Source of the DNA: a virus
Strand: one strand, 5' to 3'
Virus record (IMG/VR): IMGVR_UViG_3300045988_176431
Location: 160,001 to 224,000 of that record
DNA length: 64,000 nucleotides
Shown: positions 1 to 64,000 of the stretch, in pieces
Numbering within the stretch: the stretch's first letter is position 1
How the letters are laid out: the number at the start of each line of letters is the position of its first letter
Notes under the pieces: model-generated
Told to the model about the DNA's origin: nothing
What the model saw: only the letters and a program-made list of their open reading frames with translations
Databases searched by the model: none
Program-made: the position numbers and the translations under genes

Positions 1-609
1 GCAATCGTTACTCATTCTGCTAGAGTAATGGATGATGCCAAAATTCAAAATGATGTAATGATTGCAGATAGTGCTTTAATTCTTGAGAATGCTCTTATAC
101 GAAATAATGCGGCAGTACATAATTCAGCATCTGTTTGTGGGAATGCAGTAGTTGAAGATGATGTAACAATAGTCGATAATGCTCATATATGTGATTATTC
201 TCATATACAAGATTATGCTTTTATTCATGATAATGCGATAATAACGGGATATGCAAAAGTAATGGATAATGCTGAAGTTTTTAATAATTCTAGGATTTCT
301 GGATTCACCACCATATTCGAAAATGCTCGTATTTATCATAATGGTAATGATATAATATGTGGTAATATTGGTGATGACGCATTCATAACATCAGTATATG
401 AAGATATATTTTATACAGAAATAGGAAAATTTAATTTAACAGCATATCGTACAAATTATGGATTTATGATTTGTTATTATAATGAATTCGGTAAGTATAT
501 ATGTATAGATCCAAAATATTTTAAAAGAGTAATTCGCACATTATATAAGGGTAAAAGAAGGAAATTACTATTAAAAACTTATAGAGTAATAAAAGAATAT
601 TTTAAATAA
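1..609 (+). CDS. Hexapeptide-like (left-handed beta-helix type) repeat protein, probably 5'-truncated by the window edge
   Basis: About 18 consecutive 6-residue repeats [ILV]-x-[DN]-[NDY]-[AS]-x (e.g. DNAHICDYSHIQDYAFIHDNAIITGYAKVMDNAEV). The frame is open from nt 1, and the upstream residues AIVTHSARV continue the repeat before the listed ATG at 28. Confidence 0.55.
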   Translation, partial: AIVTHSARVMDDAKIQNDVMIADSALILENALIRNNAAVHNSASVCGNAVVEDDVTIVDNAHICDYSHIQDYAFIHDNAIITGYAKVMDNAEVFNNSRISGFTTIFENARIYHNGNDIICGNIGDDAFITSVYEDIFYTEIGKFNLTAYRTNYGFMICYYNEFGKYICIDPKYFKRVIRTLYKGKRRKLLLKTYRVIKEYFK

Positions 610-622
610 GGAGGAAATAAAT

Positions 623-1141
623 ATGTTAAAAAGAATAGAATCTGTATCAATAGATTTTGAATCAAGGAAACCGTTAGATATTACTAAACCAAAGGATTTT
701 ATGCTTAATTATAATGAGGTTACAAATTCACATACCTTAAAAATATTATCTCGTATTAAAGATGTTAATCATATTAGTGAAAATATGGCAATGATTATCA
801 GTCATTATATTTTAGCACGATTGTACCAGACTGGTCAACTTAAATCTATGCGTATTATGAAATTTCATAACGATGAAGATTTTCAAAAAGATATTCTAAC
901 ATCAATTTATGATATAGATAGAGGAAATAAAGAGGTAAGTTTGAAATATAATTTTAGTTATATAAAAGCTTATGCTGAAATATATTCAGACTTATTGGAT
1001 GGATATAAATCAGAGTCATGTTGTAAAGAAATACTTGATGACACTATTTCCATATTAAAAGAAAATGGAATTAATGCCAGTGTTAAAGATACATGGTATA
1101 GTGTTATAGTATTGATTAATTTTAAAAAGAAAGTGAGGTGA
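623..1141 (+). CDS. Hypothetical protein, member 1 of a four-gene tandem paralogue array
   Basis: RBS AAGGAGG upstream. C-terminal block CCKEILDDTISILKENGINASVKD is shared with the next three ORFs. Confidence 0.7.
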   Translation: MLKRIESVSIDFESRKPLDITKPKDFMLNYNEVTNSHTLKILSRIKDVNHISENMAMIISHYILARLYQTGQLKSMRIMKFHNDEDFQKDILTSIYDIDRGNKEVSLKYNFSYIKAYAEIYSDLLDGYKSESCCKEILDDTISILKENGINASVKDTWYSVIVLINFKKKVR

Positions 1142-1146
1142 ATGTG

Positions 1147-1611
1147 ATGAAATTAAGATATCTAAGTAGGATATTATCATATGATGATATCACAAACCCA
1201 GAGACAAACGAAATAAAAAAGATAGTAAGAAGTAAGAGAAGAATAAGTAGAAATATTGCTAAACTCATTACTTGTGAATTATATTATAAGAACGTGAAGT
1301 TCAACAAGTTACCTGATGATATTCCAGATAAAGATGGTATTGCTTTATCGAATTTTCATATGATCAACCAAATGATAGAAATTGCTTGTGAGGATGTAGT
1401 TGTACATGGTAAAAAATATAAACCCAAATTTATAAAAAAATACGAGTTAATATTTAAGCATATATTACGTGGATCTGATAATAATGAACTTTTTTGTGAA
1501 GAAGTATTAGATGATGTTATTTTTAAATTACGTAATAGAGGGATTGATGCAAGATACAATGATAATCCTAGAGCACATCTCATTATTAATTTATCACAAA
1601 AAGCAGATTAA
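1147..1611 (+). CDS. Hypothetical protein, paralogue 2
   Basis: Track ORF 1138..1611. The ATG at 1147 follows GAGGTG and overlaps the upstream stop (translational coupling). C-terminal block FCEEVLDDVIFKLRNRGIDARYND. Confidence 0.7.
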   Translation: MKLRYLSRILSYDDITNPETNEIKKIVRSKRRISRNIAKLITCELYYKNVKFNKLPDDIPDKDGIALSNFHMINQMIEIACEDVVVHGKKYKPKFIKKYELIFKHILRGSDNNELFCEEVLDDVIFKLRNRGIDARYNDNPRAHLIINLSQKAD

Positions 1612-1625
1612 GGAGGATAATAAAA

Positions 1626-2201
1626 ATGAAAAATTGGAAAAAATTTGATCCATCAAAATTAATTGTAAAACGGGAAGAAGCTATGTATCCTAATACATAT
1701 TATATTAAAAAGAAATATGCTAAGAATTCTAATGAAGATGCTGAATTTATTGCTGCAACTGATACAATTACAATGCTTCTCACACACTGGATTTTGATAG
1801 GTAAACTTGAAAGTCCTGCTACGATGGTTATTGATATTGGAATGAGTAAAAATATTGGTCGTAGCCCAATGAATAATAAGAAACAAAATATTTTAAATTC
1901 TATTGAGGAATCAATTAATGAAGATGATTTATATATTACATCGGATTTTATTGAAAAATACTTCAATATTTTAGGTCATATAATAAGTGGATTTGGTACA
2001 GGTGAACCATATTGTATAAAATTATATAATAACATTTGCAGAAAGTTGCAAACTAATGGATATGATGTTGAATATGATTTTAACAAAAATAGTATGTTAA
2101 TTCATGCAGTTTTTAAAGATATTGAAGAAGAATCAGATGTTAAAGAATCGGCTGCTCAATATGATACTGATATGAGCTTAAGTTCTAGTATGAATTATTA
2201 A
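1626..2201 (+). CDS. Hypothetical protein, paralogue 3
   Basis: RBS AAGGAGG. C-terminal block YCIKLYNNICRKLQTNGYDVEYDF plus an acidic tail. Confidence 0.7.
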   Translation: MKNWKKFDPSKLIVKREEAMYPNTYYIKKKYAKNSNEDAEFIAATDTITMLLTHWILIGKLESPATMVIDIGMSKNIGRSPMNNKKQNILNSIEESINEDDLYITSDFIEKYFNILGHIISGFGTGEPYCIKLYNNICRKLQTNGYDVEYDFNKNSMLIHAVFKDIEEESDVKESAAQYDTDMSLSSSMNY

Positions 2202-2227
2202 AGAGATTATATTTAAGAAGGTAAAAA

Positions 2228-2707
2228 ATGAGTAAATTTAACTTAGAGGATTTAATTTTAAATGAAAAAGATGCTACAAATCCAAAGACTTATACTATTA
2301 AGATAGACAGAAAATTTAATGATGAAACTTTGGTAAATTTTAGTGCTGCAATTATTACACACTATATCAAAAATAAAATAAATGATTCTCCTGAAATAGA
2401 AGAAATTATTATTAATGAGAATCTAATTTCGTATGATGATCGAAAAGCCATATTTTATTCTTTATTAAATCTCCTTCATTATAAAAATAATGAGAATGAT
2501 AGTTTGTTTCATATAACAAAAGAAAATATTAGTGATTGTTTATGTTTACTTTATACAGCAATAAAGGGTTTTTATTATGAAGATCATTGTAAACACTTGG
2601 TTTATAGATTATTTGAAATATTAAAAGTAAAAGGTTATAAGCAATGTGATATTACTTTAGATAGTATTAAAATACAAATTACAGAATCAACAAATGATAA
2701 AGAATAA
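2228..2707 (+). CDS. Hypothetical protein, paralogue 4
   Basis: RBS AGAAGG. C-terminal block HCKHLVYRLFEILKVKGYKQCDIT. Confidence 0.7.
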   Translation: MSKFNLEDLILNEKDATNPKTYTIKIDRKFNDETLVNFSAAIITHYIKNKINDSPEIEEIIINENLISYDDRKAIFYSLLNLLHYKNNENDSLFHITKENISDCLCLLYTAIKGFYYEDHCKHLVYRLFEILKVKGYKQCDITLDSIKIQITESTNDKE

Positions 2708-2740
2708 ATATAAAAAAAGAAAGAAATGATTCATTTCATG
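2701..2740 (+). repeat. Intergenic repeat element, diverged copy 1
   Basis: AGAATAAATATAAAAAAAGAAAGAAATGATT is identical to copies 2 and 3, then diverges (c/a, g/t). Overlaps the stop of the upstream gene. Confidence 0.7.
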
Positions 2741-2761
2741 CGGAATTTTGGAGGTGAAAAT

Positions 2762-2995
2762 ATGAAATATGTTGTTATTTTAATTGCAATAGTTTTAGTT
2801 TTACTAATTTTTCTATTTGTGTCATACATGTTAGCAGATTATATTAAACCATTAAAAAAGTTCTTTTGCAAAATAGGGTGGCATTGTCACCAAAAGGATT
2901 ATATTACTGAGGGTTTCGATGGTGTTTCCATGCATTGTAAATGTAAATGGTGTGGTTACAAAGGTATGGTAGATAGTCAAGGAAATTTATTTTAG
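2762..2995 (+). CDS. Small membrane-anchored Cys/His-rich protein
   Basis: Track ORF 2726..2995; the ATG at 2762 is preceded by GGAGGTG. One hydrophobic helix (YVVILIAIVLVLLIFLFVSYML), then CKIGWHCH...HCKCKWCGY. Ends with TAG. Confidence 0.6.
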   Translation: MKYVVILIAIVLVLLIFLFVSYMLADYIKPLKKFFCKIGWHCHQKDYITEGFDGVSMHCKCKWCGYKGMVDSQGNLF

Positions 2996-3007
2996 GAGAA
3001 TAATACA

Positions 3008-3550
3008 ATGTCAAATTTATATGTATATTTAATTTGTTCTCGAAACAAGGATAATAAGGACATTCCAAACTTTAAGGAACGTGCTAAAACAATTCTTGAA
3101 TACAAAGAAAACGAAGATAAAGTGATTGAAGTTTTTAATGATTTTGCAACTAAAGGACTTCCTGGCGAACAGACAAGATTATATAGGTCAGTTAATTCAA
3201 GGAATGAAGAGAAAATCAGAGAAGAGTTGATTATTCGTCTGCTGAGAGATAAGCCAAGTATGACACAACTTAATCGTACATTAGCATCCGTTGCACAACA
3301 GGTACAAAATCGTGATGAGAGCAAATGGCTGTTTGATTTTGATATAGATGATGAAAAATTAGCAGATAAGTTTATACATGCGATTCATAGTTATTCAGTT
3401 ATTATTCCAATTAAACTTATTGAAAAGTATAAAACCCCAAATGGTTATGCAATTATTATTCCGCATGGTTTTGATACAAGAGAGCTTATGGAAAATTGGA
3501 AAGATTATGATATCACATTGAAGAAAGATGAGCTGTTTTTTTGGATATGA
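3008..3550 (+). CDS. Hypothetical protein; weak resemblance to small archaeo-eukaryotic primase (AEP) motifs
   Basis: RBS AGGAG. Motifs LYRSVNSRN, WLFDFDIDD (DxD-like) and GYAIIIPHGFD (sGxH-like). The assignment is tentative. Confidence 0.55.
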   Translation: MSNLYVYLICSRNKDNKDIPNFKERAKTILEYKENEDKVIEVFNDFATKGLPGEQTRLYRSVNSRNEEKIREELIIRLLRDKPSMTQLNRTLASVAQQVQNRDESKWLFDFDIDDEKLADKFIHAIHSYSVIIPIKLIEKYKTPNGYAIIIPHGFDTRELMENWKDYDITLKKDELFFWI

Positions 3551-3580
3551 TAACGAATGGAGGGTGAGTATGTACGAAAA

Positions 3581-3630
3581 ATTAAGAGAATAAATATAAA
3601 AAAAGAAAGAAATGATTAATTTCATTTCTT
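3581..3630 (+). repeat. Intergenic repeat element, copy 2 (50 nt identical to copy 3)
   Basis: ATTAAGAGAATAAATATAAAAAAAGAAAGAAATGATTAATTTCATTTCTT. Contains the hairpin AAGAAATGA/TCATTTCTT. Confidence 0.85.
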
Positions 3631-3684
3631 GCAAAGTTAGAAAGATTAGTTAAAAAAATATAAAGGCAAAGGAGATTTTAAAAA

Positions 3685-3951
3685 ATGATGAATTTTGGAC
3701 AGGCAATTGAAGCATTAAAGAATGGTAAGAAAGTAGCAAGAGTTGGATGGAATGGTAAGGGTATGTTTTTGTATTATGTCCCAGTTGGTGCATATGCTCC
3801 TTGTACAGAAATTGCAGAAAGTCTTGTTAATGAGAATGGATTAGTGGAATATGGAGCATATATTGCTATGAAAACTGCACAGGGCAATGTAGTTCCTTGG
3901 TTGGCAAGTCAGACAGATATGCTTGCAGAAGATTGGAACGTAGTAGAGTAA
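3685..3951 (+). CDS. DUF2829-family protein (the family that contains anti-Thoeris Tad2)
   Basis: FGQAIEALKNGKKVARVGWNGKGMFL at the N-terminus and VPWLASQTDMLAEDWNVVE at the C-terminus match the DUF2829 signature as I remember it. 88 aa, RBS AAAGGAG. Confidence 0.75.
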   Translation: MMNFGQAIEALKNGKKVARVGWNGKGMFLYYVPVGAYAPCTEIAESLVNENGLVEYGAYIAMKTAQGNVVPWLASQTDMLAEDWNVVE

Positions 3952-3959
3952 AATGAGAT

Positions 3960-3998
3960 GCTATATAGTGCGTATTCATTTAACACGCACTATATAGC
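3960..3998 (+). promoter_or_regulatory. Perfect 13-bp stem hairpin directly after the DUF2829 gene
   Basis: GCTATATAGTGCG (3960-3972) pairs with CGCACTATATAGC (3986-3998). No clear T-run, so it may be a weak terminator or a processing/regulatory site. Confidence 0.4.
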
Positions 3999-4053
3999 AA
4001 TAAAAGTACCAAGAAATATTGAATTCATGCGAAGTTTAGAAAGAGAGGTAAAT

Positions 4054-4722
4054 ATGAAATTAAAAGTACATTCATTAAGAATAGAACATATTCGTACATA
4101 CAATGATAGAGACGGTGATTTTGAAGACAATTCTAAATATATCTTAAATTGTATTTCGGAGTATGATTTAAAATATGAAGTATCACTTTGGACTGAATAT
4201 GGTGATTGTCCTAGTGGATGGTGTAGTGCATCATATGGACATTGTGAAGTCAGACGTGTCGATTCATTTATCGGCTCAACACATAAACCAATCAAAGATT
4301 TATCGTTTGAAATCGAGACAAAAGAAGGAAACTTTAAAGATATTATTTATGATGCTAAGAATGATATTTACCATGTAGATTACAATGGTGGTAATCCTTG
4401 GTATCCAGATGGTGATGTTGGAATTACGAAAGAATTATTTACAGAAACAAATCGTGCAATGGATAAAAGACCTGTTTGGATTTTCAAAGGTGATAGTGGA
4501 TTAGGTAAGAGTTATATTGCAGGAATTATTGCTAATTCAGATCGAGCGAAAACAGTATATGAGATAGACGCTCATGAAAAATTAGACACCATTGAAGCTG
4601 ACATTATTGTTGTTGGTAATAAATATGAACATTCATTTGAAGAAATTGAGTCAAAAATCAAAGGAGAGCATGAAATCATTTATGTTGACTTTTCAAAAAA
4701 AGCCTATAAAATTACAAAATAA
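4054..4722 (+). CDS. P-loop NTPase-like protein
   Basis: Track ORF 3958..4722. Its first ATG lies inside the hairpin, and the ATG at 4054 has RBS AGAGAGG. Walker A-like GDSGLGKS, followed by ADIIVVG (Walker B-like). Confidence 0.6.
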   Translation: MKLKVHSLRIEHIRTYNDRDGDFEDNSKYILNCISEYDLKYEVSLWTEYGDCPSGWCSASYGHCEVRRVDSFIGSTHKPIKDLSFEIETKEGNFKDIIYDAKNDIYHVDYNGGNPWYPDGDVGITKELFTETNRAMDKRPVWIFKGDSGLGKSYIAGIIANSDRAKTVYEIDAHEKLDTIEADIIVVGNKYEHSFEEIESKIKGEHEIIYVDFSKKAYKITK

Positions 4723-4794
4723 GGCTTTCTGGAAGCGAAAAGTACCAAGAATTTTCGATTTCTTTTGGAGAATATTAAAGTGGAGGTAATTATA

Positions 4795-5055
4795 ATGACA
4801 AGTTATGAATTTGAAAAAGCTGCAAAGAATGCAGTAATTCAAACATTAAGTGATGATATCAGTATTGACCAGTTGGATCTTGTGTGGTTTGCACATGAGT
4901 TAGGTTATAAGAAATGTACTATTTGGGGAAAGCCAATGGGTAACAGATATGCAGAAGTTACTTATAACAGAGATAAAGATGAGATGTATGTAGACATTTA
5001 TCAGAAGATTATTAACAACAAGATTTCGTCTGATGAGTTCAATTTTGAAGCGTAA
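4795..5055 (+). CDS. Hypothetical protein
   Basis: Track ORF 4765..5055; the ATG at 4795 is preceded by GGAGG. Confidence 0.6.
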   Translation: MTSYEFEKAAKNAVIQTLSDDISIDQLDLVWFAHELGYKKCTIWGKPMGNRYAEVTYNRDKDEMYVDIYQKIINNKISSDEFNFEA

Positions 5056-5069
5056 AGGAGAATATAATT

Positions 5070-5315
5070 ATGACATTAAAAGATACAGTGGAAATGATGA
5101 ACAGTGATGATTATAAGGAAAGGTTTAAAGCTGAGTATTATCAGTTGGTTATAAGATATAGAAGTCTTAGATCAATGATTACAAAATGGGATGAGGGGAC
5201 ATTAAATTTTGAACCAACTTGCCCAAGAAACATATATAATACGCAAATTAAGGCTATGGTTGATTATATTGCGGTTCTGAAAGCAAGAGCAGTAATGGAA
5301 GGCATTGATTTATAA
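5070..5315 (+). CDS. Small helical hypothetical protein
   Basis: RBS AAGGAG. 81 aa, helical-looking sequence; resembles small proteins common in Firmicute phages but I cannot name the family. Confidence 0.6.
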   Translation: MTLKDTVEMMNSDDYKERFKAEYYQLVIRYRSLRSMITKWDEGTLNFEPTCPRNIYNTQIKAMVDYIAVLKARAVMEGIDL

Positions 5316-5364
5316 TCGAAGGAATCTGACATTTTTTGGTATAATTTTAAAGGAGAATTATAGA

Positions 5365-5460
5365 ATGAATGTTATTTGTAAAGATAGAGAATCTTTAAGA
5401 CTAAAATACGAACAGTTTATTCAGACTGAGAGAGGTAAAGAGTGGAAACACTTTTGGTAG
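5365..5460 (+). CDS. 31-aa ORF ending in TAG, with an in-frame open extension to TAA at 5533-5535
   Basis: RBS AGGAG 9 nt upstream of the ATG. MNVICKDRESLRLKYEQFIQTERGKEWKHFW*, then SQTGSERSGDFGDYLYDFYPEMLQ*. Confidence 0.4.
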   Translation: MNVICKDRESLRLKYEQFIQTERGKEWKHFW

Positions 5461-5569
5461 AGTCAAACAGGTTCAGAAAGAAGTGGGGATTTTGGAGATT
5501 ACCTTTATGACTTTTATCCAGAAATGTTGCAGTAAACAGAGAATATATAATTATGGAAGGTGAAAAAAA

Positions 5570-5893
5570 ATGCTAAAGAATATTGAAGACATCATTATTT
5601 CAAGAGCAAGAAATAGTGAAAAATTAGAGGTTTTAAAGCAATATGAAGATGATATAAAAACAGCGAAAGACATCATCAATGGCAAACTTACATATTGTGA
5701 GGAGTGCAAAGACTATTATCTTACAAAATCTTTCTTTTCAGAAAAAGAAACTATTCCTACAAAAATTTGTGTGTATGAAGATCCGATTAATTCAGGTGGT
5801 AACGATTATGTAGATGGATATGTTGATATTTTATATAGTGTTTGTCCTAAAGGTCATAAGCATGTAATTAATAGAAAAGAGAGAAGAAAATAA
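5570..5893 (+). CDS. Zinc-ribbon-like hypothetical protein
   Basis: RBS GGAAGGTG. CEECKDY...(44 aa)...CPKGHKH, a putative 4-ligand site. Confidence 0.6.
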   Translation: MLKNIEDIIISRARNSEKLEVLKQYEDDIKTAKDIINGKLTYCEECKDYYLTKSFFSEKETIPTKICVYEDPINSGGNDYVDGYVDILYSVCPKGHKHVINRKERRK

Positions 5894-6003
5894 AATACTT
5901 GGAATTACTTCTACACTACTTAGGATGTGATGGAGATAATATTTTGAGAATCTAGTAGTCAAAATTAGAATTAGTAATTAAAATCTCACTAAAAGTAGAT
6001 GAT

Positions 6004-6069
6004 ATTAAGAGAATAAATATAAAAAAAGAAAGAAATGATTAATTTCATTTCTTTCTTTTTTTTATCCAT
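6004..6069 (+). repeat. Intergenic repeat element, copy 3, extended into a strong rho-independent terminator
   Basis: The same 50 nt as 3581-3630. Here the stem extends to AAAGAAAGAAATGA/TCATTTCTTTCTTT and is followed by a T-run. Confidence 0.85.
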
Positions 6070-6281
6070 TATAATGATATCCCATGTAATCCAGAAAACT
6101 GCATAGGTTTTCTCACAAACTCTTTGTTATCGGTATAAATACCACCACCGATAACAGCTTTAGATTCAAAGAGACTAGCATTTGCTGCTCTTCTCTTTTT
6201 AATGAGTGAATCACGAATTTTATGATAAAATTTCCGAGTGATATAAATTGACTCAGAGAGATTATCAAGTTTTATGTACAC
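6069..6281 (-). CDS. Hypothetical ORF lacking a convincing start; possibly the -1 frame extension of 6272..6448
   Basis: The listed start is GTG with no RBS and there is no internal ATG near the N-terminus. It overlaps the upstream ORF by 10 nt at a GAAAAAG run. Confidence 0.35.
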   Translation of the reverse strand: MYIKLDNLSESIYITRKFYHKIRDSLIKKRRAANASLFESKAVIGGGIYTDNKEFVRKPMQFSGLHGISL

Positions 6282-6448
6282 ACTTTTTCAATACACGGTG
6301 TACCATAAAGGATATCATTTGCATTCTTTATTGCAAGATCAACTTTCTTACAGAACTTGCTTAAAGATTCCAAATCTTCTGGAACTTCTGTGAATCTCAA
6401 CTCACATAACTCCTTAATCACCCTATCGATTTCTTCGAAATTACTCAT
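6272..6448 (-). CDS. 58-aa hypothetical protein (below the ORF-track size cut-off)
   Basis: Hand translation: MSNFEEIDRVIKELCELRFTEVPEDLESLSKFCKKVDLAIKNANDILYGTPCIEKVCT*. RBS AAGGAG 8 nt upstream of the ATG. Confidence 0.6.
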   Translation of the reverse strand: MSNFEEIDRVIKELCELRFTEVPEDLESLSKFCKKVDLAIKNANDILYGTPCIEKVCT

Positions 6449-6614
6449 AGTAATTCTCCTTTCTGGTTTAAAGAGTTATTCCTTCTCTTTATTTTTTTAT
6501 CATATTACAAATATAATATATATATGATATTATGAAAAATACTCTTTTGTATATAAAGACATTAAAAAAACATTCATTTAATACCGTTAAGGAAGGAATG
6601 AGGTGAATTAAAAA

Positions 6615-9038
6615 ATGGCAAATAAACCAGAAAAAAAACCGAATCGATCATTTAAAAAAACGATGAATAATCTTTCCTCTATGATCAACGATTTAAGTAG
6701 TTCTATTTATGGAACTACAAATGATGAATTAATTGATAGTATTGATAAAAACTTTCATGATATATTGAATAATGAAATGAAAGAATTAAAAGGTAGTTCA
6801 GAACGTTCCGGAGAGGATACTACATCTTTTATTGCTAAACTTTATACAAGTGATAAAAAGACAAGTCGTATGGCAGATATTTTTAATAACCAGATTTCAA
6901 ATATGTCATTTGGTTCTGATGATACCACGATTGGTACTTTTTTATCTGAAGTTTATAAAAACAAATTAATTCGTCAATGTGATATTTTTGATGTAGCTAA
7001 TCAATTGATTGAATTAAGGGAAGCCGTTAATACGATGCGTGATGCTATTACAACAGCAGATATTGTAGATGGTAGAATTAATCGTGAAATCAAGATTAAT
7101 GGTGTATCAGATAATGATAAAAAAACAATTACATCTGTAATTGAAAAAATTGAAAAGAAGTTTGAATTGCAGAAAAAGATTAAAGATTATATTGTGAAAA
7201 AATCCTTAATCTATGGTGAATATTATGTTTATGTAATTCCTTATTCTGTTATCTTTTCTGAATTTATGAAAAATAAGAATAAGTATAATGTATCACATAT
7301 GTATTCTTATGAATCCGCTGGTGATTATAAAAAATTAGAAGAAGCAGCAAAAAAAGGTTATACTGATTATATTAATCTAGGACACGATAAGGATGTAGAT
7401 ACCTTTATTGAAAGTTGTTACAATGATTATCGACCAGATATTCCAGATCTTGTTGTAACAGATGAAACTTTATCAAAATTAAATAAACAAAAGAATGAAC
7501 AAAATATGAAAGAAGAATTTAAGAAAGATATGAAAAATATCTTGTCAAGAATTACAGTTGTAAATTCAGATGTTCCTTTACCTATTTTAGAAGAAGGACT
7601 TGAATCAATTGAACACTTCCGAGAAAGTTTTGTTAATGAATCAGGAGATACTTTCGTAGAAAAGAAAGAAGATATTGAGAAACCTGATAATACATTCTTA
7701 CAATTTATGAAGAAAAAGAATTTCAAAAGTAGTACACCAAATGCTACATCACAAGCATCTGAGGGTATTACAATTGAAAATGATGATAAAGAATCAAAAT
7801 TATTTGAAGATGTAACAGATTGTTATGTTAAGATGATTGACCCTACAAGAGTTATTGAAATCAAAATTATGGGAGAAGTAATTGGATACTTCTATATCAA
7901 AACTGATAATATGACTCCTATTTCTGGAATCTTATCGTCTACTTTATATCAACAAAAGTTCAATCAGAAACGAAGTGAACAAGATATTGTAGGAGATATT
8001 GCAGCACGTATTATTGAGAAATTTGACCATAAATTCTTAAAAGATAATCCAAAATTTAAAAGTATTATTGTGGAAGCTCTTAATTATTATGATTTAAATG
8101 AACAAGCTGTAAAATTTCAGTTTATTCCAAAAGAATATATGGTTCCATTTAAAATCGATGTAGATGAAGATGGTGATGGAACTTCTATGTTGGATGGTTC
8201 ACTTTTCTATGCGAAATTATACTTAATGATTTTATTATTCAAAATTATGAGTATTATTTTAAATAGTAATGATACAAAGGTAAATTATATCAAACAATCA
8301 GGTCTTGATAAAAACCTGATTAATAAGGTACAAGAAATTTGTATTCAAAAACAAGCAAGAACAATAAATATTTATGACTTGTTTAATTATACCTCTCTCA
8401 TTAACAAGATAGGTAATGGTAGTGAACAATTTATTCCTGTTGGCAAATCTGGTGACAGACCTGTTGAAACTGAAATTTTATCTGGTCAAGATGTTCAGAT
8501 TAATAACGAGTTAATGGAACTTTTAAGAAATTCTTATATACTTGGCACAGGTGTTCCTGCGGCAATCATGAATTATTTAAATGAAGCAGATTTTGCAAAA
8601 TCAATCGAGGTTGCTAACACGAAAATGAATGGACGAACAGTCAATTATCAAATTGACTTGAATCCTAGTATCACTAAATTATATCAGTTATTGTTAAAAT
8701 ATTCAACAAATTTAGAAGATAATGTAATTGAAAAAATTACAGTAGGTTTAGTTCCACCAAAAGGTTCTCAAAATATAATTAAAGCAGAATCCATTGATAA
8801 TTTTACAAGAACAGCTGATTTCTTAGTAAATCTTTATTATGGTGAAACTTCAGATGACCCATTAGATGAAATTAAAATCCGCAAGTTTAAACAAAAATTA
8901 GCAAAGGATATGATACCATTGTTAGATTTTGAAGCAATTGAAAAGATGGTTCAAGAAGCATCAATAGATGCAACTGGTGAAAGTATAAAACCAAAAGATG
9001 AACCAACAGAAGATGATATTTTAAATGCTGAGATATAA
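6615..9038 (+). CDS. Putative portal protein
   Basis: 807 aa. The segment YIKQSGLDKNLINKVQE...IPVGKSGDRPVETEILSGQD...LGTGVPAAIMNY resembles the T4 gp20-type portal core pattern (YIDVG...LPRREGGRGTEIxTLPG), with an acidic C-terminus. From motif memory only. Confidence 0.5.
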   Translation: MANKPEKKPNRSFKKTMNNLSSMINDLSSSIYGTTNDELIDSIDKNFHDILNNEMKELKGSSERSGEDTTSFIAKLYTSDKKTSRMADIFNNQISNMSFGSDDTTIGTFLSEVYKNKLIRQCDIFDVANQLIELREAVNTMRDAITTADIVDGRINREIKINGVSDNDKKTITSVIEKIEKKFELQKKIKDYIVKKSLIYGEYYVYVIPYSVIFSEFMKNKNKYNVSHMYSYESAGDYKKLEEAAKKGYTDYINLGHDKDVDTFIESCYNDYRPDIPDLVVTDETLSKLNKQKNEQNMKEEFKKDMKNILSRITVVNSDVPLPILEEGLESIEHFRESFVNESGDTFVEKKEDIEKPDNTFLQFMKKKNFKSSTPNATSQASEGITIENDDKESKLFEDVTDCYVKMIDPTRVIEIKIMGEVIGYFYIKTDNMTPISGILSSTLYQQKFNQKRSEQDIVGDIAARIIEKFDHKFLKDNPKFKSIIVEALNYYDLNEQAVKFQFIPKEYMVPFKIDVDEDGDGTSMLDGSLFYAKLYLMILLFKIMSIILNSNDTKVNYIKQSGLDKNLINKVQEICIQKQARTINIYDLFNYTSLINKIGNGSEQFIPVGKSGDRPVETEILSGQDVQINNELMELLRNSYILGTGVPAAIMNYLNEADFAKSIEVANTKMNGRTVNYQIDLNPSITKLYQLLLKYSTNLEDNVIEKITVGLVPPKGSQNIIKAESIDNFTRTADFLVNLYYGETSDDPLDEIKIRKFKQKLAKDMIPLLDFEAIEKMVQEASIDATGESIKPKDEPTEDDILNAEI

Positions 9039-9049
9039 AGCAATAAAAA

Positions 9050-9081
9050 TTGACATGTCTAGAAATTTCTAGACATGTCAA
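9050..9081. terminator. Bidirectional terminator, perfect 32-nt palindrome
   Basis: TTGACATGTCTAGAAA|TTTCTAGACATGTCAA between the convergent portal and tube genes, with A/T runs on both sides. Confidence 0.8.
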
Positions 9082-9097
9082 TTTATTTTTTATTTCA

Positions 9098-10060
9098 TCA
9101 ATTACCAGTTGAGTTATTTTTATCATTACCAACGATAGTATACGATGGAGTGATTTTCTCACCATCAGAATTAAACTTATTTGATGATGTTGGCTTCTTT
9201 GTACCAGGCTGAACAAAGAAGTTACTACCTGCTTTTTCCTGACTAACAAGTTTACCAGATTTACTATCATACATAGTAGCATTATCCTCGAAACCTTTTA
9301 CAATATCCTTATCAAGTCCACTGTAGAATTCAAGAGAGTTAACCATAATCTGGTAATTCTTAAGAAGAATTTTAGCTTTTTCATTGATATCGATTGATTC
9401 ATATTTTGTACATGTGAAATCAATCTGAGTTTCAACAAAGTTATGCTCGCCAGACTGATAGTTAAACTGGTCATTTTTATATCCTTTCGGGAAGCAGTTT
9501 GCTAACAAGCAAGCATACTCTACTTTCATACCAGTTCTATCTGTTACAACATAAATAAACTCAGCTGTATGAGCAGCCTGACTATATTCCAGATTACCAG
9601 AAGCAATCAAACCACCATAATGAGTTAAACCTGATTGTAAGTCAGTTGTTGTATTAATCCAACTATGAAGTACTTCACGAATTGGAGAACCAGAAAATTC
9701 ATAACATGTAACCTGAAATGAGGTTGTTTCATCCTTAGCAACAGACGGAATTTCAAAACTTCTTCCAGCATAACCACCTGTAATCTGTTGGAAATCAACA
9801 GATACATCACCTAAACCTTGAACTTGGGTATTACCATACTCAAGAATATGTTTAAAGTTTTTAAATTTATCAGACAATAATTGTGTCATTGTCTGAGGGC
9901 TTCGTACCATGAATAAACGACCATAACCCGTGATTAATGGATCATATTGAGCTAATACTTCGTGTGTTACATTTAAACCACCAAGCATCAATGAATAATT
10001 TCTAAGTTTTTTATTATTCGCTTGATGAGCTCCGGTCTGAATTGTTTTCATTTCAGCCAT
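9098..10060 (-). CDS. Putative tail tube protein
   Basis: 320-aa ORF immediately downstream of the putative sheath gene on the same strand. Its size matches the tubes of large myoviruses. The call is positional. Confidence 0.4.
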   Translation of the reverse strand: MAEMKTIQTGAHQANNKKLRNYSLMLGGLNVTHEVLAQYDPLITGYGRLFMVRSPQTMTQLLSDKFKNFKHILEYGNTQVQGLGDVSVDFQQITGGYAGRSFEIPSVAKDETTSFQVTCYEFSGSPIREVLHSWINTTTDLQSGLTHYGGLIASGNLEYSQAAHTAEFIYVVTDRTGMKVEYACLLANCFPKGYKNDQFNYQSGEHNFVETQIDFTCTKYESIDINEKAKILLKNYQIMVNSLEFYSGLDKDIVKGFEDNATMYDSKSGKLVSQEKAGSNFFVQPGTKKPTSSNKFNSDGEKITPSYTIVGNDKNNSTGN

Positions 10061-10081
10061 ATAGTATCATCTCCTTTCATT

Positions 10082-12289
10082 TTATTGACCATTTGCATCA
10101 TCATATGTTGTTCTGTTTACATCAATTTCTACGATAGAAGTCTTAGACATAGGTCTAAACTGAACAGCAAGATACAAATGGGTAATTTGACGATTGAACT
10201 CAAATTCAGACTGTTCATACTGAACACTAAGAGAGTGTAACTGAGTACCAACCATATATTTATATTTTGCTTTGATATAATCTCTAAACTCAGATCTTTC
10301 TGTAGGAGATGTAAAGTTATATTGAGTTGCTCGAACATCATCCTCAATAAGTCTCTTAAGAATCATAAGAGTGATTACATTATTTTCCTCCGTTAAATCA
10401 GAATCTTCTGCGGAAGAAGTAGACTGAGTGGATCTTTCGAATACATTCTCACCTGTTGCTTCAAAGTAATTGAAACGACTATTGAAAAGAATTTCTTTTA
10501 ACTCATTTTCATGAGTATCAATCGATGGAAGAAGAGAATTCTTTACATGTCCAAATAATGTAGCATAAGAATTTACAAATGGTACATGATATCCGACTGT
10601 TCTAAAGTGAGTTGGAAGAGCAGAAGCAAGGAAATATGTGATTGTTACTGGAACTCTCTTTCCTGTTGACTCTTCTTTAATACGATAATAATGAAGATTG
10701 AAACTGATAAGATAATTTGCAAATACATCGAAATCATTTTCCAAACTATCAATTACAGAGAAATCACTCTCCAATGTAGTAATATCTGCTTCACTAATTG
10801 TATCCAGTAAATTTGTATCCAGATACAATAAAGCATCATTACGATATAATGCTAAACGAGCAAGTGCCATTTTTACAGGCATATTGAAGTTTGCATCAAA
10901 CAAGGATTCAGAAGGAATTCTACGTGGAGATAAAATAAGTTTATCATATTTACCACCAAATGCATTAATATAACATTTATCAATAGCATTCTGAACTGGA
11001 AGATTTCCTTTTGTTATAGAAGCATTTCCAAGTTTTGTTGTAATTTCTTCAACATTAATATCTTGAGTTTTATCTCTATTACCAGATTTATCATAATACT
11101 CACCATTCTTATTATAGTAAGCACCATTACCAGAAGCAACAAGATAAATCTCTTCACCTGTTCTAAATACACCATCAGAACCATTCTCAAGACTATTACC
11201 TACTACATTTCCAGGAACTACTACATTCTTTGTAGAAGTCCATTCTGCAGCAACATATCCTTCATCTCCTTCATTAACTTCAGCAGTCTTTTCTTTTACA
11301 TAGAAGATGAATGGTAAAGTCTTTGTAACACGTTCACGAGATTTTGCAACTGCTTTTCCATAGAATGGGTCGAAGCAATCCATATCAGGAATCTCATCAA
11401 CATAAACTTTATCATCAATTTCATAGGAAGGATCTTTTTCAAGAACATCATTCCAGAATTTTACATATGCTTCATAAAGTGTTTCCATGTTTTCTTCAAA
11501 TACATGAATATCCATAGGAACATTTTTTTCTTCAGAATCTTCAATAACATCGTTAATGAATGCAGCACCTTGTACTTTTGTAGACGTTACAATACCACCT
11601 GCATAGTTGGCAGCAACTTCTGTTCCATTCTCAACGTCAAGACACTGATAAGAATAAATCTTAATACCATAACCTTTTTCATAGTCAGTATTGAGATTAA
11701 TTCTCCAACGATAATTATTTCCATATACACCACGACCTGCAGCAATAAATACCATAGCAGGAATCTGAGTATATCCTTCTGCATCAACATACACACCGTT
11801 TACAGCTACTCCATCAAGTTCAGAAGCACGAGCAATAAGGTCTGTTTTAATCTCATTGAAATTTGTGATTTTATCATTTCTTTTAAGAGATTTCTGTGTA
11901 AATTTAATATAGAATTTTTTGTTTTCCACATCTGCTTTATACCAAACAGATAATACGGAATTTGCATAATAGGCATCATCTGGCATAATACGCATTGCAT
12001 TTAATGTAGTATTTGCTTGTTTTAATATAGCATCTGCCATCATAAATGGTTGACCGTACTTTTTATAGTTTGGTTTACCAAAGATTTTATATAATTCCGT
12101 TGTTCCATTTACCGGAACAATTTTGTTATCAATACCTTTACCTGCAGTAAATACACACAAGTATGGATAGGTATTATCAACAGTGGAGCTGTCGGCATCA
12201 CTTGTATTGTCCCGTACTGTGTTATTGTTAATCACAGTTTCAATATACGGAAAAGAATACTTCGGCACAATTTGTTGTGTACTAGGCAT
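10082..12289 (-). CDS. Putative tail sheath protein
   Basis: 735 aa, strong RBS AAGGAGG. Size, composition and position next to a tube-sized gene fit a sheath. No diagnostic motif was recognised. Confidence 0.45.
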   Translation of the reverse strand: MPSTQQIVPKYSFPYIETVINNNTVRDNTSDADSSTVDNTYPYLCVFTAGKGIDNKIVPVNGTTELYKIFGKPNYKKYGQPFMMADAILKQANTTLNAMRIMPDDAYYANSVLSVWYKADVENKKFYIKFTQKSLKRNDKITNFNEIKTDLIARASELDGVAVNGVYVDAEGYTQIPAMVFIAAGRGVYGNNYRWRINLNTDYEKGYGIKIYSYQCLDVENGTEVAANYAGGIVTSTKVQGAAFINDVIEDSEEKNVPMDIHVFEENMETLYEAYVKFWNDVLEKDPSYEIDDKVYVDEIPDMDCFDPFYGKAVAKSRERVTKTLPFIFYVKEKTAEVNEGDEGYVAAEWTSTKNVVVPGNVVGNSLENGSDGVFRTGEEIYLVASGNGAYYNKNGEYYDKSGNRDKTQDINVEEITTKLGNASITKGNLPVQNAIDKCYINAFGGKYDKLILSPRRIPSESLFDANFNMPVKMALARLALYRNDALLYLDTNLLDTISEADITTLESDFSVIDSLENDFDVFANYLISFNLHYYRIKEESTGKRVPVTITYFLASALPTHFRTVGYHVPFVNSYATLFGHVKNSLLPSIDTHENELKEILFNSRFNYFEATGENVFERSTQSTSSAEDSDLTEENNVITLMILKRLIEDDVRATQYNFTSPTERSEFRDYIKAKYKYMVGTQLHSLSVQYEQSEFEFNRQITHLYLAVQFRPMSKTSIVEIDVNRTTYDDANGQ

Positions 12290-12463
12290 AACATTACCTC
12301 CTTAAAAAATTATTCTTAATATATTTGTTTTTTAATTTAAATTAGTAAGAGTATAATAAAATTGATGTAAATATTTAAATATTTGTTTTCTTATTACGTT
12401 ATTAAAGGGACTAATAATTATATATTATTTCTTTGTAATTACTATAGAAAGGACGTGATTTTT

Positions 12464-12910
12464 ATGGAAAAAGATTGTATAGATGCAATACTTAAATATC
12501 TTGAATCAACTGATTGGAAACGTGTGGGTGAAATACCTAGATTTACTCTTGGGCATAGAGTATGTAATGATCCTGAAAATCCTTACATGATACCACGTAT
12601 GATTTTAGGTAATGTTGATAAAGCATTATTTGATATCACTGATAATATTTACATCATCGGTTCTTTATCACAACAAGACAAAATTGAAAAAATAGGGAAA
12701 TGTTTAATGAATAACATTTATGGAAGTGTCAGATATGTGAAAAAAGAATCTGATTTATCATTTAATGAATGTATTTCCCAATGTTTCGATAACGTTGAAT
12801 GGACTGATGTTGTTATTGTCGTAAAAAAAGAAGATGGAACAATAGGTGATGGTGTTTGTTATGAAATGGAATATGCAAGAAGATTAAATAAAGAAATACT
12901 TGTAATATAA
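12464..12910 (+). CDS. Nucleoside 2-deoxyribosyltransferase-like fold protein
   Basis: Track ORF 12383..12910, with the ATG at 12464. NIYIIGSLSQQDK and DVVIVV...DGTIGDGVCYEMEYARRLNKEILVI resemble the NDT-like pattern (vYiAGp... D.Gt.fElGyA...KPv). Confidence 0.4.
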   Translation: MEKDCIDAILKYLESTDWKRVGEIPRFTLGHRVCNDPENPYMIPRMILGNVDKALFDITDNIYIIGSLSQQDKIEKIGKCLMNNIYGSVRYVKKESDLSFNECISQCFDNVEWTDVVIVVKKEDGTIGDGVCYEMEYARRLNKEILVI

Positions 12911-12926
12911 AAAAGGAGTGTGTAAT

Positions 12927-13349
12927 ATGAAAAAATTATTAATGACAAAGGAAAAATACGAGGAACTAAAATCAATTGTAGAGTCTAAGGTAAAGACATA
13001 CAATTCTTATTTATCTGGTAATTATGAACCGAATAAAGTTAAAAATCTCATTCGATTTTCTTATGCAATGGAATTTAGAGACAATCCATCAGAAAAGGAA
13101 GTTCGTTGTATATTAAATGAGATTTGTGCAATTTACGATGTTCCAATGATTTTATTCATGAATAATTCCATTGTTACATTTTCTGATGATGAAATCTATA
13201 TCACAACAAAACCATTAGAAAACTTTAAAAAGAATTCTTGTGTTGTGATTAAGCAATGTGATAAGGAATCATTAAGGGATGATCCAGTTCATCTTCTTTC
13301 GGAAGGAATTAGTGTTCGAAAGTTAAGAAAAATGATGAAGAAAATGTAA
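12927..13349 (+). CDS. Hypothetical protein
   Basis: Track ORF 12918..13349; the ATG at 12927 is preceded by AAGGAG. Confidence 0.6.
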   Translation: MKKLLMTKEKYEELKSIVESKVKTYNSYLSGNYEPNKVKNLIRFSYAMEFRDNPSEKEVRCILNEICAIYDVPMILFMNNSIVTFSDDEIYITTKPLENFKKNSCVVIKQCDKESLRDDPVHLLSEGISVRKLRKMMKKM

Positions 13350-13356
13350 AAAAGAT

Positions 13357-13394
13357 AAAAGACTAGAAGGAATAAAAATCCTTCTAGTCTTTTA
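13357..13394. terminator. Bidirectional terminator hairpin
   Basis: AAAAGACTAGAAGG...CCTTCTAGTCTTTT between convergent genes. Confidence 0.75.
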
Positions 13395-13395
13395 T

Positions 13396-16300
13396 TTATA
13401 ATTTAAATAACTTTTCTACTGGGCTATCTGATTCTGTTTTTTTCTCTCTTTCACGATTTACGGATGCTGTAATCATGGAATCCATATCTTCAAAAGTAAT
13501 TGCTGAGAATGTAGAAGCATATTGACATACTTGTCGAATACTTGCCATACTATAATCATATTCAGATACTTGACTATTTGGTTTACCAATGATTTTAGCA
13601 AACTTATAAGAAGTATCTTTCTTATAACGATAAGAAACAGAAAGTATCACTTCTTCAATAATAGATGGAACACCAAAATCTACATCACTAAGCTCTTGAT
13701 TTTCTTTCCATACTTGTAATGTCTTTGAATATGGAATTGAAGTTGGAACTTTACCAAATGTAATAAATCGTAAATAAGTCTGAGCATTTTCAGAATCTAC
13801 AATAAGAGAGCGATTACATACTTTATTTCCTTTAAAGAATTTAATCACTCGACAAGGGATTTCTCCTTCACCAGGAATATCAATAACCCTTGATTCTACA
13901 TTAGGTGCCTGAATATCAATCCATAATGGAATATTCATCGTATCAATGTATTGAAGTTTTCCATTTGTAAAAATACCCACATTTACAATACCAAAAGATG
14001 AGATATAACTTCCCATACTTTCTGCAAATTTGTAATTTTTATCAAAATAGAAGAATGGAATATAAATTTCACAATAAGCATCCTTTAAAATAATATCAGT
14101 TGCTGTTGCATCAAAAATTCCTTGCTTCTTATTTAATAAAAGAATTTCATCTGGGTTTAATTGATTTGTTTTAATTACATTATTATGGAATTTCTTCATA
14201 TTTAAGTTTGTAAGGGTTGTTGCCACTTTAGAGGCATCCAAACCAATAAACTTATTATTGTATCGTCCTGTACATTTTGAACAGAGTCTATCTCCTGTAC
14301 AAAACATTGGGCTATATACATGAATTTTCTTTCCAATATAATTCTTGATATTATTTTCATCTAATAAATAAGGTTTACCATTCACTTTAATATTACGATT
14401 GATAAAATCTGATTTATTTGATTCTGTTAATGTAACTTCTAATGTCTTATCAGTACCACAATCAGTTCCATCATCATCGATGATTTCTGTTTGCATTCCA
14501 GCAATTAACTGTTTTGCTAAATAACCAGAATCTGCTGTACCAACTGCTTTTGGATAAGCACCTGTGACAACTGAGTTTGCAAAAGCAGGAATATCAGACT
14601 TTTCAATTCCATCCATAAGGGAGGAACGTACAATATCATATTTTTTTGTAAGTGGATTGTAAATTGCACCTTTCATCAAAATGATATTTTTTAAGTTATT
14701 TCCGATACTACCTCTAGCACCAGAATAATATAAATCAAGTCCAGGGTCTCCTTCTAATACTTCCTCTGTCTTTTTAATTAATTCTTTTTCAACCTTTTCT
14801 GCGGTAACGACATCACCAGCATCAAGTTCTTTCTTATATTTTTTTAATAATTGGTCTTTTAATGTTTTTACTTCCTTTGGAATCTCAATCGTTGGAGCAG
14901 TAAAGGATGTAGTAATCACTGCATGAAGTTGTAATCCCAACCAGTCCCTTGAATCGATATAACTAGCCATTTGTTCAGCAGTTATTGTATCTGAAGTAAG
15001 TAAAATAGCTAAGATTTTTTCTAATTCAGAAAGACCTTTTGCATTTATCTTATGATTAACAAATCCAACTTTTTCTTCTAATTGGTTATCTTCTAAAATA
15101 ATCTTGTTAAAGATAATTCGTCCAACTGTTGTTCGAATTGCTTGTTTATTCTTATGATATTTCATTGGTCGAATAACAGCAATATCAGTTGGATGGTATG
15201 GTGGAACAATCGTTGTATTACCCTCTTTCTTTCTACCAAATAATTCAACTAAATAATCAAATGTAATATCTGATGATTTCATAGAAAGAAGTTCTTCTAC
15301 AAATTGTTGTGAAACGGTCTTTGAATCTTTTAATGGATCTTTTGTTAAAGCATATAATGTCTGAATTGCTTCATTACCAACAACACGGATATTCTTTCCA
15401 GTAGGAGTAATGAAATAAGATTTACTATTGATAACTCTTTCAATTTCAGCATTTGCTTCTTGTGTCCACAAGATTTTAGCAGTAATCTGGTCACCATCAT
15501 AATCACCACCAATTCCTTTTAAGTAAGCATTTGAGAATTGGATGGATTCTTTAAAGTATATAGCGATATTCTGTTTCGGAATTGACATATCAATATTTGG
15601 ATAAAACTTATAAATAGTATTATTAACTTTCACTGGAATTGTCGTAAGAGTTGACGTAACTCTTACTCTTCCTAAAAATACACCATAAGAATCCGTAACT
15701 GGATAACGAGTAATTAAAGCATGTTTATCCTTTGTAACATCATATGCCGCCATATATAATAAATCAGTAACTGTAAAAGGTCTGTCACTAATTGTACTAT
15801 ATTCTTTTTCATTATTGTAATCTACGATTTTACCAGAAAATCTTGCTTTACCAAATTTACCACCCTCTAAAGGAATTAAAATAGGATTAAATCTAGATTC
15901 TGGATTACGAATATATTGATCCATCATCTTTTTGATGTAATCATCTGTATAATATAATTCTGGTTTATAAATATTAATTCCTTCATAACTTCCAGCAATT
16001 AACATCGAGTTTTGCTGTTGAATAATGTTATTCTCAAAAAAGTCTTTAATCCATTTCATCATGAATGGATAACAAAGAGAACACACCTGAGAAATTGGTA
16101 TACCAATATGTCTGAAATCAATTTCCATATCTTTTGCTTTTTCTGCATGAAAGTTTGGTGTTGAAATAACAGAACGAACACAATAATCTACATTCTTACC
16201 CATTAAGAATCTTCTTATCATACCATTCTTATTTGCTAATTTTGTTTTAAAGAAATCATATACATCAACAAGCAAACTTTGAATATTATAATAGGTGCTA

Positions 16301-16890
16301 TGAAGAGTAAAATCAAACATATCACGTTCTTTTAATAAAGATGCTAAACGAATAATTTTAGAATACATATTATTGATTGGCTCTGTCTCTCCACCACCTG
16401 CTTGGTCTGCTTTAATGTCACGATAAAAAGCAGGTATTACAATTTCATATTCTGTAAAAATTTCAGTTTTTTTCGATTTCGTTAATAAATCAATTCTTTC
16501 ATTTCTCATTCCAGAAGAAGCGATTGTTTTTTCCCATTTAATTTTCTCCCAATCATCATAAATACTTTCTAGTCCTGTTTTACCATTATCATCTTGAATA
16601 ATATGACCATCTTTATCAAGTGAATAATAGAAATCACCATTAATAATTTTTTCAATATTACGATATAATCGTTTCAGAACTTTATAAGCATGAGGAGCAA
16701 AAAAATGTCCATTTAATTTAATATAAGCAAATGTACTTTTTCTACTTCGTACATCTACACCGAATATTTCATTTGATATTAAACCATCTGGGTCTGGTAC
16801 ATTTCCTCTCTGGAAAAGTATTGGACTCTTAATTTCTTTTAAATGGTTTAAATCAATAAACTCTTTCACATCGAAAAGTTCTATTTTCAT
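13396..16890 (-). CDS. Multisubunit-type RNA polymerase beta-prime-like subunit
   Basis: MGKNVDYCVRSVIS corresponds to bacterial GKRVDYSGRSVI. GGDYDGDQITAKI corresponds to the NADFDGDQM catalytic loop. GAYPKAVGTADSGYLAKQL corresponds to the bridge helix (GARKGLADTALKTAxSGYLTRRL). Track ORF 13396..16902; the ATG at 16890 has the better RBS. Confidence 0.8.
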   Translation of the reverse strand: MKIELFDVKEFIDLNHLKEIKSPILFQRGNVPDPDGLISNEIFGVDVRSRKSTFAYIKLNGHFFAPHAYKVLKRLYRNIEKIINGDFYYSLDKDGHIIQDDNGKTGLESIYDDWEKIKWEKTIASSGMRNERIDLLTKSKKTEIFTEYEIVIPAFYRDIKADQAGGGETEPINNMYSKIIRLASLLKERDMFDFTLHSTYYNIQSLLVDVYDFFKTKLANKNGMIRRFLMGKNVDYCVRSVISTPNFHAEKAKDMEIDFRHIGIPISQVCSLCYPFMMKWIKDFFENNIIQQQNSMLIAGSYEGINIYKPELYYTDDYIKKMMDQYIRNPESRFNPILIPLEGGKFGKARFSGKIVDYNNEKEYSTISDRPFTVTDLLYMAAYDVTKDKHALITRYPVTDSYGVFLGRVRVTSTLTTIPVKVNNTIYKFYPNIDMSIPKQNIAIYFKESIQFSNAYLKGIGGDYDGDQITAKILWTQEANAEIERVINSKSYFITPTGKNIRVVGNEAIQTLYALTKDPLKDSKTVSQQFVEELLSMKSSDITFDYLVELFGRKKEGNTTIVPPYHPTDIAVIRPMKYHKNKQAIRTTVGRIIFNKIILEDNQLEEKVGFVNHKINAKGLSELEKILAILLTSDTITAEQMASYIDSRDWLGLQLHAVITTSFTAPTIEIPKEVKTLKDQLLKKYKKELDAGDVVTAEKVEKELIKKTEEVLEGDPGLDLYYSGARGSIGNNLKNIILMKGAIYNPLTKKYDIVRSSLMDGIEKSDIPAFANSVVTGAYPKAVGTADSGYLAKQLIAGMQTEIIDDDGTDCGTDKTLEVTLTESNKSDFINRNIKVNGKPYLLDENNIKNYIGKKIHVYSPMFCTGDRLCSKCTGRYNNKFIGLDASKVATTLTNLNMKKFHNNVIKTNQLNPDEILLLNKKQGIFDATATDIILKDAYCEIYIPFFYFDKNYKFAESMGSYISSFGIVNVGIFTNGKLQYIDTMNIPLWIDIQAPNVESRVIDIPGEGEIPCRVIKFFKGNKVCNRSLIVDSENAQTYLRFITFGKVPTSIPYSKTLQVWKENQELSDVDFGVPSIIEEVILSVSYRYKKDTSYKFAKIIGKPNSQVSEYDYSMASIRQVCQYASTFSAITFEDMDSMITASVNREREKKTESDSPVEKLFKL

Positions 16891-16937
16891 TTTTATTCTC
16901 ACCTACTTTCCTTAAGTTAATGTTTTTTAGGGATAAA

Positions 16938-16978
16938 ATTAGTAGGTGTAAGAATAAAAAATCTTACACCTACTAATT
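16938..16978 (-). terminator. Terminator hairpin between 16982..17311 and the RNAP gene
   Basis: AATTAGTAGGTGTAAGA...TCTTACACCTACTAATT, a 17-bp stem. Confidence 0.7.
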
Positions 16979-16981
16979 TAT

Positions 16982-17311
16982 TTAAAACATCTTGCTTTCA
17001 TCATAAATGATAACAAGTTTCATCTTTTTATTTTTCTTATTTTTTCGAGTCTCTACTTTATAACCTGAGGCGATCATTTCTTCCTTAATTTCCTCTTTAA
17101 TTTCAGAATCTGTATTTTTTAAAGTAAGTTCAATATCCAGAGTATTTTCATCTGCGAAATTATACTTTAAAGAAACGATATTATCACTGAAATCTTTTAC
17201 AAGAGAAAAGAAATTCATAAATTTACGATATTTTTTACATATCACCTCTTCTAAAATAGAAAGCTCTTTCCCTGATAAGGATTTCATATATTCAGACAAA
17301 CTGGCTTTCAT
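16982..17311 (-). CDS. Hypothetical protein
   Basis: RBS GAGGTGA, 109 aa. Confidence 0.6.
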   Translation of the reverse strand: MKASLSEYMKSLSGKELSILEEVICKKYRKFMNFFSLVKDFSDNIVSLKYNFADENTLDIELTLKNTDSEIKEEIKEEMIASGYKVETRKNKKNKKMKLVIIYDESKMF

Positions 17312-17360
17312 TCTTTCACCTCATTTTATATTATTAAGTTCGGGGTTAAAATAATATAAA

Positions 17361-17540
17361 TTAAGGAAGTAAAATGGAATTTCGAGCATCTTCTCTTTCT
17401 TGATTTGCTCTCGCTTCATCAAGCATTTTTTCTTCTTCCATTAATCTTTCTTGCCTTGAGTTAATTAATTCTTGCATTTGCTTATATGGTAATTTCCATA
17501 AAATATCATCAATTGTTAATTCACCTTTAAATAGTGCCAA
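17361..17540 (-). CDS. Possible 59-aa ORF with a TTG start (below the track cut-off)
   Basis: Hand translation: (L)ALFKGELTIDDILWKLPYKQMQELINSRQERLMEEEKMLDEARANQEREDARNSILLP*. GAGG lies 3-4 nt upstream of the TTG. The frame is open for 85 codons up to 17618. Confidence 0.35.
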   Translation of the reverse strand: MALFKGELTIDDILWKLPYKQMQELINSRQERLMEEEKMLDEARANQEREDARNSILLP

Positions 17541-17548
17541 CGCCTCAT

Positions 17549-19264
17549 CTAAGCTTCTGGAAAATTGTCTACGACTACTGACGTATTTATCAAGCGTTGA
17601 CGGGCATAAAAAACCAGTTCATCAGGTGTTACTGGAACACTTCCTGTAACATATCCACAGTCTGGACACACAACATTCTTAACACTAAATTCTACACCGT
17701 ACTGAGCAATACATTTCTGATAGATAGCAGAAATAATTTCAATATCAGTAGATGGCGTAAACTCAGCCAAAATATTAAGCATCTTCATACCGTTTGTAAT
17801 TCTACGATATTTTCCTGATTTTGTTGGAATATTGATCGCACGAACAACCTGAAGTAAGAAACTAAGTTCAACACGAACATCATCAAATTCTTTTCCTTCT
17901 TCTTCAGCTTCTTCTTCCTCTTCTTTCAATCGATTAATAACTGAAAGTACATTCTCTAAATAATCATACATAGAGATTGGACCAACCTCTAATACATATT
18001 TAGAAGCAGGCAATTTCATTCTTGTTACTTTACGAACATCAGATGTTTCTGCAATCTTAACATATTCTTCATAAGAACTTGCTTCTGCAATCTTTCTGAT
18101 TTCTTCCAAATACTTATCACCAGCAGTATCAAAATCAATCAAAGATCTTGTTAAGAAAGTATGGTTAAACTGTTTACCACACTCTTTCTTCTGACATCTA
18201 AATCCAATAGAATCTTTCTCTGGATTTGTTGCAATCACAAGACCATATGTAGCCAAGTTAAGATCTACGAACGCAAATTTCTTCAAGAAATCATCAAAAC
18301 TTTCAAATGCTCCACAAGAAATATTTGTCATACGTTTGTAAACAACTGTTGCTTTCTTACGCATCTTATCATAGTTCAGATAATCTTCATTATCATTGTC
18401 ATCATAAGCAATTGTAATATCAGCAAGTTCACCCCAACTAAGTCCAAGCATATCTGCTTTGAATCCGGATGCAGGGAACACCATATTCTGTTTAGAAACA
18501 GAAAGCTGATGTTTTTCAATATCATCCATGAAACTCATATCATCGTCATCGTTATTTGCATAATCAACTTCCATAGTTTCCAATTCAAGATTTTCTACCT
18601 CAGTAACATGAATTTCATTAGATTCCGTAATTAATTTATTTTCTTTATCAGTAAACGCAACATCACGACCAAGACCCGTCTTATCAATGATAATATTAAT
18701 CTTAGTCTTACGTTTTTCTGTTTTTTCTAAATCCTCATCTGTCACATCTTCTGCTTTCATTGTGACAGGTTCTTTGGATTCTTCTTCTTTAATTTCTTCC
18801 TCTTTAAGCTCTTCTTTCTTTAATTCATGAGCAACTTCACGAGGAATAATATATTTTGCATCCTCTGGTACAATAACATTACCATTTTCATCAACTGTAA
18901 CAGAATCAATTTCAGACATCATTTCTGCATCTTCACCTTGATTTCTCGGTTTACGAACAATAGTAACAAGTTTTGCTTTTTCAGTAGTTTCATTTAATTC
19001 ATTAACTTTTTCTTTTACATCTTCATCACGTTCTGGTGTTTCGAAGACATTTTTAAGAGGAGCACCCTCTTCTTGAGATGCTTTCATCTCTTCATCCGTT
19101 GCAACAATGCCTGGTTGTTTATTTTTAATTGCTTCATCAATTGGAAGTACCTCTTTTTCTTCATTAACAGGTGTTTCCTCTGTATTACTCATCAAACTCT
19201 GAAGATTTAAGGTACTATCTTTTTCTACTTTAATTTCTTCATTTTTTGTTTCTACTTCTGACAT
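17549..19264 (-). CDS. Hypothetical virion-module protein with an acidic N-terminal half and C-terminal Cys clusters
   Basis: 571 aa. The N-terminal 200 aa is E/K-rich. CQKKECGKQF...VVCPDCGY suggests a zinc ribbon. Confidence 0.6.
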   Translation of the reverse strand: MSEVETKNEEIKVEKDSTLNLQSLMSNTEETPVNEEKEVLPIDEAIKNKQPGIVATDEEMKASQEEGAPLKNVFETPERDEDVKEKVNELNETTEKAKLVTIVRKPRNQGEDAEMMSEIDSVTVDENGNVIVPEDAKYIIPREVAHELKKEELKEEEIKEEESKEPVTMKAEDVTDEDLEKTEKRKTKINIIIDKTGLGRDVAFTDKENKLITESNEIHVTEVENLELETMEVDYANNDDDDMSFMDDIEKHQLSVSKQNMVFPASGFKADMLGLSWGELADITIAYDDNDNEDYLNYDKMRKKATVVYKRMTNISCGAFESFDDFLKKFAFVDLNLATYGLVIATNPEKDSIGFRCQKKECGKQFNHTFLTRSLIDFDTAGDKYLEEIRKIAEASSYEEYVKIAETSDVRKVTRMKLPASKYVLEVGPISMYDYLENVLSVINRLKEEEEEAEEEGKEFDDVRVELSFLLQVVRAINIPTKSGKYRRITNGMKMLNILAEFTPSTDIEIISAIYQKCIAQYGVEFSVKNVVCPDCGYVTGSVPVTPDELVFYARQRLINTSVVVDNFPEA

Positions 19265-19290
19265 AATATAAATCCTACCTTTCTATATTT

Positions 19291-19710
19291 TTATGCAAAT
19301 GATGATTGCATAATTTCGTAATTATAAATTACATTATTTTTTGCACCACTTGTAATACCAATCACCAATATATTATTAGCGACTTCTTCTGCTGTTGGAG
19401 CAACGATTAATAATGTAGTTTTACCATCTTCATTTTTTACTACCTTTACATCAATATCACCAGATTCAATATCACTAGTTAATAATGAACATTGTAAAGC
19501 AATTGCTGATTTTATTGCTTTTTCATCAATTGAATCTTCAAATTGATAAAAATATCGTTGAAGATTCAATCCTATTTCAGGCATTGATGGAAAACATCCC
19601 GGCTTACCAAAACATATCATAAGTAATGTATTAATAAGCACATCATTTCCTTTTAGCATTTTTGGTGCATTGAAATCATTTAAACCAAAGACTGGTTCAT
19701 TATAAGTCAT
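19291..19710 (-). CDS. Possible gp25/GPW-like baseplate wedge protein
   Basis: 139 aa. GKPGCFPSMPEIGLNLQRYFYQ resembles the gp25-family core (G.r...p.fGs.l..llF). Confidence 0.35.
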   Translation of the reverse strand: MTYNEPVFGLNDFNAPKMLKGNDVLINTLLMICFGKPGCFPSMPEIGLNLQRYFYQFEDSIDEKAIKSAIALQCSLLTSDIESGDIDVKVVKNEDGKTTLLIVAPTAEEVANNILVIGITSGAKNNVIYNYEIMQSSFA

Positions 19711-19820
19711 GTCCTAACACCAACTTTCTTATTTACTTTAATAATATGTAACCATTATTAAAAATAATTAATTATGTGGACATTTCTTTAATATTTAATA
19801 GAAAGTGAAGGTGAATATAA

Positions 19821-20606
19821 ATGTCTAGTAAAAGAAAGATAAAATGCAAATTTTGTGATGCATTTTTTTATAATTTAGACGATTACGCCTCCCATGTAGA
19901 AAAATATCATAAAGATATGATGCGAAATGATATGACTCCCAGACAATTTGTCTATTTTCTAGTAACCGGAAAAGAACATGGAAGTTGTATCGTATGTCAT
20001 TCGAATACTTCTTGGGATGAAAAGACAAATAAATATAAAAGATTATGTGGTTCGAAAATTTGTCATGATAAATATGTAGAAACTTTTCGTAACCGAATGG
20101 TGAATAAATATGGAAAAACAACATTATTAAATGATCCAGAACAACAAAAGAAAATGTTAGCGAATCGAAAAATAAGTGGTGAATATCGATGGAGTACAGA
20201 CCCTCGTATAAAAATCCAATACACAGGAAGTTATGAACACAATTTCTTAGTATTCTTAGATCATATTATAGGAATGGACCCAAGTAATATTATGGCACCA
20301 TCTCCTCATAATTATTTCTATATATATGAAGGTAAAAAACATTTTTATATCCCTGACATTTTTATTCCTTCTCTTAATTTAGAGATTGAAATTAAAGATG
20401 GTGGTGATAATCCAAATACTCATCCAAAAATTGTTGCTGTTGATAAAGAAAAAGAACGATTAAAGGATGAAGTTATGAAATCAAAAGATATCCCATTTGA
20501 TTACATAAAAATTGTGAATAAAAAACATATTCGGTTCTTAGAGTATTTAGATTTATCAAAACAAAGAGATTTAAAGAATGAAAAGAATAAGATTGTGTTA
20601 ATATAG
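19821..20606 (+). CDS. Zinc-finger plus PD-(D/E)xK-like nuclease (possible free-standing homing-type endonuclease)
   Basis: The N-terminal CKFCDAFFYNLDDYASHVEKYH is a C2H2-type finger. The C-terminal YIPDIFIPSLNLEIEIKDGG fits PD...ExK. Confidence 0.4.
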   Translation: MSSKRKIKCKFCDAFFYNLDDYASHVEKYHKDMMRNDMTPRQFVYFLVTGKEHGSCIVCHSNTSWDEKTNKYKRLCGSKICHDKYVETFRNRMVNKYGKTTLLNDPEQQKKMLANRKISGEYRWSTDPRIKIQYTGSYEHNFLVFLDHIIGMDPSNIMAPSPHNYFYIYEGKKHFYIPDIFIPSLNLEIEIKDGGDNPNTHPKIVAVDKEKERLKDEVMKSKDIPFDYIKIVNKKHIRFLEYLDLSKQRDLKNEKNKIVLI

Positions 20607-20625
20607 AAAGGTGGATAATAAAGAA

Positions 20626-21774
20626 ATGGAATTAAAAAATAAAATGATAATTGATATTTCAACAGAAGAATATAATTTACCAAAATTAAAAGAAATGCTT
20701 GTGAATGGTGATATATCAATCTATGATTTAACGACTCTTTACCCGATGTTTAAAGAGACGACACGATCCTCTTTAAATTTAGGAATAGCAAATTTCCTTA
20801 AAACTGAATCAAATAATAAAGAGGGAAGACTTCATATCATGCCAAATCACATCATAACAAAGAAACTTATGAAATATCTTAAACCTAATGTAGAAGAAAT
20901 TAAGGTACAAGACCATGTAACTTATGGTAAAATTATATTAGAGACATTCTCTAAAATTATAGAAGAAATTAAAAATTTTTCAAAACCTTGTCAGATATTA
21001 TTTAACGAGGCAATCACTCATTCATGTACATCCATTGAAAAGTTATCAAAAGTAGTCAATACATTACTAGAATCTTATGAAAAAATGGATGATGTTGAAC
21101 TTAGTTTTACAATGACAGAGATGATTCCATATAAATTACACCAATATTATACATGGTTTAAATTAATCAATTGCATACCAGGAAGTATTATAGAAACATC
21201 TGGAATTAATGTAGTTTGGGATCAAATAATTAACTTAGATTCAAATAAAAAAAATGAAATTAATTATGGTTTAAATACAATTGATTACTTCATTAAATTT
21301 TCTGAAAAATCAAAGAAAGCTCTTTCTAGATTTTTTAAATTTGAATACACAGGAGATTATTCAGATAAAGATGAGAATGAAGAAAAAATAATATCAAATT
21401 TATTTGGAAAAAAACCTAAAGATATTGATGAATCTGGTATTCGAAAAACCAATATAACAAAACCTTTGATTGAAGATATATTGGAAGAAAAAACAGGAAA
21501 AGAATACTCTATTACATTTGATATTGATGAAAATCAGTTATATCATATCAAAAAAGATTTAAATATTGATATTCATGGAGATTACTTTAAAGCAGATAAT
21601 GGTTTTTGTTATCGTCATTATATTATGGATAACTCTGAACTTGTAACATTATTTAAAATAATTGATGATGATAAAGTTTATGGTATTAGATTCATTAAAG
21701 ATGGAATTAGACTTTACCAATTTAGATTGAATAAAGATAAAAAATATTATTTTGATGAATGGGGATTGGAATAA
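20626..21774 (+). CDS. Hypothetical protein
   Basis: Track ORF 20611..21774, with the ATG at 20626 after AAAGGTGG. Confidence 0.6.
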   Translation: MELKNKMIIDISTEEYNLPKLKEMLVNGDISIYDLTTLYPMFKETTRSSLNLGIANFLKTESNNKEGRLHIMPNHIITKKLMKYLKPNVEEIKVQDHVTYGKIILETFSKIIEEIKNFSKPCQILFNEAITHSCTSIEKLSKVVNTLLESYEKMDDVELSFTMTEMIPYKLHQYYTWFKLINCIPGSIIETSGINVVWDQIINLDSNKKNEINYGLNTIDYFIKFSEKSKKALSRFFKFEYTGDYSDKDENEEKIISNLFGKKPKDIDESGIRKTNITKPLIEDILEEKTGKEYSITFDIDENQLYHIKKDLNIDIHGDYFKADNGFCYRHYIMDNSELVTLFKIIDDDKVYGIRFIKDGIRLYQFRLNKDKKYYFDEWGLE

Positions 21775-21779
21775 AAAAG

Positions 21780-21816
21780 AATTTGAGAAGTATAGATTTT
21801 CTATACTTCTCAAATT
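21780..21816. terminator. Bidirectional terminator hairpin
   Basis: AATTTGAGAAGTATAGA...TCTATACTTCTCAAATT. Confidence 0.75.
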
Positions 21817-21819
21817 TAT

Positions 21820-23040
21820 TTATCCTTCATATCCTTTCGGATACCAACTTACAATTAATTGTGAGTTATCTGGTATTTTATAATTTGTAATATACTTCTT
21901 AATTTGGAGTAATTGAACTCGATATCGATTCAATTGATTCTCCGAATTTGGGATAATATATTTTTTTGCTATTTTTGGATTATCCATAATAGAAAGATAA
22001 TATTCAATCATATCAAGTTTACTATTAATATATGACATAAGCATAATCTTATCATCAATGGATTGGATATCCTGTGATTTCATAGCTACATAGTCAATTT
22101 CATTTTGATTAACTGGTTTCAATTTTTTCTTTCTAATGTCAAGGAATTCTGTCATATAAGAATCCTCAATAATAGAATCTATTTCATTATTTACAGACTC
22201 GTATAACCACTCGTCAGTATAAGTAGTTTTCTGAAATGGGTTACAAATATCATTAATAAGTCCATTTACAGTTTCTGTCATATACATATCTTCTGGTAAA
22301 CGACCTGTAATTTCTTCATAACTTTCTTTCACCAATTTTGCTTTTCGTTTTTGAAGCATTTCAATTGATTTTTTCATATAATCAGTTGAGGTGGATAAAT
22401 TCTCACGAGATAATCCTCTTTGCTCAATCTTTGTCATTGCCGAAATCAATTCATTCAAATATCCATTTTTAACAGAGAATTGATCAGCTTTCAATTCTTT
22501 TTTTAAATCTGTTCTTGTATTACCATAAACACAAGCATTGATAAGTGGAATTTGAATCATCTTTTTAAACATTTTTTGTTTTAAGATAGATTTTGACTGG
22601 AACGGCATTGATACAAATGAGTATTGAATAACCATTTTGATTCTGGTTGGAACAGAATCTGTACAAACAACATGACCAATCTCATGTAATAATAAAGCAG
22701 ATAATTCTCTATCTGTAAATGAATTATCTAATACTCGTTCATCAATTTCAATCGTCCATTTATTACATTTTTCCCATAAATCTGTAATTGTTTCTTTTTT
22801 ACTCTTTTCATTTAAAAGATTAGATGTAATCTTATCTAATGCAGATTGTTCTGGAATAACAGACATAACAAAAGAATATTTTCGTTCTTTTGTTTTGATA
22901 ATTTTCACAGTAAAATCTTTTTTATATATCTTTTTTAAAGTGACCTCAAGTTTTTTAATGGCGTCTTCTTTTTTCATTCCATTTTTTAATTCACTAAAGA
23001 TTGCTTCAAATTCTTTTTTGTCTTCTGGAGATAATTTCAT
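21820..23040 (-). CDS. HExxH zinc metallopeptidase-like protein
   Basis: ALLLHEIGHVVCTD contains HEIGH. 406 aa, downstream of the capsid gene. Confidence 0.5.
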   Translation of the reverse strand: MKLSPEDKKEFEAIFSELKNGMKKEDAIKKLEVTLKKIYKKDFTVKIIKTKERKYSFVMSVIPEQSALDKITSNLLNEKSKKETITDLWEKCNKWTIEIDERVLDNSFTDRELSALLLHEIGHVVCTDSVPTRIKMVIQYSFVSMPFQSKSILKQKMFKKMIQIPLINACVYGNTRTDLKKELKADQFSVKNGYLNELISAMTKIEQRGLSRENLSTSTDYMKKSIEMLQKRKAKLVKESYEEITGRLPEDMYMTETVNGLINDICNPFQKTTYTDEWLYESVNNEIDSIIEDSYMTEFLDIRKKKLKPVNQNEIDYVAMKSQDIQSIDDKIMLMSYINSKLDMIEYYLSIMDNPKIAKKYIIPNSENQLNRYRVQLLQIKKYITNYKIPDNSQLIVSWYPKGYEG

Positions 23041-23393
23041 TTTTACACCACCATTTCTTTTTAATTATTTTCGAATCTATATTAAACTAATGTTTTTCAA
23101 TAAACAATGAATAGAAAAGAGAACTGAGTAATGTCAGCTCTCTTATGTTCTTAATTCATTCATCCTGCCTTTTTTGTTATCCTCCAGGATGAAGTACCGG
23201 ACAACTTCATCCTAGAAAATAACCACGATCAAATTACAAATAAATAAGGGAGGATAAAGTAAGAAAAAGTATTGTGTCAACAGAGGGACACACAATCCAT
23301 CTTACACAAGTGATTAAATCAACATATTCTACCAGGCTTTATAGAATACGAGACTTTCACACTTTAAGTATATGTTTTTATATTTTAAGGTCA

Positions 23394-23430
23394 AAAAAGA
23401 GATACTAGGAAATTCCTAGTATCTCTTTTT
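23394..23430. terminator. Terminator downstream of the capsid gene
   Basis: AAAAAGAGATACTAGGAAATTCCTAGTATCTCTTTTT, flanked by A/T runs. Confidence 0.8.
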
Positions 23431-23466
23431 AATAGTATTATTTATAAGGTATTCAATCTCATTGGA

Positions 23467-25194
23467 TTAAACAAAATCTGCATTATCAAATGCAATATCA
23501 CCCTGAATACCCTGAACATGTGCATTCGTATATCTGGATGTTCCCATCAGATATGTAGCCGAACCACCTGGAAGATCAGGAGAACGATATGCAGAGTTTG
23601 CAGCTGTCATAATATGAGAAGAATATTTCCAATGCTTGAAGGTAATTGTATCCTTCGTTGTTGGGAATGGAATAATTCTCAACGTATTCATAGAAGAAGC
23701 GTTGATCTTCATAGCAGATACAACCTTAACTTTGATGTTTCCGCTTGTCATAACACCATAACTGTAATTCAGTTTAACACCTCCAACAGTATCGCCCTGA
23801 CGAACAACCCAGTTTACATTAGGGTCAAGCAGAGAGATATAACGAGGGTTACCATAAATTACGAATGTTAAATCTTCCAACTTAGCTGTATCAGCTAACT
23901 GGATTAAGAAACGATCAATCGTAAACTTCAACTGAGTTGCAATGAACTCACTTGGAAGTGCAGTTGTAGCGATTGTAGAATCACAATCGAAACGATGCTT
24001 AGCAACAAATGGATTGAAGTCAAGCGGATCTAAAACTGCTCCATCATATTTCTTAAACATCTCATCAAGATAATCAAGTGTCTGACTATCTTCCATCTGA
24101 ACAAGGATGTCGTTCAGATTTACATATGTCTTCTTATACAGATCTTCATTCAGAAGAGCTTTTGCATCTTCCAACTGCTCAAGAGAATATGGAATATCTG
24201 TACGGAATCCATCTTCAATCTTCCACTCCATGTCTTCACGAGTGTAATCCCAAGTTACAGCTCTTTCATTCTTTTCGTTTGAAAGATATCCTGTGAAGCT
24301 TACACCTTTAATCTGACCAGATGCAGAAGATAATGTAATTTTATTTGTTACAAAGTCACAGAAACCTGTTACGATATCGTTAACAGTAACATCCTCTTTA
24401 GTTTTGTTCTGAACTTTAACATCACGGATTACTCCGCCTACCCACTGACCATCTGCAAGATTTACAGTCATAGGTCTCTTAAGAACAACTTCTGTTCCAT
24501 CTTCAAGATAAACTTTATCAATCTGAATATTGATTGTAATGTTTTCACGTGTTGGGATAGAAGCATCTGTAAGTTCATCAATGATATCATAATCAAAGAG
24601 AGGAAGATTTACCTGCTTAGTATTAATCGGAAGACCTTTACCAGCTTTGAAAATCTCTTTATATTCATCATTGAAGAAGCACTGTGGGTACTGCCATCTC
24701 TTCTGTGTCTTAGGGTCAACTACCCATGTACGCTCAATCTGTTTCTTGATTACTGGAGATTTTGTAATCTCAGTATCAACAATGGCTTTCGAAATACATT
24801 TTGCATGAGAACGAACAACCAACGGCAAATCTACAGACTTAACAGGTAACAAGTTACCAACACGTGTAGACTCCATTACAAGGTCATTTACTGTATTATC
24901 ATACAACTGAGAAACTTCTTCGTATAAGTTTCCAGGTGTCAATTCACCATCTTCTCCTACAGACTCATTATAGAATCCAGACAGAAGAGCATCTTTAAAA
25001 GTATCAATCAGTTCCTTGCTTTTGATAAACGTGTTTACTTCTGTTTTGTAATCACAAGCACCGGATACTGCGTTTGCAGCTTCAGTAAACAAAGAATCGA
25101 AATCATTTGCAGATTGATTCATACTGAATCCGCCTACTGTGGCAGTTTCTTCGAAATTACTACCACTCTCGGTTAAAAATGGTAATCCATTCAT
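23467..25194 (-). CDS. Putative major capsid protein
   Basis: Track ORF 23467..25218; the ATG at 25194 has RBS AAAGGAG. 575 aa. GC and codon usage differ from the neighbours, and the gene has its own strong terminator. It follows an acidic scaffold-like gene. No diagnostic motif was recognised. Confidence 0.5.
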   Translation of the reverse strand: MNGLPFLTESGSNFEETATVGGFSMNQSANDFDSLFTEAANAVSGACDYKTEVNTFIKSKELIDTFKDALLSGFYNESVGEDGELTPGNLYEEVSQLYDNTVNDLVMESTRVGNLLPVKSVDLPLVVRSHAKCISKAIVDTEITKSPVIKKQIERTWVVDPKTQKRWQYPQCFFNDEYKEIFKAGKGLPINTKQVNLPLFDYDIIDELTDASIPTRENITINIQIDKVYLEDGTEVVLKRPMTVNLADGQWVGGVIRDVKVQNKTKEDVTVNDIVTGFCDFVTNKITLSSASGQIKGVSFTGYLSNEKNERAVTWDYTREDMEWKIEDGFRTDIPYSLEQLEDAKALLNEDLYKKTYVNLNDILVQMEDSQTLDYLDEMFKKYDGAVLDPLDFNPFVAKHRFDCDSTIATTALPSEFIATQLKFTIDRFLIQLADTAKLEDLTFVIYGNPRYISLLDPNVNWVVRQGDTVGGVKLNYSYGVMTSGNIKVKVVSAMKINASSMNTLRIIPFPTTKDTITFKHWKYSSHIMTAANSAYRSPDLPGGSATYLMGTSRYTNAHVQGIQGDIAFDNADFV

Positions 25195-25320
25195 TTTTTT
25201 CACTCCTTTAATTTTCATTTTATTATTTCTGTTTTTTCACATCTTTTTGAACCCTCAGATTCAAATAATAAAATAGACATTACTTTGGATTTCTTTTATT
25301 TATATGTTTTATCATAAGAA

Positions 25321-26187
25321 TTAAGTTTTAGATTTAATTTCATTTAATCTTATCTTTTTTAATATCTGTAAAATAAGATTAATACTAGTCATAATTCTCT
25401 GATAGAAAAACATAGATTTTGTGAAACTTGATTTTGCAAATTTCATAATCATGTAATCCTTCATAAGTTCTTTTATTTTTATCAATTTGATACTGAGTTC
25501 TTTGTATTCTCTGTTTAATTCTCCATCATCAGATGTAATAGTATTGATTTCATCAATATATTCATCTAAACTTGTATAAACGTTTTTAAACTTCTGATAA
25601 AGATTGTATTTATACATTTGCTCTACTTTATCATCTTCTCCTTCTCCGGATTGATCTTCTCCTTGATCTGGTGTTTCAGAATCTGTTGTTTGAGCTTCTC
25701 CTTCCTCTCCACCATCTTCAGGAGGATTATCAGCATCTGCTGTGTAATCTTCATCATCCGTTATTGGTTCATCCGGAGTTCCTTCCTCTCCACCATCTTC
25801 TGGTGTTTCAGAATCTGTTGTTTGAGCTTCTCCTTCCTCTCCACCATCTTCAGGAGGATTATCAGCATCTGCTGTGTAATCTTCATCATCCGTTATTGGT
25901 TCATCCGGAGTTTCTTCCTCTCCACCATCTTCTGGTGTTTCAGAATCTTCCGGAATATCTGTATCTGAATAATCCTCTTCATCAGTTATTGGTTCTTCTG
26001 GAGTATCAACTTCTTCGTCATCATCCATTGTTATCTCAGAATCCTTTGTATAATCTCGTCTTCTTTTATCTGATAACTTTAAATCAATAACTTTCATATT
26101 TGATGGTTTTGAATCATCTGCTTCTTGAAATAAATTATATTCAAAAAAAGGAGATAACTTTTTACGTGTATCAACTTCAACAACCAT
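25321..26187 (-). CDS. Highly acidic repeat protein (scaffold-like or internal head protein)
   Basis: D/E/T/P-rich centre with a duplicated 44-aa unit and a helical C-terminus. Lies immediately upstream of the capsid gene. Confidence 0.5.
   Translation of the reverse strand: MVVEVDTRKKLSPFFEYNLFQEADDSKPSNMKVIDLKLSDKRRRDYTKDSEITMDDDEEVDTPEEPITDEEDYSDTDIPEDSETPEDGGEEETPDEPITDDEDYTADADNPPEDGGEEGEAQTTDSETPEDGGEEGTPDEPITDDEDYTADADNPPEDGGEEGEAQTTDSETPDQGEDQSGEGEDDKVEQMYKYNLYQKFKNVYTSLDEYIDEINTITSDDGELNREYKELSIKLIKIKELMKDYMIMKFAKSSFTKSMFFYQRIMTSINLILQILKKIRLNEIKSKT
25671..25934. repeat. Tandem direct repeat, 2 x 132 bp, inside the acidic protein gene
   Basis: GTGTTTCAGAATCTGTTGTTTGAGC... recurs at 25671 and 25803. 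It encodes TPDEPITDDEDYTADADNPPEDGGEEGEAQTTDSETPEDGGEEG twice. Confidence 0.85.
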
Positions 26188-26202
26188 ATCAATCAACCCC
26201 TT

Positions 26203-28446
26203 TTAAATGAAATTACTATTCAATTGTACACGATGCTTCTCAGCCGTTAATTTATCTTTGATTCTCATCAATTTATATTTTTCCTGCTGATCACCGTTTG
26301 CGTTTGCATCATTAATCTTTTCTTCACAAATGCGAATTTCAGTCTCTAATTCACGTGTTAATTCATTACGGATTCTTCTATCTTTATCTTTTGAAAAATG
26401 ACGAATTAACATAGCAAATGGAAGAGAGGATAATTTATATCTAGCAGCTCCACCATATAAAAGAGCCCACTTCGCATTTCTAAAGATTTTATGACGATAT
26501 CCAGGTTTTAAGAAAAATTCTTTTCGTCTTTTTACATCCATCTTATTAAAAGAATCTGTAAACTTTTTAACAGAATTTAACCAACCTTTTGGACCAGCCA
26601 TAATAGCTTTACCAGCATTTTTTAATTTTGTATTTTTTTCTTGACGAATTCCACGTTTCTGTTGACGTGCAGCTTCAGCATCAATTGCTTTGTTTTGAAT
26701 TTTGGTAGGGAGGTCTTCTTTTGGTTTTTGTGGTTTTACATTGGTTTTCTCTTTATCACCATGAATCTCTCTTCTAAATTCTTCAACTTCTTCATCTTTA
26801 TCTTTCGATGCTTCCACATATGCACTATCTATATAATATTTACTTGTTTTACGTACCTGAACATATATCTCAAATACAGGAATTCTATCAATAGTTTCGT
26901 CATTATATGTAACTTTGAAATCATTATCATATTTTTGGAATTTTTCTTTAATTTCTTTTTTTATATCTGCTATTTTTGTATCGGTTAGTGATTCTTTTTT
27001 AAAAGTACCAACCCATAAGCCTATACATTTTCCTTTGTAAAAATCTTCATTTATTTTTTCAGGATTATAACCATTTTCACATTTTAAGTTAAAACTTTTC
27101 ACAATATTCATTATAGTATGAAATGCATTTTTTCTGGCATCATAATTTTCTTTATTTGCTTCTTTCCAGTCTTTTCTTATTTTATTACCATCTTCATCAT
27201 AATCAAATAATTCATCTTCTTCTGATTCAGATTTCTTAACTGCATCTTCTTTTGCTTTTTTCTTTTCTTCTTCTTTCTCATTCTTTTCTTTTTCAATCTG
27301 TTTTTGTGTCATAATATGTTTTTTAATAACCGAATCTGGTTCTCCATTATCAGTCCATTCCATCATCGCAATGTCAGATGAAATATCATCAATATAATCC
27401 TCATACTTTTCTACAATTTCAGATACTTCATCTTCATCATCATGAGAAAGAATTTCAAAATCACGACAAGACTCATAGTAATTCTTTAATGATTTCAAAT
27501 AATCATATTTTTTGCATTTATTGATATCATTTACAATAGAATCTCCTGTTGTACATTCATAGATATCTTCTAAAGCAGCAGTCAATCCCATAAAATGATT
27601 CGTTGATTCTGTATAGGTTAATTCAGGTTTTTTAAGTCCAATGCTTATTAATCCTTTAATATAAATCTTTGTATTAAATGGCATTGTATCAATACGTGAC
27701 ATAACTAATTCATCTTTTCCAATAATGGATACTGCTCTTGCAGTATCCATTTTATATCTTTCAATATCAATAGAACTAGAATCGCTTACTATACCTGGTT
27801 GATTATCTTGATTATCATAAACGGCAGATCTAGCAACATGCCTTACAAGGTCTTCTAATAAATATGCACGAGTATATCCATTGACTAGAAAATATGCGAA
27901 TAAAGTAATTCTTGTATTTGGTTCAATACAATAAATAACGACTGAATTTATTATATCAGTTAATTCTTTTTCACATCCTGTTTCAGATATTTCATAAATA
28001 TAATCAAATACAGTATTTAGCATCTCTTCTCCACCACTTTTACAAGCAATCATTGAAAGATTTATTGTATTCTTTAATACTTTAAGTTCATCATCCAGAA
28101 TTTCTTTTATCTCATAATATAATCCAGTACCATTATCATAATCCATATTAAGTCCGTTACATTTATTAATTTTCTCCTCCACAATTGTTTGCACTGATGC
28201 TATTTTATGAAAAGGAATAAAATTATTGTTTACAATATCAAGAATGAATCTTGCTCCAAAATAACACCCTTCCGAAAGAATTAATGAAAGATTCTTAAGG
28301 ATAAATGACAAAGATTCATCTTTATACGTATTATAAAATTCTTGAGCGGTCTCTTCTGTATAATTCTTCTTCAATTCTTCATATTTTTTATCGAATCTTT
28401 TTTGAGGAGTCCCATTAAGAATTTCATCTTTATTTAAGATACTCAT
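26203..28446 (-). CDS. Large hypothetical virion-module protein (K/E-rich centre, basic C-terminus)
   Basis: 747 aa, first gene of the minus-strand head block. Confidence 0.6.
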   Translation of the reverse strand: MSILNKDEILNGTPQKRFDKKYEELKKNYTEETAQEFYNTYKDESLSFILKNLSLILSEGCYFGARFILDIVNNNFIPFHKIASVQTIVEEKINKCNGLNMDYDNGTGLYYEIKEILDDELKVLKNTINLSMIACKSGGEEMLNTVFDYIYEISETGCEKELTDIINSVVIYCIEPNTRITLFAYFLVNGYTRAYLLEDLVRHVARSAVYDNQDNQPGIVSDSSSIDIERYKMDTARAVSIIGKDELVMSRIDTMPFNTKIYIKGLISIGLKKPELTYTESTNHFMGLTAALEDIYECTTGDSIVNDINKCKKYDYLKSLKNYYESCRDFEILSHDDEDEVSEIVEKYEDYIDDISSDIAMMEWTDNGEPDSVIKKHIMTQKQIEKEKNEKEEEKKKAKEDAVKKSESEEDELFDYDEDGNKIRKDWKEANKENYDARKNAFHTIMNIVKSFNLKCENGYNPEKINEDFYKGKCIGLWVGTFKKESLTDTKIADIKKEIKEKFQKYDNDFKVTYNDETIDRIPVFEIYVQVRKTSKYYIDSAYVEASKDKDEEVEEFRREIHGDKEKTNVKPQKPKEDLPTKIQNKAIDAEAARQQKRGIRQEKNTKLKNAGKAIMAGPKGWLNSVKKFTDSFNKMDVKRRKEFFLKPGYRHKIFRNAKWALLYGGAARYKLSSLPFAMLIRHFSKDKDRRIRNELTRELETEIRICEEKINDANANGDQQEKYKLMRIKDKLTAEKHRVQLNSNFI

Positions 28447-28569
28447 TTATAATTACCTCACTTTCTTCTTAAAAATTCTTATGTATTTGTTTTCTTACCA
28501 TTTTTGCATAATTCTAATCAAAAAACAATACTCTAATGAAAATATATTATTTTTAAAGGTGGTGAAAGC

Positions 28570-30852
28570 ATGGCAACTGAAAGAGATTTAAATGTTTCTT
28601 TACATAAAAGAGAAACAAATGAAGTCTTAAATCTTTATCCAGAAACAAAGACAGAAAATGTTCATGTTACAGATGAACAAACTCTTGATAAATATTTATC
28701 ATTACAAAATAAAATAAATGAATCTTATTTAAAAGATTCAAAAAAATTAAGTCAAATAGAAGATGGAGCTCAGAAAAACCAGAATGCTTTTTCTGCAGTA
28801 AAATCAGGAAATTTTTTAGTAGAAGCATCTAAAGCAAAAGATACTCTGGAACTTATTGCTGGTAGCAATATTTCTATTGATATTATTGATGATAAGATTA
28901 CTTTTAATGCAGGTAAAACAGATGTTACAAAAGCAGATGCTACAACAGATGGTCTGATGAGCAGTAAGGATTATAAAAAACTTCAAAATATTGAAGAAAA
29001 TGCTAATAATTATGTTCATCCATCATCTGGTGTAGTTCCTAATACTTATATTCGTGTAACTGTAGATAAGAATGGTCATGTAACAAAAGGAAATAATGAT
29101 GTATTAAAAATTTCTGAGGGTGGTACTGGTGTAAGTACATTATTAGAACTTAAAAATTTAATTGGTTCAGGTAATATTGATATGGAGTATTCTGTTAAAG
29201 AAAACTCGTCAAATCCTGTTACATCATCAGGTATTTATAAAGCGTTACAGGAAAAAGCGAATACGAATCATGGAAATCATGTTCCAGATAGTTCAGATTC
29301 ACCTGATTCTTTTTCTTTCTTAAAAGAAGGAAATGTATGGGAATCAATTCCAAGTGGAAATACTTCACAAAAAGGTGTTATTCAATTAACAAATGAAATT
29401 GGTGATAGTGAATCTTTAGGAGTAAGTCAAAAAGGGTTAAAATCACTATCAGACTCCATAACAACAAAGATTGATAGTTTAAAAGGAAGCCCTGAATCAG
29501 GATTAGATACATTAGAAAAAATCGCAACTCGAGTTAATACAAATAGTACAGAATTAAGTAATCATACAAGTAATAGTACAATTCATATTACTGCTGATGA
29601 AAGAAAGAAATGGAATGCTAAGTCAGATGTTAAATTAGATACTGAATTATCTAATACATCTACAAATGCTATTAGTAATAAAGCAATAACAGATGCCTTA
29701 ACAACTCATACAAGTAATAGTACAATTCATATTACTGCTGATGAGAGGACTAAGTGGAATGGTATTTTAGAAAAAGCAAAAGCATATACTGATGAGAAGT
29801 ATGGTTCTATTGACAAAATAGATTTTTATGTGATTGAATCTGGTACTCATGAATCAATCACATCTCCATCTAATTCATTAATTTATTTAGAGAAAGCATC
29901 TTCAGGAACACAATATGAATCATGGATTTACAGAGATAAATGGATGAATATCGGCTCTGATGATTTAAATCTTGATAATTATTATAATAAAACTGAAGTT
30001 GTCAATTTAATCAATAATTCAAAACTTACAGTAGACACTGCTTTATCTTCTACTTCTGAAAATCCTGTTCAGAATAAAGTAATTAATTCTGCATTAGGAA
30101 ATAAAGCAAATAGTAGTGAATTAAGTACTCATACAAGTAATACTACAATTCATATTACTGCTGAAGATAGAAAGAGATGGAATGATGCTGCATCTAGTAC
30201 TGTTACAGTAGATACTACTTTATCTAATACATCTACAAATGCTATTAGTAATAAAGCAGTAAAAGATGCCTTAGATAATAAAGCAAACAATACTAACTTA
30301 ACAAATAAAGTAGATAAAGTAAATGGAAAAGGATTATCTACAAATGATTTTACAAACGCATTAAAATCTAATTATGATAATGCATATGCACATTCAACAA
30401 GTGCTCATGCACCATCAAATGCTGAAAGAAATGTAATATTAGGTATTCAAAAGAATGGGATTGATATAACTCCGAATACAAGTACGCGAAAGGTAAATAT
30501 TACAGTTCCCAAAAAAATAAGTGAATTATCAAATGATTCTGGTTATATAAGCAAGCACCCATCTGTAGAAACAGAGCCAGATACATCATCAAGCAAATCA
30601 ATCAATATAAAAACTGGAGATTCATTTGATGTAGTTGATTCAGTAACAAGAGATTCAAATGGTCATGTAACAAAGATAAATGTAAAAACAGTTACTGTAC
30701 CAAAACATGATAACTCAGGTGGAGGTGTTGTTAGAAGTAAAACAGCTCCAAAGGATACAACAGTATTATGGATTGATATTAGCAGTACAAACGAAATTCC
30801 TAAATATTATAATGGAACAGTTTGGATTACATTACCAGCAGTATGGGGGTGA
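28570..30852 (+). CDS. Tail fibre protein (paralogue A)
   Basis: Repeated fibre motifs: TTDGLMSSKDYKKLQNIE; S-x-N-[PA]-[VI]-x-[NS]-K-[AV]-[IV]-x-x-A-L-x-x-K-A (x5); and H-I-T-A-[DE]-[DE]-R-x-[KR]-W-N (x3). Confidence 0.75.
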   Translation: MATERDLNVSLHKRETNEVLNLYPETKTENVHVTDEQTLDKYLSLQNKINESYLKDSKKLSQIEDGAQKNQNAFSAVKSGNFLVEASKAKDTLELIAGSNISIDIIDDKITFNAGKTDVTKADATTDGLMSSKDYKKLQNIEENANNYVHPSSGVVPNTYIRVTVDKNGHVTKGNNDVLKISEGGTGVSTLLELKNLIGSGNIDMEYSVKENSSNPVTSSGIYKALQEKANTNHGNHVPDSSDSPDSFSFLKEGNVWESIPSGNTSQKGVIQLTNEIGDSESLGVSQKGLKSLSDSITTKIDSLKGSPESGLDTLEKIATRVNTNSTELSNHTSNSTIHITADERKKWNAKSDVKLDTELSNTSTNAISNKAITDALTTHTSNSTIHITADERTKWNGILEKAKAYTDEKYGSIDKIDFYVIESGTHESITSPSNSLIYLEKASSGTQYESWIYRDKWMNIGSDDLNLDNYYNKTEVVNLINNSKLTVDTALSSTSENPVQNKVINSALGNKANSSELSTHTSNTTIHITAEDRKRWNDAASSTVTVDTTLSNTSTNAISNKAVKDALDNKANNTNLTNKVDKVNGKGLSTNDFTNALKSNYDNAYAHSTSAHAPSNAERNVILGIQKNGIDITPNTSTRKVNITVPKKISELSNDSGYISKHPSVETEPDTSSSKSINIKTGDSFDVVDSVTRDSNGHVTKINVKTVTVPKHDNSGGGVVRSKTAPKDTTVLWIDISSTNEIPKYYNGTVWITLPAVWG

Positions 30853-30858
30853 TAAAAA

Positions 30859-32361
30859 ATGTTGACAGCAAATGAATTAATTGAATTAAAAAAACTGATT
30901 GATGCACAGATAAAGAGACGATGTGGATATGGACCAATGCAAGAAGTTGGTGATTTCGAAGAAACACCAAAAGCAGGTGGAATTATAAAAGCAGAACAAG
31001 GAGAAAAAATTATTTCTCCCATTCTTGAAGTAGAAGATGTATCGGGATTAACTTTAACAATAGATTCGTATCATACCTCTACAACAAATTTAAAAGCTCA
31101 TATCGAAGTGGGAACTCCAATTCCTAAAAATTTTAATAAAAATTTATTTGATATTGTACATAAGCTATCAGAAGAAACGATGCAAAATCAAGCATCATGT
31201 TGTCGTGGTGCGTGTACAGGACTTTGCTATGGTACATGCTCATCGTTTTGTAGTGGGTGTTCTGGTAGTTGCGGTACAGGTTGTGGGTCAAATTGTACAA
31301 AAACGTGTGGAAATAGTTGTGGAAACTGTACAAGATCATGTACGGCAACTTGTGGAGGAAGTTGTTTTGCTTCATGTGGTGCTGATTGTACTGGAGGATG
31401 TACTGGATCATGTTCTGCAGGTTGTGATGGATGTTCTGGTAGTTGTGGTACTGCATGTACATCCGGATGTACAGGATGCTCTGGATGTTCTAATGGTTGT
31501 ACTGGTAGTTGTGAAAATGGCTGTGAGTTTGGTTGTATACATGGATGTAAAGGCTGTACTGGCACTTGTGGAAATAGTTGTAGTGGTTGTCAAGGATGTA
31601 CTACTGGTTGTTCTGGAGGATGTTCAGGATGTAAGGCATCATGTGGTTCTGAATGTGCAGCATCATGTGGAAATAAATGTACTGGATGTGGTGACAGTTG
31701 TCACAGTGATTGTGGTGGATCATGTTCAAATTCCTGCTCAAATTTCTGTGCTAACGGATGTAATACTTGTTCATCTGGTTGCACAGGTGGATGTACTGGG
31801 CATTGTTATGGATGTACAGGTACTTGTGGTAATACTTGTGGTGGAGGATGCGGCTCTACATGTTCAAGCAGTTGCATTGGTTGTTCTGGATGCGGTGGAA
31901 CATGTTCTTCTAGTTGTGGTGGATGTACTACGACGTGTGACCATAGTTGTTCGGGATGTTCTGCAAGTTGTGGTGGATGTGACGGTGATTGTGCGAATTC
32001 ATGTGCAGGTTGTTTTGGTTGTTCTACAAGTTGTAATGGATGTAGTTCATCTTGTTCTACAAGTTGTAATGGATGTTCAAAAACATGTGGCGGATGTTCA
32101 AGTTGTTCTGGATGTTCTACAAGTTGTGGTAATGCGTGTACATCTGGATGTGCTGGATGTTCTGGATGTAGTTCATGTACTGCTGGTTGTTCAGATTCAT
32201 GTAATGGATGTGTTGGTTGTTCAATATCATGTGGAAATGGATGTTCTGGATGTAGTTCAAATTGTCAAGGAGTATGCAAAAACTCATGCTTTAGTACATG
32301 TACATCAACATGTTTCGGAAATTGTACAGGATCATGTTATGGTTCTCTAACATCGATATAA
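30859..32361 (+). CDS. Cysteine mega-repeat protein: 113-aa ordinary N-domain plus ~385 aa of C-x2-3 repeats
   Basis: RBS GGGGGTG, 7 nt after the fibre gene stop. From residue 114 to the end every 3rd or 4th residue is Cys (CGTG CGSN CTKT CGNS...), about 104 Cys by hand count. The remaining residues are almost only G/S/T/N/A/D. Confidence 0.8.
   Translation: MLTANELIELKKLIDAQIKRRCGYGPMQEVGDFEETPKAGGIIKAEQGEKIISPILEVEDVSGLTLTIDSYHTSTTNLKAHIEVGTPIPKNFNKNLFDIVHKLSEETMQNQASCCRGACTGLCYGTCSSFCSGCSGSCGTGCGSNCTKTCGNSCGNCTRSCTATCGGSCFASCGADCTGGCTGSCSAGCDGCSGSCGTACTSGCTGCSGCSNGCTGSCENGCEFGCIHGCKGCTGTCGNSCSGCQGCTTGCSGGCSGCKASCGSECAASCGNKCTGCGDSCHSDCGGSCSNSCSNFCANGCNTCSSGCTGGCTGHCYGCTGTCGNTCGGGCGSTCSSSCIGCSGCGGTCSSSCGGCTTTCDHSCSGCSASCGGCDGDCANSCAGCFGCSTSCNGCSSSCSTSCNGCSKTCGGCSSCSGCSTSCGNACTSGCAGCSGCSSCTAGCSDSCNGCVGCSISCGNGCSGCSSNCQGVCKNSCFSTCTSTCFGNCTGSCYGSLTSI
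31198..32358 (+). repeat. Low-complexity C-x2-3 coding tract (TGT/TGC every 9-12 nt)
   Basis: Cryptic periodic tract, locally GC-enriched. It generates long spurious ORFs in other frames and on the opposite strand. Confidence 0.85.
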
Positions 32362-32395
32362 CAAAAAAATAACAAAATATAAAGGAGTGAAAAAA

Positions 32396-32683
32396 ATGAA
32401 TATATTAAGATGTAAAAATGGTTCTTTTAAAATTGAAAATGTGCGTGAATATATTAATTTTCAAAATGGAACACCGAAAAGATACATTGATATTCAATCA
32501 ACAAATAGTATCACTTCATTCGATGAAGTAGCTGATGTATTGACAAAAGATACCGTAAAGGAATTTGAAATTCTCTCAGAATCTGGTGTAATATTAGATA
32601 CAATTAAAAATGTAAAATTAACAAATATTAATAAAGACATTTCAAATTCAGTTTCTATTGTTATTAACTTCGAAAAAGAGTAA
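32396..32683 (+). CDS. Hypothetical protein
   Basis: Track ORF 32387..32683, with the ATG at 32396 after AAGGAG. Confidence 0.6.
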   Translation: MNILRCKNGSFKIENVREYINFQNGTPKRYIDIQSTNSITSFDEVADVLTKDTVKEFEILSESGVILDTIKNVKLTNINKDISNSVSIVINFEKE

Positions 32684-32698
32684 AGGAGTTGATTCTTC

Positions 32699-33004
32699 AT
32701 GATAACTATTAAATTTGATAATGGTATACGGATTAATCCTGATTCGTATGGTTATCTAAAGAATAAAATGGTAAAATTACTCTTTTATAAAGATTATAAT
32801 GAAGAAGACTTGATACGGAAAATAGGATATGCGAAAGACCAAAAATTTACTTTAATTATTGATTTACCTGGAAGAGAAAAAGAAATTCGTTGTGTTAATT
32901 TCCATTTCTCTTCCATGATAAAACATATAAAAGGAAGTAATGGAAAAGAAATATCAGATGATTCTGTACAATATCTTGAAATTTTTTTTAACAAGGAGGT
33001 GTAA
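32699..33004 (+). CDS. Hypothetical protein
   Basis: RBS AAGGAG, 101 aa. Confidence 0.6.
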   Translation: MITIKFDNGIRINPDSYGYLKNKMVKLLFYKDYNEEDLIRKIGYAKDQKFTLIIDLPGREKEIRCVNFHFSSMIKHIKGSNGKEISDDSVQYLEIFFNKEV

Positions 33005-33007
33005 AAT

Positions 33008-34501
33008 TTGTCTTTTTTTAATGATAAATTTTTAACCGAAGTAAGTAATTACGAATATCAAAAGAGTTATGAAAAAAAATCACTTGTATTATATAATAAT
33101 CATATTTATATTGCAAAAAAAGATACAAATGAAAAAATTGTTCCTGAAACAACAACTGATGATTGGGAATATATTAGTTACGACGATTGTATTAATATCA
33201 TTGCCAATATTGGCTCTTTTACAGGTGATTCTTATTTAGGTACAAAAAAATATCCATTTATGGGAACCATATTACAAAATTCTATTCAGATTTTACAAAA
33301 GAATAAAGTAAATCGACCAGGATATTTTTCTAATATTAAATTTGGAAAAGATATCGTAGATGATAATAATGCAACGAATTTTGGTGTTTTATATGACATT
33401 GATAATGAAAATCCAAAGTTAATTGCTATGACAAATGCATTAAATGAAGTAGATTTGGGAACTGGACAATTTTGTTTTAATAATATTTATTCTAGTTCAC
33501 CAACTATTACTATTTCAGATGACGATAAAATAGCATCTACAAAAGATATCAATACAAATGATTATACAAATTTCTTTATGAGTTTAACACCAAAAGGTTA
33601 TATTCTCACAAATGAAAATGGAACAAGTGGTAGAATGCATATTGGTTTTGCTGCTACTGATGTAGAAAAAGCATTAAAAGAAAACAATCTTTCACCTGAT
33701 GATTTTGCACCACTTGTAAAAATCCCTGTATTAAAAAAAGATTTATATGTAGACCATTCAATTAATGATTTGATGTTAAAACGTTTTCATTATGAAGATG
33801 GTGAAGAAGTTTCTGATGAGGATGAAAATGAACATGAAACAGGTGAAAGTTTAATACGTTATATTAAATTACCGATTTATCGAAAGAATATTGGATATTT
33901 TGTATTTAAAAATTATCCAATTGATCCAAATACAGAAACAAATGATGATGCAACAATCATTGTAAAAGAATTAGAATTAATTCCATTTGATAAAAACAAA
34001 AAATCATTAAAGATTAACTTTAACAAAGCTCGATTAAAAGAGAACTATAATGATGAATTTGAATGTCGTAGTAATATGGAAGTATTAGAAGATGGGTCAT
34101 TAAAGATTACTTTTACAGGTGATAAACTTTCAGATCCATTTGCTTATATTACAGCAAGAGTATCTTTAAATGATATCAATGCAGAGAAAGCATATGATTT
34201 ATCAAAATATGAATATCTTAAAATCGTAAGTGATTATAAGAGACCATACTTAATTGGTTTTGATGAATTTCAATCAAGTGAAGAAAATACAGCATATCAT
34301 CCATATCAAACGAATGAATTTGGAGATTTCTACTGTTATTCACAAGATGACCAATATAGTGTAGAAAGTTATATCTATGCTCTTAGATATGATGAATTCA
34401 TCGCTTTAAATACTATGATGATTCAAAATCAACAAAAACAAATTAATGAATTAAAAACTGAAATATTGAATATCATATCAAAAATAAAAAATATTAAATA
34501 A
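33008..34501 (+). CDS. Fibre-associated protein with a peptidase S74-like (intramolecular chaperone) segment
   Basis: TTG start after AAGGAGG. TKDINTNDYTNFFMSLTPKGYILTNENGTSGRMHIGFAATDVEKAL resembles the S74 pattern (SDxRLK...HIGLIAQEVE). Terminal coiled coil NQQKQINELKTEILNIISKIK. Confidence 0.4.
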   Translation: MSFFNDKFLTEVSNYEYQKSYEKKSLVLYNNHIYIAKKDTNEKIVPETTTDDWEYISYDDCINIIANIGSFTGDSYLGTKKYPFMGTILQNSIQILQKNKVNRPGYFSNIKFGKDIVDDNNATNFGVLYDIDNENPKLIAMTNALNEVDLGTGQFCFNNIYSSSPTITISDDDKIASTKDINTNDYTNFFMSLTPKGYILTNENGTSGRMHIGFAATDVEKALKENNLSPDDFAPLVKIPVLKKDLYVDHSINDLMLKRFHYEDGEEVSDEDENEHETGESLIRYIKLPIYRKNIGYFVFKNYPIDPNTETNDDATIIVKELELIPFDKNKKSLKINFNKARLKENYNDEFECRSNMEVLEDGSLKITFTGDKLSDPFAYITARVSLNDINAEKAYDLSKYEYLKIVSDYKRPYLIGFDEFQSSEENTAYHPYQTNEFGDFYCYSQDDQYSVESYIYALRYDEFIALNTMMIQNQQKQINELKTEILNIISKIKNIK

Positions 34502-34516
34502 TGGAGGAAATGAATT

Positions 34517-34852
34517 ATGACAAAAAAATTTAAAATTGAAATTACACAGGAAGCAATTGATTATGTACAGAGAATTGGATATGAGGTAGATGGTTTTACT
34601 CATATTATTAATTCCTTATTTGAACAGCATAAGAATGATATCGATGATTCTGTAATTAAAAGTGTGCCTTTCCAGACTTACCAAAAGAAATTCTTTAAGG
34701 TAAAAGCTGAATATGAATTAGCAAAACAGGCACTTGAGAAGGAATTGAAAAAGAAAGTAATTGAGAAAACGGGAATTGAAGATCCTAAATTCTCATGGAA
34801 TATTCCTGACTTCCAAGAATTAATTGTAGATATTGAAGTTGAGGAGGACTAA
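34517..34852 (+). CDS. Small helical protein coupled to the radical SAM gene (possible maturase partner)
   Basis: RBS GGAGG; the stop lies 3 nt before the radical SAM ATG. 111 aa. Confidence 0.6.
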   Translation: MTKKFKIEITQEAIDYVQRIGYEVDGFTHIINSLFEQHKNDIDDSVIKSVPFQTYQKKFFKVKAEYELAKQALEKELKKKVIEKTGIEDPKFSWNIPDFQELIVDIEVEED

Positions 34853-34855
34853 AAA

Positions 34856-36190
34856 ATGAATGGTAGAGTTCGTAAATTTGAGCAATGGCAAGACATGCTT
34901 GGAAGACTCTATCCAGAATTTAGAAAAAATAGTGACGGTTCAGATAAAGTATTATCTCGAACCGTCACTTTTCAGGTGACGGATAGATGTTCTCTCGCTT
35001 GTACTTATTGCTATCAGATTAATAAAAAAACAAGAGTTATGAAATTTGAGTATGCTAAAAAATTAATTGATGCTTTATTAGAAGGAGATGAAAAATTCTC
35101 TGACTATGTAAACGTTGATACCTCGCCAGGAATCATTATCGAATTTATCGGTGGTGAACCTTTATTAGAGCCAGAATTAATCGAACAAATCTGTGATTAT
35201 TTCGAAAAAAGAGCAATCGAGTTAATGCATCCTTGGGCATTACATCATGAATTTTCAATTTGTTCAAATGGCGTTGCTTACTTTGAACCAACGGTACAAC
35301 ATCTTTTAAATAAATATCGTCATAAACTTTCTTTTTCTGTTACAATTGATGGAAACAAAGAACTTCATGATTCTTGTCGAGTATTTCCAGATGGTGTAAC
35401 AGGAAGTTATGATTTAGCAGTTGCTGCAGCACAAGATTGGATTAATCACGGTGGTTATATGGGTAGTAAAATAACAATTGCACCTGGAAACATTAAATAT
35501 ATTTATGATGCAATCACTCATATGGTCGAATTAGGATATCAAGAAATCAATGCAAATACAGTATACGAAAAAGGATGGACAATTGAACATGCTAAAATCT
35601 TTTATCAAGAATTAAAAAGAATTGCTGATTATTGGATTGATCATAATATTGTTGAATCTCATTTTTTGGCATTATTTAGTGAAAATTTCTTTAAACCAAA
35701 AGATGAAAAAGATTTAGATAACTGGTGTGGTGGTAATGCTTTAATGTTATCAATGGATCCAGATGGGTATCTATATCCATGTATTCGTTATATGGAATCA
35801 TCATTGGGAGATGAAAGAGAACCATATCGAATTGGTCATGTTAATGTTGGAATTGCACAAGATGAATGTACTCATAATTGTGTAGAGTGTCTAAGAAAAA
35901 TAACAAGAAAAACACAATCAACAGATGAATGTTTTTATTGTCCAATTGCAGAGGGTTGTAGTTGGTGCACGGCTTACAATTATCAAGAAACTGGTACTCC
36001 AGATAAAAGAGTTACCTATATTTGTGATATGCATAAAGCAAGAGCATTAGCAAATGTTTACTTCTGGAATAAATGGTATATAAAAACAAAACAAAATAAA
36101 GTATTTAAAAATCATGTACCAGATGATTGGGCTCTTACAATTATTGATAAGGATGAATTAGATTACTTGAAGAGTTTAGAAAAACGATAA
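34856..36190 (+). CDS. Radical SAM enzyme with a C-terminal SPASM domain (peptide-maturase / anSME-like)
   Basis: CSLACTYCYQ is the CX3CX2C radical SAM cluster motif. WCGGNALMLSMDPDGYLYPC and CVECLRK...CFYCPIAEGCSWC are the SPASM auxiliary-cluster cysteines. Confidence 0.85.
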   Translation: MNGRVRKFEQWQDMLGRLYPEFRKNSDGSDKVLSRTVTFQVTDRCSLACTYCYQINKKTRVMKFEYAKKLIDALLEGDEKFSDYVNVDTSPGIIIEFIGGEPLLEPELIEQICDYFEKRAIELMHPWALHHEFSICSNGVAYFEPTVQHLLNKYRHKLSFSVTIDGNKELHDSCRVFPDGVTGSYDLAVAAAQDWINHGGYMGSKITIAPGNIKYIYDAITHMVELGYQEINANTVYEKGWTIEHAKIFYQELKRIADYWIDHNIVESHFLALFSENFFKPKDEKDLDNWCGGNALMLSMDPDGYLYPCIRYMESSLGDEREPYRIGHVNVGIAQDECTHNCVECLRKITRKTQSTDECFYCPIAEGCSWCTAYNYQETGTPDKRVTYICDMHKARALANVYFWNKWYIKTKQNKVFKNHVPDDWALTIIDKDELDYLKSLEKR

Positions 36191-36193
36191 AAA

Positions 36194-36229
36194 ATATGAG
36201 AGATAAGGAAATTTCCTTATCTCTCATAT
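36194..36229. terminator. Bidirectional terminator, perfect palindrome
   Basis: ATATGAGAGATAAGGAAATTTCCTTATCTCTCATAT between the convergent radical SAM and endolysin genes. Confidence 0.8.
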
Positions 36230-36235
36230 TGCTTT

Positions 36236-37111
36236 TTACCATTTAATATTTTTTGTAGCAACCCATTTACCGGTTCCAATATTAGTCCAATATTTTCTCT
36301 TACATACAATACTTACAGTATCACCTGCTTTGAGTTTACCGATTTTTTTCGATACTTTCTTATTTGTTTTACGAATATAACTATTCTTTTTTAATTTCTT
36401 CGTTGGATATTTACTAAGTCCAATTGTATTAAGGGCTGTATTTTTCATATATCCAGTTTTACCCTTATAATATACTTTAGACCATCCATCTTTCATATCT
36501 TTTAAGATATTCACATAGATTCCTTTATCTAATTTTGCAATAACACCCTTCTTAACATCCTGAGTTTTGTAAATCTTACAAACTACTTTTGTTTTAGAAG
36601 AACGTGTTTTGCCTTTCCCTTTAACGTTTGCCCCATTATAATCTACGCCATCAATTTTACCATAATATGTAAAATCTTTTGCTCTCTCTTCCCATGTGGA
36701 GATTGTGCAATCTTTTGCTGTAGAACGTGCTTCATAGATATATGCTTTTCCTTCATCATTCACATGAATCAAAGCAATATGTCCTTGATACCAGATTCCC
36801 ATTCCATCTACAACATGACTATCATTACTCACTTTATGGCATACTTTAAAACTATCTTTAATACCAGTAGAACCACCGTGGTTTGTTCCAGTTGCTTTAC
36901 CAACAAACCCAGAACAATCAATACCGATTTTTCCTACTTTATTCATAGCCATTGATTTAATAGATCTTGTAAATACAGAAGGGTACATTCTAGCAAGATT
37001 CGAAACACCTGCTTTAGTTACTTTCGTTCCTTTGTATCCATACACATATACATATCCATCTTTAATCATTCTTCTTGCATTCTTGCAAGCATCTGATGCT
37101 TTAACAGACAT
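36236..37111 (-). CDS. Endolysin: NlpC/P60 endopeptidase plus two SH3b-like domains
   Basis: GIDCSGFVGKATG is the catalytic Cys motif. HIALIH follows. The C-terminal GWSKVYYKGKTGYM and YWTNIGTGKWVATKNI are SH3b-like. Track ORF 36236..37129; the ATG at 37111 has the better RBS. Confidence 0.7.
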   Translation of the reverse strand: MSVKASDACKNARRMIKDGYVYVYGYKGTKVTKAGVSNLARMYPSVFTRSIKSMAMNKVGKIGIDCSGFVGKATGTNHGGSTGIKDSFKVCHKVSNDSHVVDGMGIWYQGHIALIHVNDEGKAYIYEARSTAKDCTISTWEERAKDFTYYGKIDGVDYNGANVKGKGKTRSSKTKVVCKIYKTQDVKKGVIAKLDKGIYVNILKDMKDGWSKVYYKGKTGYMKNTALNTIGLSKYPTKKLKKNSYIRKTNKKVSKKIGKLKAGDTVSIVCKRKYWTNIGTGKWVATKNIKW

Positions 37112-37170
37112 ATAGACACTTCCTTTCATTTATTTTTTATTTTCTCTTAATTATATGTCTAAAAAATAGT

Positions 37171-39177
37171 TTAAGCAATGTATTTTTGTATTGATAAGAT
37201 AATATAGAAAAAGATTGCTTTCTTATAATTAATTCGGCTTGCAATTCTACTGTATTTTTTATCTACACCAGATTCTTTTAACCATTGATTTAAAATCGAA
37301 TTAATTCTTTCTATATTATCATTTTTACTATTTGTTTTCTTAAATAATGAAGCAGCCCATGCTAAAAAGTATTGACTTCTAACATCACGAATTCGTTTTT
37401 TATCCTCATAAATATATAAGAATAAAATAGACTCGATCATTTTTTGTAGTTCATCAACATTCTTCTCTGTCATAAGTTCTGTTAAAAAGAATCGACAATC
37501 ACTAATTCCAACACCTGCCATTTTAGCACTTGCTTCTGCTCGTACAATATCAACACCATTTGCAATAATAGGCATATATACTTTTAAAACAGCATTTTGT
37601 ACTTCTGTTGATGCATTAGATACTTCATCAATAATTGGAGTATCGTCATCATACATTGTATTTGTTGTCACAACTGCATTACCGTTTTTATAATTTTCCA
37701 TATAAATATTAGCAATCTTTTTAAACATCGAGTTATGATCATTACGAATACGTTGAATAAATCGAATTACTTCTTTATCATTTCCTTCTTTCATATAAGG
37801 TTTTAAGAACTTATATGAATTTTGAATGCTTTCAACCAAAGCTCCAAATACATGATTTGTCTTTTTAATCAAAAACTTATCTGTCATATTATCAATCGTA
37901 TATTTCATAACAGGTTCAATGACACCATTTGGAAAATACTTTGTATAAATGGATGGATAAGCTGATAAAGCATAAATAGATAAAGCGGAGTTTAAACTCT
38001 TTTTATCTGGATGAATTGTAAAATATCGAATCACAAAATAAAACAACGAAAAAATTGGATTACGATTTAATAGCAAAAACTTCGAGCTACCAAGAGTTTT
38101 CGTGTGTTCTTTCATTGTTGCTTTTAATTGTTTTTCTGTAATTCCAAAAAGTGTATAATACTGAGCTTTATCATTATCTGTAAAAGGAATCAAATATACA
38201 GGACCACTTGTTGTTAGTTTCGTAATATTTCGGTTAATATAGTTACTTACAAGTTGATTAAATTTTCTTACATTTCCTGGATTCCCTTTAAAAGTATTTT
38301 CAATAAAAGGACTGATAAAGTCTCTAAGAAGAGTGCTATTTCCAGCAGCTTCTACAAATACATCATATTCTTCATCAACACTTTTCATGATATAAGACCA
38401 GTCATTTGTTAAATCCTCTACAGATTCTTCAAAATCAATATCAAGATTAAACTCTTTAATCTTTTTATTGATATTTTTTCTAAGTTCCGTTCTCTTATTT
38501 TTTGGACAATAAGAGAACATTTTGATTGCTTGTCTTATATGAATCTCATCAATTAAAGGAAATTTTCTTTCTTCTGGTAATCCAAAATCAGAATCTTTTA
38601 ATTCATTACGTTCATAAGTATTTAATTTGCTTTCTGGAAAATATTCTTCTTCTGAACTTTCTGTTACTACTTTTTGATTATTCTTTGAAAAATACTTATC
38701 TTTCAATTTATCAAAAGCAGATTTATTTTCTTCTTTCTCTTTTTTTTCACGTTCTTCTTTTTTAATATTTTTATCATAACGTTTTTTTCGTTTCATCAAC
38801 ATATCCATTTGTTTTTCATATACATCTTTGGAAATTAATCCTTGAGTCTTCATTTTCTTTATATGAGAAATTTGATCATCGATTACTGATTCATACATTG
38901 TCTCATCTAAGAAACTGATTTCTTTTGTTTCAGAATCAATCGTAATTATATTACTTTCGTAAATATCTTCTGCATTCTTTGAATACAGGATAGCATCTAG
39001 TTTATCATCTGGATGCTCTTTTTTTGGTAAAGTCCTAATATAATCATTTACCGCTTCTGTTAAAGTGCTAAAGTGTTCATTAAATTGAATATCATCATTT
39101 AATAAATCAGTTATTACATAGTCACTTTCTTCAATATGTTCAATTGCAGATTCATTATACCATGTCATTATCATCAC
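37171..39177 (-). CDS. Large hypothetical protein
   Basis: 668 aa. Contains FGLPEERKFPLIDEIHIRQAIKMF, a motif type seen at the start of several phage virion proteins. Function unknown. Confidence 0.6.
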   Translation of the reverse strand: MMIMTWYNESAIEHIEESDYVITDLLNDDIQFNEHFSTLTEAVNDYIRTLPKKEHPDDKLDAILYSKNAEDIYESNIITIDSETKEISFLDETMYESVIDDQISHIKKMKTQGLISKDVYEKQMDMLMKRKKRYDKNIKKEEREKKEKEENKSAFDKLKDKYFSKNNQKVVTESSEEEYFPESKLNTYERNELKDSDFGLPEERKFPLIDEIHIRQAIKMFSYCPKNKRTELRKNINKKIKEFNLDIDFEESVEDLTNDWSYIMKSVDEEYDVFVEAAGNSTLLRDFISPFIENTFKGNPGNVRKFNQLVSNYINRNITKLTTSGPVYLIPFTDNDKAQYYTLFGITEKQLKATMKEHTKTLGSSKFLLLNRNPIFSLFYFVIRYFTIHPDKKSLNSALSIYALSAYPSIYTKYFPNGVIEPVMKYTIDNMTDKFLIKKTNHVFGALVESIQNSYKFLKPYMKEGNDKEVIRFIQRIRNDHNSMFKKIANIYMENYKNGNAVVTTNTMYDDDTPIIDEVSNASTEVQNAVLKVYMPIIANGVDIVRAEASAKMAGVGISDCRFFLTELMTEKNVDELQKMIESILFLYIYEDKKRIRDVRSQYFLAWAASLFKKTNSKNDNIERINSILNQWLKESGVDKKYSRIASRINYKKAIFFYIILSIQKYIA

Positions 39178-40066
39178 CTACATAATTTAATAAAATACTT
39201 TGAACTTCTTTGACCGACTCATGCATCGGTTTATTTTTCGAATTTTTCTTTTTCTCTTGAATATCTTTACGCTTTTTCTTATATTTATCATATTTATCCA
39301 AAGTCCTTTCTGATTTCTTACTAAGGATTCTCATTGCTCGATTCTTTGTACTTTCATCTTTTGTAAGTTTTCCACCTAGTTTAAATGATTTACTTACAGC
39401 AGATAAAGAAAGTCTTTTGATTTCTCCAGATACATACGAAATCCAAGAAGTCATACGAGAAAGAATTTTATCTGTTTGATAAATATCAACCTCTTCTAAT
39501 CTATTAATATTACTTTCTACCCACCGATTAAAATCATCAATAGCAGGAGCCCCTTGATTACAAACTAATCTCTTATAATCAAGTAAGAAATCACCAATTG
39601 ATGATAAAGCAATAAGTATTTCACTTGCTCCAGGAACAGGTGCTAATAATGGAGTCCACCCAAGAGCAAATGCTGTTGGTACAGATATTTTATTATATCC
39701 TCTCATATTTTTAAATTCTTTTGCCTTCGTTGTCAAAACATTTAAACTTGATGTAAGGATTTTTTTCTTTTTATCTGGATGAATTCCTTTTAATTTGACT
39801 TGCTCTTTATTTTTCTTTGTATTTTCAATTGCTTTCTTAAAAGTTTTTTCTTTAAAGAAATTTACAATTTTTTGTAAAGCTTCTTTTACTTTATTAACTA
39901 ATTGCTTTACTTTTTCTTTTACAGAATCACCTTTTGATTCTGTCATCCAATATAAATTATTTTTATTTTTCGTATATTCTAATAAATTCTTCGACATATT
40001 GGTAGCCTCTGTAATACACGAATCTATATCAGAAAATATACTTTCAATCTCTTGTACATAATTCAT
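39155..40066 (-). CDS. Hypothetical protein, helical/hydrophobic; member of a loose 4-gene family
   Basis: N-terminal ...LYWMTES, then KVKEALQKIVNFFKEK. Hydrophobic segment AFALGWTPLLAPVPGASEILIAL. Confidence 0.6.
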   Translation of the reverse strand: MNYVQEIESIFSDIDSCITEATNMSKNLLEYTKNKNNLYWMTESKGDSVKEKVKQLVNKVKEALQKIVNFFKEKTFKKAIENTKKNKEQVKLKGIHPDKKKKILTSSLNVLTTKAKEFKNMRGYNKISVPTAFALGWTPLLAPVPGASEILIALSSIGDFLLDYKRLVCNQGAPAIDDFNRWVESNINRLEEVDIYQTDKILSRMTSWISYVSGEIKRLSLSAVSKSFKLGGKLTKDESTKNRAMRILSKKSERTLDKYDKYKKKRKDIQEKKKNSKNKPMHESVKEVQSILLNYVGDDNDMV

Positions 40067-40174
40067 AGTATTTTCCTCACTTTCATAAAAAATATATTAA
40101 TAAATTGTCCATCTCTTTATTTATATATTATTCTTATAGTGATGATATAAGAATAAGAAAGGTGGTAAATTATT

Positions 40175-41056
40175 ATGGTAGATAATTTGAACATGACGAG
40201 AGAAAGAATAAGAAAACGTCGTAAATATTGGATTGAACGAATGGAATCGAATTCAATTTATAAAAGAGAAACTGAACGAAGTATTGATAAATCTCGTTTA
40301 TATCATTCTTATCATATAAGAGATAAGATTTCTCCAATTTATGATACTCCTGCTAAAGTAGAATATCGTGAAGAAAAGACAAACGAAACGATTATGCATA
40401 TATGTGATGAAGTGTCAAATTATGATAGTTCACCGGAAACTAAAATTGCTGTACTTAATTTTGCATCTTATAAAAGACCTGGTGGAGGATTTCTTACAGG
40501 AACTGGCACGGCACAAGAAGAATCTCTTTGTGAAGTAAGTAACCTTGCTTTAATCTTAGAGAATTTTATCGATGAATATCGGGAAAGAAAAGCAAATTAT
40601 GGATTGTATTCAAATGATTGTATTTATTCTCCTGATGTTTTATTTCGAGATAAAGGAAGAAAATGTATATTACGTCGATGTGATGTAATCAGTATATCGG
40701 CACCAAATTATATCGTTTATACGAGTAAGGGAAACGATTTCTCATTTAGAAATAAATATGGAACAACTAGTATTCATCATCATTTAGATTACCTAGATGC
40801 AATTGATACTAGAATTCAAACTATTTTTGATATTGCGGTTGACAATAAGGTAGATGTTTTAGTTCTTGGTGCCTTTGGATGTGGAATTTTTGGAAACAAA
40901 CCAACGTTAGTTGCTGAAACTATGTTTAAACTGGTAAAAATATATGAAAAGAACTTTAAGAAAATTATTTTTACGATTCCATATAATCCAAAAGTAACAC
41001 CAGCATTTAAATTATATTATAAATTATATAAGGAAGGAAAAGGTGAAGAACTATGA
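40175..41056 (+). CDS. Macro-domain superfamily protein of the TIGR02452 / microbial PARG-like (DUF2263) type
   Basis: AVLNFASYKRPGGGFLTGTGTAQEESLCEVSNL and VLVLGAFGCGIFGNKP match the family signature as I remember it. Confidence 0.65.
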   Translation: MVDNLNMTRERIRKRRKYWIERMESNSIYKRETERSIDKSRLYHSYHIRDKISPIYDTPAKVEYREEKTNETIMHICDEVSNYDSSPETKIAVLNFASYKRPGGGFLTGTGTAQEESLCEVSNLALILENFIDEYRERKANYGLYSNDCIYSPDVLFRDKGRKCILRRCDVISISAPNYIVYTSKGNDFSFRNKYGTTSIHHHLDYLDAIDTRIQTIFDIAVDNKVDVLVLGAFGCGIFGNKPTLVAETMFKLVKIYEKNFKKIIFTIPYNPKVTPAFKLYYKLYKEGKGEEL

Positions 41057-41646
41057 AAAAAATAAATTCATATGTTATTAAAGTATTAAAGAATTGCTTA
41101 GATTTTAAAAATACTAAAATCAATATGAAGTTTGAAGATAGAGTTTCTTTATTTATTCAAACAATTTCAGGTACTTATTTCGACTTTTCAAAATGGGTAG
41201 AAAGAAGAACGTTTGAAAATCTCTTTCATATGATTTTTACATTTGATATGAATGATGTATTGAGAAGTTGTCCTGAAAAGAAACAAGAGTTAATGATTGG
41301 AGATTTTGATCCTGATGATGTGATTATTGCATTCTTAGGACCACTGATGGAATATCAACCATTAAATGATGAAATGATTTCTGAATTATTTGAGAATGAG
41401 AATAAATCTTTTGTGACATACGCATTCTTAATTACGATGTATGTCTCATTTCCATTTCATGTAATTGAGAGATTATTAGATGAGGTTTCTATTCCTGATA
41501 AAGAAATCATTATGAGATCTCAGTATTTTACAGAAGAAGAATATAATAGTATTTCTTTTCATTGTACCTCTCTTGGTAGTTATACAAACTACTTAGAAAA
41601 TTATATTGCACGAATAACCACAAGTATATCATTAGAAAGAAATTAG
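41053..41646 (+). CDS. Hypothetical protein
   Basis: Overlaps the upstream stop by 4 nt (ATGA). 197 aa. Confidence 0.6.
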   Translation: MKKINSYVIKVLKNCLDFKNTKINMKFEDRVSLFIQTISGTYFDFSKWVERRTFENLFHMIFTFDMNDVLRSCPEKKQELMIGDFDPDDVIIAFLGPLMEYQPLNDEMISELFENENKSFVTYAFLITMYVSFPFHVIERLLDEVSIPDKEIIMRSQYFTEEEYNSISFHCTSLGSYTNYLENYIARITTSISLERN

Positions 41647-41661
41647 GGGGAAAATAATAAA

Positions 41662-42183
41662 ATGAATTACGCAGATATAAAAGAATATGATGTAGCAAAT
41701 GGTCCAGGAGTTCGACTTAGTTTATTTGTATCTGGATGTCCACATCATTGTAAGAATTGCTTTAATGAAGAAACATGGGATTACTCTTACGGAAAACCAT
41801 TTACTGAATTTGAAGAATCTAAGATGATTTCTATTTTGAAAAAGAAATTGGGATACATTTATGACGGTCTTTCAATTCTTGGTGGAGAACCATTTGCTGA
41901 CGAAAATAAAAATGATGTATTACATTTTGTCAAAAGAGTCAAAAAAGAAATTCCAGATATTAATATCTGGATGTATTCTGGATATTTATTTGAAGAATTG
42001 ATAGAAGATGACATAAAATATGAAATTTTAAGTCATATTAATACATTGGTCGATGGGAGATTCGTAGAAAACTTAAAGGACTTGAAATTACGATTTAGAG
42101 GTTCTTCAAATCAAAGAATTATCGATGTTCAGGAATCATTAAAAACAAAAACTGTAAAAGAAATGTATAATTACTATAAATAA
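41662..42183 (+). CDS. nrdG: Anaerobic ribonucleotide reductase activating protein
   Basis: DVANGPGVRLSLFVSGCPHHCKNCFN is the canonical NrdG N-terminus with the CxxxCxxC cluster. 173 aa. Confidence 0.9.
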   Translation: MNYADIKEYDVANGPGVRLSLFVSGCPHHCKNCFNEETWDYSYGKPFTEFEESKMISILKKKLGYIYDGLSILGGEPFADENKNDVLHFVKRVKKEIPDINIWMYSGYLFEELIEDDIKYEILSHINTLVDGRFVENLKDLKLRFRGSSNQRIIDVQESLKTKTVKEMYNYYK

Positions 42184-42374
42184 TTATACATTATTTTCAT
42201 GTCGATACTTAATATGTATATTAAGTATCTATTGAAAGCCCAAAGAGATTCAAAACTCATTCATGAGATTAGATCATCAGGAAGTTTAAATACACCGAGG
42301 TACCAAAAGGGGTTTTCCACCTAAAAATTTTATTCGGCATTTCCGATAAAAATCATGGTGAAAGGGTACACAGA

Positions 42375-42417
42375 AAAAAGAAGTCTGATAACTTTAATTA
42401 TCAGACTTCTTTTTTTA
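42375..42417 (+). terminator. Rho-independent terminator
   Basis: AAAAAGAAGTCTGATAA...TTATCAGACTTCTTTTTTT. Confidence 0.8.
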
Positions 42418-42457
42418 ATCAACACATAAAAATTAAAAAAATAAGGAGGATAAGAAA

Positions 42458-43183
42458 ATGAATGACATTGTGAGATTTACAAAAGGAAATAAGAATGATT
42501 TTATCGCAAGAAATAACTCTGGTAAAATCATTCTGTCAAAGAATAGAATTAGAAAAGAAGGTTATTATAAAATCACTGATTCTGAAGAAACAGAAAAATA
42601 TATTTTAGCAAGTACAAAAAGAATTCCTTATGATTATTATCCAGAAATTGATTATGAGGAATTCTTAAAAGTTCTTGATGCAAATGGATTTAAAATTGGA
42701 TTCATTGAAGATTTCCATTATAAATCAGATACTCATGAAGGAAATGAACATCTGGTGTTTGCATATGATTTATCAACGAATCTTATTATTGTGGCAGAAA
42801 CTTGGAATAATGGTGAATCCATAATTAACGTACACTTATATTGTCCGGGTTATACACGCCATAATAAACTTACAGTGAAGCAAATAAATGACACAAGTGT
42901 ATTAAGACTAGATATTGATGATATATATGATTCTCACAAGAATATAGGAATTATTCATATGATAAAGCATCATATGAATAAATTTTCTTCATCTGGTAAG
43001 AATACATATAAGAATGTCTCTATCAGTTTATGGAACTATTCAGAATCAATTGCTCAGAATATGTCAAATAATAAATTTATTGACTTTTATGCAAAGACTC
43101 TTGAGAAAATTAATCGTGCTGATAAAAATGATATGTTAAAGTTATTTAAAGGAAATACTATTATGTTAGAAGCCTTAAAATAA
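42458..43183 (+). CDS. Hypothetical protein
   Basis: RBS AAGGAGG, 241 aa. Confidence 0.6.
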   Translation: MNDIVRFTKGNKNDFIARNNSGKIILSKNRIRKEGYYKITDSEETEKYILASTKRIPYDYYPEIDYEEFLKVLDANGFKIGFIEDFHYKSDTHEGNEHLVFAYDLSTNLIIVAETWNNGESIINVHLYCPGYTRHNKLTVKQINDTSVLRLDIDDIYDSHKNIGIIHMIKHHMNKFSSSGKNTYKNVSISLWNYSESIAQNMSNNKFIDFYAKTLEKINRADKNDMLKLFKGNTIMLEALK

Positions 43184-43193
43184 TTTTGACGAT

Positions 43194-43232
43194 AGAAAGT
43201 GGTGTAGTTAAAACTACACCACTTTCTTTTTT
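43194..43232. terminator. Bidirectional terminator
   Basis: AGAAAGTGGTGTAGTT AA AACTACACCACTTTCT plus a T-run. Confidence 0.8.
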
Positions 43233-43252
43233 TAATATTGATAATCTTTTAT

Positions 43253-44002
43253 TTATTTTCTAAATTCTTTAGTTATCTGCTTATTCCATTCTAATGCTTT
43301 CTTTTTTTCTTCCTCTGTTAAATTTCTACGCATACCTTTATTCTTATCATTATTCGTCTTTTCTTTTTCAATCTTTTTCATTGCTTTGTCAACTGCCTGA
43401 AGTTCCGCAGATGTTTCATCAGATATTATATTTAACTTACCTAATGTTTTTTGCATTAATATATCATCTGAATTCATTGCTTCATTAAATATACGATCTA
43501 ATTCACGTCTTTTATCGTTATTTCTATTTTTTATTTTTTTAATAATAGCTAGAGAAGCTGAAAGAGTTAGAACTAAACCAGCACCCGCAATAATTTTTTT
43601 CTTTTTTGATTTATACTCATCTACTAAATCGCTTACTTCTTCTTTTGATTCTGCTTTATCAATTTTTTTCATGGTAGCATCTGCTTCTTTTGAAATCTTT
43701 TCATAATCTGGTATATCAATTTCAACATCTTTCAATTCTGGAGTATCTTTTATAATTATTTCAATTTTATTTTTATTAAAAAATTGAGAAATCTTATTGG
43801 TAATATTTTGTATTAACCTTTTAATTCTATCAATAATTTTTCTTATAAAACTTTTTTGTTTTACAGTTATTGTGAATAATTCTGAATCTTGAGTACTTTC
43901 TATCATAGTAATACATGATTCACATTCACATATTAACTTAGAAAAACTTGTATCTGTATCATAAAAATCAGAAAATGTCTCGAAACGTTGTTCTCTTAAC
44001 AT
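43253..44002 (-). CDS. Hypothetical protein with one TM segment; member of a loose 4-gene family
   Basis: N-terminal ...CITMIES, then RIKRLIQNITNKISQFFNK. TM segment IIAGAGLVLTLSASLAII. Confidence 0.6.
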   Translation of the reverse strand: MLREQRFETFSDFYDTDTSFSKLICECESCITMIESTQDSELFTITVKQKSFIRKIIDRIKRLIQNITNKISQFFNKNKIEIIIKDTPELKDVEIDIPDYEKISKEADATMKKIDKAESKEEVSDLVDEYKSKKKKIIAGAGLVLTLSASLAIIKKIKNRNNDKRRELDRIFNEAMNSDDILMQKTLGKLNIISDETSAELQAVDKAMKKIEKEKTNNDKNKGMRRNLTEEEKKKALEWNKQITKEFRK

Positions 44003-44075
44003 ATTTTTTACCTCACTTTCTTATATTAAACTAAAATATATTTATATTTATGTACTTTTTTTTAAATAAATATAT

Positions 44076-44122
44076 AAAAAAGAATGAAGTGATACTTTTT
44101 TAGTATCACTTCATTCTTTTTT
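44076..44122 (-). terminator. Terminator after nrdD exon 2
   Basis: AGAATGAAGTGATACT...AGTATCACTTCATTCT, with a T-run in the minus orientation. Confidence 0.8.
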
Positions 44123-44124
44123 CT

Positions 44125-44505
44125 TTATAAATGAGTTACACGAGATTTTATTTCTTTTGTTTTTCCGATATTCCAGAAATTTTCACCTAAATATCCACAT
44201 GTACGTCTTGTTACATTCATTTTTCTTTTATCTTTATTTCCACAGTTTGGACATTCCCATTCATTATCATCATTAATGATAATCTCACCGTCATATCCAC
44301 AAACGTGACAATAATCTGATTTTGTATTAAATTCACCATACTGAATATGATCATAAATATAATATACAACTTTTGCTACTGCTTCTAAGTTATTTTGTAA
44401 ATTAGGAATTTCTACATAAGAAATTGCACCACCGCTTGATAATTCTTGAAATTCGGATTCAAAATCGAATTTACTAAAAGCATCAATCTTTTCTCTCACA
44501 TCTAT
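44125..44505 (-). CDS. nrdD: Anaerobic ribonucleoside-triphosphate reductase, exon 2 (zinc site plus glycyl-radical domain)
   Basis: CHVCGYDGE...CPNCGN and RRTCGYLG...KSRVTHL match the NrdD C-terminus (E. coli RRVCGYLG...KRRVKHL). There is no own ATG (the track start is GTG). The proposed exon start is ATA GAT GTG at 44505. Confidence 0.8.
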   Translation of the reverse strand: MDVREKIDAFSKFDFESEFQELSSGGAISYVEIPNLQNNLEAVAKVVYYIYDHIQYGEFNTKSDYCHVCGYDGEIIINDDNEWECPNCGNKDKRKMNVTRRTCGYLGENFWNIGKTKEIKSRVTHL

Positions 44506-45561
44506 CTTATTTACCCTCGATTTCTCGATATTTATATAGGGAATAGACTATCTCATAATCTAATATAAAAAATATATTAGATCCTTTGCACTACACACGT
44601 GGAATTTCACCACAATGCTCTTATGACATAATAATCATTATATCAAATTTAGTCGTTACACTTTACTTTTAATTAATTCTTTTACCTCTTAAACCTTTAT
44701 ATGTAGACATTCTACCACTAAGTAGAGATTTTAAACTAGATGGATTCCATCCATTCTCAAAACATGTTTTATTAACATTTTTGTACTCTTTAGAACTTCC
44801 GTCTGGAAAATAAATTATAAATTTAACAGTTCTTCTTGTATTTCCTTGTTGTTCTTTAACATGAACCCATCTACAATTTGACTTTTCATAGTTTCCATCA
44901 GGATCAATCCTATCTAATGAAACATTTTTTTCTCCATATAATAAACACGCATCTTTATAAGATTCAAACATATCATCATAAAAATCAATAAAATATATCC
45001 ATGAATCACTGTTTATCCCTCTTCCGCCATAATCTGAATAATGTTCATATGTTGGATTAGTTGTCCGTGTTCGTAACGAACACCAAATTGAATGAAATTT
45101 TATATTTTTCGTTTTTAATCCAGTTCCACACGCACTATGATTTGTTCCAGAATGTCTCATGACAGTTTCAGGTAGCATTGTTTTATATCTTCCGCATTTT
45201 GTACATCTCATTAAATAGACTGATGTTTTTCTTTGTACATGATAACCATAACTGATACATTTTAGATCATCTACAATTGTACCATTTTTGAGTATTTCTA
45301 AAGGTTTCAATATTTAATCACACCTTTCTTCTTTAATAAAAAATAGTATAATTAAATATTATTAATTAAAAGTCTTAGCACGGTATTACCTGCTATCCAA
45401 TATTATTGGACCGTAGGTTCTCTTAGGGAGCGTATTCGAGATTTAAAATCCTTATTTAACTCTTACCGTTAGCAAATTATAAAAATATAATTCACACCTA
45501 CTATTTAGTAGTTCACAAAGTTTTTCATTATATATCACTATATAATGCCACTAGTATGTCA
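44506..45561 (-). mobile_element. Group I-like intron splitting nrdD, carrying an HNH endonuclease ORF
   Basis: Exon 1 ends ...TAC CAT|TGA (a U precedes the junction). Exon 2 follows ...AATAAG| (terminal G). Joining gives ...YYTNSYH-IDVREKIDAF, colinear with E. coli ...YTNSFHLDVEKK. The non-coding flanks (about 250 and 160 nt) are GC-richer and contain ACCGTGCTAAGAC / GAGATAGTCT, resembling the P7 region of T4-type introns. Confidence 0.6.
44669..45310 (-). CDS. HNH-family homing endonuclease (intron-encoded)
   Basis: SLDRIDPDGNYEKSNCRWVHVKEQQGN is the typical HNH/AP2-type homing endonuclease core. N-terminal CTKCGR...HSACG zinc site. TTG start after AAAGGTG. Confidence 0.65.
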   Translation of the reverse strand: MKPLEILKNGTIVDDLKCISYGYHVQRKTSVYLMRCTKCGRYKTMLPETVMRHSGTNHSACGTGLKTKNIKFHSIWCSLRTRTTNPTYEHYSDYGGRGINSDSWIYFIDFYDDMFESYKDACLLYGEKNVSLDRIDPDGNYEKSNCRWVHVKEQQGNTRRTVKFIIYFPDGSSKEYKNVNKTCFENGWNPSSLKSLLSGRMSTYKGLRGKRIN

Positions 45562-47853
45562 ATGGTAACTGTTGGTATAGTATCCTTTATCTGTGATATT
45601 TTCAATTTCACCAAACTTCTCTTTATCAATTTCAGCAAAGCGATAACAAAGACTTTCTGCTGGTGTACCATATAAACCAAATCCTAATCCTGTTTCTTTT
45701 TTCCATTTATCAACAGTTTGCTTTAAATATTTCATAACTCGTAAAGCAAACTCATGACCAACTTCTGTTGTATGACTTACACCTTTCATAGCAATTGTTG
45801 TTTCATATACTCCTATATACCCAAGTGAAATAGTAGCATAACCATTTTGTAATAATTTATTAATTTTTTCACCCGGTTTTAATCTAGCAATAGCACCGTA
45901 TTGCCAATGAATTGGTGAAATATCACTCGGAGTATCTAAAAGATTTTTATATCGACAAATAAGTGCTTTCTTACAAAGTTTAAGTCTTTCATCTAATAAT
46001 CTCCAAAATACTTTTTCATCACCATTAGCAATAATACCAATTTGTGGAAGATTAATTGATACCACACCCATATTAAAGCGTCCTTCCCATTTATAATTAC
46101 CATTTTCATCTTTCCATGGTGATAAGAATGAACGACAATTATGGGAATACATACCATTTACCTCAAAATGATCGGATTCTGTTTCTACGTCATAACTATC
46201 CATAGAAATTCCTGTCATCATAGAGATTTTTTCAATTTCAACCTTTGTAATATTTGCTTTCTTATTTTTGTCTTCTTCATTATTATAATAGACTTTATCT
46301 CCAATTTTGAGATCCAATCCATAAGTTCTTCCTTTTTCTACAACAACAAATGGATGATCTGTTGTACAATAAATATTTACTTTATTATCCAATCGTACTT
46401 TCATCCAATTATTTACATTATAATTTTTAATTACTTTCTTTACACGAACCCATCCATCCATTGTATCATAAATATAAAGTTCTGGAACTTCCATATACAA
46501 ATGAGGAGATTCTTTTCCATTGATAATTTCTTGTGGAATTTCTTTATTTTCTTTTTTCAATTCTTTCCACATAAATTCAAAAGTTCCTCTTTTTTCTTCT
46601 CCTTTATATTTATAATGAATTTGGGATTTACCGCTTACACATCCCATACAAGAAAATACTTCACCCTCATAATTTTCTCTCATTTTCTTTGCTGAGATGT
46701 AATCTGGATACAATCGTTTTGCTGTACATTTAATCGCATCCTTTGTAATATAATGATATTTACCACCAGGCATTGTATTATCATCCAAAACATAAATTAA
46801 TTTTGGAAATGCTGGTGTAATATAAACACCTTTTTCATTCTTAATTCCTTCATATCGTTGTTTAATAATCTCTTGAATAATCATTGCTGAATAATCTTCA
46901 TAAGGATCATTATCATCGATGTGCATAAATAAAGTTACAAACGGGCTTTGACCGTTAGTTGTCATCAACGAATTTATTTGATATTGAATCGTCTGTACTC
47001 CATCTTTTAATTCATCTTGTAATCGAACATAAGCAGATGATTCAATAGCTTTTTCTTTTTGCTCTTCATTTTCAAAATTCCATAATTCTGGATTTGAATC
47101 AATTTCTTCTCTTATCTTTCGTCTATGTTTATCATGACTAATTTTTAGATATTTTCCTAAATGTTTTACACTTACACTCTGTCCTCCATATTGATTACTT
47201 GCTACTGCAGCGATAATCTGAGTCATAACTGTACAAGCAACTCGGAAACTTTTTGGAGATTCAATTAATTTTCCATTCATAACCGTTCCATTATCTAACA
47301 TATCTTTGATATTGATAAGGCAACAATTAAATTCATTTTGTAAGTAATAATCCATATCATGGAAATGAAGGATTCCTTCTTCATGTGCCTCCACAATATC
47401 TTTTGGAAGAAGTACACGTTTTGACAAATCCTTACTTACTTCACCTGCAATTAAATCTCTTTGTGTAGAAAGAACGGTTGCATTTTTATTTGAATTCTCT
47501 TCCATTAAGGTTTTATTTTTTTGTCGGATTAACGAAAGAATTGATTCATCTGTTGTGTTTACTTTTCTAGCAATTTCACGAGTATATCGATAAATAATAT
47601 ATTTTTTTGCTAACTCATATTTACCGAATTTTTCCACCATAGTTTTTTCAATAATATCTTGAATTTCTTCTACAGTAATTTTATTATTTTCTTTTTTTAT
47701 TCCAGATTTTTTTACAATAGAGAGAATAATGTTAATTTCAGACATTGTAACACGATTATTCTCTGACACCTCTTTATTTGCTTTCTGGATTGCAGATACG
47801 ATTTTGTTTTCATCATAAACAACTTCGCGTCCATCTCGTTTTATTACTACCAT
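45562..47853 (-). CDS. nrdD: Anaerobic ribonucleoside-triphosphate reductase, exon 1 (ATP-cone plus catalytic barrel, includes an intein)
   Basis: The N-terminal VIKRDGREVVYDENKIVSAI is an ATP-cone. Also GILHFHDMDY, NLPQIG, GLYGTPAES and GYYTNSYH. The frame ends at TGA directly after the conserved YTNS[FY]H. Confidence 0.9.
46138..46641 (-). mobile_element. 168-aa mini-intein inside nrdD
   Basis: The extein context FSCMG|C...HN|CRSFLSPW restores the conserved NrdD MGCRSFL. The intein starts CVSGKSQI, has TTDH (block B TxxH), and ends DVETESDHFEVNGMYSHN followed by Cys+1. It is too short to hold an endonuclease domain. Confidence 0.75.
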
Positions 47854-48034
47854 ATAAAATAGCCTACCTTTCTTTTATTTTTAGCCTAAAAAATAGATAA
47901 TCTTAAAATCAAAATTATCCGTTAATTCTATGTAAAAATAATTATAAAAAGACAAAAAAATATTTTAATAAGGTTAATAACAAGTGATTATAAAAAAATA
48001 TTAATCATATTTTTTACTTATTTTATACAAGGAA

Positions 48035-48071
48035 AAATTAGTGATACCTATTTTTTAGGTATCACTAATTT
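48035..48071 (-). terminator. Terminator after the tail-fibre block
   Basis: AAATTAGTGATACCTA TTTTT TAGGTATCACTAATTT. Confidence 0.75.
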
Positions 48072-48080
48072 TATTCTTTA

Positions 48081-48914
48081 TTAATTATTTACATTCATTA
48101 AAGTATCAAAATTTTCTTTGTACTTACCAGTTAATGAACCATAAGAATATGTAATCTCATTGATTCGATCCGCTGATTTCATATTTAAAATCTGAGATTG
48201 AAGATGATTAAATAAAGTCGTATTATAAACAACATATTTCATCGCACCAGCATAAACTGCTTTAATCTCATTAGATGTAAATACACGACACATTGTCTTT
48301 GATGAATGATACATAACAATTGCAGATGGATCATTTAATACGGTATCATATAATGATTTAATATTAATTTGATCTGTTTCTGTTAAATCAAAATGTTCTG
48401 TACCAACTGTTGTTTGAAGATCAATACCATGATAAATGGTAGATTTACAAATTTCACTTAATTCTGAAATTTTATTCATCTTAATCAATTCAAGTTTTTT
48501 ATTCTCAAGTTCTGATATTTTGTTTTCATCAAGAATCCATTCATCTTCAGTTATCTCTTTTTCAACTTTTTTTGTGATTATAGAACCAGATTCATCTAAT
48601 TTTACTCGATTACTAACTTCAGTTCCTTCTGGTAAAGAAGAAATCTCATCTTCGGGTACCTTTACTTCTTCTACAATTGTTTCTGTTGTAGGATTTCCAT
48701 CTTTATCAGTGGTTTCTTGTTCTTTAGTTACTTTATAGTAATATTCTAATTCAGGAACTTCTTCTGTGATTGTTTTTGTTACTTTATCATATTTATAACA
48801 TAACTGATTTTCTTCAGGTGGTAGTGATTTTACTAATGTGCCACCAGAAATATCTCCAGTTAAAGAATATGATCCAGTAAAAAATTTATTTTCATCTAAT
48901 AATACTGAAATCAT
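48081..48914 (-). CDS. Fibre-associated protein with a DUF4376-like C-terminal domain
   Basis: Overlaps the fibre gene stop (ATGA). The C-terminal FDLTETDQINIKSLYD...NEIKAVYAGAMKYVVYNTTLFNHLQSQI resembles DUF4376. From memory only. Confidence 0.4.
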   Translation of the reverse strand: MISVLLDENKFFTGSYSLTGDISGGTLVKSLPPEENQLCYKYDKVTKTITEEVPELEYYYKVTKEQETTDKDGNPTTETIVEEVKVPEDEISSLPEGTEVSNRVKLDESGSIITKKVEKEITEDEWILDENKISELENKKLELIKMNKISELSEICKSTIYHGIDLQTTVGTEHFDLTETDQINIKSLYDTVLNDPSAIVMYHSSKTMCRVFTSNEIKAVYAGAMKYVVYNTTLFNHLQSQILNMKSADRINEITYSYGSLTGKYKENFDTLMNVNN

Positions 48915-51883
48915 ACAGACGCACCTCCTTTAATCCCTGTAATTTTTGTAATATAAAAATCGTAATAATTACTACTTGTATTAGTTGTATAGAAAATACC
49001 AAAAGAATTTCTAGTATTAAACCATAATATAGTTTGACAATTATAAGTAGATTTTGACCAATTTCCTGCTTGCATTGAAATTGCATTGGTCGTAATATCT
49101 TTTGGATTAAATGTTTCATATGTTGTAATAGGACGAGGTTCTGTAAAATCTTTATATTCAACACGAATTAAATCGTAATTATCAATTGAATCTGTTAAGT
49201 TATAAAAACTTCCTTTAGTATTTGCTTTACCCTCAAATAATACAGTCTCATTAAATCCAGCATATGAATTATTAATAGTGATATTACTTCCGATTTCAAT
49301 AATCAATATATTTGTTTGCTGTTGAAGACCGATTTTTGTTCCTGAAAATTCAGAAATAAATGGATAAATTACAGTTTCTTTTGTTGTTTTTATAATACCA
49401 GGATGACTAGAACTAGACCATGTTTTTGAAGAGTAATTTTGATAAATATTATTTATAACTTGATACATTGGTACATTATCAGTTTTATTATAAATACTAA
49501 ATGCTGCAAAATTATAAGACTCTGTAACTGCGAATCTAGCATTAAACATTACTAAAAATTTTTTATTTGCTGGTAAAACAATTTCATTATCACTATTAAT
49601 ACTAATACCATTAGCATCAACGTGTCTATTCATTGGAAGTTTTTGATCAATTCCTGCTTTTGTATAATATGTTACATTATAACCAGATGATGTTTCATTT
49701 TCATTCAAAGGATGACATCCATAAAAATAACACACATCACTATTCACTTTTTGAATAATATCCAATTGGTTATTTACATTCACATTAGCCCCTATTTCAA
49801 TAATAGTGATATTTGATCTACCATTTAATTTCGGTGTATTATATGCTTCTGTTACAATTGGATATACTACATGTTCTTTCTCATCTGTTTTGATAATACC
49901 AATAGATTCACCATTTGAATAGTTCAAGGTTGCTTTTTGTGAATATTTAAATTCATCAGCTTCACTTTTTAATGATTTATCTGTTTCATCATATAATTGA
50001 ACGCCAATACATGGTGATGTACTATCACTAGGTCCATTTGCAATTCTGACAGAAATCTTATACATATAGGTTTTATTAGGATTTAATGTAATCTTTCCAG
50101 AGGTACTCACATTAATATTATTTCCATTAATAACTTTTTTCATTGGAACAATAACAGGATTTGTAAGGTCTGGAGAAGAAAAATCTGATGAAACTGTTAA
50201 TGTTTCAGAATAATCCATTCTAGCATGAAGATAATCAGATTTTTTACCCTTAATTTGATCTACTGCAATTTCAGTACTAACCATATTTCTTATTTCTTCT
50301 TTTGTAGGATACTTTGTTAAATCGGTTTTTGGTGCATAAATACCATCTGCTTCAGTTGTAATGATATTTCCATCTTTTTTGGAAACATCAGAAATTCCAC
50401 CACCTGAATTACTATTCCATTTCTTTTTTTCTTCAGCTGTTACATGAATATCATTATTATTTGCATGAAGTTCAAACTTTGTATTCTTAACATAATTTGA
50501 AAATTCTTTAGTAACGGCTTTATTCTGAACAGAATTTGTGCTTGTAGCATTCAGAGTTCCATCAGGTGTAGTTTTAATATTCCATTTTGTTCTTTCATCA
50601 GCAGTAATATGAACTATATTATCACCAACATGCGATTCTAACGATGTTTTATCTGCTTTTTTATCTAAATCAGTTTTTAATGCTTTATTCTTTAAAGCTT
50701 CGTTGATTACTTTGTTCTGAACAGGATTTTTTGAAGTTGAAGATAAAGCTTCATCCACTGATACGACTGGATTAAAACTATCAAATTTTGCATCCACCTC
50801 ATTTTTATTATAAGATTCTTCTTTCGAATAAACTTCATTTTTTGCATAAGTTTCAGTTTTATTATAATAATTATCAAGTTTTAAATCATCTGCACCCGTA
50901 TTCTTCCAACCACCATCTCGATAAATCCATGATTGATATTGAGTTCCTGTTTCACCCTTTTCTAAATAAATATATTCAATAGATGGTGTTTCGATATCAG
51001 TATGACTTTTACCATCTTCAATCACATAAAAATCAATTTTATCTATAGAACTATATTTGGAATCAACATACGCTTTTGCATCTTCTAAAATCTTATTCCA
51101 TTTCTCTTTCTCAGCAGAACTTACATGAAGTAAAGTATTTGTTACATGATCCGTAAAAGTATTTGTATCAATTTTATCTGCTAAATCAGAGGCATCTGCT
51201 TTTTTATTCAATGCTACAGAAACTGCTTTATTAGTAATTGCGTTTTCACTCGTGGAATCAAGTGAGCCATCAATTACAACATCTGATTTCGCATTCCACT
51301 TTGCTCTCTCTTCTGACGTAACATGAGATGTTGTATCAGCTTTATGCAATTCGAATTCTTCTGTGCTAATTTTTGTATCCAAATCCGTTGTATTTGCTTT
51401 TCTATCTAATGCTTTTGATATACCCATTGACGATACAGGATTTTCTGATAATGCTGTAACTTCATCGTCTACTATAACATCTGATTTTTCATTCCATTTC
51501 TTTCTATCTTCTTCACTTATATGAACTGAGATATCATCTATATGTTTTTTGAAATCTGTTTCATTAACTTTTAAAGCAAGCTCTTTTGAAATTGCTTTAT
51601 TCTGAACAGGATTTGTTGAGTTACCATTTAATTCGCTATCTACTATAACACCACCAGCATTCCATTTCTTTCTATCTTCTTCACTTACATGAACATCATT
51701 GTTTTTAATATGATTATCAACTCTTGTTATATTCTCATCATATCCTGTAAGTTTTTCTTCCAAACCAATCACATCATCGATATTATGTGTGTGATTTTCA
51801 TTTAAATAACCAGCTGGGTCTTTTAACATTTTTCCGGACTCATCCCAAACCTCTTTATAACGATTAAATTCTTTTTTCGCCAT
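48911..51883 (-). CDS. Tail fibre protein (paralogue B, 990 aa)
   Basis: The same H-[IV]-[ST]-x-E-[ED]-[RK]-x-K-W-N and S-x-N-P-V-x-x-K-A repeats as 28570..30852. Shares the block KAYVDSKYSSIDKIDFYVIEDG...YIYLEKGETGTQYQSWIYRD...DDLKLDNYYNKTE. The C-terminal half is distinct. Confidence 0.75.
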   Translation of the reverse strand: MAKKEFNRYKEVWDESGKMLKDPAGYLNENHTHNIDDVIGLEEKLTGYDENITRVDNHIKNNDVHVSEEDRKKWNAGGVIVDSELNGNSTNPVQNKAISKELALKVNETDFKKHIDDISVHISEEDRKKWNEKSDVIVDDEVTALSENPVSSMGISKALDRKANTTDLDTKISTEEFELHKADTTSHVTSEERAKWNAKSDVVIDGSLDSTSENAITNKAVSVALNKKADASDLADKIDTNTFTDHVTNTLLHVSSAEKEKWNKILEDAKAYVDSKYSSIDKIDFYVIEDGKSHTDIETPSIEYIYLEKGETGTQYQSWIYRDGGWKNTGADDLKLDNYYNKTETYAKNEVYSKEESYNKNEVDAKFDSFNPVVSVDEALSSTSKNPVQNKVINEALKNKALKTDLDKKADKTSLESHVGDNIVHITADERTKWNIKTTPDGTLNATSTNSVQNKAVTKEFSNYVKNTKFELHANNNDIHVTAEEKKKWNSNSGGGISDVSKKDGNIITTEADGIYAPKTDLTKYPTKEEIRNMVSTEIAVDQIKGKKSDYLHARMDYSETLTVSSDFSSPDLTNPVIVPMKKVINGNNINVSTSGKITLNPNKTYMYKISVRIANGPSDSTSPCIGVQLYDETDKSLKSEADEFKYSQKATLNYSNGESIGIIKTDEKEHVVYPIVTEAYNTPKLNGRSNITIIEIGANVNVNNQLDIIQKVNSDVCYFYGCHPLNENETSSGYNVTYYTKAGIDQKLPMNRHVDANGISINSDNEIVLPANKKFLVMFNARFAVTESYNFAAFSIYNKTDNVPMYQVINNIYQNYSSKTWSSSSHPGIIKTTKETVIYPFISEFSGTKIGLQQQTNILIIEIGSNITINNSYAGFNETVLFEGKANTKGSFYNLTDSIDNYDLIRVEYKDFTEPRPITTYETFNPKDITTNAISMQAGNWSKSTYNCQTILWFNTRNSFGIFYTTNTSSNYYDFYITKITGIKGGASV

Positions 51884-51906
51884 AAGTCAATCACCTACTT
51901 TCTTTT

Positions 51907-52233
51907 TTAATGATGTATACTAACTACTACATCTTCTACTTTTCCTAAGTCGAAATCTAAACTATAATAATCACCCGGATACATTTTAATTTTAAATCCA
52001 TCTGTCATATCAAAAATAGAATTTGGATAACAGATTATTCTGTTTACTCCAAGTTCTTTTGCATCATTAATACTTTCAGATAGTATAGTAACCGTTAAAT
52101 TTTCTAGTTTAAATTTACAATACTTAATGAGATTATTATCTTTATAAAGTTTAATTGCATTACAACTATCACTTCGGTCTGTTATCTGAAGTTCTAATTT
52201 TTCTTTTACGTTTAAAAAACGAATATATGACAT
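51907..52233 (-). CDS. Hypothetical protein
   Basis: 108 aa, lying between two fibre genes. Confidence 0.55.
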   Translation of the reverse strand: MSYIRFLNVKEKLELQITDRSDSCNAIKLYKDNNLIKYCKFKLENLTVTILSESINDAKELGVNRIICYPNSIFDMTDGFKIKMYPGDYYSLDFDLGKVEDVVVSIHH

Positions 52234-52237
52234 TAAA

Positions 52238-52906
52238 TCACTCCTCTATTTGATTAAATTGATATCCATAAACTCCAGTAATAACAAGATTCTCATCATT
52301 ATTATAAATGGTAAGAATATCCTTATTCTCGTTTTTATAGAAAGCGAACACTACAGATTTATCTAAAATCGACAAAGCAACTTTTTTATCATATGAATAA
52401 TTTACTAAACTAACAGATGTCATCATTTCATGATCTTCTGTTTCAGCGTTAACAACAACAAAATCATACCCTTCAATTCGATTTTCTAATTCCGAGAAAT
52501 TCTCAGAAAAAGGAGATGATAATAAAGAATCTTTTTTTATCAAATGATTCCATTGTTGTCTTTCTTTATTTGTGATATGAATGTTATCATCTTTAATATG
52601 TTTTTCTGTTGCATCTTTTTCAGCTTTTTTATTTAATTCTGATTTAATTACTTTAGAAGCAACAGGATTATTTGATTCTGATAAAGTATTATCAACATTT
52701 ACTTTATTCAATGAATTCCATTTCTTTTTTTCTTCAGCAGTTACATGAATATCATTATTCATTGTATGATTTGTAACAGTGGAAGAATCTGCTTTATTAT
52801 TTAATAAAATACTATCTGCTTTTCGATCGAGTGCACGTTTTACAACACTATTTGCAATTGGATTCGTGCTATTAGCAGATAATCTGTAATCTACTTGTGT
52901 ATCCAT
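52238..52906 (-). CDS. Short tail fibre-like protein (paralogue C)
   Basis: NSTNPIANSVVKRALDRKA, NNDIHVTAEEKKKWN and DDNIHITNKERQQWN. Confidence 0.65.
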   Translation of the reverse strand: MDTQVDYRLSANSTNPIANSVVKRALDRKADSILLNNKADSSTVTNHTMNNDIHVTAEEKKKWNSLNKVNVDNTLSESNNPVASKVIKSELNKKAEKDATEKHIKDDNIHITNKERQQWNHLIKKDSLLSSPFSENFSELENRIEGYDFVVVNAETEDHEMMTSVSLVNYSYDKKVALSILDKSVVFAFYKNENKDILTIYNNDENLVITGVYGYQFNQIEE

Positions 52907-53022
52907 ATCTCTTCATTCCTTTCTTTTAAATACTATTAAAATTATGTTTTTCTTCTTTAGATATACGGAATCATATTATTTAAAACGCTTTATTAACAAA
53001 AATAAGAAAGGATTGATTTATT

Positions 53023-53598
53023 ATGAAACAAGAAAAAGTAATTGATGCTATTATAAACAATGATGAAATTGGAGTAATTATGGATGAGAATCCTAATAAT
53101 GCAATAAGTGAAAAGTTTACTCCAAATAATAAAGAAGTTTGCATTCAAAAAAGCAGAGCTATTCCTGTTGAAATAAAGAAAATTGACTCAAATGCAATAA
53201 TACCAACGAGAGGAACTTCTGAGTCTGCTGGAGCAGATTTATATGCAAATATCAATAATCCAATTTCTATTTCGCCACAACAGACAAAAATGATTGGTAC
53301 TGGAATTTCAATGAAAATTCCAGATGGATTTGTTGGTCTTATTTACCCACGAAGCGGTATTTCTGTAAAGAGAGATTTGGCACCAGCAAATAAAGTAGGT
53401 GTTATTGATAGTGATTATCGAGGTGAAATTATGGTAGCTCTTCATAATCATGGTACAACATCAAAAATTATTAATCCAAACGAAAGAATCGCTCAGATTG
53501 TATTTACAGAATATTATGTACCAATATTCAATGAAGTAGAAGAACTTGATGATACTGAGAGAGGAGAGGGTGGATTTGGTTCAACAGGAGCAAAATAA
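53023..53598 (+). CDS. dut: dUTP pyrophosphatase with a ~55-aa N-terminal extension
   Basis: SAGADLYA, PRSG, GVIDSDYRGEI, RIAQIV and RGEGGFGSTG: all five dUTPase motifs. Confidence 0.9.
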   Translation: MKQEKVIDAIINNDEIGVIMDENPNNAISEKFTPNNKEVCIQKSRAIPVEIKKIDSNAIIPTRGTSESAGADLYANINNPISISPQQTKMIGTGISMKIPDGFVGLIYPRSGISVKRDLAPANKVGVIDSDYRGEIMVALHNHGTTSKIINPNERIAQIVFTEYYVPIFNEVEELDDTERGEGGFGSTGAK

Positions 53599-54265
53599 AG
53601 TAATACGAATTGGTTTTGATATTGATAATACAATTACAGATTGTACTAGTGATTCTAGTCAATATGAATATAATATGCTCCAGACATGGAGAACTGATAT
53701 AAAGAAAATTGGACCATATACAGGAAGAGTAAATCCATCTGGTGTAGAATTTTTAGAAAGATATCCTGATATTAATATGATAGAATATCAAGAATTTATG
53801 GAATATTTTTTTCCAAGGATGGTAAAAGAAGCACCATTTCGACAAAATATATCAAAATTATTTGATACCTTACAAGAACCTGGAAAATTTCCTGGTTATA
53901 CAATTAAATGTGATATTATCACAAGAAGAGATGACTATTATCAGGGACCTTATTCAGGACCAATGATGAAACAAGATACAATTGAACGGTTTAAAAATGA
54001 GAAGATTCATTATGACAGAATCTTCTTTAATTGTAAAAATAAGAAAAAAACGATGGAAGAAAATAATATCGATATATTAGTTGATGATTCACCAATGAAT
54101 ATTTTTCAAGTAAGCACAAAATTCCCTGTAATCGTTTGTGCTACAGAATATAATAAAAAGATGATAGGAAAGAATATTTACTTAGTAAGATTAGAAGATT
54201 ATAATCTTTTTATAATGTATGTGTCAATAATACTAGACAAGATGAGTAGAGATGAGAATCGTTAG
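53546..54265 (+). CDS. HAD-superfamily 5'(3')-deoxyribonucleotidase-like protein
   Basis: IGFDIDNTITD is the DxDxT motif. ILVDDSPMNI is motif IV. The true start is uncertain (ATG 53546, or the GTG/TTG near 53570-53576 inside the dut 3' end). Confidence 0.6.
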   Translation: MMILREERVDLVQQEQNKVIRIGFDIDNTITDCTSDSSQYEYNMLQTWRTDIKKIGPYTGRVNPSGVEFLERYPDINMIEYQEFMEYFFPRMVKEAPFRQNISKLFDTLQEPGKFPGYTIKCDIITRRDDYYQGPYSGPMMKQDTIERFKNEKIHYDRIFFNCKNKKKTMEENNIDILVDDSPMNIFQVSTKFPVIVCATEYNKKMIGKNIYLVRLEDYNLFIMYVSIILDKMSRDENR

Positions 54266-54455
54266 AAAAATAATTCATTATGTTTTCTTATGTTTAGGAG
54301 TAACCTTAACATTCTTATCTTTATTTTTATTAATTGCTTTATATTATCTTGGTGGATTAGAAATTTATTTTGAAGAATTCAATTTAATTATTGGATGTGT
54401 ATTAGAAGGGATGATTGGATTAATTTCTTTAATCATATCATCCTTTACAAAATAG
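54252..54455 (+). CDS. Small two-TM membrane protein
   Basis: FLCLGVTLTFLSLFLLIALYYLGGL and IIGCVLEGMIGLISLIISSF. Confidence 0.45.
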   Translation: MRIVRKIIHYVFLCLGVTLTFLSLFLLIALYYLGGLEIYFEEFNLIIGCVLEGMIGLISLIISSFTK

Positions 54456-54458
54456 TGA

Positions 54459-54500
54459 AATTAAGAACAGATACAGAAATTTCTGTATCTGTTCTTAATT
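54459..54500. terminator. Bidirectional terminator, perfect 42-nt palindrome
   Basis: AATTAAGAACAGATACAGAAA|TTTCTGTATCTGTTCTTAATT. Confidence 0.8.
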
Positions 54501-54681
54501 CTTTTATCAATTATTTTTTATTTTTCTTATCATACATTTCTTTATATTTATTTGGTTTTCTTTCTTTTGTTTTTTCATAACGACCAGGTTGTCGTTTTGC
54601 GTGTATTTTTCCAACACCACCCTGATTTAATATTCCTAAACTATCTTTAAAATCAGCATCCTTATAGTTATTAAGAGCTTC

Positions 54682-55743
54682 TTAAATCTTGGAATTTGCA
54701 TTTTTTTTAACAGTTTCAGAGTTTGTTGTATTTTTTATAATACCATATTTATATACATCATCCTCTGCTTGATCTGCTTTCTTATGCATCTCTTTTGCAT
54801 ATCTTGTTGCTTCTGTAGCAACCGTCATCTCAGAAACCATATCGTCTAACATAGTATCTAATTCAAACTCAGCAGATTCTGAAACATTTTTTTGTTCCTT
54901 TCCGAATTTATCATAAGCTTTCTTTCCGCCAATTGATGCAGCAAGTCCTGCAAGAGTTACGATAGCACCAATCTTATGTTTAGAAACAACATTTACACAT
55001 TTGTTATATGTTCTTGATACAAACTGTGCTGCTTTTTTATACTTTGGAACTTCTTCTAGTATTCTTCTTTTTTCTTCTTCAGCTTCCGCTAAGATCTTCT
55101 TTCTTTGAACGTCAAGTTCTTCTTTTGCAAGTTCTTTCATTTTTTTTTCATAAATATCACTTAATTTATCAAGAATATCCCCATGAGTCTGTAATAAATC
55201 ATACATTGTCGGCGATGTAGCCACTGTTTTAAGTTCACCAACAGTAATAAACTTATTGTGATTAATATCGGATTTAAATTTTTCACAAATTCGCCCATCT
55301 TTTTTTATGCAATCATCCATGATATCTTTAGCTTCATCGAATGATTTTGCTTTTAAAATATCTTTAATCGCTTCTTGATTAAGTTTAATCTCTTCTTTCA
55401 TATACTTTGATAATTGCTTTTCATTTGCATAACCTTTGTTAGCAATTTTTTCAATATCTTTAATACCTGCTTTTGAAATCTTGTCAACTGCATGACTCAA
55501 TTTCACCTGCTGAATCTTATTCTGAATAGCCTCTTTAATCTTTTTCAAAGTATTCTTAAATGCTTCAATCATTTTTTTAAAGAATTCTTTTACTTTATCT
55601 ACGCCATCACTGACAGATTCTACCATATACATATCTTCGATATTAGATATATTCATCTGATCGATCATTGCACATTCAAATGTGCCTGTAATTACATCAA
55701 TTTCTTTCAATCCAGTATTTAAAAGTTTTTCATAATCTTTCAT
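54682..55743 (-). CDS. Hypothetical helical protein with a TM segment; member of a loose 4-gene family
   Basis: N-terminal ...MYMVES, then KVKEFFKKMIEAFKNTLKKIKEAIQNKIQQ. TM segment IGAIVTLAGLAASIGG. Confidence 0.6.
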   Translation of the reverse strand: MKDYEKLLNTGLKEIDVITGTFECAMIDQMNISNIEDMYMVESVSDGVDKVKEFFKKMIEAFKNTLKKIKEAIQNKIQQVKLSHAVDKISKAGIKDIEKIANKGYANEKQLSKYMKEEIKLNQEAIKDILKAKSFDEAKDIMDDCIKKDGRICEKFKSDINHNKFITVGELKTVATSPTMYDLLQTHGDILDKLSDIYEKKMKELAKEELDVQRKKILAEAEEEKRRILEEVPKYKKAAQFVSRTYNKCVNVVSKHKIGAIVTLAGLAASIGGKKAYDKFGKEQKNVSESAEFELDTMLDDMVSEMTVATEATRYAKEMHKKADQAEDDVYKYGIIKNTTNSETVKKNANSKI

Positions 55744-55771
55744 AATTCTTTCACACTACCTTTCTTATTTT

Positions 55772-56569
55772 TTATGCAAAAAAGAAAACCACTGCCATTA
55801 CAATTTTTTGCCAAAATTTTCCAAAAACAGAACTGATTTTTCGAATCACCCGTTTTATTAGTGACACATGTTCTTTTGCTATTTTCTCATCATCTGTTAA
55901 TGAGATATTTTTTAAGTTTTTCTCCATTGTTATACCCACATTTTTAAGTTCATGAGTAATCTCTATAAAATCTTTCTCCATCGTATTTGTACCTTTTAGA
56001 TTATCCTCAACATATTTAATTGCTACATCAATTGGTACTTGGATTTTATTATGAAGAATATATTGTAATTCTTCTTCCATTTCATTTAAATCATCTTCAA
56101 TACTAGAAGCAACTGCTTCTAATTTACGTTTTGATTTAAAATTTCCTCTGGATAAAGTATTTAATTTCTTTTTTATTTTCATATAGCAAGAATCATAATA
56201 TCTTACATAAGAAGGAACATCAACCATCTGGACTTTCTTTGAACCATTGGCTTTTTGTTCTTGTAAATCTTTTTTCAATTGTCTTAACTTAAAATGAACT
56301 TCTTTTTTCTTAATGAGAGAACTGACATCGTTCTTTAACTTTTTAGCAAAAGCAACGATATTATTAATCATCTTTTGAATAAAGGAAACCAGATCATTCA
56401 AAACATCATAAACAGCACCCTCAGAATAATATTCATTTTCATCAATATCATTCAAGATACTAAGTTCACCTAAAGTACAATCAAGAATTAAAGCATTCAA
56501 TAATACTACCTCCTCTCTGTATTTTTTATAATTCATAAAAGATTTAATAATTATTACATTGTTTTTCAT
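55772..56569 (-). CDS. Hypothetical helical protein with a C-terminal TM; member of a loose 4-gene family
   Basis: N-terminal ...EYYSEG, then LVSFIQKMINNIVAFAKKLKN. C-terminal FWQKIVMAVVFFFA. Confidence 0.6.
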   Translation of the reverse strand: MKNNVIIIKSFMNYKKYREEVVLLNALILDCTLGELSILNDIDENEYYSEGAVYDVLNDLVSFIQKMINNIVAFAKKLKNDVSSLIKKKEVHFKLRQLKKDLQEQKANGSKKVQMVDVPSYVRYYDSCYMKIKKKLNTLSRGNFKSKRKLEAVASSIEDDLNEMEEELQYILHNKIQVPIDVAIKYVEDNLKGTNTMEKDFIEITHELKNVGITMEKNLKNISLTDDEKIAKEHVSLIKRVIRKISSVFGKFWQKIVMAVVFFFA

Positions 56570-56640
56570 ATATAAACTAGACAGAAAAGAATAAGTAGTA
56601 AGTATTGATATGAGCTGATATTATTAAACGGAAAAATATG

Positions 56641-56668
56641 TGATACACAGAAATTTCTGTGTATCACA
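56641..56668. terminator. Palindromic hairpin at the 3' end of the tRNA cluster
   Basis: GTGATACACAGAAA|TTTCTGTGTATCAC. Confidence 0.65.
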
Positions 56669-56676
56669 TAATTAAT

Positions 56677-56764
56677 GCCGGTGACGAGACTTGAACTCGT
56701 ACGGACAACTACGTCCCCAGGATTTTAAGTCCTGTATGTCTACCACAATTCCATCACACCGGCT
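56677..56764 (-). tRNA. tRNA-Leu (anticodon UAA), class II with a long variable arm
   Basis: Hand fold: acceptor GCCGGTG/CACCGGC, anticodon arm CAGGA-CTTAAAA-TCCTG, variable arm GGGACGTAGTTGTCCGT, T arm ACGAG-TTCAAGT-CTCGT. Coordinates +/-1-2 nt. Confidence 0.85.
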
Positions 56765-56799
56765 TTCTTTTTAATTTGTTTTTTATTTATCTTATAAAC

Positions 56800-56871
56800 T
56801 GCTCAAGTAGGACTCGAACCTACAACAACACGATTAACAGTCGTGGGCTCTACCATTGAGCTATTGAGCAT
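56800..56871 (-). tRNA. tRNA-Asn (anticodon GUU)
   Basis: Acceptor TGCTCAA/TTGAGCA, D arm GCTC-AATGGTA-GAGC, anticodon arm CACGA-CTGTTAA-TCGTG, T arm GTAGG-TTCGAGT-CCTAC. Confidence 0.85.
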
Positions 56872-56874
56872 AAG

Positions 56875-56999
56875 TCCCCTGTTCTCGGCATATGAAACTT
56901 GTAATAATAAATTTATTTTAACATTATCAAGCCGAAAGAAGGAGTGCCGAGAATTTTAATCTTGCCGGAATATCCCGTTCAAGATTCTATCAGGGGATA
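56875..56999 (-). ncRNA. Structured ~125-nt RNA embedded between tRNA-Glu and tRNA-Asn (not a tRNA)
   Basis: Closing stem 56876-82/56992-98 (7 bp). 9-bp stem TTCTCGGCA (56883-91) / TGCCGAGAA (56946-54). 7-bp stem AATCTTG (56959-65) / CAAGATT (56981-87) with an inner CGG/CCG. Only 2-4 nt spacers separate it from the flanking tRNAs. Confidence 0.45.
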
Positions 57000-57001
57000 A
57001 T

Positions 57002-57074
57002 GACTCCAGGGAGATTCGAACTCCCGTTACCGCCGTGAAAGAGCGGTGTCACTAACCACTAGACCATGGAGCCT
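57002..57074 (-). tRNA. tRNA-Glu (anticodon UUC)
   Basis: GGCTCCATGGTCTAGTGGTTAGTGACACCGCTCTTTCACGGCGGTAACGGGAGTTCGAATCTCCCTGGAGTCA. The core is near-identical to E. coli tRNA-Glu (ACACCGCCCTTTCACGGCGGTAAC). Confidence 0.9.
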
Positions 57075-57098
57075 TATTTCTTATTTGTTTTTTGCAAT

Positions 57099-57172
57099 GG
57101 ATGCTCAGGGAATCGAACCCTGGACCTCTCGGTTATGAGCCGATTTCTCTAACCAACTGAGATAAGCATCCT
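57099..57172 (-). tRNA. tRNA with a CAU anticodon (elongator Met, or Ile2 if lysidine-modified)
   Basis: Acceptor GGATGCT/AGCATCC, D arm CTCAGTTGGTTAGAG, anticodon loop CTCATAA, T arm CAGGG-TTCGATT-CCCTG. It lacks initiator features. Confidence 0.8.
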
Positions 57173-57214
57173 AAATTTAATTATTTGTTTTTCTTATTAT
57201 AAATAATTATAAAC

Positions 57215-57286
57215 TGCCCTAACTGGATTCGAACCAGTAAATACACGAGTCAAAGTCATGTGCCTTACCATTTGGCGATAGGGCAA
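57215..57286 (-). tRNA. tRNA-Gln (anticodon UUG)
   Basis: TGCCCTATCGCCAAATGGTAAGGCACATGACTTTGACTCGTG...CTGGTTCGAATCCAGTTAGGGCA, closely parallel to E. coli tRNA-Gln. Confidence 0.85.
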
Positions 57287-57430
57287 TAATTTCCCATTTG
57301 AGAATATCTTAAATGGGAAATGTCGAAAAAAGAAGTTTTTTGAGTAAAAACACTACATTTAGTCTTGAGATTATTCCTGTCATCTCAAGACTAAATAATT
57401 GTTATGATATGAATTATTTATTATTTATAC

Positions 57431-57474
57431 CAGAAAAAATCTGGAGATAATAAATAAATTATCATCTCCAGATT
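57431..57474 (-). terminator. Terminator after 57485..58342
   Basis: AATCTGGAGAT...ATCTCCAGATT, followed by TTTTTT in the minus orientation. Confidence 0.7.
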
Positions 57475-57484
57475 CATTTTTTTA

Positions 57485-58330
57485 TTAATCAGCATTATAA
57501 GAAATTTCAATATTCTTAATTGCGTCTTTCGAACGACATGCACGAATCTTTGTTTCAATTGTCTGTTGTTTACTGATTAATGGACGAACAACTGTCTCCA
57601 TCTCAAATGCAAGTTGTTTCAACTCATCAACAGTCCAATCATAAGTACATGCTTCACCTGTTGCATTCCAAGATGGCTGATAAGATACACCTGCTTTTTC
57701 TGCCATTTCAGCAATTGCAATCATGGATACAAGATACTGCTGTTTATCTGAAGTTATCGCATAAGTTGCTTCTTTTCCACCATGACATGTAGAAGTAATT
57801 GGATTCTCTTCCAGATAAGTCTGTAAAGCTGCTTTACTTTCTTTAATCTTATATTCTTTTGCTTCTGCAAAAGTCATTGTGTCAATATTCGTATTTGGAA
57901 TAATCGTTTCTACTGTTTTTTTCAGTTCTGTTGTTTCACTTTTAGCAGATTCAGATGCTGTTTTTGCATCGTTTGCCTTCTTAACAGTATCTGCTAAAGA
58001 GTTATTCCAGCTTTCAATTAATTTCTTTACATCACTTGTAAGAGCCATTGTTACAGAGAAGTTATCTTCACTAGCATCTTCTATAAATAAGTAAGAAATT
58101 GATACTAACTTACAATAACCTGTGTATTCTCCACCTGATTTTTTATCATCTAAAATCAAACTAACAAGTGCTGTAGCATCTTCATCGGTAAAGTCTTTTT
58201 TAATCTGCTCTAAAGAACCGGCAACATGATAAGTCATGGATGCTACATAAGTACCATCTACTAAAGAACTACCAAGTTCAGGGTTCTTTAATGCTGTATA
58301 TTCCGAACCATTTGCTAATAAAAGTTTCAT
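57485..58330 (-). CDS. Hypothetical protein with a DUF4376-like C-terminal domain
   Basis: Track ORF 57485..58342 (GTG); the ATG at 58330 is more plausible. C-terminal YAITSDKQQYLVSMIAIAEMAEKAG...WTVDELKQLAFEMETVVRPLISKQQTIETKI. Confidence 0.55.
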   Translation of the reverse strand: MKLLLANGSEYTALKNPELGSSLVDGTYVASMTYHVAGSLEQIKKDFTDEDATALVSLILDDKKSGGEYTGYCKLVSISYLFIEDASEDNFSVTMALTSDVKKLIESWNNSLADTVKKANDAKTASESAKSETTELKKTVETIIPNTNIDTMTFAEAKEYKIKESKAALQTYLEENPITSTCHGGKEATYAITSDKQQYLVSMIAIAEMAEKAGVSYQPSWNATGEACTYDWTVDELKQLAFEMETVVRPLISKQQTIETKIRACRSKDAIKNIEISYNAD

Positions 58331-58534
58331 GATAATATACACATCCTTTCAATTATTTTATATTAGAGAATTGTTTTTTACATACTATCTCGGATTTATT
58401 ACATTGTTTTTTCTATAAAATAAACATCGAATAAAAATATTGAATTATATTAAAATAAATTCATAAACTTATAATTAATGAGTTTTGCTCATTTACAGAA
58501 TCCTTTATTTAAATTCGTTCGTATTGTTCGTAGA

Positions 58535-58572
58535 AAAAGAGATATGTGAAATAAATCACATATCTCTTTTTT
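58535..58572 (+). terminator. Hairpin plus T-run upstream of the Mre11-like gene
   Basis: AAAAGAGATATGTGA...TCACATATCTCTTTTTT. Confidence 0.6.
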
Positions 58573-58638
58573 CGTCTTTTTAGCTTTATATTTTCTTTTT
58601 CACATATAATTTAAATGATTAAGAAAGGATTTAAAAAG

Positions 58639-59829
58639 ATGAGAAAAGGACTTTTAATTGCAGATTTGCATATAAAAGCTCAAGATTATATGCAAACGTA
58701 TAAAGAATATAAATTTTTAGAAAAGTACTTAGAAAATAAAACCTATGATTTTTGTATCATACTAGGTGACTTTTTTGATAGGAAGATTTATTCTTATGAA
58801 GATTATATTCAATTATCTTATAAGTATATGATTCTTCTTATGTCACATTGTAAAAAGATTCGTGTCGTTTATGGAACGCGTTCTCATGAAAATGATCAAT
58901 ACAATATCTTTGATATGGCAACAAAAGATATTTATAAATTAGCACCAAGTTCTTTTTCTATTGATTACAAGGTAATTAAACATGTGGAAGAAGAAGAACT
59001 CTTTCCAGATATGAATGTTTTATATGTTCCAGAAGAATATATTTTAGATAAGAAAGAATATTATTCTTCTTATCTAGGTACTAAAAAATATGATTATATT
59101 TTTGGACATGGTGTAATCCAAGAGGTTATGAGTAATGCTGTACGACATAGTGATAAAAAAACAAATAAAATAAAAAATCATAAAAAACCACCAGTGTTTA
59201 CCACTGCTGAGTTAAAAGAATCTTGTAAAGGACAAACTTTTTTTGGTCATTACCATATTCATACAAATATCGATAACAAGATTTTTTATGTTGGTAGTTT
59301 CTCAAGATTTTGCTTTGGGGAAGAAGAATCAAAAGGATTTTATGAGATTCAAACTGATGGAAAAAATTATGAAAGTAATTTTGTAAAAAATTTAGAAGCA
59401 AGAACTTTTATTACGAAACGATATGGATATAAGGATAAAATATTCTCTTCTGAAGAGAATTTAATGAAAGAAATCAACAGTATTCAAAAAAGAAAAGAAG
59501 TTGCTGGAATTGATTATTTACGACTTGTTTTTAATATACCAGAAGATTATGAAAACTCAGAATTTATGATAAATTTATTAAATGAGAAATTTAAATTTTC
59601 TGATGATATTAAGATTGAAGTAGTAAATGGCTATATTGAAAAGAAACGACAAGCAAACAAAGAACAAGTAAAAGAAATCTTTAAAAACTATGATATCATT
59701 TTTGAAAAAGATATTCCTTTAGAGAATAAGATTTCTTATTTTATAAAAGAAAAAAATGAAAAAGAAATCATACCAGAAAATGTAAAGAAATATTTAAGTT
59801 TTAAAGCAATTGAATTATTAAAAGATTAA
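58639..59829 (+). CDS. Mre11/SbcD-like metallophosphoesterase nuclease
   Basis: LLIADLHIK (motif I), ILGDFFD (II), GTRSHEN (III), FGHGV and FGHYH (V/VI). Track ORF 58615..59829, with the ATG at 58639 after AGAAAGGA. Confidence 0.65.
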   Translation: MRKGLLIADLHIKAQDYMQTYKEYKFLEKYLENKTYDFCIILGDFFDRKIYSYEDYIQLSYKYMILLMSHCKKIRVVYGTRSHENDQYNIFDMATKDIYKLAPSSFSIDYKVIKHVEEEELFPDMNVLYVPEEYILDKKEYYSSYLGTKKYDYIFGHGVIQEVMSNAVRHSDKKTNKIKNHKKPPVFTTAELKESCKGQTFFGHYHIHTNIDNKIFYVGSFSRFCFGEEESKGFYEIQTDGKNYESNFVKNLEARTFITKRYGYKDKIFSSEENLMKEINSIQKRKEVAGIDYLRLVFNIPEDYENSEFMINLLNEKFKFSDDIKIEVVNGYIEKKRQANKEQVKEIFKNYDIIFEKDIPLENKISYFIKEKNEKEIIPENVKKYLSFKAIELLKD

Positions 59830-59856
59830 ATATGAAAAAATGAAAGGAGATACAAA

Positions 59857-60570
59857 ATGATACAAATTAAATTTGAATCTAATAATAAAATAAAGAATTT
59901 AGTTCTTAAAAATTTAATTGATGATTCCCATAATAATAGTGAATACTCGTATCGAGCTATTAGAACGAAATGTTTAGAGTTAGCATCAACCCGATATGAA
60001 CATTGTGTTATGGTTTCCATGATATGTGAAAGCTTATTAAAAAAATATTTCGAATTATTAGAAAATCCATCAAATGAAGAATTATCAAAAAAAGAAGAAA
60101 AACAATTGATATCGTTGGCAGATCATGATGCTTTTAATTATGTATCAATTATGGGTATCATACACGATATGTATAAATTAAACGAAAAATATGCTAAAAA
60201 ACATGGAAAAGCTGCAGCATTGTGGTTCAGATGCTATATAAAAAAGAGTCATATACCATTCAAAAAAGAAATGAAAGATATTCATAAAGCAATTAAGTAC
60301 CATTCAAATAAAAAGAAATTAACTAATAATATCTTTTATAAAATATTATGTGATGCAGATATACTTTCAAAGTTTACACCGCAAACTGTTTATAAATATC
60401 GAAAAGAAAATGAAATATTTTATTTTGTTACTAATGAAGAAGTTATTAATGAAATGCTTGAAAAAGAAAATTATTTTGGAAAAACATTATTCTTTTATGA
60501 TGAATTACATTCTATAACAAAACTCATGATACAAAGTGATAGAGATTTAAAAGATAGTGGATGTTTATAA
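59857..60570 (+). CDS. HD-domain phosphohydrolase-like protein
   Basis: RYEHCVMVS...IMGIIHDMYK (H...HD) and CDADILSKF. RBS AAAGGAG. Confidence 0.5.
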   Translation: MIQIKFESNNKIKNLVLKNLIDDSHNNSEYSYRAIRTKCLELASTRYEHCVMVSMICESLLKKYFELLENPSNEELSKKEEKQLISLADHDAFNYVSIMGIIHDMYKLNEKYAKKHGKAAALWFRCYIKKSHIPFKKEMKDIHKAIKYHSNKKKLTNNIFYKILCDADILSKFTPQTVYKYRKENEIFYFVTNEEVINEMLEKENYFGKTLFFYDELHSITKLMIQSDRDLKDSGCL

Positions 60571-60582
60571 TAATTTACAGAT

Positions 60583-60621
60583 AAGTCTAAGTATACATTT
60601 TATTAATGTATACTTAGACTT
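60583..60621 (+). terminator. Hairpin after the HD-domain gene
   Basis: AAGTCTAAGTATACAT...ATGTATACTTAGACTT. Confidence 0.6.
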
Positions 60622-60638
60622 TGTGAGGTGAATTAAAT

Positions 60639-61079
60639 ATGTTAAAAGAACAACGAAAAGATATATTATTTGATTTATATACAGAATCAACACATAATAG
60701 AAAATTCAATATATTTAGTATAGATTCAAAAAATTTAAATGGAAAAACTGATAAAATATCAATATACAATAATAATCGGTTAACTATATATGATTTAGAC
60801 TATCGTACTGGTGGTTATAAAGGTTACAGATCAATCAATATAGCATTAAATGCAAGTAAAATACCAAAAGGAAAATTAGCATATGTACATACATTCATAG
60901 ATGTAACAGATTATGAGGAAGAAAGAAATAAAATAAATAAAGATAATGATACAAGTAAAGTAAAGAATTACTATATTCATTGTCAAATAGAATACAAATG
61001 TATTGGAAAAATACTAATAACTGAACCAGATAATAATGAAGATAGAGTTGGTTACGAATGGATTGAACGATACAATTAA
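60639..61079 (+). CDS. Hypothetical protein
   Basis: RBS GAGGTG, 146 aa. Confidence 0.6.
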   Translation: MLKEQRKDILFDLYTESTHNRKFNIFSIDSKNLNGKTDKISIYNNNRLTIYDLDYRTGGYKGYRSINIALNASKIPKGKLAYVHTFIDVTDYEEERNKINKDNDTSKVKNYYIHCQIEYKCIGKILITEPDNNEDRVGYEWIERYN

Positions 61080-61080
61080 T

Positions 61081-61119
61081 AGATATGGTCTATGAATAAT
61101 TATTCATAGACCATATCTA
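61081..61119 (+). terminator. Perfect palindromic terminator
   Basis: AGATATGGTCTATGAATAA T TATTCATAGACCATATCT, followed by TTTT. Confidence 0.75.
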
Positions 61120-61366
61120 GTTTTCTATACTTAGTTTTATTTATATATTATTTTTTTGTGATTCTTATCTAATACCAATGAATAGATTTCTAGTATTACA
61201 AAGAACACATTAATAATTTTGATTTTGGGAAACAACAAGAAGATCAGAAAGAACAGAAAGGAAGTGATAGGTCATGCAAACAACCTCAAATGGTTATTTC
61301 GACATAACTATCAGGAACAAGTATGATTCGGTGACTACAAAAAGAAAGGGGAGAAAAGAAAAATTC

Positions 61367-62332
61367 ATGTCTTTTATTATGTCATGTATTCTTTGTAGTT
61401 CACTTATGATATTTTCTAGTAGTGTTTCTTCATCATCAGAAGTTGCATCAGAAGATATTAAAGGGAAAAGCGAAGTTTTTCCAACGTCAACTCCAGAAGC
61501 AAAACGTAACAGAAAAGCTATTTCTGTTGCGAGTACGACATCAAAAGTTGATAAGCATGAAATTCAGATAAATAATTACTCATCTGTAAAATATTTGAAT
61601 CATGCAAAAATAGTAAGCGTAACCAATAAATCTTCCGAAAATCAAAATGTTAGTACAAGTGGTTCAGCAGTTAGTGTTACAGGAAGTGCAATTTCTGTAA
61701 CTGGTAGTGCAGTATCTGTTAGTGGTTCTGCAGTTACTACTAATTCAACTTTTATTGGACCATTCAACAAAGTAACTGTTAATCAATCTGAGGTAAATGA
61801 TCGTGAAGTTATACTTACTCCTTCACCAGAACCATCTCAGAAACCAAAAACGAAAGAAGTGAAAAAAGAAAAGAAAAAGAAGAGCAAAAAAAGAATGAAA
61901 TTAAATGTCAATACAGGATTGACAGGAAAAATGAAAATGCGTGCTGATATTATTGCGAATATCTGTTTAAATAACTGGGATGACTATGGTGTTCTACCAT
62001 CGGTAGCAATTGGGCAGGCATTTGTAGAAAGTACAATCGGCAAACATTGTAGAGGATATAATCTCTGGGGGATTAATTCAGGAAGGGGCTATAATTATAG
62101 CTCACTAAGGGAAGGTACATTTGCGTACTTAAAGGTAATCAATAATGGTTATTATAAAAAAGCACCATTTACAAAGAGTAGTCGATTACAAATTCGTCGT
62201 ATCTTAAATGGTGGTTATTGTGTTCCTGAAGGTGATTATTATTCAAACTTTACTTGGGCATTAAATCGGTATAACTTAGAAGAGTATGACCGACAAATGT
62301 TTGAAATCCTGAAAAATAGGGACAAAAAGTAA
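61367..62332 (+). CDS. Secreted/membrane-anchored glucosaminidase-domain (LytD/FlgJ-type) peptidoglycan hydrolase
   Basis: Track ORF 61274..62332; the ATG at 61367 gives the signal-like MSFIMSCILCSSLMIFSSSVSS. C-terminal LPSVAIGQAFVESTIGKHCRGYNLWGINSG is the glucosaminidase signature. Central GSAVSVT x4 repeats and a KKEKKKKSKK linker. Confidence 0.6.
   Translation: MSFIMSCILCSSLMIFSSSVSSSSEVASEDIKGKSEVFPTSTPEAKRNRKAISVASTTSKVDKHEIQINNYSSVKYLNHAKIVSVTNKSSENQNVSTSGSAVSVTGSAISVTGSAVSVSGSAVTTNSTFIGPFNKVTVNQSEVNDREVILTPSPEPSQKPKTKEVKKEKKKKSKKRMKLNVNTGLTGKMKMRADIIANICLNNWDDYGVLPSVAIGQAFVESTIGKHCRGYNLWGINSGRGYNYSSLREGTFAYLKVINNGYYKKAPFTKSSRLQIRRILNGGYCVPEGDYYSNFTWALNRYNLEEYDRQMFEILKNRDKK
61658..61737 (+). 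repeat. About 4 x 21-bp in-frame tandem repeat (GSAVSVT)
   Basis: SGSAVSVTGSAISVTGSAVSVSGSAVT. Confidence 0.7.
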
Positions 62333-62471
62333 ATATAAGAATAGATATAGATTTTTATTTAGATTCATACTTTAAATTAAGTATTTAACTATATATTATT
62401 ATTAGGTATGATAATGATAGCTCAAGTCTATCTTTATTATCATATAAAATATTTTTAAGGAGGTCCTAACT

Positions 62472-63155
62472 ATGATGAAAGTTAGAAGCGGCGTTCAAGC
62501 GTCTGAAGACAGAGTAGAATACTCAATTACAACCACATTAGCAAAAGAGTACTTGCAGAATAAATTTAATCTGCTTACAAGTACAGCAAAGAAAAAGGGA
62601 TTAAATATCCCAGAAATTGACATTATGATGTACAATGAGAAACTTGGAAAGAATTTCATTCCATTCTTCTTGATTCTTCCAGAATCTGTTCTGGTATCAA
62701 ACAAAAAAGATGATGAGATTCCAAGTATCTTTAAATCAGAAAATACAGATCATGCAAGACTTCATACTCCATTCTATGAGCTTCTGAAAACGTATACGTT
62801 TAATAAAGATGATAAACGTGCATTTAGAGCACCTGAATGGAAACGTCGTGCAGGTATTCAGTCCGGTAAAAACATCGGAACATTACTTAAGTATTCAACA
62901 CCAAAGATTGAGAACTTTGGTGATGCTGGAAGAAAAGTAATCGTATTGATTGATCCGATTCGTTTATTCCATGATATGCTTACTGATGATTCTGCAAGAA
63001 AGCAGAGATTTGAAGTTAATATTGACCGTTGGAAAGAGATTGACCGTGCAACGGGAACTTGGAACTTCATTGTAAATCGTGTCATCGTTCGTAATAAACA
63101 CGACAATGATAACGAAATCTATGCAAAGATGTTGCGTAGAATTAATGAACATTAA
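62472..63155 (+). CDS. Hypothetical protein, probably highly expressed
   Basis: Strong RBS AAGGAGG, own terminator, and less AT-biased codons than the neighbours. 227 aa, no motif recognised. Confidence 0.65.
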   Translation: MMKVRSGVQASEDRVEYSITTTLAKEYLQNKFNLLTSTAKKKGLNIPEIDIMMYNEKLGKNFIPFFLILPESVLVSNKKDDEIPSIFKSENTDHARLHTPFYELLKTYTFNKDDKRAFRAPEWKRRAGIQSGKNIGTLLKYSTPKIENFGDAGRKVIVLIDPIRLFHDMLTDDSARKQRFEVNIDRWKEIDRATGTWNFIVNRVIVRNKHDNDNEIYAKMLRRINEH

Positions 63156-63170
63156 AATGATAATGTTTAA

Positions 63171-63207
63171 TAATGCGTATGGTTTATTCCATACGCATTA
63201 TTTTTTT
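63171..63207 (+). terminator. Rho-independent terminator
   Basis: TAATGCGTATGG...CCATACGCATTA plus TTTTTTT. Confidence 0.8.
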
Positions 63208-63279
63208 CGCTGTAATAAATTACATGAACTAAAACTTTAAATTAACGACAAAAAAATAAGAAAGGTGTGTACGAATATT

Positions 63280-64000
63280 ATGGAGTACTCAAACCCTTTT
63301 AGCATTTGTTTTAATATGCTAAAATTAAGATATTCTGTGTATGATGAAAGTATCACATCACTTAATATATTAACACCGGAAGATAAAGTAAATGTTTTTA
63401 TTAACTTAGAGACAGCGTGGAAATATTTAAGTATGGTTCGTGACTTAGAAAAGAAACTGGTATTAAATCGAGATTTTAAAACCTTTATGATTGCAGATAT
63501 TATCAATATTGCTGCACATTATAAAGAATTTTTTAAGAATAATGGATTAGACACAAAGGTCTTTTTATATACAACAGATTTTGATTCTATGATTGGTGAA
63601 TTTAAAGAGTCAAAATTTAATGAAGATTACCGGTCATATTATTTAAATAAATACAACACAAATCCAAAATTTGTGTTACTGACAGATGGATTAAAAGATA
63701 AAATATTACCAAAAGTAAAAACTCTTTGTGACTTTATTCCAGATGTCTATTTTATTCAATCAAAGAATATTGATGGTTCGCTGATTCCGATGATTGTTGG
63801 GAATCAATATCCAGATCGAAAAAATTTCATTATATCAGCAGACCGTTATGAGACACAGTACTTGTTCGAGAAGAATTATGTTCATCATTTATTTTTAAGA
63901 AATTATTCAGCAACTTCTCTATCATGTACAATGAAAGATTATCTAAAAGCAATCTTTAAATTACAAGAAATTAAACAAGAAGATCTATTCTTATATCAAA
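63280..64000 (+). CDS. 3'-truncated ORF, possibly a FEN/T4 RNase H-like 5'-3' exonuclease
   Basis: Not in the ORF track (no stop inside the window). Hand translation found 240 open codons from the ATG at 63280. FIISADRYETQYL resembles the FEN motif i-i-S-x-D-K-D-x-x-Q-L. Weak call. Confidence 0.45.
   Translation, partial: MEYSNPFSICFNMLKLRYSVYDESITSLNILTPEDKVNVFINLETAWKYLSMVRDLEKKLVLNRDFKTFMIADIINIAAHYKEFFKNNGLDTKVFLYTTDFDSMIGEFKESKFNEDYRSYYLNKYNTNPKFVLLTDGLKDKILPKVKTLCDFIPDVYFIQSKNIDGSLIPMIVGNQYPDRKNFIISADRYETQYLFEKNYVHHLFLRNYSATSLSCTMKDYLKAIFKLQEIKQEDLFLYQ

Follow-up and report, generated by a model that had tools for sequence, protein, structure and literature searches.

The tail-fibre module of a jumbo phage of ~254 kb, known from a gut metagenome, includes a gene for a 500-aa protein in which a folded N-terminal domain precedes a long cysteine repeat, and the same operon encodes a radical SAM/SPASM enzyme of a family recognized by its CXXX-repeat targets. 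Our preferred reading, to which we assign a probability of about 0.5, is that the repeat is the substrate of this maturase, is probably thioether-cross-linked and constitutes a tail-fibre module in phages of strict anaerobes. The same cassette occurs among the tail-fibre genes of about 150 other phages of anaerobic gut bacteria and may therefore specify an enzyme-cross-linked fibre part, possibly of a kind not yet described. The cassette consists of the Cys-repeat gene, a gene for a 111-aa accessory protein and the maturase gene, embedded in the tail-fibre module.

Organization of the operon

The window, i.e., the whole stretch of 64,000 nucleotides analysed, carries the following features in and around the Cys-repeat gene:

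28570..30852, + strand: tail-fibre-like protein, 760 aa (PHROG tail protein and minor tail protein matches)
30718..30849, + strand: fibre C-terminal module, the last ~44 residues of 28570..30852, GGGVVRSKTAPKDTTVLWIDISSTNEIPKYYNGTVWITLPAVWG (recognized from relatives)
30845..30849, + strand: ribosome-binding site GGGGG, read from the sequence, 9 nt upstream of the ATG
30859..32361, + strand: Cys-repeat gene, 500 aa by translation
30859..31197, + strand: N-terminal domain, residues 1-113 (AF2, phmmer, profile search)
31198..32337, + strand: Cys repeat, residues 114-493, with 104 Cys in 102 C-x2/C-x3 units
32338..32361, + strand: C-terminal tail YGSLTSI and stop codon (translation)
32387..33004, + strand: two small ORFs (98 and 101 aa), downstream of the Cys gene and upstream of the maturase genes
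33008..34501, + strand: tail-fibre-like protein, 497 aa (PHROG 7121 'tail fiber protein', E 6e-10)
34517..34852, + strand: accessory protein, 111 aa, cluster c4 (putative divergent relative, TIGR04116)
34856..36190, + strand: radical SAM/SPASM maturase, 444 aa (TIGR04115, CXXX-repeat target family)
36193..36230, no strand assigned: bidirectional terminator-like hairpin with a 17-bp stem, closing the + strand operon 28570..36190

The Cys-repeat gene is situated within the tail-fibre module in the same orientation as the fibre genes, 2.5 kb upstream of the radical SAM gene, which belongs to the same operon and lies four genes downstream; intergenic distances are very short, and the strong terminator directly follows the radical SAM gene. 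Only a 6-nt spacer separates the stop codon of the upstream fibre gene (TGA, 30850-30852) from the ATG at 30859, and this spacing, with the GGGGG at 30845-30849, agrees with the first-pass annotation, which had placed the gene close behind a tail-fibre stop with a ribosome-binding site of its own. The upstream fibre gene belongs to a cluster (c2) found immediately before the Cys gene in nearly all loci. Its C-terminal module of about 44 residues, with the pattern ...LWID...YYNG..W...AVWG, forms the C-terminus of the gene that immediately precedes the Cys-repeat gene in the majority of related loci, and an upstream ORF terminating in ...WG was seen in 71 of 104. A second fibre-like gene of the window, 48911..51883 on the minus strand, has neither this ending nor a Cys-repeat neighbour.

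Other components of the operon are restricted to the lineage of the window. The two small ORFs form clusters (c59, c60) present only on the window's own contigs, are conserved on the related contig L106, and have neither a homologue in other loci nor a family match. The 497-aa tail-fibre-like protein, which also shows a weak Peptidase_S74 match, is an insertion into the cassette that occurs only in this lineage. No protease or transporter family was detected in genes 26203..39177. The phage additionally carries an anaerobic NrdD/NrdG pair.

The cysteine repeat

The 500-aa protein contains 105 cysteines, one at residue 22 and the remaining 104 at residues 114-493, as in the tract of about 385 residues and about 104 cysteines initially reported. 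Consecutive cysteines of the tract are spaced by 4 (72 times), 3 (30 times) or 1 residue (once, C114-C115), i.e., 102 of the 103 gaps are 3 or 4, against a maximum of 47 when the residues of the repeat are shuffled 200,000 times. Cysteine makes up 27% of the repeat, as compared with 0.9% over 13 other large ORFs of the window, and 244 of the 276 non-Cys residues are G, S, T, N, A or D, with Asp itself being scarce (8 residues). The repeat begins at a conserved family junction, CCRGACTGLCYGTC, in the alignment of which C115, C119, G121 and C123 are invariant across the family, and closes with a conserved cap, ...CKNSCFSTCTSTCFGNCTGSCYG, common to relatives L024, L079, L013 and L022; in consensus form these ends read SSCRGACTGLC and ...STCxSTC(Y/F)xxCxxxC(Y/F)G. 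A polyprotein precursor of many small peptides had been among the options initially raised. It is disfavored because the tract has conserved start and end caps and lacks internal cleavage-like punctuation, because no protease is encoded nearby, and in view of the fusions of the repeat to large domains described below.

The structure prediction that had been proposed as a check was run with AF2, and yielded a folded N-terminal domain and a repeat with a pLDDT of about 35 and no secondary structure. As the autocorrelation of unit length (3 vs 4) is flat, a higher-order repeat or a regular solenoid register was rejected. The irregular mixing of units of 3 and of 4 residues speaks against a regular fold held by non-covalent contacts, without thereby proving cross-linking.

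In searches of Pfam, PHROGs, PDB and BFVD the sole match of the repeat was a weak one to PHROG 6085, of unknown function. The whole protein has no Pfam match and no NCBIfam match at E <= 0.01, and none of the target HMMs TIGR04114, TIGR04117 and TIGR04118 was matched by it at that threshold. The composition filters of HMMER may be responsible for the missing NCBIfam match; the relative L001 matches TIGR04114 at 21.3 bits (cutoff 20).

Authenticity of the gene

A tract of such low complexity raises the concern that it is not a real gene or is an assembly artefact: it is repetitive, its GC content departs from that of the genome (40% vs 29%), and the related contig L106 breaks off within the repeat. 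Against this, the identical 500-aa protein recurs on four separately assembled contigs, one of them an ENA scaffold of 254 kb and another from an independent Logan assembly, which answers the artefact test named in the first-pass annotation. The underlying DNA is moreover non-redundant, the ribosome-binding site and operon fit are good, and there are hundreds of homologues of the same architecture. The artefact explanation is thus already effectively refuted, and we accord it next to no weight. TRF detected merely short local arrays in the repeat DNA (period 9-24, 2-3.7 copies) and only 43 of 1147 15-mers recur, which rules out a recent tandem duplication, as had been inferred from the variation among units. 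The overlapping V-rich ORF 31148..32350 and the antisense ORFs within the gene are by-products of its TGT/GGA/TCA codon composition; the V-rich ORF was considered as a gene and dismissed as a frame artefact, the same frame being encountered in P0061 after a frameshift.

The N-terminal domain and the family it defines

The N-terminal domain is modelled by AF2 as a compact unit of three helices (residues 4-20, 45-58 and 95-105), mostly with pLDDT >90. A word-indexed homologue search with this single domain returned nothing; relatives surfaced with exhaustive phmmer, which recovered 69 cluster representatives, and a profile search recovered 259 proteins. Pfam, PHROGs, BFVD and PDB, the last by sequence and by fold, contain no match to the domain, and Foldseek searches against PDB and BFVD likewise returned nothing. 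PF27846.1 was flagged on some members of the family. The domain, helical and about 110 aa long, is the hallmark of an unnamed family of uncultured phages and Clostridia prophages. Its earlier description as 'structural-type' has gene context as its sole basis, as no known structural protein shows detectable similarity to it. Neither the N-terminal domain nor the repeat resembles any known virion protein, an observation that weighs against a fibre role.

Across the family the number of cysteines per protein ranges from 9 to 145, and relatives with large repeats contain 86, 90, 95, 113, 126 and 145; a form with about 100 repeats is consequently not unique. When the N-terminal domains are clustered at 70% identity, C-x2-3 repeats are found in all 43 clusters, with varying filler residues and copy number. 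This retention of periodicity in 43 of 43 clusters bears out the suggestion that the Cys periodicity itself is under selection, which loss of the pattern in homologues would have contradicted.

Prophage copies were identified in Lachnospiraceae, Oscillospiraceae, Eubacterium, Emergencia and Agathobacter; cultured carriers are Eubacterium pyruvativorans i6 (locus L092) and Lachnospiraceae bacterium 47-T17 (locus L097). In human-gut viromes the family is abundant, with a group of ~58-kb phages represented on dozens of contigs along with several groups of 90-260 kb. It is absent from cultured phages in GenBank, as judged from tblastn with the whole protein, a consensus-like N-terminal domain and the fibre C-terminal module, and hence there are no proteomic data to borrow. 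Searches of GenBank phages by megablast with positions 28000-37000, and by tblastn with two C-terminal domains of relatives, also found nothing.

The radical SAM maturase and its accessory protein

The 444-aa product of 34856..36190 matches TIGR04115 with 496 bits (cutoff 350, E 8e-149) over profile positions 2-359 of 359, which upholds the proposed link to the radical-SAM substrates of the CXXX-repeat type. It also matches PHROG 1802 (E 8e-66), its closest solved structure is CteB (5WGG, E 2e-14, full length), and it conserves the CX3CX2C motif (C45/C49/C52) and the SPASM cysteines. The next-best NCBIfam families, PapB (168 bits vs a cutoff of 340), QhpD-type (97 vs 453), CcpM (91) and SCIFF (90 vs 425), are all thioether-forming maturases of Cys-containing peptides. 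By these comparisons, the enzyme is homologous to the PapB, CteB/SCIFF and QhpD maturases but falls outside those families. Intein-like insertions, which are frequent in genes important to a phage, are present in three radical SAM genes of the family loci.

The 111-aa accessory protein has a homologue directly upstream of the radical SAM gene in at least 54 loci, and a profile search recovered 95 homologues. TIGR04116, the 'CXXX repeat peptide modification system protein', was matched by 9 of 90 accessory homologues (best E 3.4e-6) but not by the window's own protein; hhalign of the accessory protein against one true TIGR04116 member gave a colinear but weak alignment (probability 17%). Its AF2 model (pLDDT 91) comprises a strand, a helical hairpin and a β-hairpin. 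An RRE/PqqD-like fold was considered and is unsupported because Foldseek against PDB returned only generic helical-hairpin matches, none at E <= 0.001.

A second maturase of the TIGR04119 type (a SPASM-only protein) was not matched among the ten genes around the cassette. The literature search for the CXXX-repeat system located no experimental paper and no characterized TIGR04115 enzyme, and searches combining phage with Cys-rich or radical SAM, and ranthipeptide with bacteriophage, yielded nothing relevant.

Genomic linkage, synteny and domain fusions

The loci share a conserved gene order of tail-fibre-like, Cys-repeat, accessory and radical SAM genes. Among loci seeded with the N-terminal domain and having at least 2.5 kb of downstream sequence, 92 of 93 contain the radical SAM gene, at a median of 407 bp downstream; in the single exception it is cut off upstream. 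Conversely, a Cys-repeat ORF lies within 8 kb in 77 of 80 phage loci seeded with the radical SAM gene, and of the three remaining contigs, two end within about 1.2 kb of the radical SAM gene and one ends inside it. The linkage that the first-pass annotation had asked to be tabulated is thus near-total in both directions. A lack of such linkage, like loss of the periodicity in homologues or an assembly artefact, would have refuted that interpretation; of these three checkable conditions none applied.

This linkage bears on a further possibility, namely that the protein is a metallothionein-like metal or Fe-S filament whose free thiols bind Zn, Fe, Cu or clusters, the neighboring radical SAM enzyme having a different target or only assisting in loading. 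High Cys content, C-x2-C/C-x3-C spacing, small filler residues and the absence of a ligand-free fold are traits of metallothioneins, and all are displayed by the repeat, with its 27% Cys and lack of a predicted fold. Nevertheless, His, Asp and Glu, as co-ligands, are rare within residues 114-493, the enzyme family is defined by adjacency to CXXX targets, and the near-obligate two-way association with a radical SAM/SPASM enzyme and an accessory protein would remain unexplained; we regard this alternative as improbable.

In almost every locus the gene immediately preceding the Cys gene is fibre-like, with the synteny kept in more than 90 loci, on contigs that range from 30 to 260 kb as well as in a prophage of the contractile-tail type (baseplate/fibre context). 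The fibre-Cys gene pair has been duplicated as a unit in L013 and L062, and some family members possess several Cys-repeat paralogues per phage. In several loci the cassette is followed by proteins longer than 1000 aa; three have PHROG matches, one of these to minor-tail/virion-structural families. A gene directly downstream of a phage fibre gene often encodes a fibre chaperone, and the pairing with a specific fibre C-terminal module could accordingly be read as that of an assembly factor which is not kept in the particle, the repeat providing a scaffold or redox buffer while the fibre folds. A transient chaperone is, however, hard to reconcile with a dedicated radical SAM maturase, with up to 145 cysteines and several paralogues per phage, or with fusions to adhesin-like domains, and we give this idea little credence.

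In several lineages the repeat is fused to additional domains. The 58-kb gut phage group (P0012) has a globular domain of ~190 aa C-terminal to the repeat, a 968-aa protein (L040) has a C-terminal domain of ~400 aa, and proteins of ~820 aa (L139, L142-L152) combine Cys repeats with two subsequent ALK_LTK_GRD glycine-rich domains (PF12810, E 2e-96). Such fusions favor a structural or adhesin function over a small peptide. In L163 and L180 the helical domain comes after the Cys repeat instead of before it, and hence it is not simply a leader. A gene fusing the fibre C-terminal module to the Cys repeat was searched for and none was found. One apparent relative, P0044, was rejected as an unrelated protein of tandem ~100-aa repeats that had scored by accumulation.

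The most serious competitor to a fibre module, although still unlikely in our estimation, is a released RiPP-like molecule that is not part of the virion, in which the N-terminal domain acts as a leader or recognition domain of unusual length; the matured product would be bacteriocin-like, signalling, anti-defence or surface-coating, acting inside the cell or after lysis. The enzyme family is annotated as RiPP maturases whose relatives make ranthipeptides, in the bacterial counterpart (L002) the same enzyme accompanies a peptide that bears a leader (Tat signal), and a conserved N-terminal domain joined to a variable 'core' follows RiPP logic. In a Lachnospiraceae prophage, moreover, the cassette lies between tail-fibre and lysis genes, a common cargo site. 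This reading has to contend with an operon devoid of protease, exporter and immunity genes, an N-terminal domain that is well-folded, 110 aa long and able to sit after the repeat, the fusions, in several lineages, with large domains of globular or glycine-rich type, and products of 400-800 aa, far beyond usual RiPP sizes. Additionally, the cassette resides among fibre-type genes in both virulent-type jumbo and temperate phages, consistently behind a fibre-like gene. The gap between tail-fibre and lysis genes is a typical prophage site for cargo ('moron') genes, which counts against the fibre interpretation.

A model for a possible stapled fibre module

The repeat, the enzyme's family membership, the operon, the conserved synteny and the fusions are observations; upon them rest inferences of differing strength. 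That the 500-aa protein is a substrate of the 34856..36190 maturase is inferred with considerable confidence. Thioether chemistry on the repeat is an inference we favor with more reserve, and a virion or fibre location of the protein is supported slightly less well again, if still somewhat above even odds. There is no direct evidence for expression, modification or presence in the virion.

Under the fibre-module hypothesis, the cassette genes would be transcribed late, along with the upstream fibre gene, and the maturase would work with the accessory protein (34517..34852) on the 500-aa substrate. SAM-derived radicals could then convert many of the 104 thiols, unit by unit, into sulfur-to-carbon (thioether) links to nearby residues, and the unstructured Gly/Ser/Thr-rich chain might become a covalently stapled rod, resistant to reduction and proteases, bounded by the SSCRGACTGLC start motif and the conserved end cap. 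Rod length would be set by repeat number, which varies from 9 to 145 within the family. The N-terminal domain might serve as a handle recognized by the maturase and accessory protein, and/or dock the rod onto the fibre protein encoded upstream via the C-terminal module of the latter. Thioethers could perform in strict-anaerobe hosts the job of disulfides elsewhere, since disulfides are not dependable there.

As no TIGR04115 enzyme has been characterized in the literature searched, the thioether chemistry is extrapolated from PapB, CteB and QhpD. All three of PapB, CteB and Tte1186 form S-to-C cross-links and are homologous to one another, with PapB installing six Cys-Asp links in CX3D motifs (PMC10177961). 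The rarity of Asp, the PapB acceptor, in the repeat limits the analogy with respect to the acceptor residue. More tentatively, and with less than even confidence, the host-recognition apparatus of phages infecting strictly anaerobic gut Clostridia could be partly built from a ribosomally made protein stapled by the phage's own radical SAM enzyme into a continuous ladder of about 100 thioether rings.

Implications

On the more tentative ladder reading, the protein would be the first viral structural protein of an enzyme-cross-linked, 'RiPP-like' kind, and no known radical-SAM substrate would be nearly as heavily modified; repeat number would tune fibre length, and thioethers would take the place of disulfides in a reducing environment. 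If the fibre-module reading is correct, it would reveal the means by which phages of strict anaerobes stabilize extracellular structures without disulfides, give a clear biological role to the uncharacterized TIGR04115 enzymes, and join radical-SAM peptide chemistry with phage virion architecture, two fields so far without contact. About 100 modification sites on a single chain would be a demanding test of enzyme processivity, and a reduction- and protease-stable stapled protein rod could be of use as a biomaterial or scaffold. Given its abundance in human-gut viromes, the family may be relevant to the recognition of hosts in the gut. Even if the protein is not structural, a modified-protein cassette with up to 145 cysteines would be a new kind of phage cargo.

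Comparison with known systems

Adhesins of the T2/S16 gp38 type are distal fibre partners whose gene immediately follows that of the fibre, with an N-terminal domain and a glycine-rich polyglycine-II domain. The Cys-repeat gene shares the position directly after a fibre gene and the succession of an N-terminal domain and a low-complexity region rich in small residues, and some relatives fuse the repeat to glycine-rich PF12810 domains. No similarity to the Cys-repeat protein in sequence or fold was detected, and gp38-type proteins, to our knowledge, show no Cys periodicity and need no modifying enzyme. The beetle antifreeze β-helix, keratin-associated proteins and metallothioneins resemble the repeat in their very high Cys content, short regular spacing and small intervening residues. 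These depend on oxidizing conditions or metals, whereas the window protein is cytoplasmic in strict anaerobes, mixes 3- and 4-residue units irregularly and is tied to a radical SAM enzyme.

The maturases of PapB/freyrasin (CX3D x 6), CteB/SCIFF, Tte1186 and QhpD share with the window enzyme the radical SAM/SPASM architecture with three [4Fe-4S] sites, and ranthipeptide maturases provide both its best secondary HMM matches and its closest solved structure. PapB further resembles it in acting on a repeated C-x3 motif (PMC10177961). In the window repeat, the Asp at +4 of the CX3D motif is missing and the next Cys stands there instead. Substrates of the PapB/CteB type are peptides of ~40-50 aa with 1-6 links, as opposed to a 500-aa protein with about 100 repeats. 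Further, in contrast to ranthipeptide and sactipeptide clusters, the window has no leader-removal protease or transporter in 26203..39177.

The closest counterpart is the CXXX-repeat system of NCBIfam TIGR04114-04119, comprising the targets TIGR04114, TIGR04117 and TIGR04118, the maturases TIGR04115 and TIGR04119 and the associated protein TIGR04116, which has been defined bioinformatically. Common to both are an enzyme above the TIGR04115 cutoff, a substrate of tandem C-x3 (or C-x2) units, and a partner of ~100 aa directly upstream of the radical SAM gene; the family of this partner overlaps TIGR04116 in a minority of its members, the window's own protein not among them. Targets of the CXXX-repeat family have a short leader or signal and about 6-18 repeats, against a 113-aa folded N-terminal domain and 102 units in the window protein. 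The bacterial example L002 displays a Tat-type signal, 32 Cys, a TIGR04119 protein and adjacent TatA/TatC; the TIGR04119 protein has no homologue in the ten neighboring genes of the window. In the phage form the signal or leader is replaced by a folded helical domain of 110 aa, the cysteines number up to 145, Tat genes are lacking and the position behind a tail-fibre gene is fixed. The Cys-repeat phage family is a variant of a system so far defined only bioinformatically.

The Cys-repeat gene and its operon

The window comes from a jumbo phage and has genes for a phiKZ-type RNA polymerase beta, a tail sheath, a major head protein and an anaerobic NrdD with its activase, as well as five tRNAs and a GC content of 29%. 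Within it, the plus-strand block 28570..36190 reads as a single operon with the following constituents in order:

First gene of the block, +, tail-fibre-like protein, 760 aa
30859..32361, +, second gene, Cys-repeat protein, 500 aa
After the Cys-repeat gene, +, two small ORFs, 98 and 101 aa
After the two small ORFs, +, second fibre-like protein, 497 aa
34517..34852, +, 111-aa protein, between the 497-aa fibre-like gene and the radical SAM gene
34856..36190, +, last gene, radical SAM protein, 444 aa
36193-36230, 3' of the radical SAM gene, bidirectional terminator, 17-bp stem

The 98-aa, 101-aa and 497-aa genes are lineage-specific, with the same three being found in a related contig, L106. Convergent with this cassette, and sharing its terminator, is 36236..37129 (-), whose 297-aa product has two SH3_3 domains and a ...DCSGFV... 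motif in its N-terminal region and may be a cell-wall hydrolase. Elsewhere, 13396..16902 (-) encodes a 1168-aa protein combining RNA-polymerase beta-subunit PHROGs 2986 and 2962 with a C-terminal 'virion structural protein' PHROG 2926, components which are typical of phiKZ-like virion RNAPs but are fused in the window. The phage, which also codes for a microbial PARG-like protein (40175..41056 (+); PF10021, precomputed), the anaerobic RNR activase NrdG (41662..42183 (+)), i.e., the second radical SAM protein of the window, and NrdD (45559..47853 (-)), is equipped for strictly anaerobic hosts.

The ORF 30859..32361 (+) translates to 500 aa, its start codon lying 6 nt past the TGA of the preceding gene, with GGGGG as the ribosome-binding site. 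C-terminal to residue 113, every third or fourth position is a cysteine, and residues 114-493 (nt 31198..32337) contain 104 of these, spaced by gaps of 4 (72 times) or 3 (30 times), with one adjacent pair; the filler is drawn largely from G, S, T, N, A and D (244 of 276 non-Cys residues). Gaps of 3 or 4 number 102, as against a maximum of 47 when the residues of the repeat were shuffled 200,000 times, and Cys content is 27% vs 0.9% in 13 other large ORFs of the window. No higher-order pattern was seen in the 3/4 unit lengths. A recent DNA duplication was rejected as the origin of the repeat: TRF detected short arrays only and recurring 15-mers were restricted to 43 of 1147, bearing out the first-pass annotation, which had argued against recent tandem duplication from sequence inspection. 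The possibility that the tract is an assembly artefact can practically be discounted, because the identical 500-aa protein is called on four contigs, including an independent Logan assembly and a 254,052-bp ENA scaffold that includes the window (BENG15-1_SAMEA2784487 scaffold_59). The overlapping Val-rich ORF 31148..32350 (+; 400 aa) and antisense ORFs 31133..31593 were set aside as by-products of the TGT/GGA/TCA codon run in the repeat; one database protein (P0061) is frameshifted into this Val-rich frame and contig L106 begins inside it.

Diversity of the Cys-repeat family

A word-indexed search with the N-domain (residues 1-113) returned no matches; phmmer run exhaustively over 1.84 billion cluster representatives recovered 69, and a profile search 259 proteins, every one unnamed or 'hypothetical'. 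For the N-domain, searches of Pfam, PHROGs, PDB and BFVD by sequence or fold turned up no match. A precomputed Pfam accession, PF27846.1, appears on about 15 of 120 listed family members (including P0078, P0060 and P0137), and a recent Pfam curation of the family may exist. The members share a layout in which a ~105-aa N-domain leads through an almost invariant junction (SSCRGACTGLCVGTC) into C-x2-3 repeats, with an end cap, ...CKxSCxSTCxSTC(Y/F)xxCxxxC(Y/F)G, common to many. AF2 predicts three helices for the N-domain (pLDDT >90) and an unstructured repeat (pLDDT ~35).

At a threshold of 70% N-domain identity, the collected loci (eighty from IMG/VR, 18 from bacterial genomes and a few by exact look-up) group into 43 clusters, and their proteins have between 9 and 145 Cys each. 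That C-x2-3 repeats are retained in all of these clusters supports the initial proposal that the Cys periodicity itself is under selection; the accompanying claim that a ~100-repeat version is not known elsewhere does not survive, with relatives in L103, L078, L037 and L040 carrying 104-145 Cys. Long forms being common (up to 145 Cys), the window protein is therefore a large member of the family and no singleton.

Table. Cys per protein in the window and in related loci (L-numbers)
L103: 145
L078: 126
L037 (second copy): 113
Window: 105
L040: 104
L079: 95
L077: 91
L022: 90
L003: 86 (uninterrupted)

The bacterial carriers are Clostridia, namely Lachnospiraceae, Oscillospiraceae, Eubacterium pyruvativorans i6, Emergencia, Agathobacter and Anaerosporobacter. 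A tblastn search of the GenBank phage collection retrieved no carrier of the N-domain; a divergent version is present beside a radical SAM gene on an unannotated faecal contig, MT835573.

Linkage to a radical SAM maturase

The product of 34856..36190 matches NCBIfam TIGR04115, 'radical SAM peptide maturase, CXXX-repeat target family', at 496 bits (cutoff 350). The next-best families, PapB (168 bits), QhpD-type (97), CcpM (91) and SCIFF (90), are all Cys-peptide thioether maturases, with every score far under the family's own cutoff. The CX3CX2C motif (C45/C49/C52) and SPASM cysteines are present, and among solved structures CteB (5WGG) comes nearest, at E 2e-14 over the full length. PapB, CteB and Tte1186 are homologous enzymes forming sulfur-to-carbon links, of which PapB makes six, in CX3D motifs (PMC10177961). 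A literature search found no paper on TIGR04115 or CXXX-repeat targets.

Sequence extends at least 2.5 kb beyond the Cys gene in 93 loci, and 92 of these have a homologue of the window maturase (38-69% identity), its median distance being 407 bp downstream; the remaining locus has its enzyme gene upstream, truncated where the contig stops. Conversely, seeding with the maturase alignment places a Cys-repeat ORF within 8 kb in 77 of the best 80 phage loci, the remaining three having a contig end ~1.2 kb or less from the maturase gene (two) or inside it (one). These tabulations confirm the connection to SPASM radical SAM genes that had been envisaged from the sequence. We infer, with a probability of roughly 0.85, that the co-encoded maturase acts on the Cys repeat as its substrate. 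That the enzyme installs many thioether links in it is probable on grounds of homology only, such modification not having been shown. The family is confined to phages infecting strict anaerobes, which suggests thioethers as a substitute for disulfides. That the repeat instead forms a metal-binding filament appears improbable.

Three related phages have intein-like insertions in their maturase genes (L079 4825..7212, L022 11865..14330, L040 17105..19066; products of 653-821 aa), with Hint-type ends and a homing-endonuclease-like middle; the inserts of L079 and L022 are placed just N-terminal to the conserved CGG motif opening the SPASM region. Separately, SPN3US-like and Erwinia cultured jumbo phages in GenBank have paired radical SAM genes with ~24% identity to the window maturase.

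The 111-aa accessory protein of the window did not match TIGR04116, which is matched by 9 of 90 homologues gathered with its family profile (best E 3.4e-6). Its hhalign alignment with a true TIGR04116 member is colinear (probability 17%), with a common C-terminal W-x-(L/I)-(D/N)-F-x-T motif, and at the sequence level we read it as a putative divergent relative of that family. In the AF2 model (pLDDT 91) a strand is accompanied by a long helical hairpin and a beta-hairpin; this predicted structure does not support an RRE-type fold, and a PDB fold search with it returned generic matches only. In one 334-aa database protein (P0036), a Cys-repeat protein is joined to an accessory-like C-terminal tail (...WGLDFESRELTV...), representing either read-through or a true substrate-partner fusion.

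The fibre module and domain architectures

Clustering of all ORFs revealed a recurrent gene order of fibre-like protein (cluster c2), Cys-repeat protein (c0), ~110-aa accessory (c4) and maturase (c1). Members of c2 are anywhere between 54 and about 800 aa long, and most of them, in loci L003-L105, have a common C-terminal module, ...SxAPxxTxxLWIDTxxGxxKYYNGxxWVPLxAVWG, ending at the stop codon. Of 104 loci, 71 have WG as the final residues of the ORF upstream of the Cys gene, and another 11 have W[S/A/Q]. The 760-aa protein of the window carries this ending (module nt 30718..30849), and the other fibre-like gene, 48911..51883, has neither the ending nor a Cys-repeat neighbour. The fibre-like gene is duplicated along with the Cys gene in two loci (L013, L062), and in a Lachnospiraceae MAG prophage the cassette lies between baseplate/fibre and holin/amidase genes. 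The ~40-aa module also occurs as a stand-alone 68-aa protein in one prophage (L086 9752..9958); tblastn with it against GenBank phages gave no match.

Several phages have two or three Cys-repeat paralogues per maturase, and the repeat is found in diverse architectures. In an abundant group of ~58-kb gut phages a ~190-aa domain without Cys comes after it (P0012). In a 968-aa protein of L040, Cys repeats lie on both sides of an internal helical-domain copy, ahead of a ~400-aa C-terminal domain. In L139, L142-L152 and L156 (contigs of about 24-177 kb), the maturase-linked repeat, with 64-67 Cys, forms the N-terminal ~225 residues of ~820-aa proteins (e.g., L142 4720..7203) that also contain two ALK_LTK_GRD glycine-rich domains (PF12810, E 2e-96); downstream come the same accessory and maturase genes. 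The order is permuted in L163 7067..7564 and L180 9299..10045, where the repeat precedes a helical '...RR...' domain. These architectures are more in keeping with a modular component of large proteins, probably exposed at the surface, than with a peptide made of leader and core, and a released RiPP-like product is judged unlikely. Two side observations concern these groups: a second PF12810-like protein (803 aa) is encoded just 5' of the ~820-aa gene, and in the 58-kb group (L026-L076) roughly half of the contigs have the Cys-repeat gene as a single ~535-aa ORF with the C-terminal domain, the others having it split into ORFs of ~355 and ~58-168 aa, which could reflect a frameshift, assembly error or real variation.

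From gene context and these fusions we lean towards a covalently stapled rod with defined ends, forming part of the tail-fibre apparatus, though incorporation into the virion has not been shown; a role as an assembly factor seems a good deal less plausible. In such a scheme, the maturase would introduce many thioether links along the repeat, generating the stapled rod within the tail-fibre apparatus, and the N-domain might serve in enzyme recognition and/or docking onto the C-terminal module of the upstream fibre.

Comparison with the bacterial CXXX system

A GenBank entry filed as 'Bacteriophage sp.' (L002; MT837480, 6.8 kb) looks bacterial rather than viral and has genes for a Tat-signal CXXX peptide, TIGR04115, TIGR04119 and TIGR04116 proteins, followed by TatA- and TatC-like genes, a content suggesting that the bacterial product is exported in a folded state. 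In contrast, the Tat-signal target and TatA/TatC were not found in the window, nor was a TIGR04119 protein among the ten genes tested around its cassette. The window enzyme belongs to the known TIGR04115 family, so far only bioinformatically defined, and the public annotation of every Cys-repeat family member is 'hypothetical'. What is new relative to all sources searched is the phage-borne form with a folded helical domain, its expansion to as many as 145 Cys per protein, its fixed placement behind a tail-fibre gene and its fusions to adhesin-like domains.

Follow-up and report, generated by a model that had tools for sequence, protein, structure and literature searches.

Does a phage use a RiPP-type maturase on a protein of its own virion module? 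The question is raised by a 444-aa ORF, which a first reading of the sequence alone had interpreted as a peptide-modifying radical SAM (rSAM)/SPASM enzyme, coupled to a small ORF and paired with a Cys-repeat protein encoded upstream in the same tail-fibre operon. To our knowledge, no rSAM/SPASM chemistry of this kind has been described outside small secreted RiPPs and one enzyme subunit (QhpC). The window, i.e. the whole stretch of DNA analyzed here, spans 64 kb of a jumbo phage (~249 kb) whose host is an anaerobic Firmicute. Since this phage encodes NrdD, and since Clostridia and other taxa of gut or anaerobic habitats make up most of the hosts of related prophages, we take its setting to be anaerobic. 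The features on which the argument draws are as follows.

27724 to 27751, + strand: hairpin resembling a terminator (12-bp stem, then a T run), which probably marks the 5' limit of the transcription unit
28570 to 30852, + strand: first operon gene, 760-aa tail or minor-tail-like repeat protein (phrog_27373, 2.6e-12; phrog_3285, 4.3e-5)
30859 to 31197, + strand: N-terminal domain (aa 1-113) of the Cys-repeat protein, conserved across lineages; RBS GGGGGTGA before the ATG at 30859
31198 to 32361, + strand: Cys-repeat region (aa 114-500), putative substrate, with 104 Cys at 3- or 4-residue spacing
32387 to 32683, + strand: 98-aa ORF between target and enzyme, from the ORF list, not conserved in other lineages
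32699 to 33004, + strand: 101-aa ORF, from the ORF list, not conserved in other lineages
33008 to 34501, + strand: 497-aa tail-fibre-like protein (phrog_7121, tail fiber, 6e-10)
34517 to 34852, + strand: 111-aa partner, predicted divergent TIGR04116 homologue (profile-profile comparison, position, RBS GGAGG)
34856 to 36190, + strand: radical SAM/SPASM maturase of the CXXX-repeat-target family, TIGR04115 (496 bits, invariant cysteines, RBS GAGGAGG)
36193 to 36230, bidirectional: intrinsic-terminator-like hairpin with a 17-bp stem, closing the operon immediately after the rSAM stop

Judged from this layout, the region from 28570 to 36190 is a predicted late tail-fibre operon bounded by terminators. 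A simple terminator scan of the + strand found no hairpin between 27724-27751 and 36193-36230 that is comparable in strength to these two, in agreement with the earlier statement that no terminator lies between the Cys-repeat ORF and the enzyme. The closing hairpin separates the rSAM gene from a convergent gene encoding a 297-aa SH3-domain protein. The target gene (30859), the 111-aa ORF and the rSAM gene each have their own RBS. The 497-aa protein also showed a weak, sub-threshold match to Peptidase_S74 (endosialidase chaperone; 18.3 bits against a 22-bit cutoff). Unlike the usual arrangement, the window has three genes (2.5 kb) between the target and the enzyme.

The 444-aa enzyme belongs to the TIGR04115 family of CXXX-repeat-target maturases. 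Its best NCBIfam match was to this model (rSAM_Cxxx_rpt; 496 bits, E 8e-149, cutoff 350), with a lead of ~330 bits over the next family. The other families scored 168 (PapB), 97 (QhpD), 91 (CcpM), 90 (SCIFF), 89 (HxsB) and 46 bits (anSME), and the PapB, QhpD, CcpM, SCIFF and anSME models each fell under their own cutoffs (340 for PapB NF047865, 453 for QhpD, 425 for SCIFF TIGR03974 and 349 for anSME TIGR03942). QueE appeared only as a trace PHROG match (E 0.0038) and PqqE was absent among the 25 families listed; the comparison of models proposed in the first reading thus favoured the CXXX-repeat maturase. These scores bear directly on one alternative, namely that the rSAM is a nucleotide, cofactor or sulfatase-type enzyme and that the Cys-repeat ORF lies nearby by coincidence. 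Phages often carry rSAMs of nucleotide metabolism, as this one does (NrdD), and the QueE-like trace points the same way; against this, the nucleotide and cofactor families were absent or negligible beside TIGR04115, and the constant pairing of the two genes described below leaves a coincidence practically refuted.

The CX3CX2C motif read from this ORF (CSLACTYCYQ, C45/C49/C52) is present, and its three cysteines are invariant in an alignment with nine homologues of 37-75% identity. Seven SPASM cysteines (C291, C309, C359, C362, C368, C371 and C390) are likewise invariant in these ten sequences, among them C309 of PDGYLYPC and the four (C359/362/368/371) of CFYCPIAEGCSWC. A full SPASM set had been proposed and is indeed found, including its PDGYLYPC segment, but the 'CVEC' cysteines assigned to it are not conserved and lie outside the set. 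CteB (5wgg) was the only solved structure reached by sequence (E 2e-14), and the alignment begins at CteB residue 93, leaving the phage rSAM without an N-terminal RRE domain. Phage-type rSAMs bear extensions of ~10 aa at the N-terminus and ~22 aa at the C-terminus. Three close homologues (P0045, P0098 and P0104) already carry the CXXX-repeat maturase name at JGI and NCBI. No near-identical DNA was found among GenBank phages, and in a collection of 50,697 phage records no isolated phage had a close rSAM homologue; the matches there were two contigs of uncultured 'Bacteriophage sp.', and L002, one of the pair, is bacterial-looking. The rSAMs of SPN3US/phiEaH2-like jumbo phages were rejected as relatives (24% identity, different family).

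The candidate substrate, encoded at 30859-32361 on the same strand and 2.5 kb 5' of the rSAM gene, is the product of the sole Cys-periodic ORF in the window, exactly as had been read from the sequence. This 500-aa protein consists of a 113-aa N-domain and the Cys-repeat region, and contains 105 Cys in total, with 72 Cys-Cys intervals of four residues and 30 of three. The residues between the repeat Cys are Ser, Thr, Gly and Asn. Both the first repeats (SCCRGACTGLCYGTC) and a C-terminal cap (...CFSTCTSTCFGNCTGSCYG) are conserved, and the array framed by the N-domain and these caps is highly variable in length across lineages (19-145 Cys). DNA-level tandem repeats in the array are weak and short; a recent DNA tandem repeat was for this reason rejected as its origin, and the Cys periodicity appears to be maintained at the protein level. 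The protein has no Pfam or NCBIfam match, and the NCBIfam target models TIGR04114/04117/04118, which are short and of low complexity, returned nothing for it even at E < 10. Elsewhere, TIGR04114 scored 21.3 against 20 on the L001 homologue, and TIGR04117 scored 43 against 50 on the canonical L002 target. The sole PHROG match, phrog_6085 (no assigned function), falls within the Cys-repeat region. Gene callers often truncate or miss Cys-repeat genes, which makes them largely invisible in current annotation.

The N-domain is kept in 42 non-redundant lineages, with the consensus MLTA.ELI.LK..V.AEM.RR.GYGSL...F...P..G..I.AEQG.K.I.PLL.I.D, and it occurs only fused to Cys repeats, both among the 14,538 ORFs of the loci and among 1.84 billion representative proteins. 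Exhaustive phmmer against the latter gave 32 matches, of which all genuine ones were N-domain plus CXXX proteins, and no link to any known domain; two long matches (P0133 and P0154) were rejected as spurious repeat proteins. Its predicted structure consists chiefly of three helices (AF2 pLDDT 60 overall, 74-81 in the helices), and Foldseek found no fold match for the model (E > 1). This model, which comprised the N-domain and 12 repeats (repeats <50), was uninformative on repeat conformation. Across phage-type loci the target proteins have 200-670 aa and the N-domain about 105-115 aa; short natural targets are the 193-aa L001 protein and the L119 type of ~184 aa. Some lineages possess an extra leaderless Cys-only gene without the N-domain, which is thus not obligatory for every substrate. 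In the L013/L018 lineage the N-domain and repeats are followed by a ~195-aa C-terminal globular domain, and this head-like domain matched no Pfam or PHROG family.

In bacteria, the CXXX-repeat system comprises the TIGR04115 rSAM, a second maturase (TIGR04119), a small protein (TIGR04116) and the TIGR04114/04117/04118 targets. The sequence-only reading had pointed out that enzymes of this family are accompanied by a 'CXXX repeat peptide modification system protein' of small size. Such a protein, TIGR04116, does belong to the canonical system; for the 111-aa phage protein the relationship is one of remote homology only, since no NCBIfam match was found for it even at E < 10 (the TIGR04116 cutoff is 50 bits). 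An hhalign comparison of 51 phage small-ORF sequences with 12 canonical TIGR04116 sequences nevertheless gave 93.8% probability (E 1.7e-7) over 91 collinear columns, against 0.1% for a reversed control and at most 1.5% for 20 column shuffles. In addition, nearly all sub-threshold matches of the canonical TIGR04116 HMM among 3,508 background ORFs occupied the small-ORF position. The profile evidence thus gives good support for regarding the 111-aa protein as a divergent remote homologue of TIGR04116, not an equivalog. An ORF of ~90-120 aa lies immediately 5' of the rSAM gene throughout the phage-type loci, and tblastn with four small-ORF queries produced matches in 120 of 156 loci; a word-indexed homologue search, too insensitive for such fast-evolving proteins, found four matches for the small ORF and one for the N-domain. 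Translational coupling to the enzyme, as proposed earlier, agrees with the arrangement of the two genes: the stop codon of the 111-aa ORF (TAA, 34850-34852) stands 3 nt ahead of the rSAM ATG, and the GAGGAGG Shine-Dalgarno sequence of the rSAM sits within the last codons of the small ORF.

The AF2 model of the 111-aa protein (pLDDT 80.8) predicts a beta strand, a long helical hairpin and then further beta strands. Its PDB matches were only generic helical hairpins (E > 0.3), and the best BFVD matches were uncharacterised gut-phage proteins of similar size. An RRE/PqqD-like domain was rejected, as the predicted fold is not that of an RRE. In L097, a natural tandem fusion joins two small-ORF modules in a 219-aa protein, which suggests that the small protein is a dimer. 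Because the enzyme has no RRE domain, we propose that the 111-aa protein is probably an adaptor or chaperone, a guess in which a dimeric helical hairpin would hold or present the substrate.

The three-gene association is conserved well beyond the window. Among the phage-type loci with adequate flanks (at least 2.5 kb on both sides), a same-strand Cys-periodic ORF was found in 120 of 120, at a median distance of 408 nt 5' of the rSAM gene, and a phage enzyme without a Cys-repeat ORF, an arrangement that would speak against the proposed link, occurred in none (0/120). A co-occurrence this complete is far beyond chance, and the pairing also held after dereplication by rSAM identity, in 24/24 clusters at 60%, 47/47 at 80% and 56/56 at 95%. 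From these data we infer that the Cys-repeat protein is the substrate of the rSAM. Altogether the system is represented by more than 3,400 homologous proteins and at least 537 IMG/VR contigs, as well as by many Clostridia prophages, including those of Lachnospiraceae, Oscillospiraceae, Faecalibacterium, Christensenellaceae and others. Cultured hosts with such prophages include Neglectibacter timonensis SN17 (L105), Desnuesiella massiliensis mt10 (L117), Anaerobacterium chartisolvens DSM 27016 (L127) and Eubacterium pyruvativorans i6 (L102). Extra ORFs of 178-221 aa are inserted between the target and the small ORF in Faecalibacterium and Oscillospiraceae lineages; these accessory ORFs, weakly related within sub-lineages and absent from the window, were rejected as a TIGR04119 replacement. 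The earlier interpretation as a whole, that of a RiPP-type maturase system with a Cys-repeat target, is supported by the TIGR04115 score and by this pairing.

The next question is what the modified protein would be for, and here the genomic position is the main evidence. Of 10 other lineages, 8 show a baseplate wedge, tail or tail-fibre family match for the gene directly 5' of the Cys gene (for the baseplate wedge, phrog_6 at 7e-67 and 7e-60), and Pfam families around L004-L011 include BppU_N, Phage_fiber_rpt, Mtd_N, Phage_tail_C and Prophage_tail. The window neighbours of the target likewise match tail and tail-fibre PHROGs. Altogether, at least 24 lineages, with siphovirus-like, myovirus-like and jumbo genomes among them, have the Cys gene in this position behind baseplate or tail-fibre genes. 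The target showed no homology to known fibre, anchor or receptor-binding domains in Pfam or NCBIfam, nor did the N-domain in Foldseek (E > 1). Fibre proteins usually combine a conserved anchor with a variable distal part. The target follows a fibre-like pattern, because conserved elements (the N-domain and caps) frame repeats of variable length. The claim that the maturase acts on a virion-module protein is accordingly upheld with respect to the module, for which conserved synteny and architecture speak, while incorporation of the protein into the virion is proposed from these two observations.

An alternative is that the Cys-repeat protein is indeed modified by the rSAM and serves as a RiPP-like accessory product outside the virion, an intracellular or released factor that happens to be transcribed together with late tail genes and acts in superinfection exclusion, host manipulation, lysis timing, or redox or metal buffering. 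In bacteria, the canonical homologues are small peptides with Tat signals for export rather than structural proteins, morons are common in phage late operons, and the N-domain is unlike any known structural domain. However, the phage target has no signal peptide, the surveyed neighbourhoods contain no protease or transporter, and a length of 200-670 aa is beyond peptide size. Moreover, morons are usually sporadic, whereas the place of the Cys gene is fixed across the lineages, one of which fuses the head-like domain to the target. We therefore regard an accessory product as unlikely, and the Cys-repeat protein as a probable virion component.

No published chemistry was found for TIGR04114-04119 in full-text literature searches, nor any publication on rSAM modification of phage structural proteins; the founding paper is that of Haft and Basu (2011). 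The expectation of thioether cross-links as the TIGR04115 product is consequently drawn from family resemblance. The five best-scoring other families all act on Cys-containing or Cys-rich substrates: three form thioethers (PapB, QhpD and the SCIFF maturase), and the other two (CcpM and HxsB) are maturases of Cys-rich or Cys-containing peptides. A different outcome would follow if the repeats were a metallothionein-like scaffold for metal or Fe-S clusters and the rSAM introduced modifications other than cross-links (formylglycine, dehydro-residues, epimerisation or C-methylation). The composition of the repeat region (~21% Cys, with CXXC/CXXXC spacing) recalls metallothionein-type ligand arrays, anSME and epimerase-type rSAM/SPASM enzymes are relatives, and the repeats contain few Asp and Glu residues as acceptors. 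Yet anSME stays far below its cutoff, the nearest families are those just named, and the conservation of both ends of the repeat array is more in keeping with the substrate of a processive enzyme, or with a folded shaft, than with a passive chelator. On this evidence we judge the metal scaffold very unlikely. The scarcity of Asp and Glu, the acceptors used by PapB and QhpD, also counts against the thioether reading; Thr and Asn, known acceptors of other thioether links, are common at the X positions and count in its favour.

We thus favour, with moderate confidence, a phage-adapted three-component CXXX-repeat maturation system (substrate, TIGR04115 rSAM and small partner) in a late tail-fibre operon, the product of which would be a thioether-stapled virion fibre. 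In the mechanism that we propose, the dedicated 113-aa N-domain would have taken over the place of the bacterial Tat signal peptide, ahead of ~100 CXXX/CXX repeats. In the anoxic host cytoplasm, the enzyme would reductively cleave SAM and remove a hydrogen atom from a carbon in the side chain or backbone of one of the repeat residues, and the resulting carbon could then be coupled to a neighbouring Cys thiolate on an auxiliary Fe-S cluster. Repeated processively along the target chain, such coupling would turn the Gly/Ser/Thr-rich chain into a string of small thioether macrocycles, that is, a rigid shaft resistant to proteases and reduction. By means of the N-domain the shaft may be attached to the baseplate or tail, and in some lineages the C-terminal head-like domain may contact the host. 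A more detailed picture, which we offer tentatively and at less than even confidence, is that of a tail appendage with the shaft stapled into a ladder of up to ~100 thioether macrocycles, assisted by a TIGR04116-like chaperone, and with a poly-G on/off switch of the receptor-binding head in one lineage (L013 type). The phage product may also differ chemically from the bacterial one, because TIGR04119, which the canonical system needs, is absent here.

If the target is an rSAM-modified virion component, this chemistry would extend to viral structural proteins, and on an uncommon scale, with ~100 sites per chain. Should the stapled-fibre reading hold as well, a viral structural protein would for the first time be a target of RiPP-type radical modification, and its covalently cross-linked fibre would be of a new kind. 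Such fibres would withstand proteases and reductants, an attraction for biomaterials and peptide engineering. The commonness of the system indicates that it matters for the survival or host recognition of human-gut phages. In turn, the phage version offers a handle on the TIGR04115 family, having three components, long and easily detected substrates, and prophages in cultured anaerobes.

Among known systems, tail fibres with repetitive shafts share with the phage locus the gene order of baseplate, fibre and small helper, a conserved N-terminal part, a variable repetitive distal part and an occasional C-terminal head. Some phage fibres have collagen-like or coiled-coil shafts and tail-fibre assembly chaperones. 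The phage Cys-repeat protein differs in having no detectable homology to known fibre domains, and we know of no fibre with a Cys-periodic shaft or a radical-SAM maturation factor.

The characterised rSAM enzymes resemble the phage enzyme to varying degrees. PapB, which acts on PapA to give the ranthipeptide freyrasin, is the best-scoring characterised relative, at 168 bits against its cutoff of 340. Both are rSAM/SPASM enzymes, and the substrate of PapB, in which repeated thioether rings are processively installed, has the same i to i+4 register as the putative phage substrate. The six links formed by PapB join Cys-S to Asp-C-beta within CX3D motifs; the enzyme tolerates spacings of 0-6 and binds its leader via an RRE (PMC9413430), a domain that the phage rSAM lacks. 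The acceptor Asp of PapA stands at i+4, where the phage repeats have the next Cys, and PapA, a short RiPP with a leader, has six motifs, as compared with ~100 repeats in the 500-aa phage target. QhpD, the third-best NCBIfam match of the phage rSAM, introduces multiple intramolecular Cys thioether cross-links into a protein subunit that is not a RiPP product (PMC8326336). That subunit, QhpC (quinohemoprotein amine dehydrogenase gamma subunit), is small and periplasmic, with three Cys-Asp/Glu links, no repeats and no phage context. CteB, the SCIFF maturase, also forms thioethers on Cys-rich Clostridial peptides; its acceptor is Thr C-gamma, and known rSAM thioether acceptors include Thr, Asn and Asp (PMC8326336), of which Thr is abundant in the phage repeats. 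CteB/SCIFF differs from the phage enzyme in its low score (90 bits, cutoff 425), its ~90-aa RRE domain and its 45-residue substrate.

The closest parallel is the bacterial CXXX-repeat system itself, for which the canonical loci were L002, L157 and L160-L171 (Bacteroidales, Veillonellaceae, Clostridium and others). The two share an rSAM family above the trusted cutoff, a same-strand gene cluster, a target with Cys at every fourth residue and small residues between, and a predicted homologous small partner, which in the phage version is divergent and without a TIGR04116 HMM match. With the L002 protein as query, which scores 235 bits on TIGR04119, tblastn detected TIGR04119 in 14 of 14 canonical loci, its presence being the criterion for this class; from the window and from the phage-type loci it is absent, and tblastn meets only the SPASM region of the rSAM itself. 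Canonical precursors are about 50-250 aa long and begin with a twin-arginine signal (SRREFFK), in contrast to the longer phage targets, which have lost this signal and carry the non-signal N-domain instead. Finally, the bacterial genes form a stand-alone cluster, whereas those of the phage are located in its tail module.

The 444-aa radical-SAM/SPASM enzyme is encoded at the end of a putative tail-fibre operon, and the features of this region are as follows.

23467-25218, minus strand: major head protein
27724-27751, plus strand: strong terminator-like hairpin (hairpin scan)
30859-32361, plus strand: putative target, 500 aa, the sole Cys-periodic ORF of the 64-kb window
34517-34852, plus strand: small ORF, 111 aa, with its stop 3 nt ahead of the enzyme ATG
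34856-36190, plus strand: radical-SAM/SPASM enzyme, 444 aa, motifs CSLACTYCYQ, PDGYLYPC and CFYCPIAEGCSWC
36193-36230, both strands: strong bidirectional terminator-like hairpin, directly 3' of the enzyme stop

The ribosome-binding site of the enzyme gene (GAGGAGG) lies within the last codons of the small ORF, which is preceded by its own GGAGG site. Since strong hairpins flank the region and the hairpin scan found none of similar quality between them on the plus strand, 28570-36190 looks like a single transcription unit. The sequence-only reading had described the same ORFs, with the small one coupled to the enzyme gene and the only Cys-repeat ORF 2.5 kb upstream on the same strand with no intervening terminator, and this layout was borne out in full. 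Three genes occupy the 2.5-kb gap, which is at the long end of the range. Past the operon, a convergent gene (36236-37129, minus strand) encodes a 297-aa protein with two SH3_3 domains (PF08239, 7.8e-12) and no PHROG match, which may be a cell-wall-binding lysin.

The enzyme matches the NCBIfam model TIGR04115, 'radical SAM peptide maturase, CXXX-repeat target family', at 496 bits (E 8e-149; cutoff 350 bits). PapB (168 bits), QhpD (97), CcpM (91), the SCIFF maturase (90), HxsB (89) and anSME (46) each scored under their own cutoffs, and Pfam gave weak generic Radical_SAM and Fer4_12 matches and nothing else. The proposed comparison of the CXXX-repeat model with anSME and other models thus came out in favor of the former. 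The enzyme is a genuine member of this known family, which is annotated automatically, and some of its homologues already bear the family name in JGI and NCBI. In the alignment of homologues down to 37% identity, the three cysteines of the CX3CX2C cluster (C45, C49 and C52) are invariant, as are seven of the SPASM region. Among solved structures, the sequence detected CteB alone (5wgg, E 2e-14). CteB has an RRE domain, whereas the window enzyme has no counterpart of it, as the alignment begins at CteB residue 93.

Several phage homologues of the enzyme (P0006, P0047, P0067, P0070, P0073, P0103, P0112, P0116 and P0117) are 580-776 aa long with Hint, intein-splicing or LAGLIDADG Pfam domains; in P0006 the intein interrupts the chain exactly ahead of C291 (window numbering; NW / intein / CGG), the first cysteine of the SPASM set. 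Separately, some 60 jumbo phages of the SPN3US/phiEaH2 type that infect Salmonella and Erwinia (SPN3US, SEGD1, phiEaH2, Machina and Huxley among others) encode one or two adjacent radical-SAM/SPASM proteins of phrog_1802, functionally unannotated and ~24% identical to the window enzyme.

As a positive control, we used a bacterial-looking contig found by tblastn (L002, MT837480), which encodes a Tat-signal CXXX peptide, a TIGR04115 enzyme (630 bits), a TIGR04119 'CXXX repeat peptide maturase' (235 bits) and a 91-aa TIGR04116 'CXXX repeat peptide modification system protein' (105 bits). This shows that the NCBIfam models work, and that the sequence-only reading was right about a maturase family with an adjacent small modification protein. 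Most canonical precursors start with a twin-arginine signal (…SRREFFK…; L002, L160, L162, L163, L165-L168), and several of these loci have 2-4 precursor paralogues in a row. Given these signals and the TatA- and TatC-like ORFs directly downstream in L002, the canonical bacterial products are probably exported after modification.

A scripted scan of all 171 loci fetched around homologues of the enzyme, covering Cys-periodic ORFs and relatives of the accessory proteins, divided them cleanly into two types. In 14 canonical loci, with enzymes 36-41% identical to that of the window, a short target with a ~45-aa N-terminal signal is accompanied by TIGR04119 and TIGR04116. In 156 phage-type loci (36-75% identity), the target is a large Cys-repeat protein, usually with an N-terminal domain of ~103-120 aa, an ORF of about 90-120 aa lies directly upstream of the enzyme gene, and neither TIGR04119 nor TIGR04116 was detectable by BLAST. 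Wherever a phage-type locus had 2.5 kb or more of flank on either side of the enzyme gene (120 loci), a same-strand Cys-repeat ORF was present (120 of 120), as it was in all clusters after dereplication by enzyme identity (24/24 at 60%, 47/47 at 80% and 56/56 at 95%); the median distance from target to enzyme was 408 nt. Eight phage-type loci had no such ORF, each being cut near the gene. Hence phages carrying the enzyme without a Cys-repeat ORF, which would have spoken against the earlier reading, were not found among the flanked loci.

The small ORF alone had no NCBIfam or PHROG match, and a word-indexed search gave 4 close relatives. ORFs in the equivalent position were gathered from the loci, giving 51 non-redundant phage sequences, and were compared by hhalign with 12 canonical TIGR04116 sequences. 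The two profiles aligned end to end, with 91 collinear columns at 93.8% probability (E 1.7e-7) and a score of 42.8 vs at most 15.6 for twenty column shuffles (probability ≤1.5%; reversed profile, 0.1%). Among 3,508 background ORFs of similar size, sub-threshold matches to the canonical HMM were almost exclusively ORFs in this position. Both groups share a beta strand followed by two helices, the first with …Y[IL]ERL.YE…, and a closing W.[LI]DF.T.E[LI]. In the AF2 model of the small ORF (pLDDT 80.8), both termini form a small sheet that closes a long helical hairpin; the predicted fold is not that of an RRE. The model retrieved generic hairpins only from the PDB, and its best BFVD matches were uncharacterised gut-phage proteins of 89-94 aa. 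In L097 (7337-7996) the partner has 219 aa and consists of two TIGR04116-like modules fused in tandem, which suggests that the single-module form may work as a dimer.

The target has 105 Cys, with Cys-Cys intervals of exactly 4 residues in 72 cases and 3 residues in 30. Its N-terminal domain (aa 1-113) is conserved across 42 non-redundant lineages and is followed by first repeats that share a strongly conserved motif, SSC[RK]G[AS]C[TS]GLC.G[TS]C; the C-terminal repeats are likewise conserved (…C.[ST]TC[ST][ST]TC[YF]..C…[YF]G), and the middle of the array is variable (19 to 145 Cys). The X positions are mostly Ser, Gly, Thr, Asn and Ala, with Asp and Glu rare, and the periodicity is maintained at the protein level, not through recent DNA repeats. 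Among 14,538 ORFs of the loci the N-terminal domain is always fused to Cys repeats, and a search of 1.84 billion representative proteins gave 32 matches, of which the two without Cys repeats were spurious. AF2 gave three moderately confident helices for this domain, with no match in the fold search, and no repeat structure was obtained.

Several variants of target organization were observed. In L013-L048 (IMG/VR contigs of ~30-61 kb; junction example, L013 9061-9140), a poly-G tract joins the repeats to a ~195-aa head-like domain ('...QAQAFGAVVSG'). Closely related contigs differ in this tract, which ranges from G4 to G9; the head is in frame with G5, or G7 plus GTAGTT, G4 and G6 reach a stop, and other contigs of the group lack the head entirely. 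This variation could reflect phase variation by slipped-strand mispairing, a site of frameshifting during translation, or sequencing error in the homopolymer. Two target genes are present in the lineage of L054-L091 and L096, to which a Blautia wexlerae MAG contig belongs: in L058 the first (8331-8861) encodes the N-terminal domain with only ~19 Cys and ends TAA TGA, and the second (8871-9668; GAGGAGG site, ATG) is leaderless, 265 aa, almost all Cys repeats (64 Cys). L008 has two full-length paralogous targets in tandem. In P0137 (435 aa) a ~95-aa Asn/Thr/Ile-rich Cys-less spacer splits the array, so the array can be modular. Public gene calls of these genes are often truncated, split or mis-framed (L004-L007, L010 and N-domain search matches; in L004, 15541-16446 vs the actual ORF 15078-16397), and many database entries are 63-190-aa fragments; the class is therefore under-represented in protein databases.

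In favor of a putative tail component, the genes flanking the target in the window match tail and tail-fibre PHROGs, and the Pfam domains BppU_N, Phage_fiber_rpt, Mtd_N, Phage_tail_C and Prophage_tail occur near homologues. In 8 of 10 further lineages the gene directly upstream of the Cys-repeat gene matches baseplate wedge (phrog_6), tail or tail-fibre families, which places the latter in a fibre slot. The small ORF and the enzyme gene hold the usual place of assembly helper genes. The L013/L018 target, with its N-terminal domain, repeats and ~195-aa Cys-less C-terminal domain, has the layout of an anchor, a shaft and a head. Against a tail role, no target domain, that C-terminal domain included, matches a known fibre family in NCBIfam, Pfam or PHROG. 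Elsewhere, a 990-aa protein (48911-51883, minus strand) shares the tail PHROGs phrog_27373, phrog_12754 and phrog_3285 with the 760-aa product of the first operon gene (28570-30852), and is a second, distant tail-protein paralogue on the opposite strand.

The window is part of a 249,343-bp contig (IMGVR_UViG_3300045988_176405) with genes for NrdD, a major head protein and the beta subunit of a multisubunit RNAP, and the source is therefore a jumbo phage of an anaerobe. A 1,168-aa ORF (13396-16902, minus strand) matches two RNAP beta PHROGs (aa 5-919) and, C-terminally, a 'virion structural protein' PHROG (aa 935-1166); with the head protein gene, this points to a jumbo phage with its own RNAP. 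No near DNA match to the window was found among 50,697 GenBank phage records. At E ≤ 1e-20 the enzyme has 3,428 homologues; identity among the best 120 is 59-76%, and many of these lie on contigs of 100-236 kb. Pattern scans found the system both in IMG/VR (at least 537 contigs) and in genome contigs (at least 561), the latter mostly of Clostridia with prophage-like surroundings, with a few Coriobacteriia and Mollicutes. On an Anaerosporobacter sp. MAG contig (JAVBNS010000130; L010/L094), the genes for SmpB and RNase R, next to which the tmRNA gene is typically found, lie within a few kb of a phage-type cluster; this is consistent with a prophage inserted at or close to ssrA.

The analysis establishes the enzyme family, the parts of the system and their conservation; the mechanism is a proposal. 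Thioethers are formed from Cys by three of the nearest other families (PapB, QhpD and SCIFF), and from this we infer a mechanism in which, in the anoxic cytoplasm, the enzyme would form intramolecular thioethers processively along the repeat array, and the small protein would act as an adaptor or chaperone standing in for an RRE. PapB joins Cys-S to Asp-C-beta at six places, within CX3D motifs, and tolerates spacings of 0-6 (PMC9413430); QhpD introduces its cross-links into a protein subunit, and the acceptors are Thr C-gamma for the SCIFF enzyme and Asn C-beta for the NxxcB enzyme (PMC8326336). Our literature search found no paper on the chemistry of the TIGR04115 family, and none in which a radical-SAM enzyme modifies a structural protein of a phage. 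The earlier interpretation, a CXXX-repeat maturase system in a phage, is supported; a presence of the product in the virion is putative, drawn from gene order and protein architecture, and with the product chemistry it is the main uncertainty.

The phage variant of the CXXX-repeat system appears to be undescribed. It has three components, in contrast to four in the canonical bacterial system, and its target is protein-sized, with a private N-terminal domain replacing the Tat signal; it is further distinguished by a fixed position in tail modules and a wide spread in gut phages.
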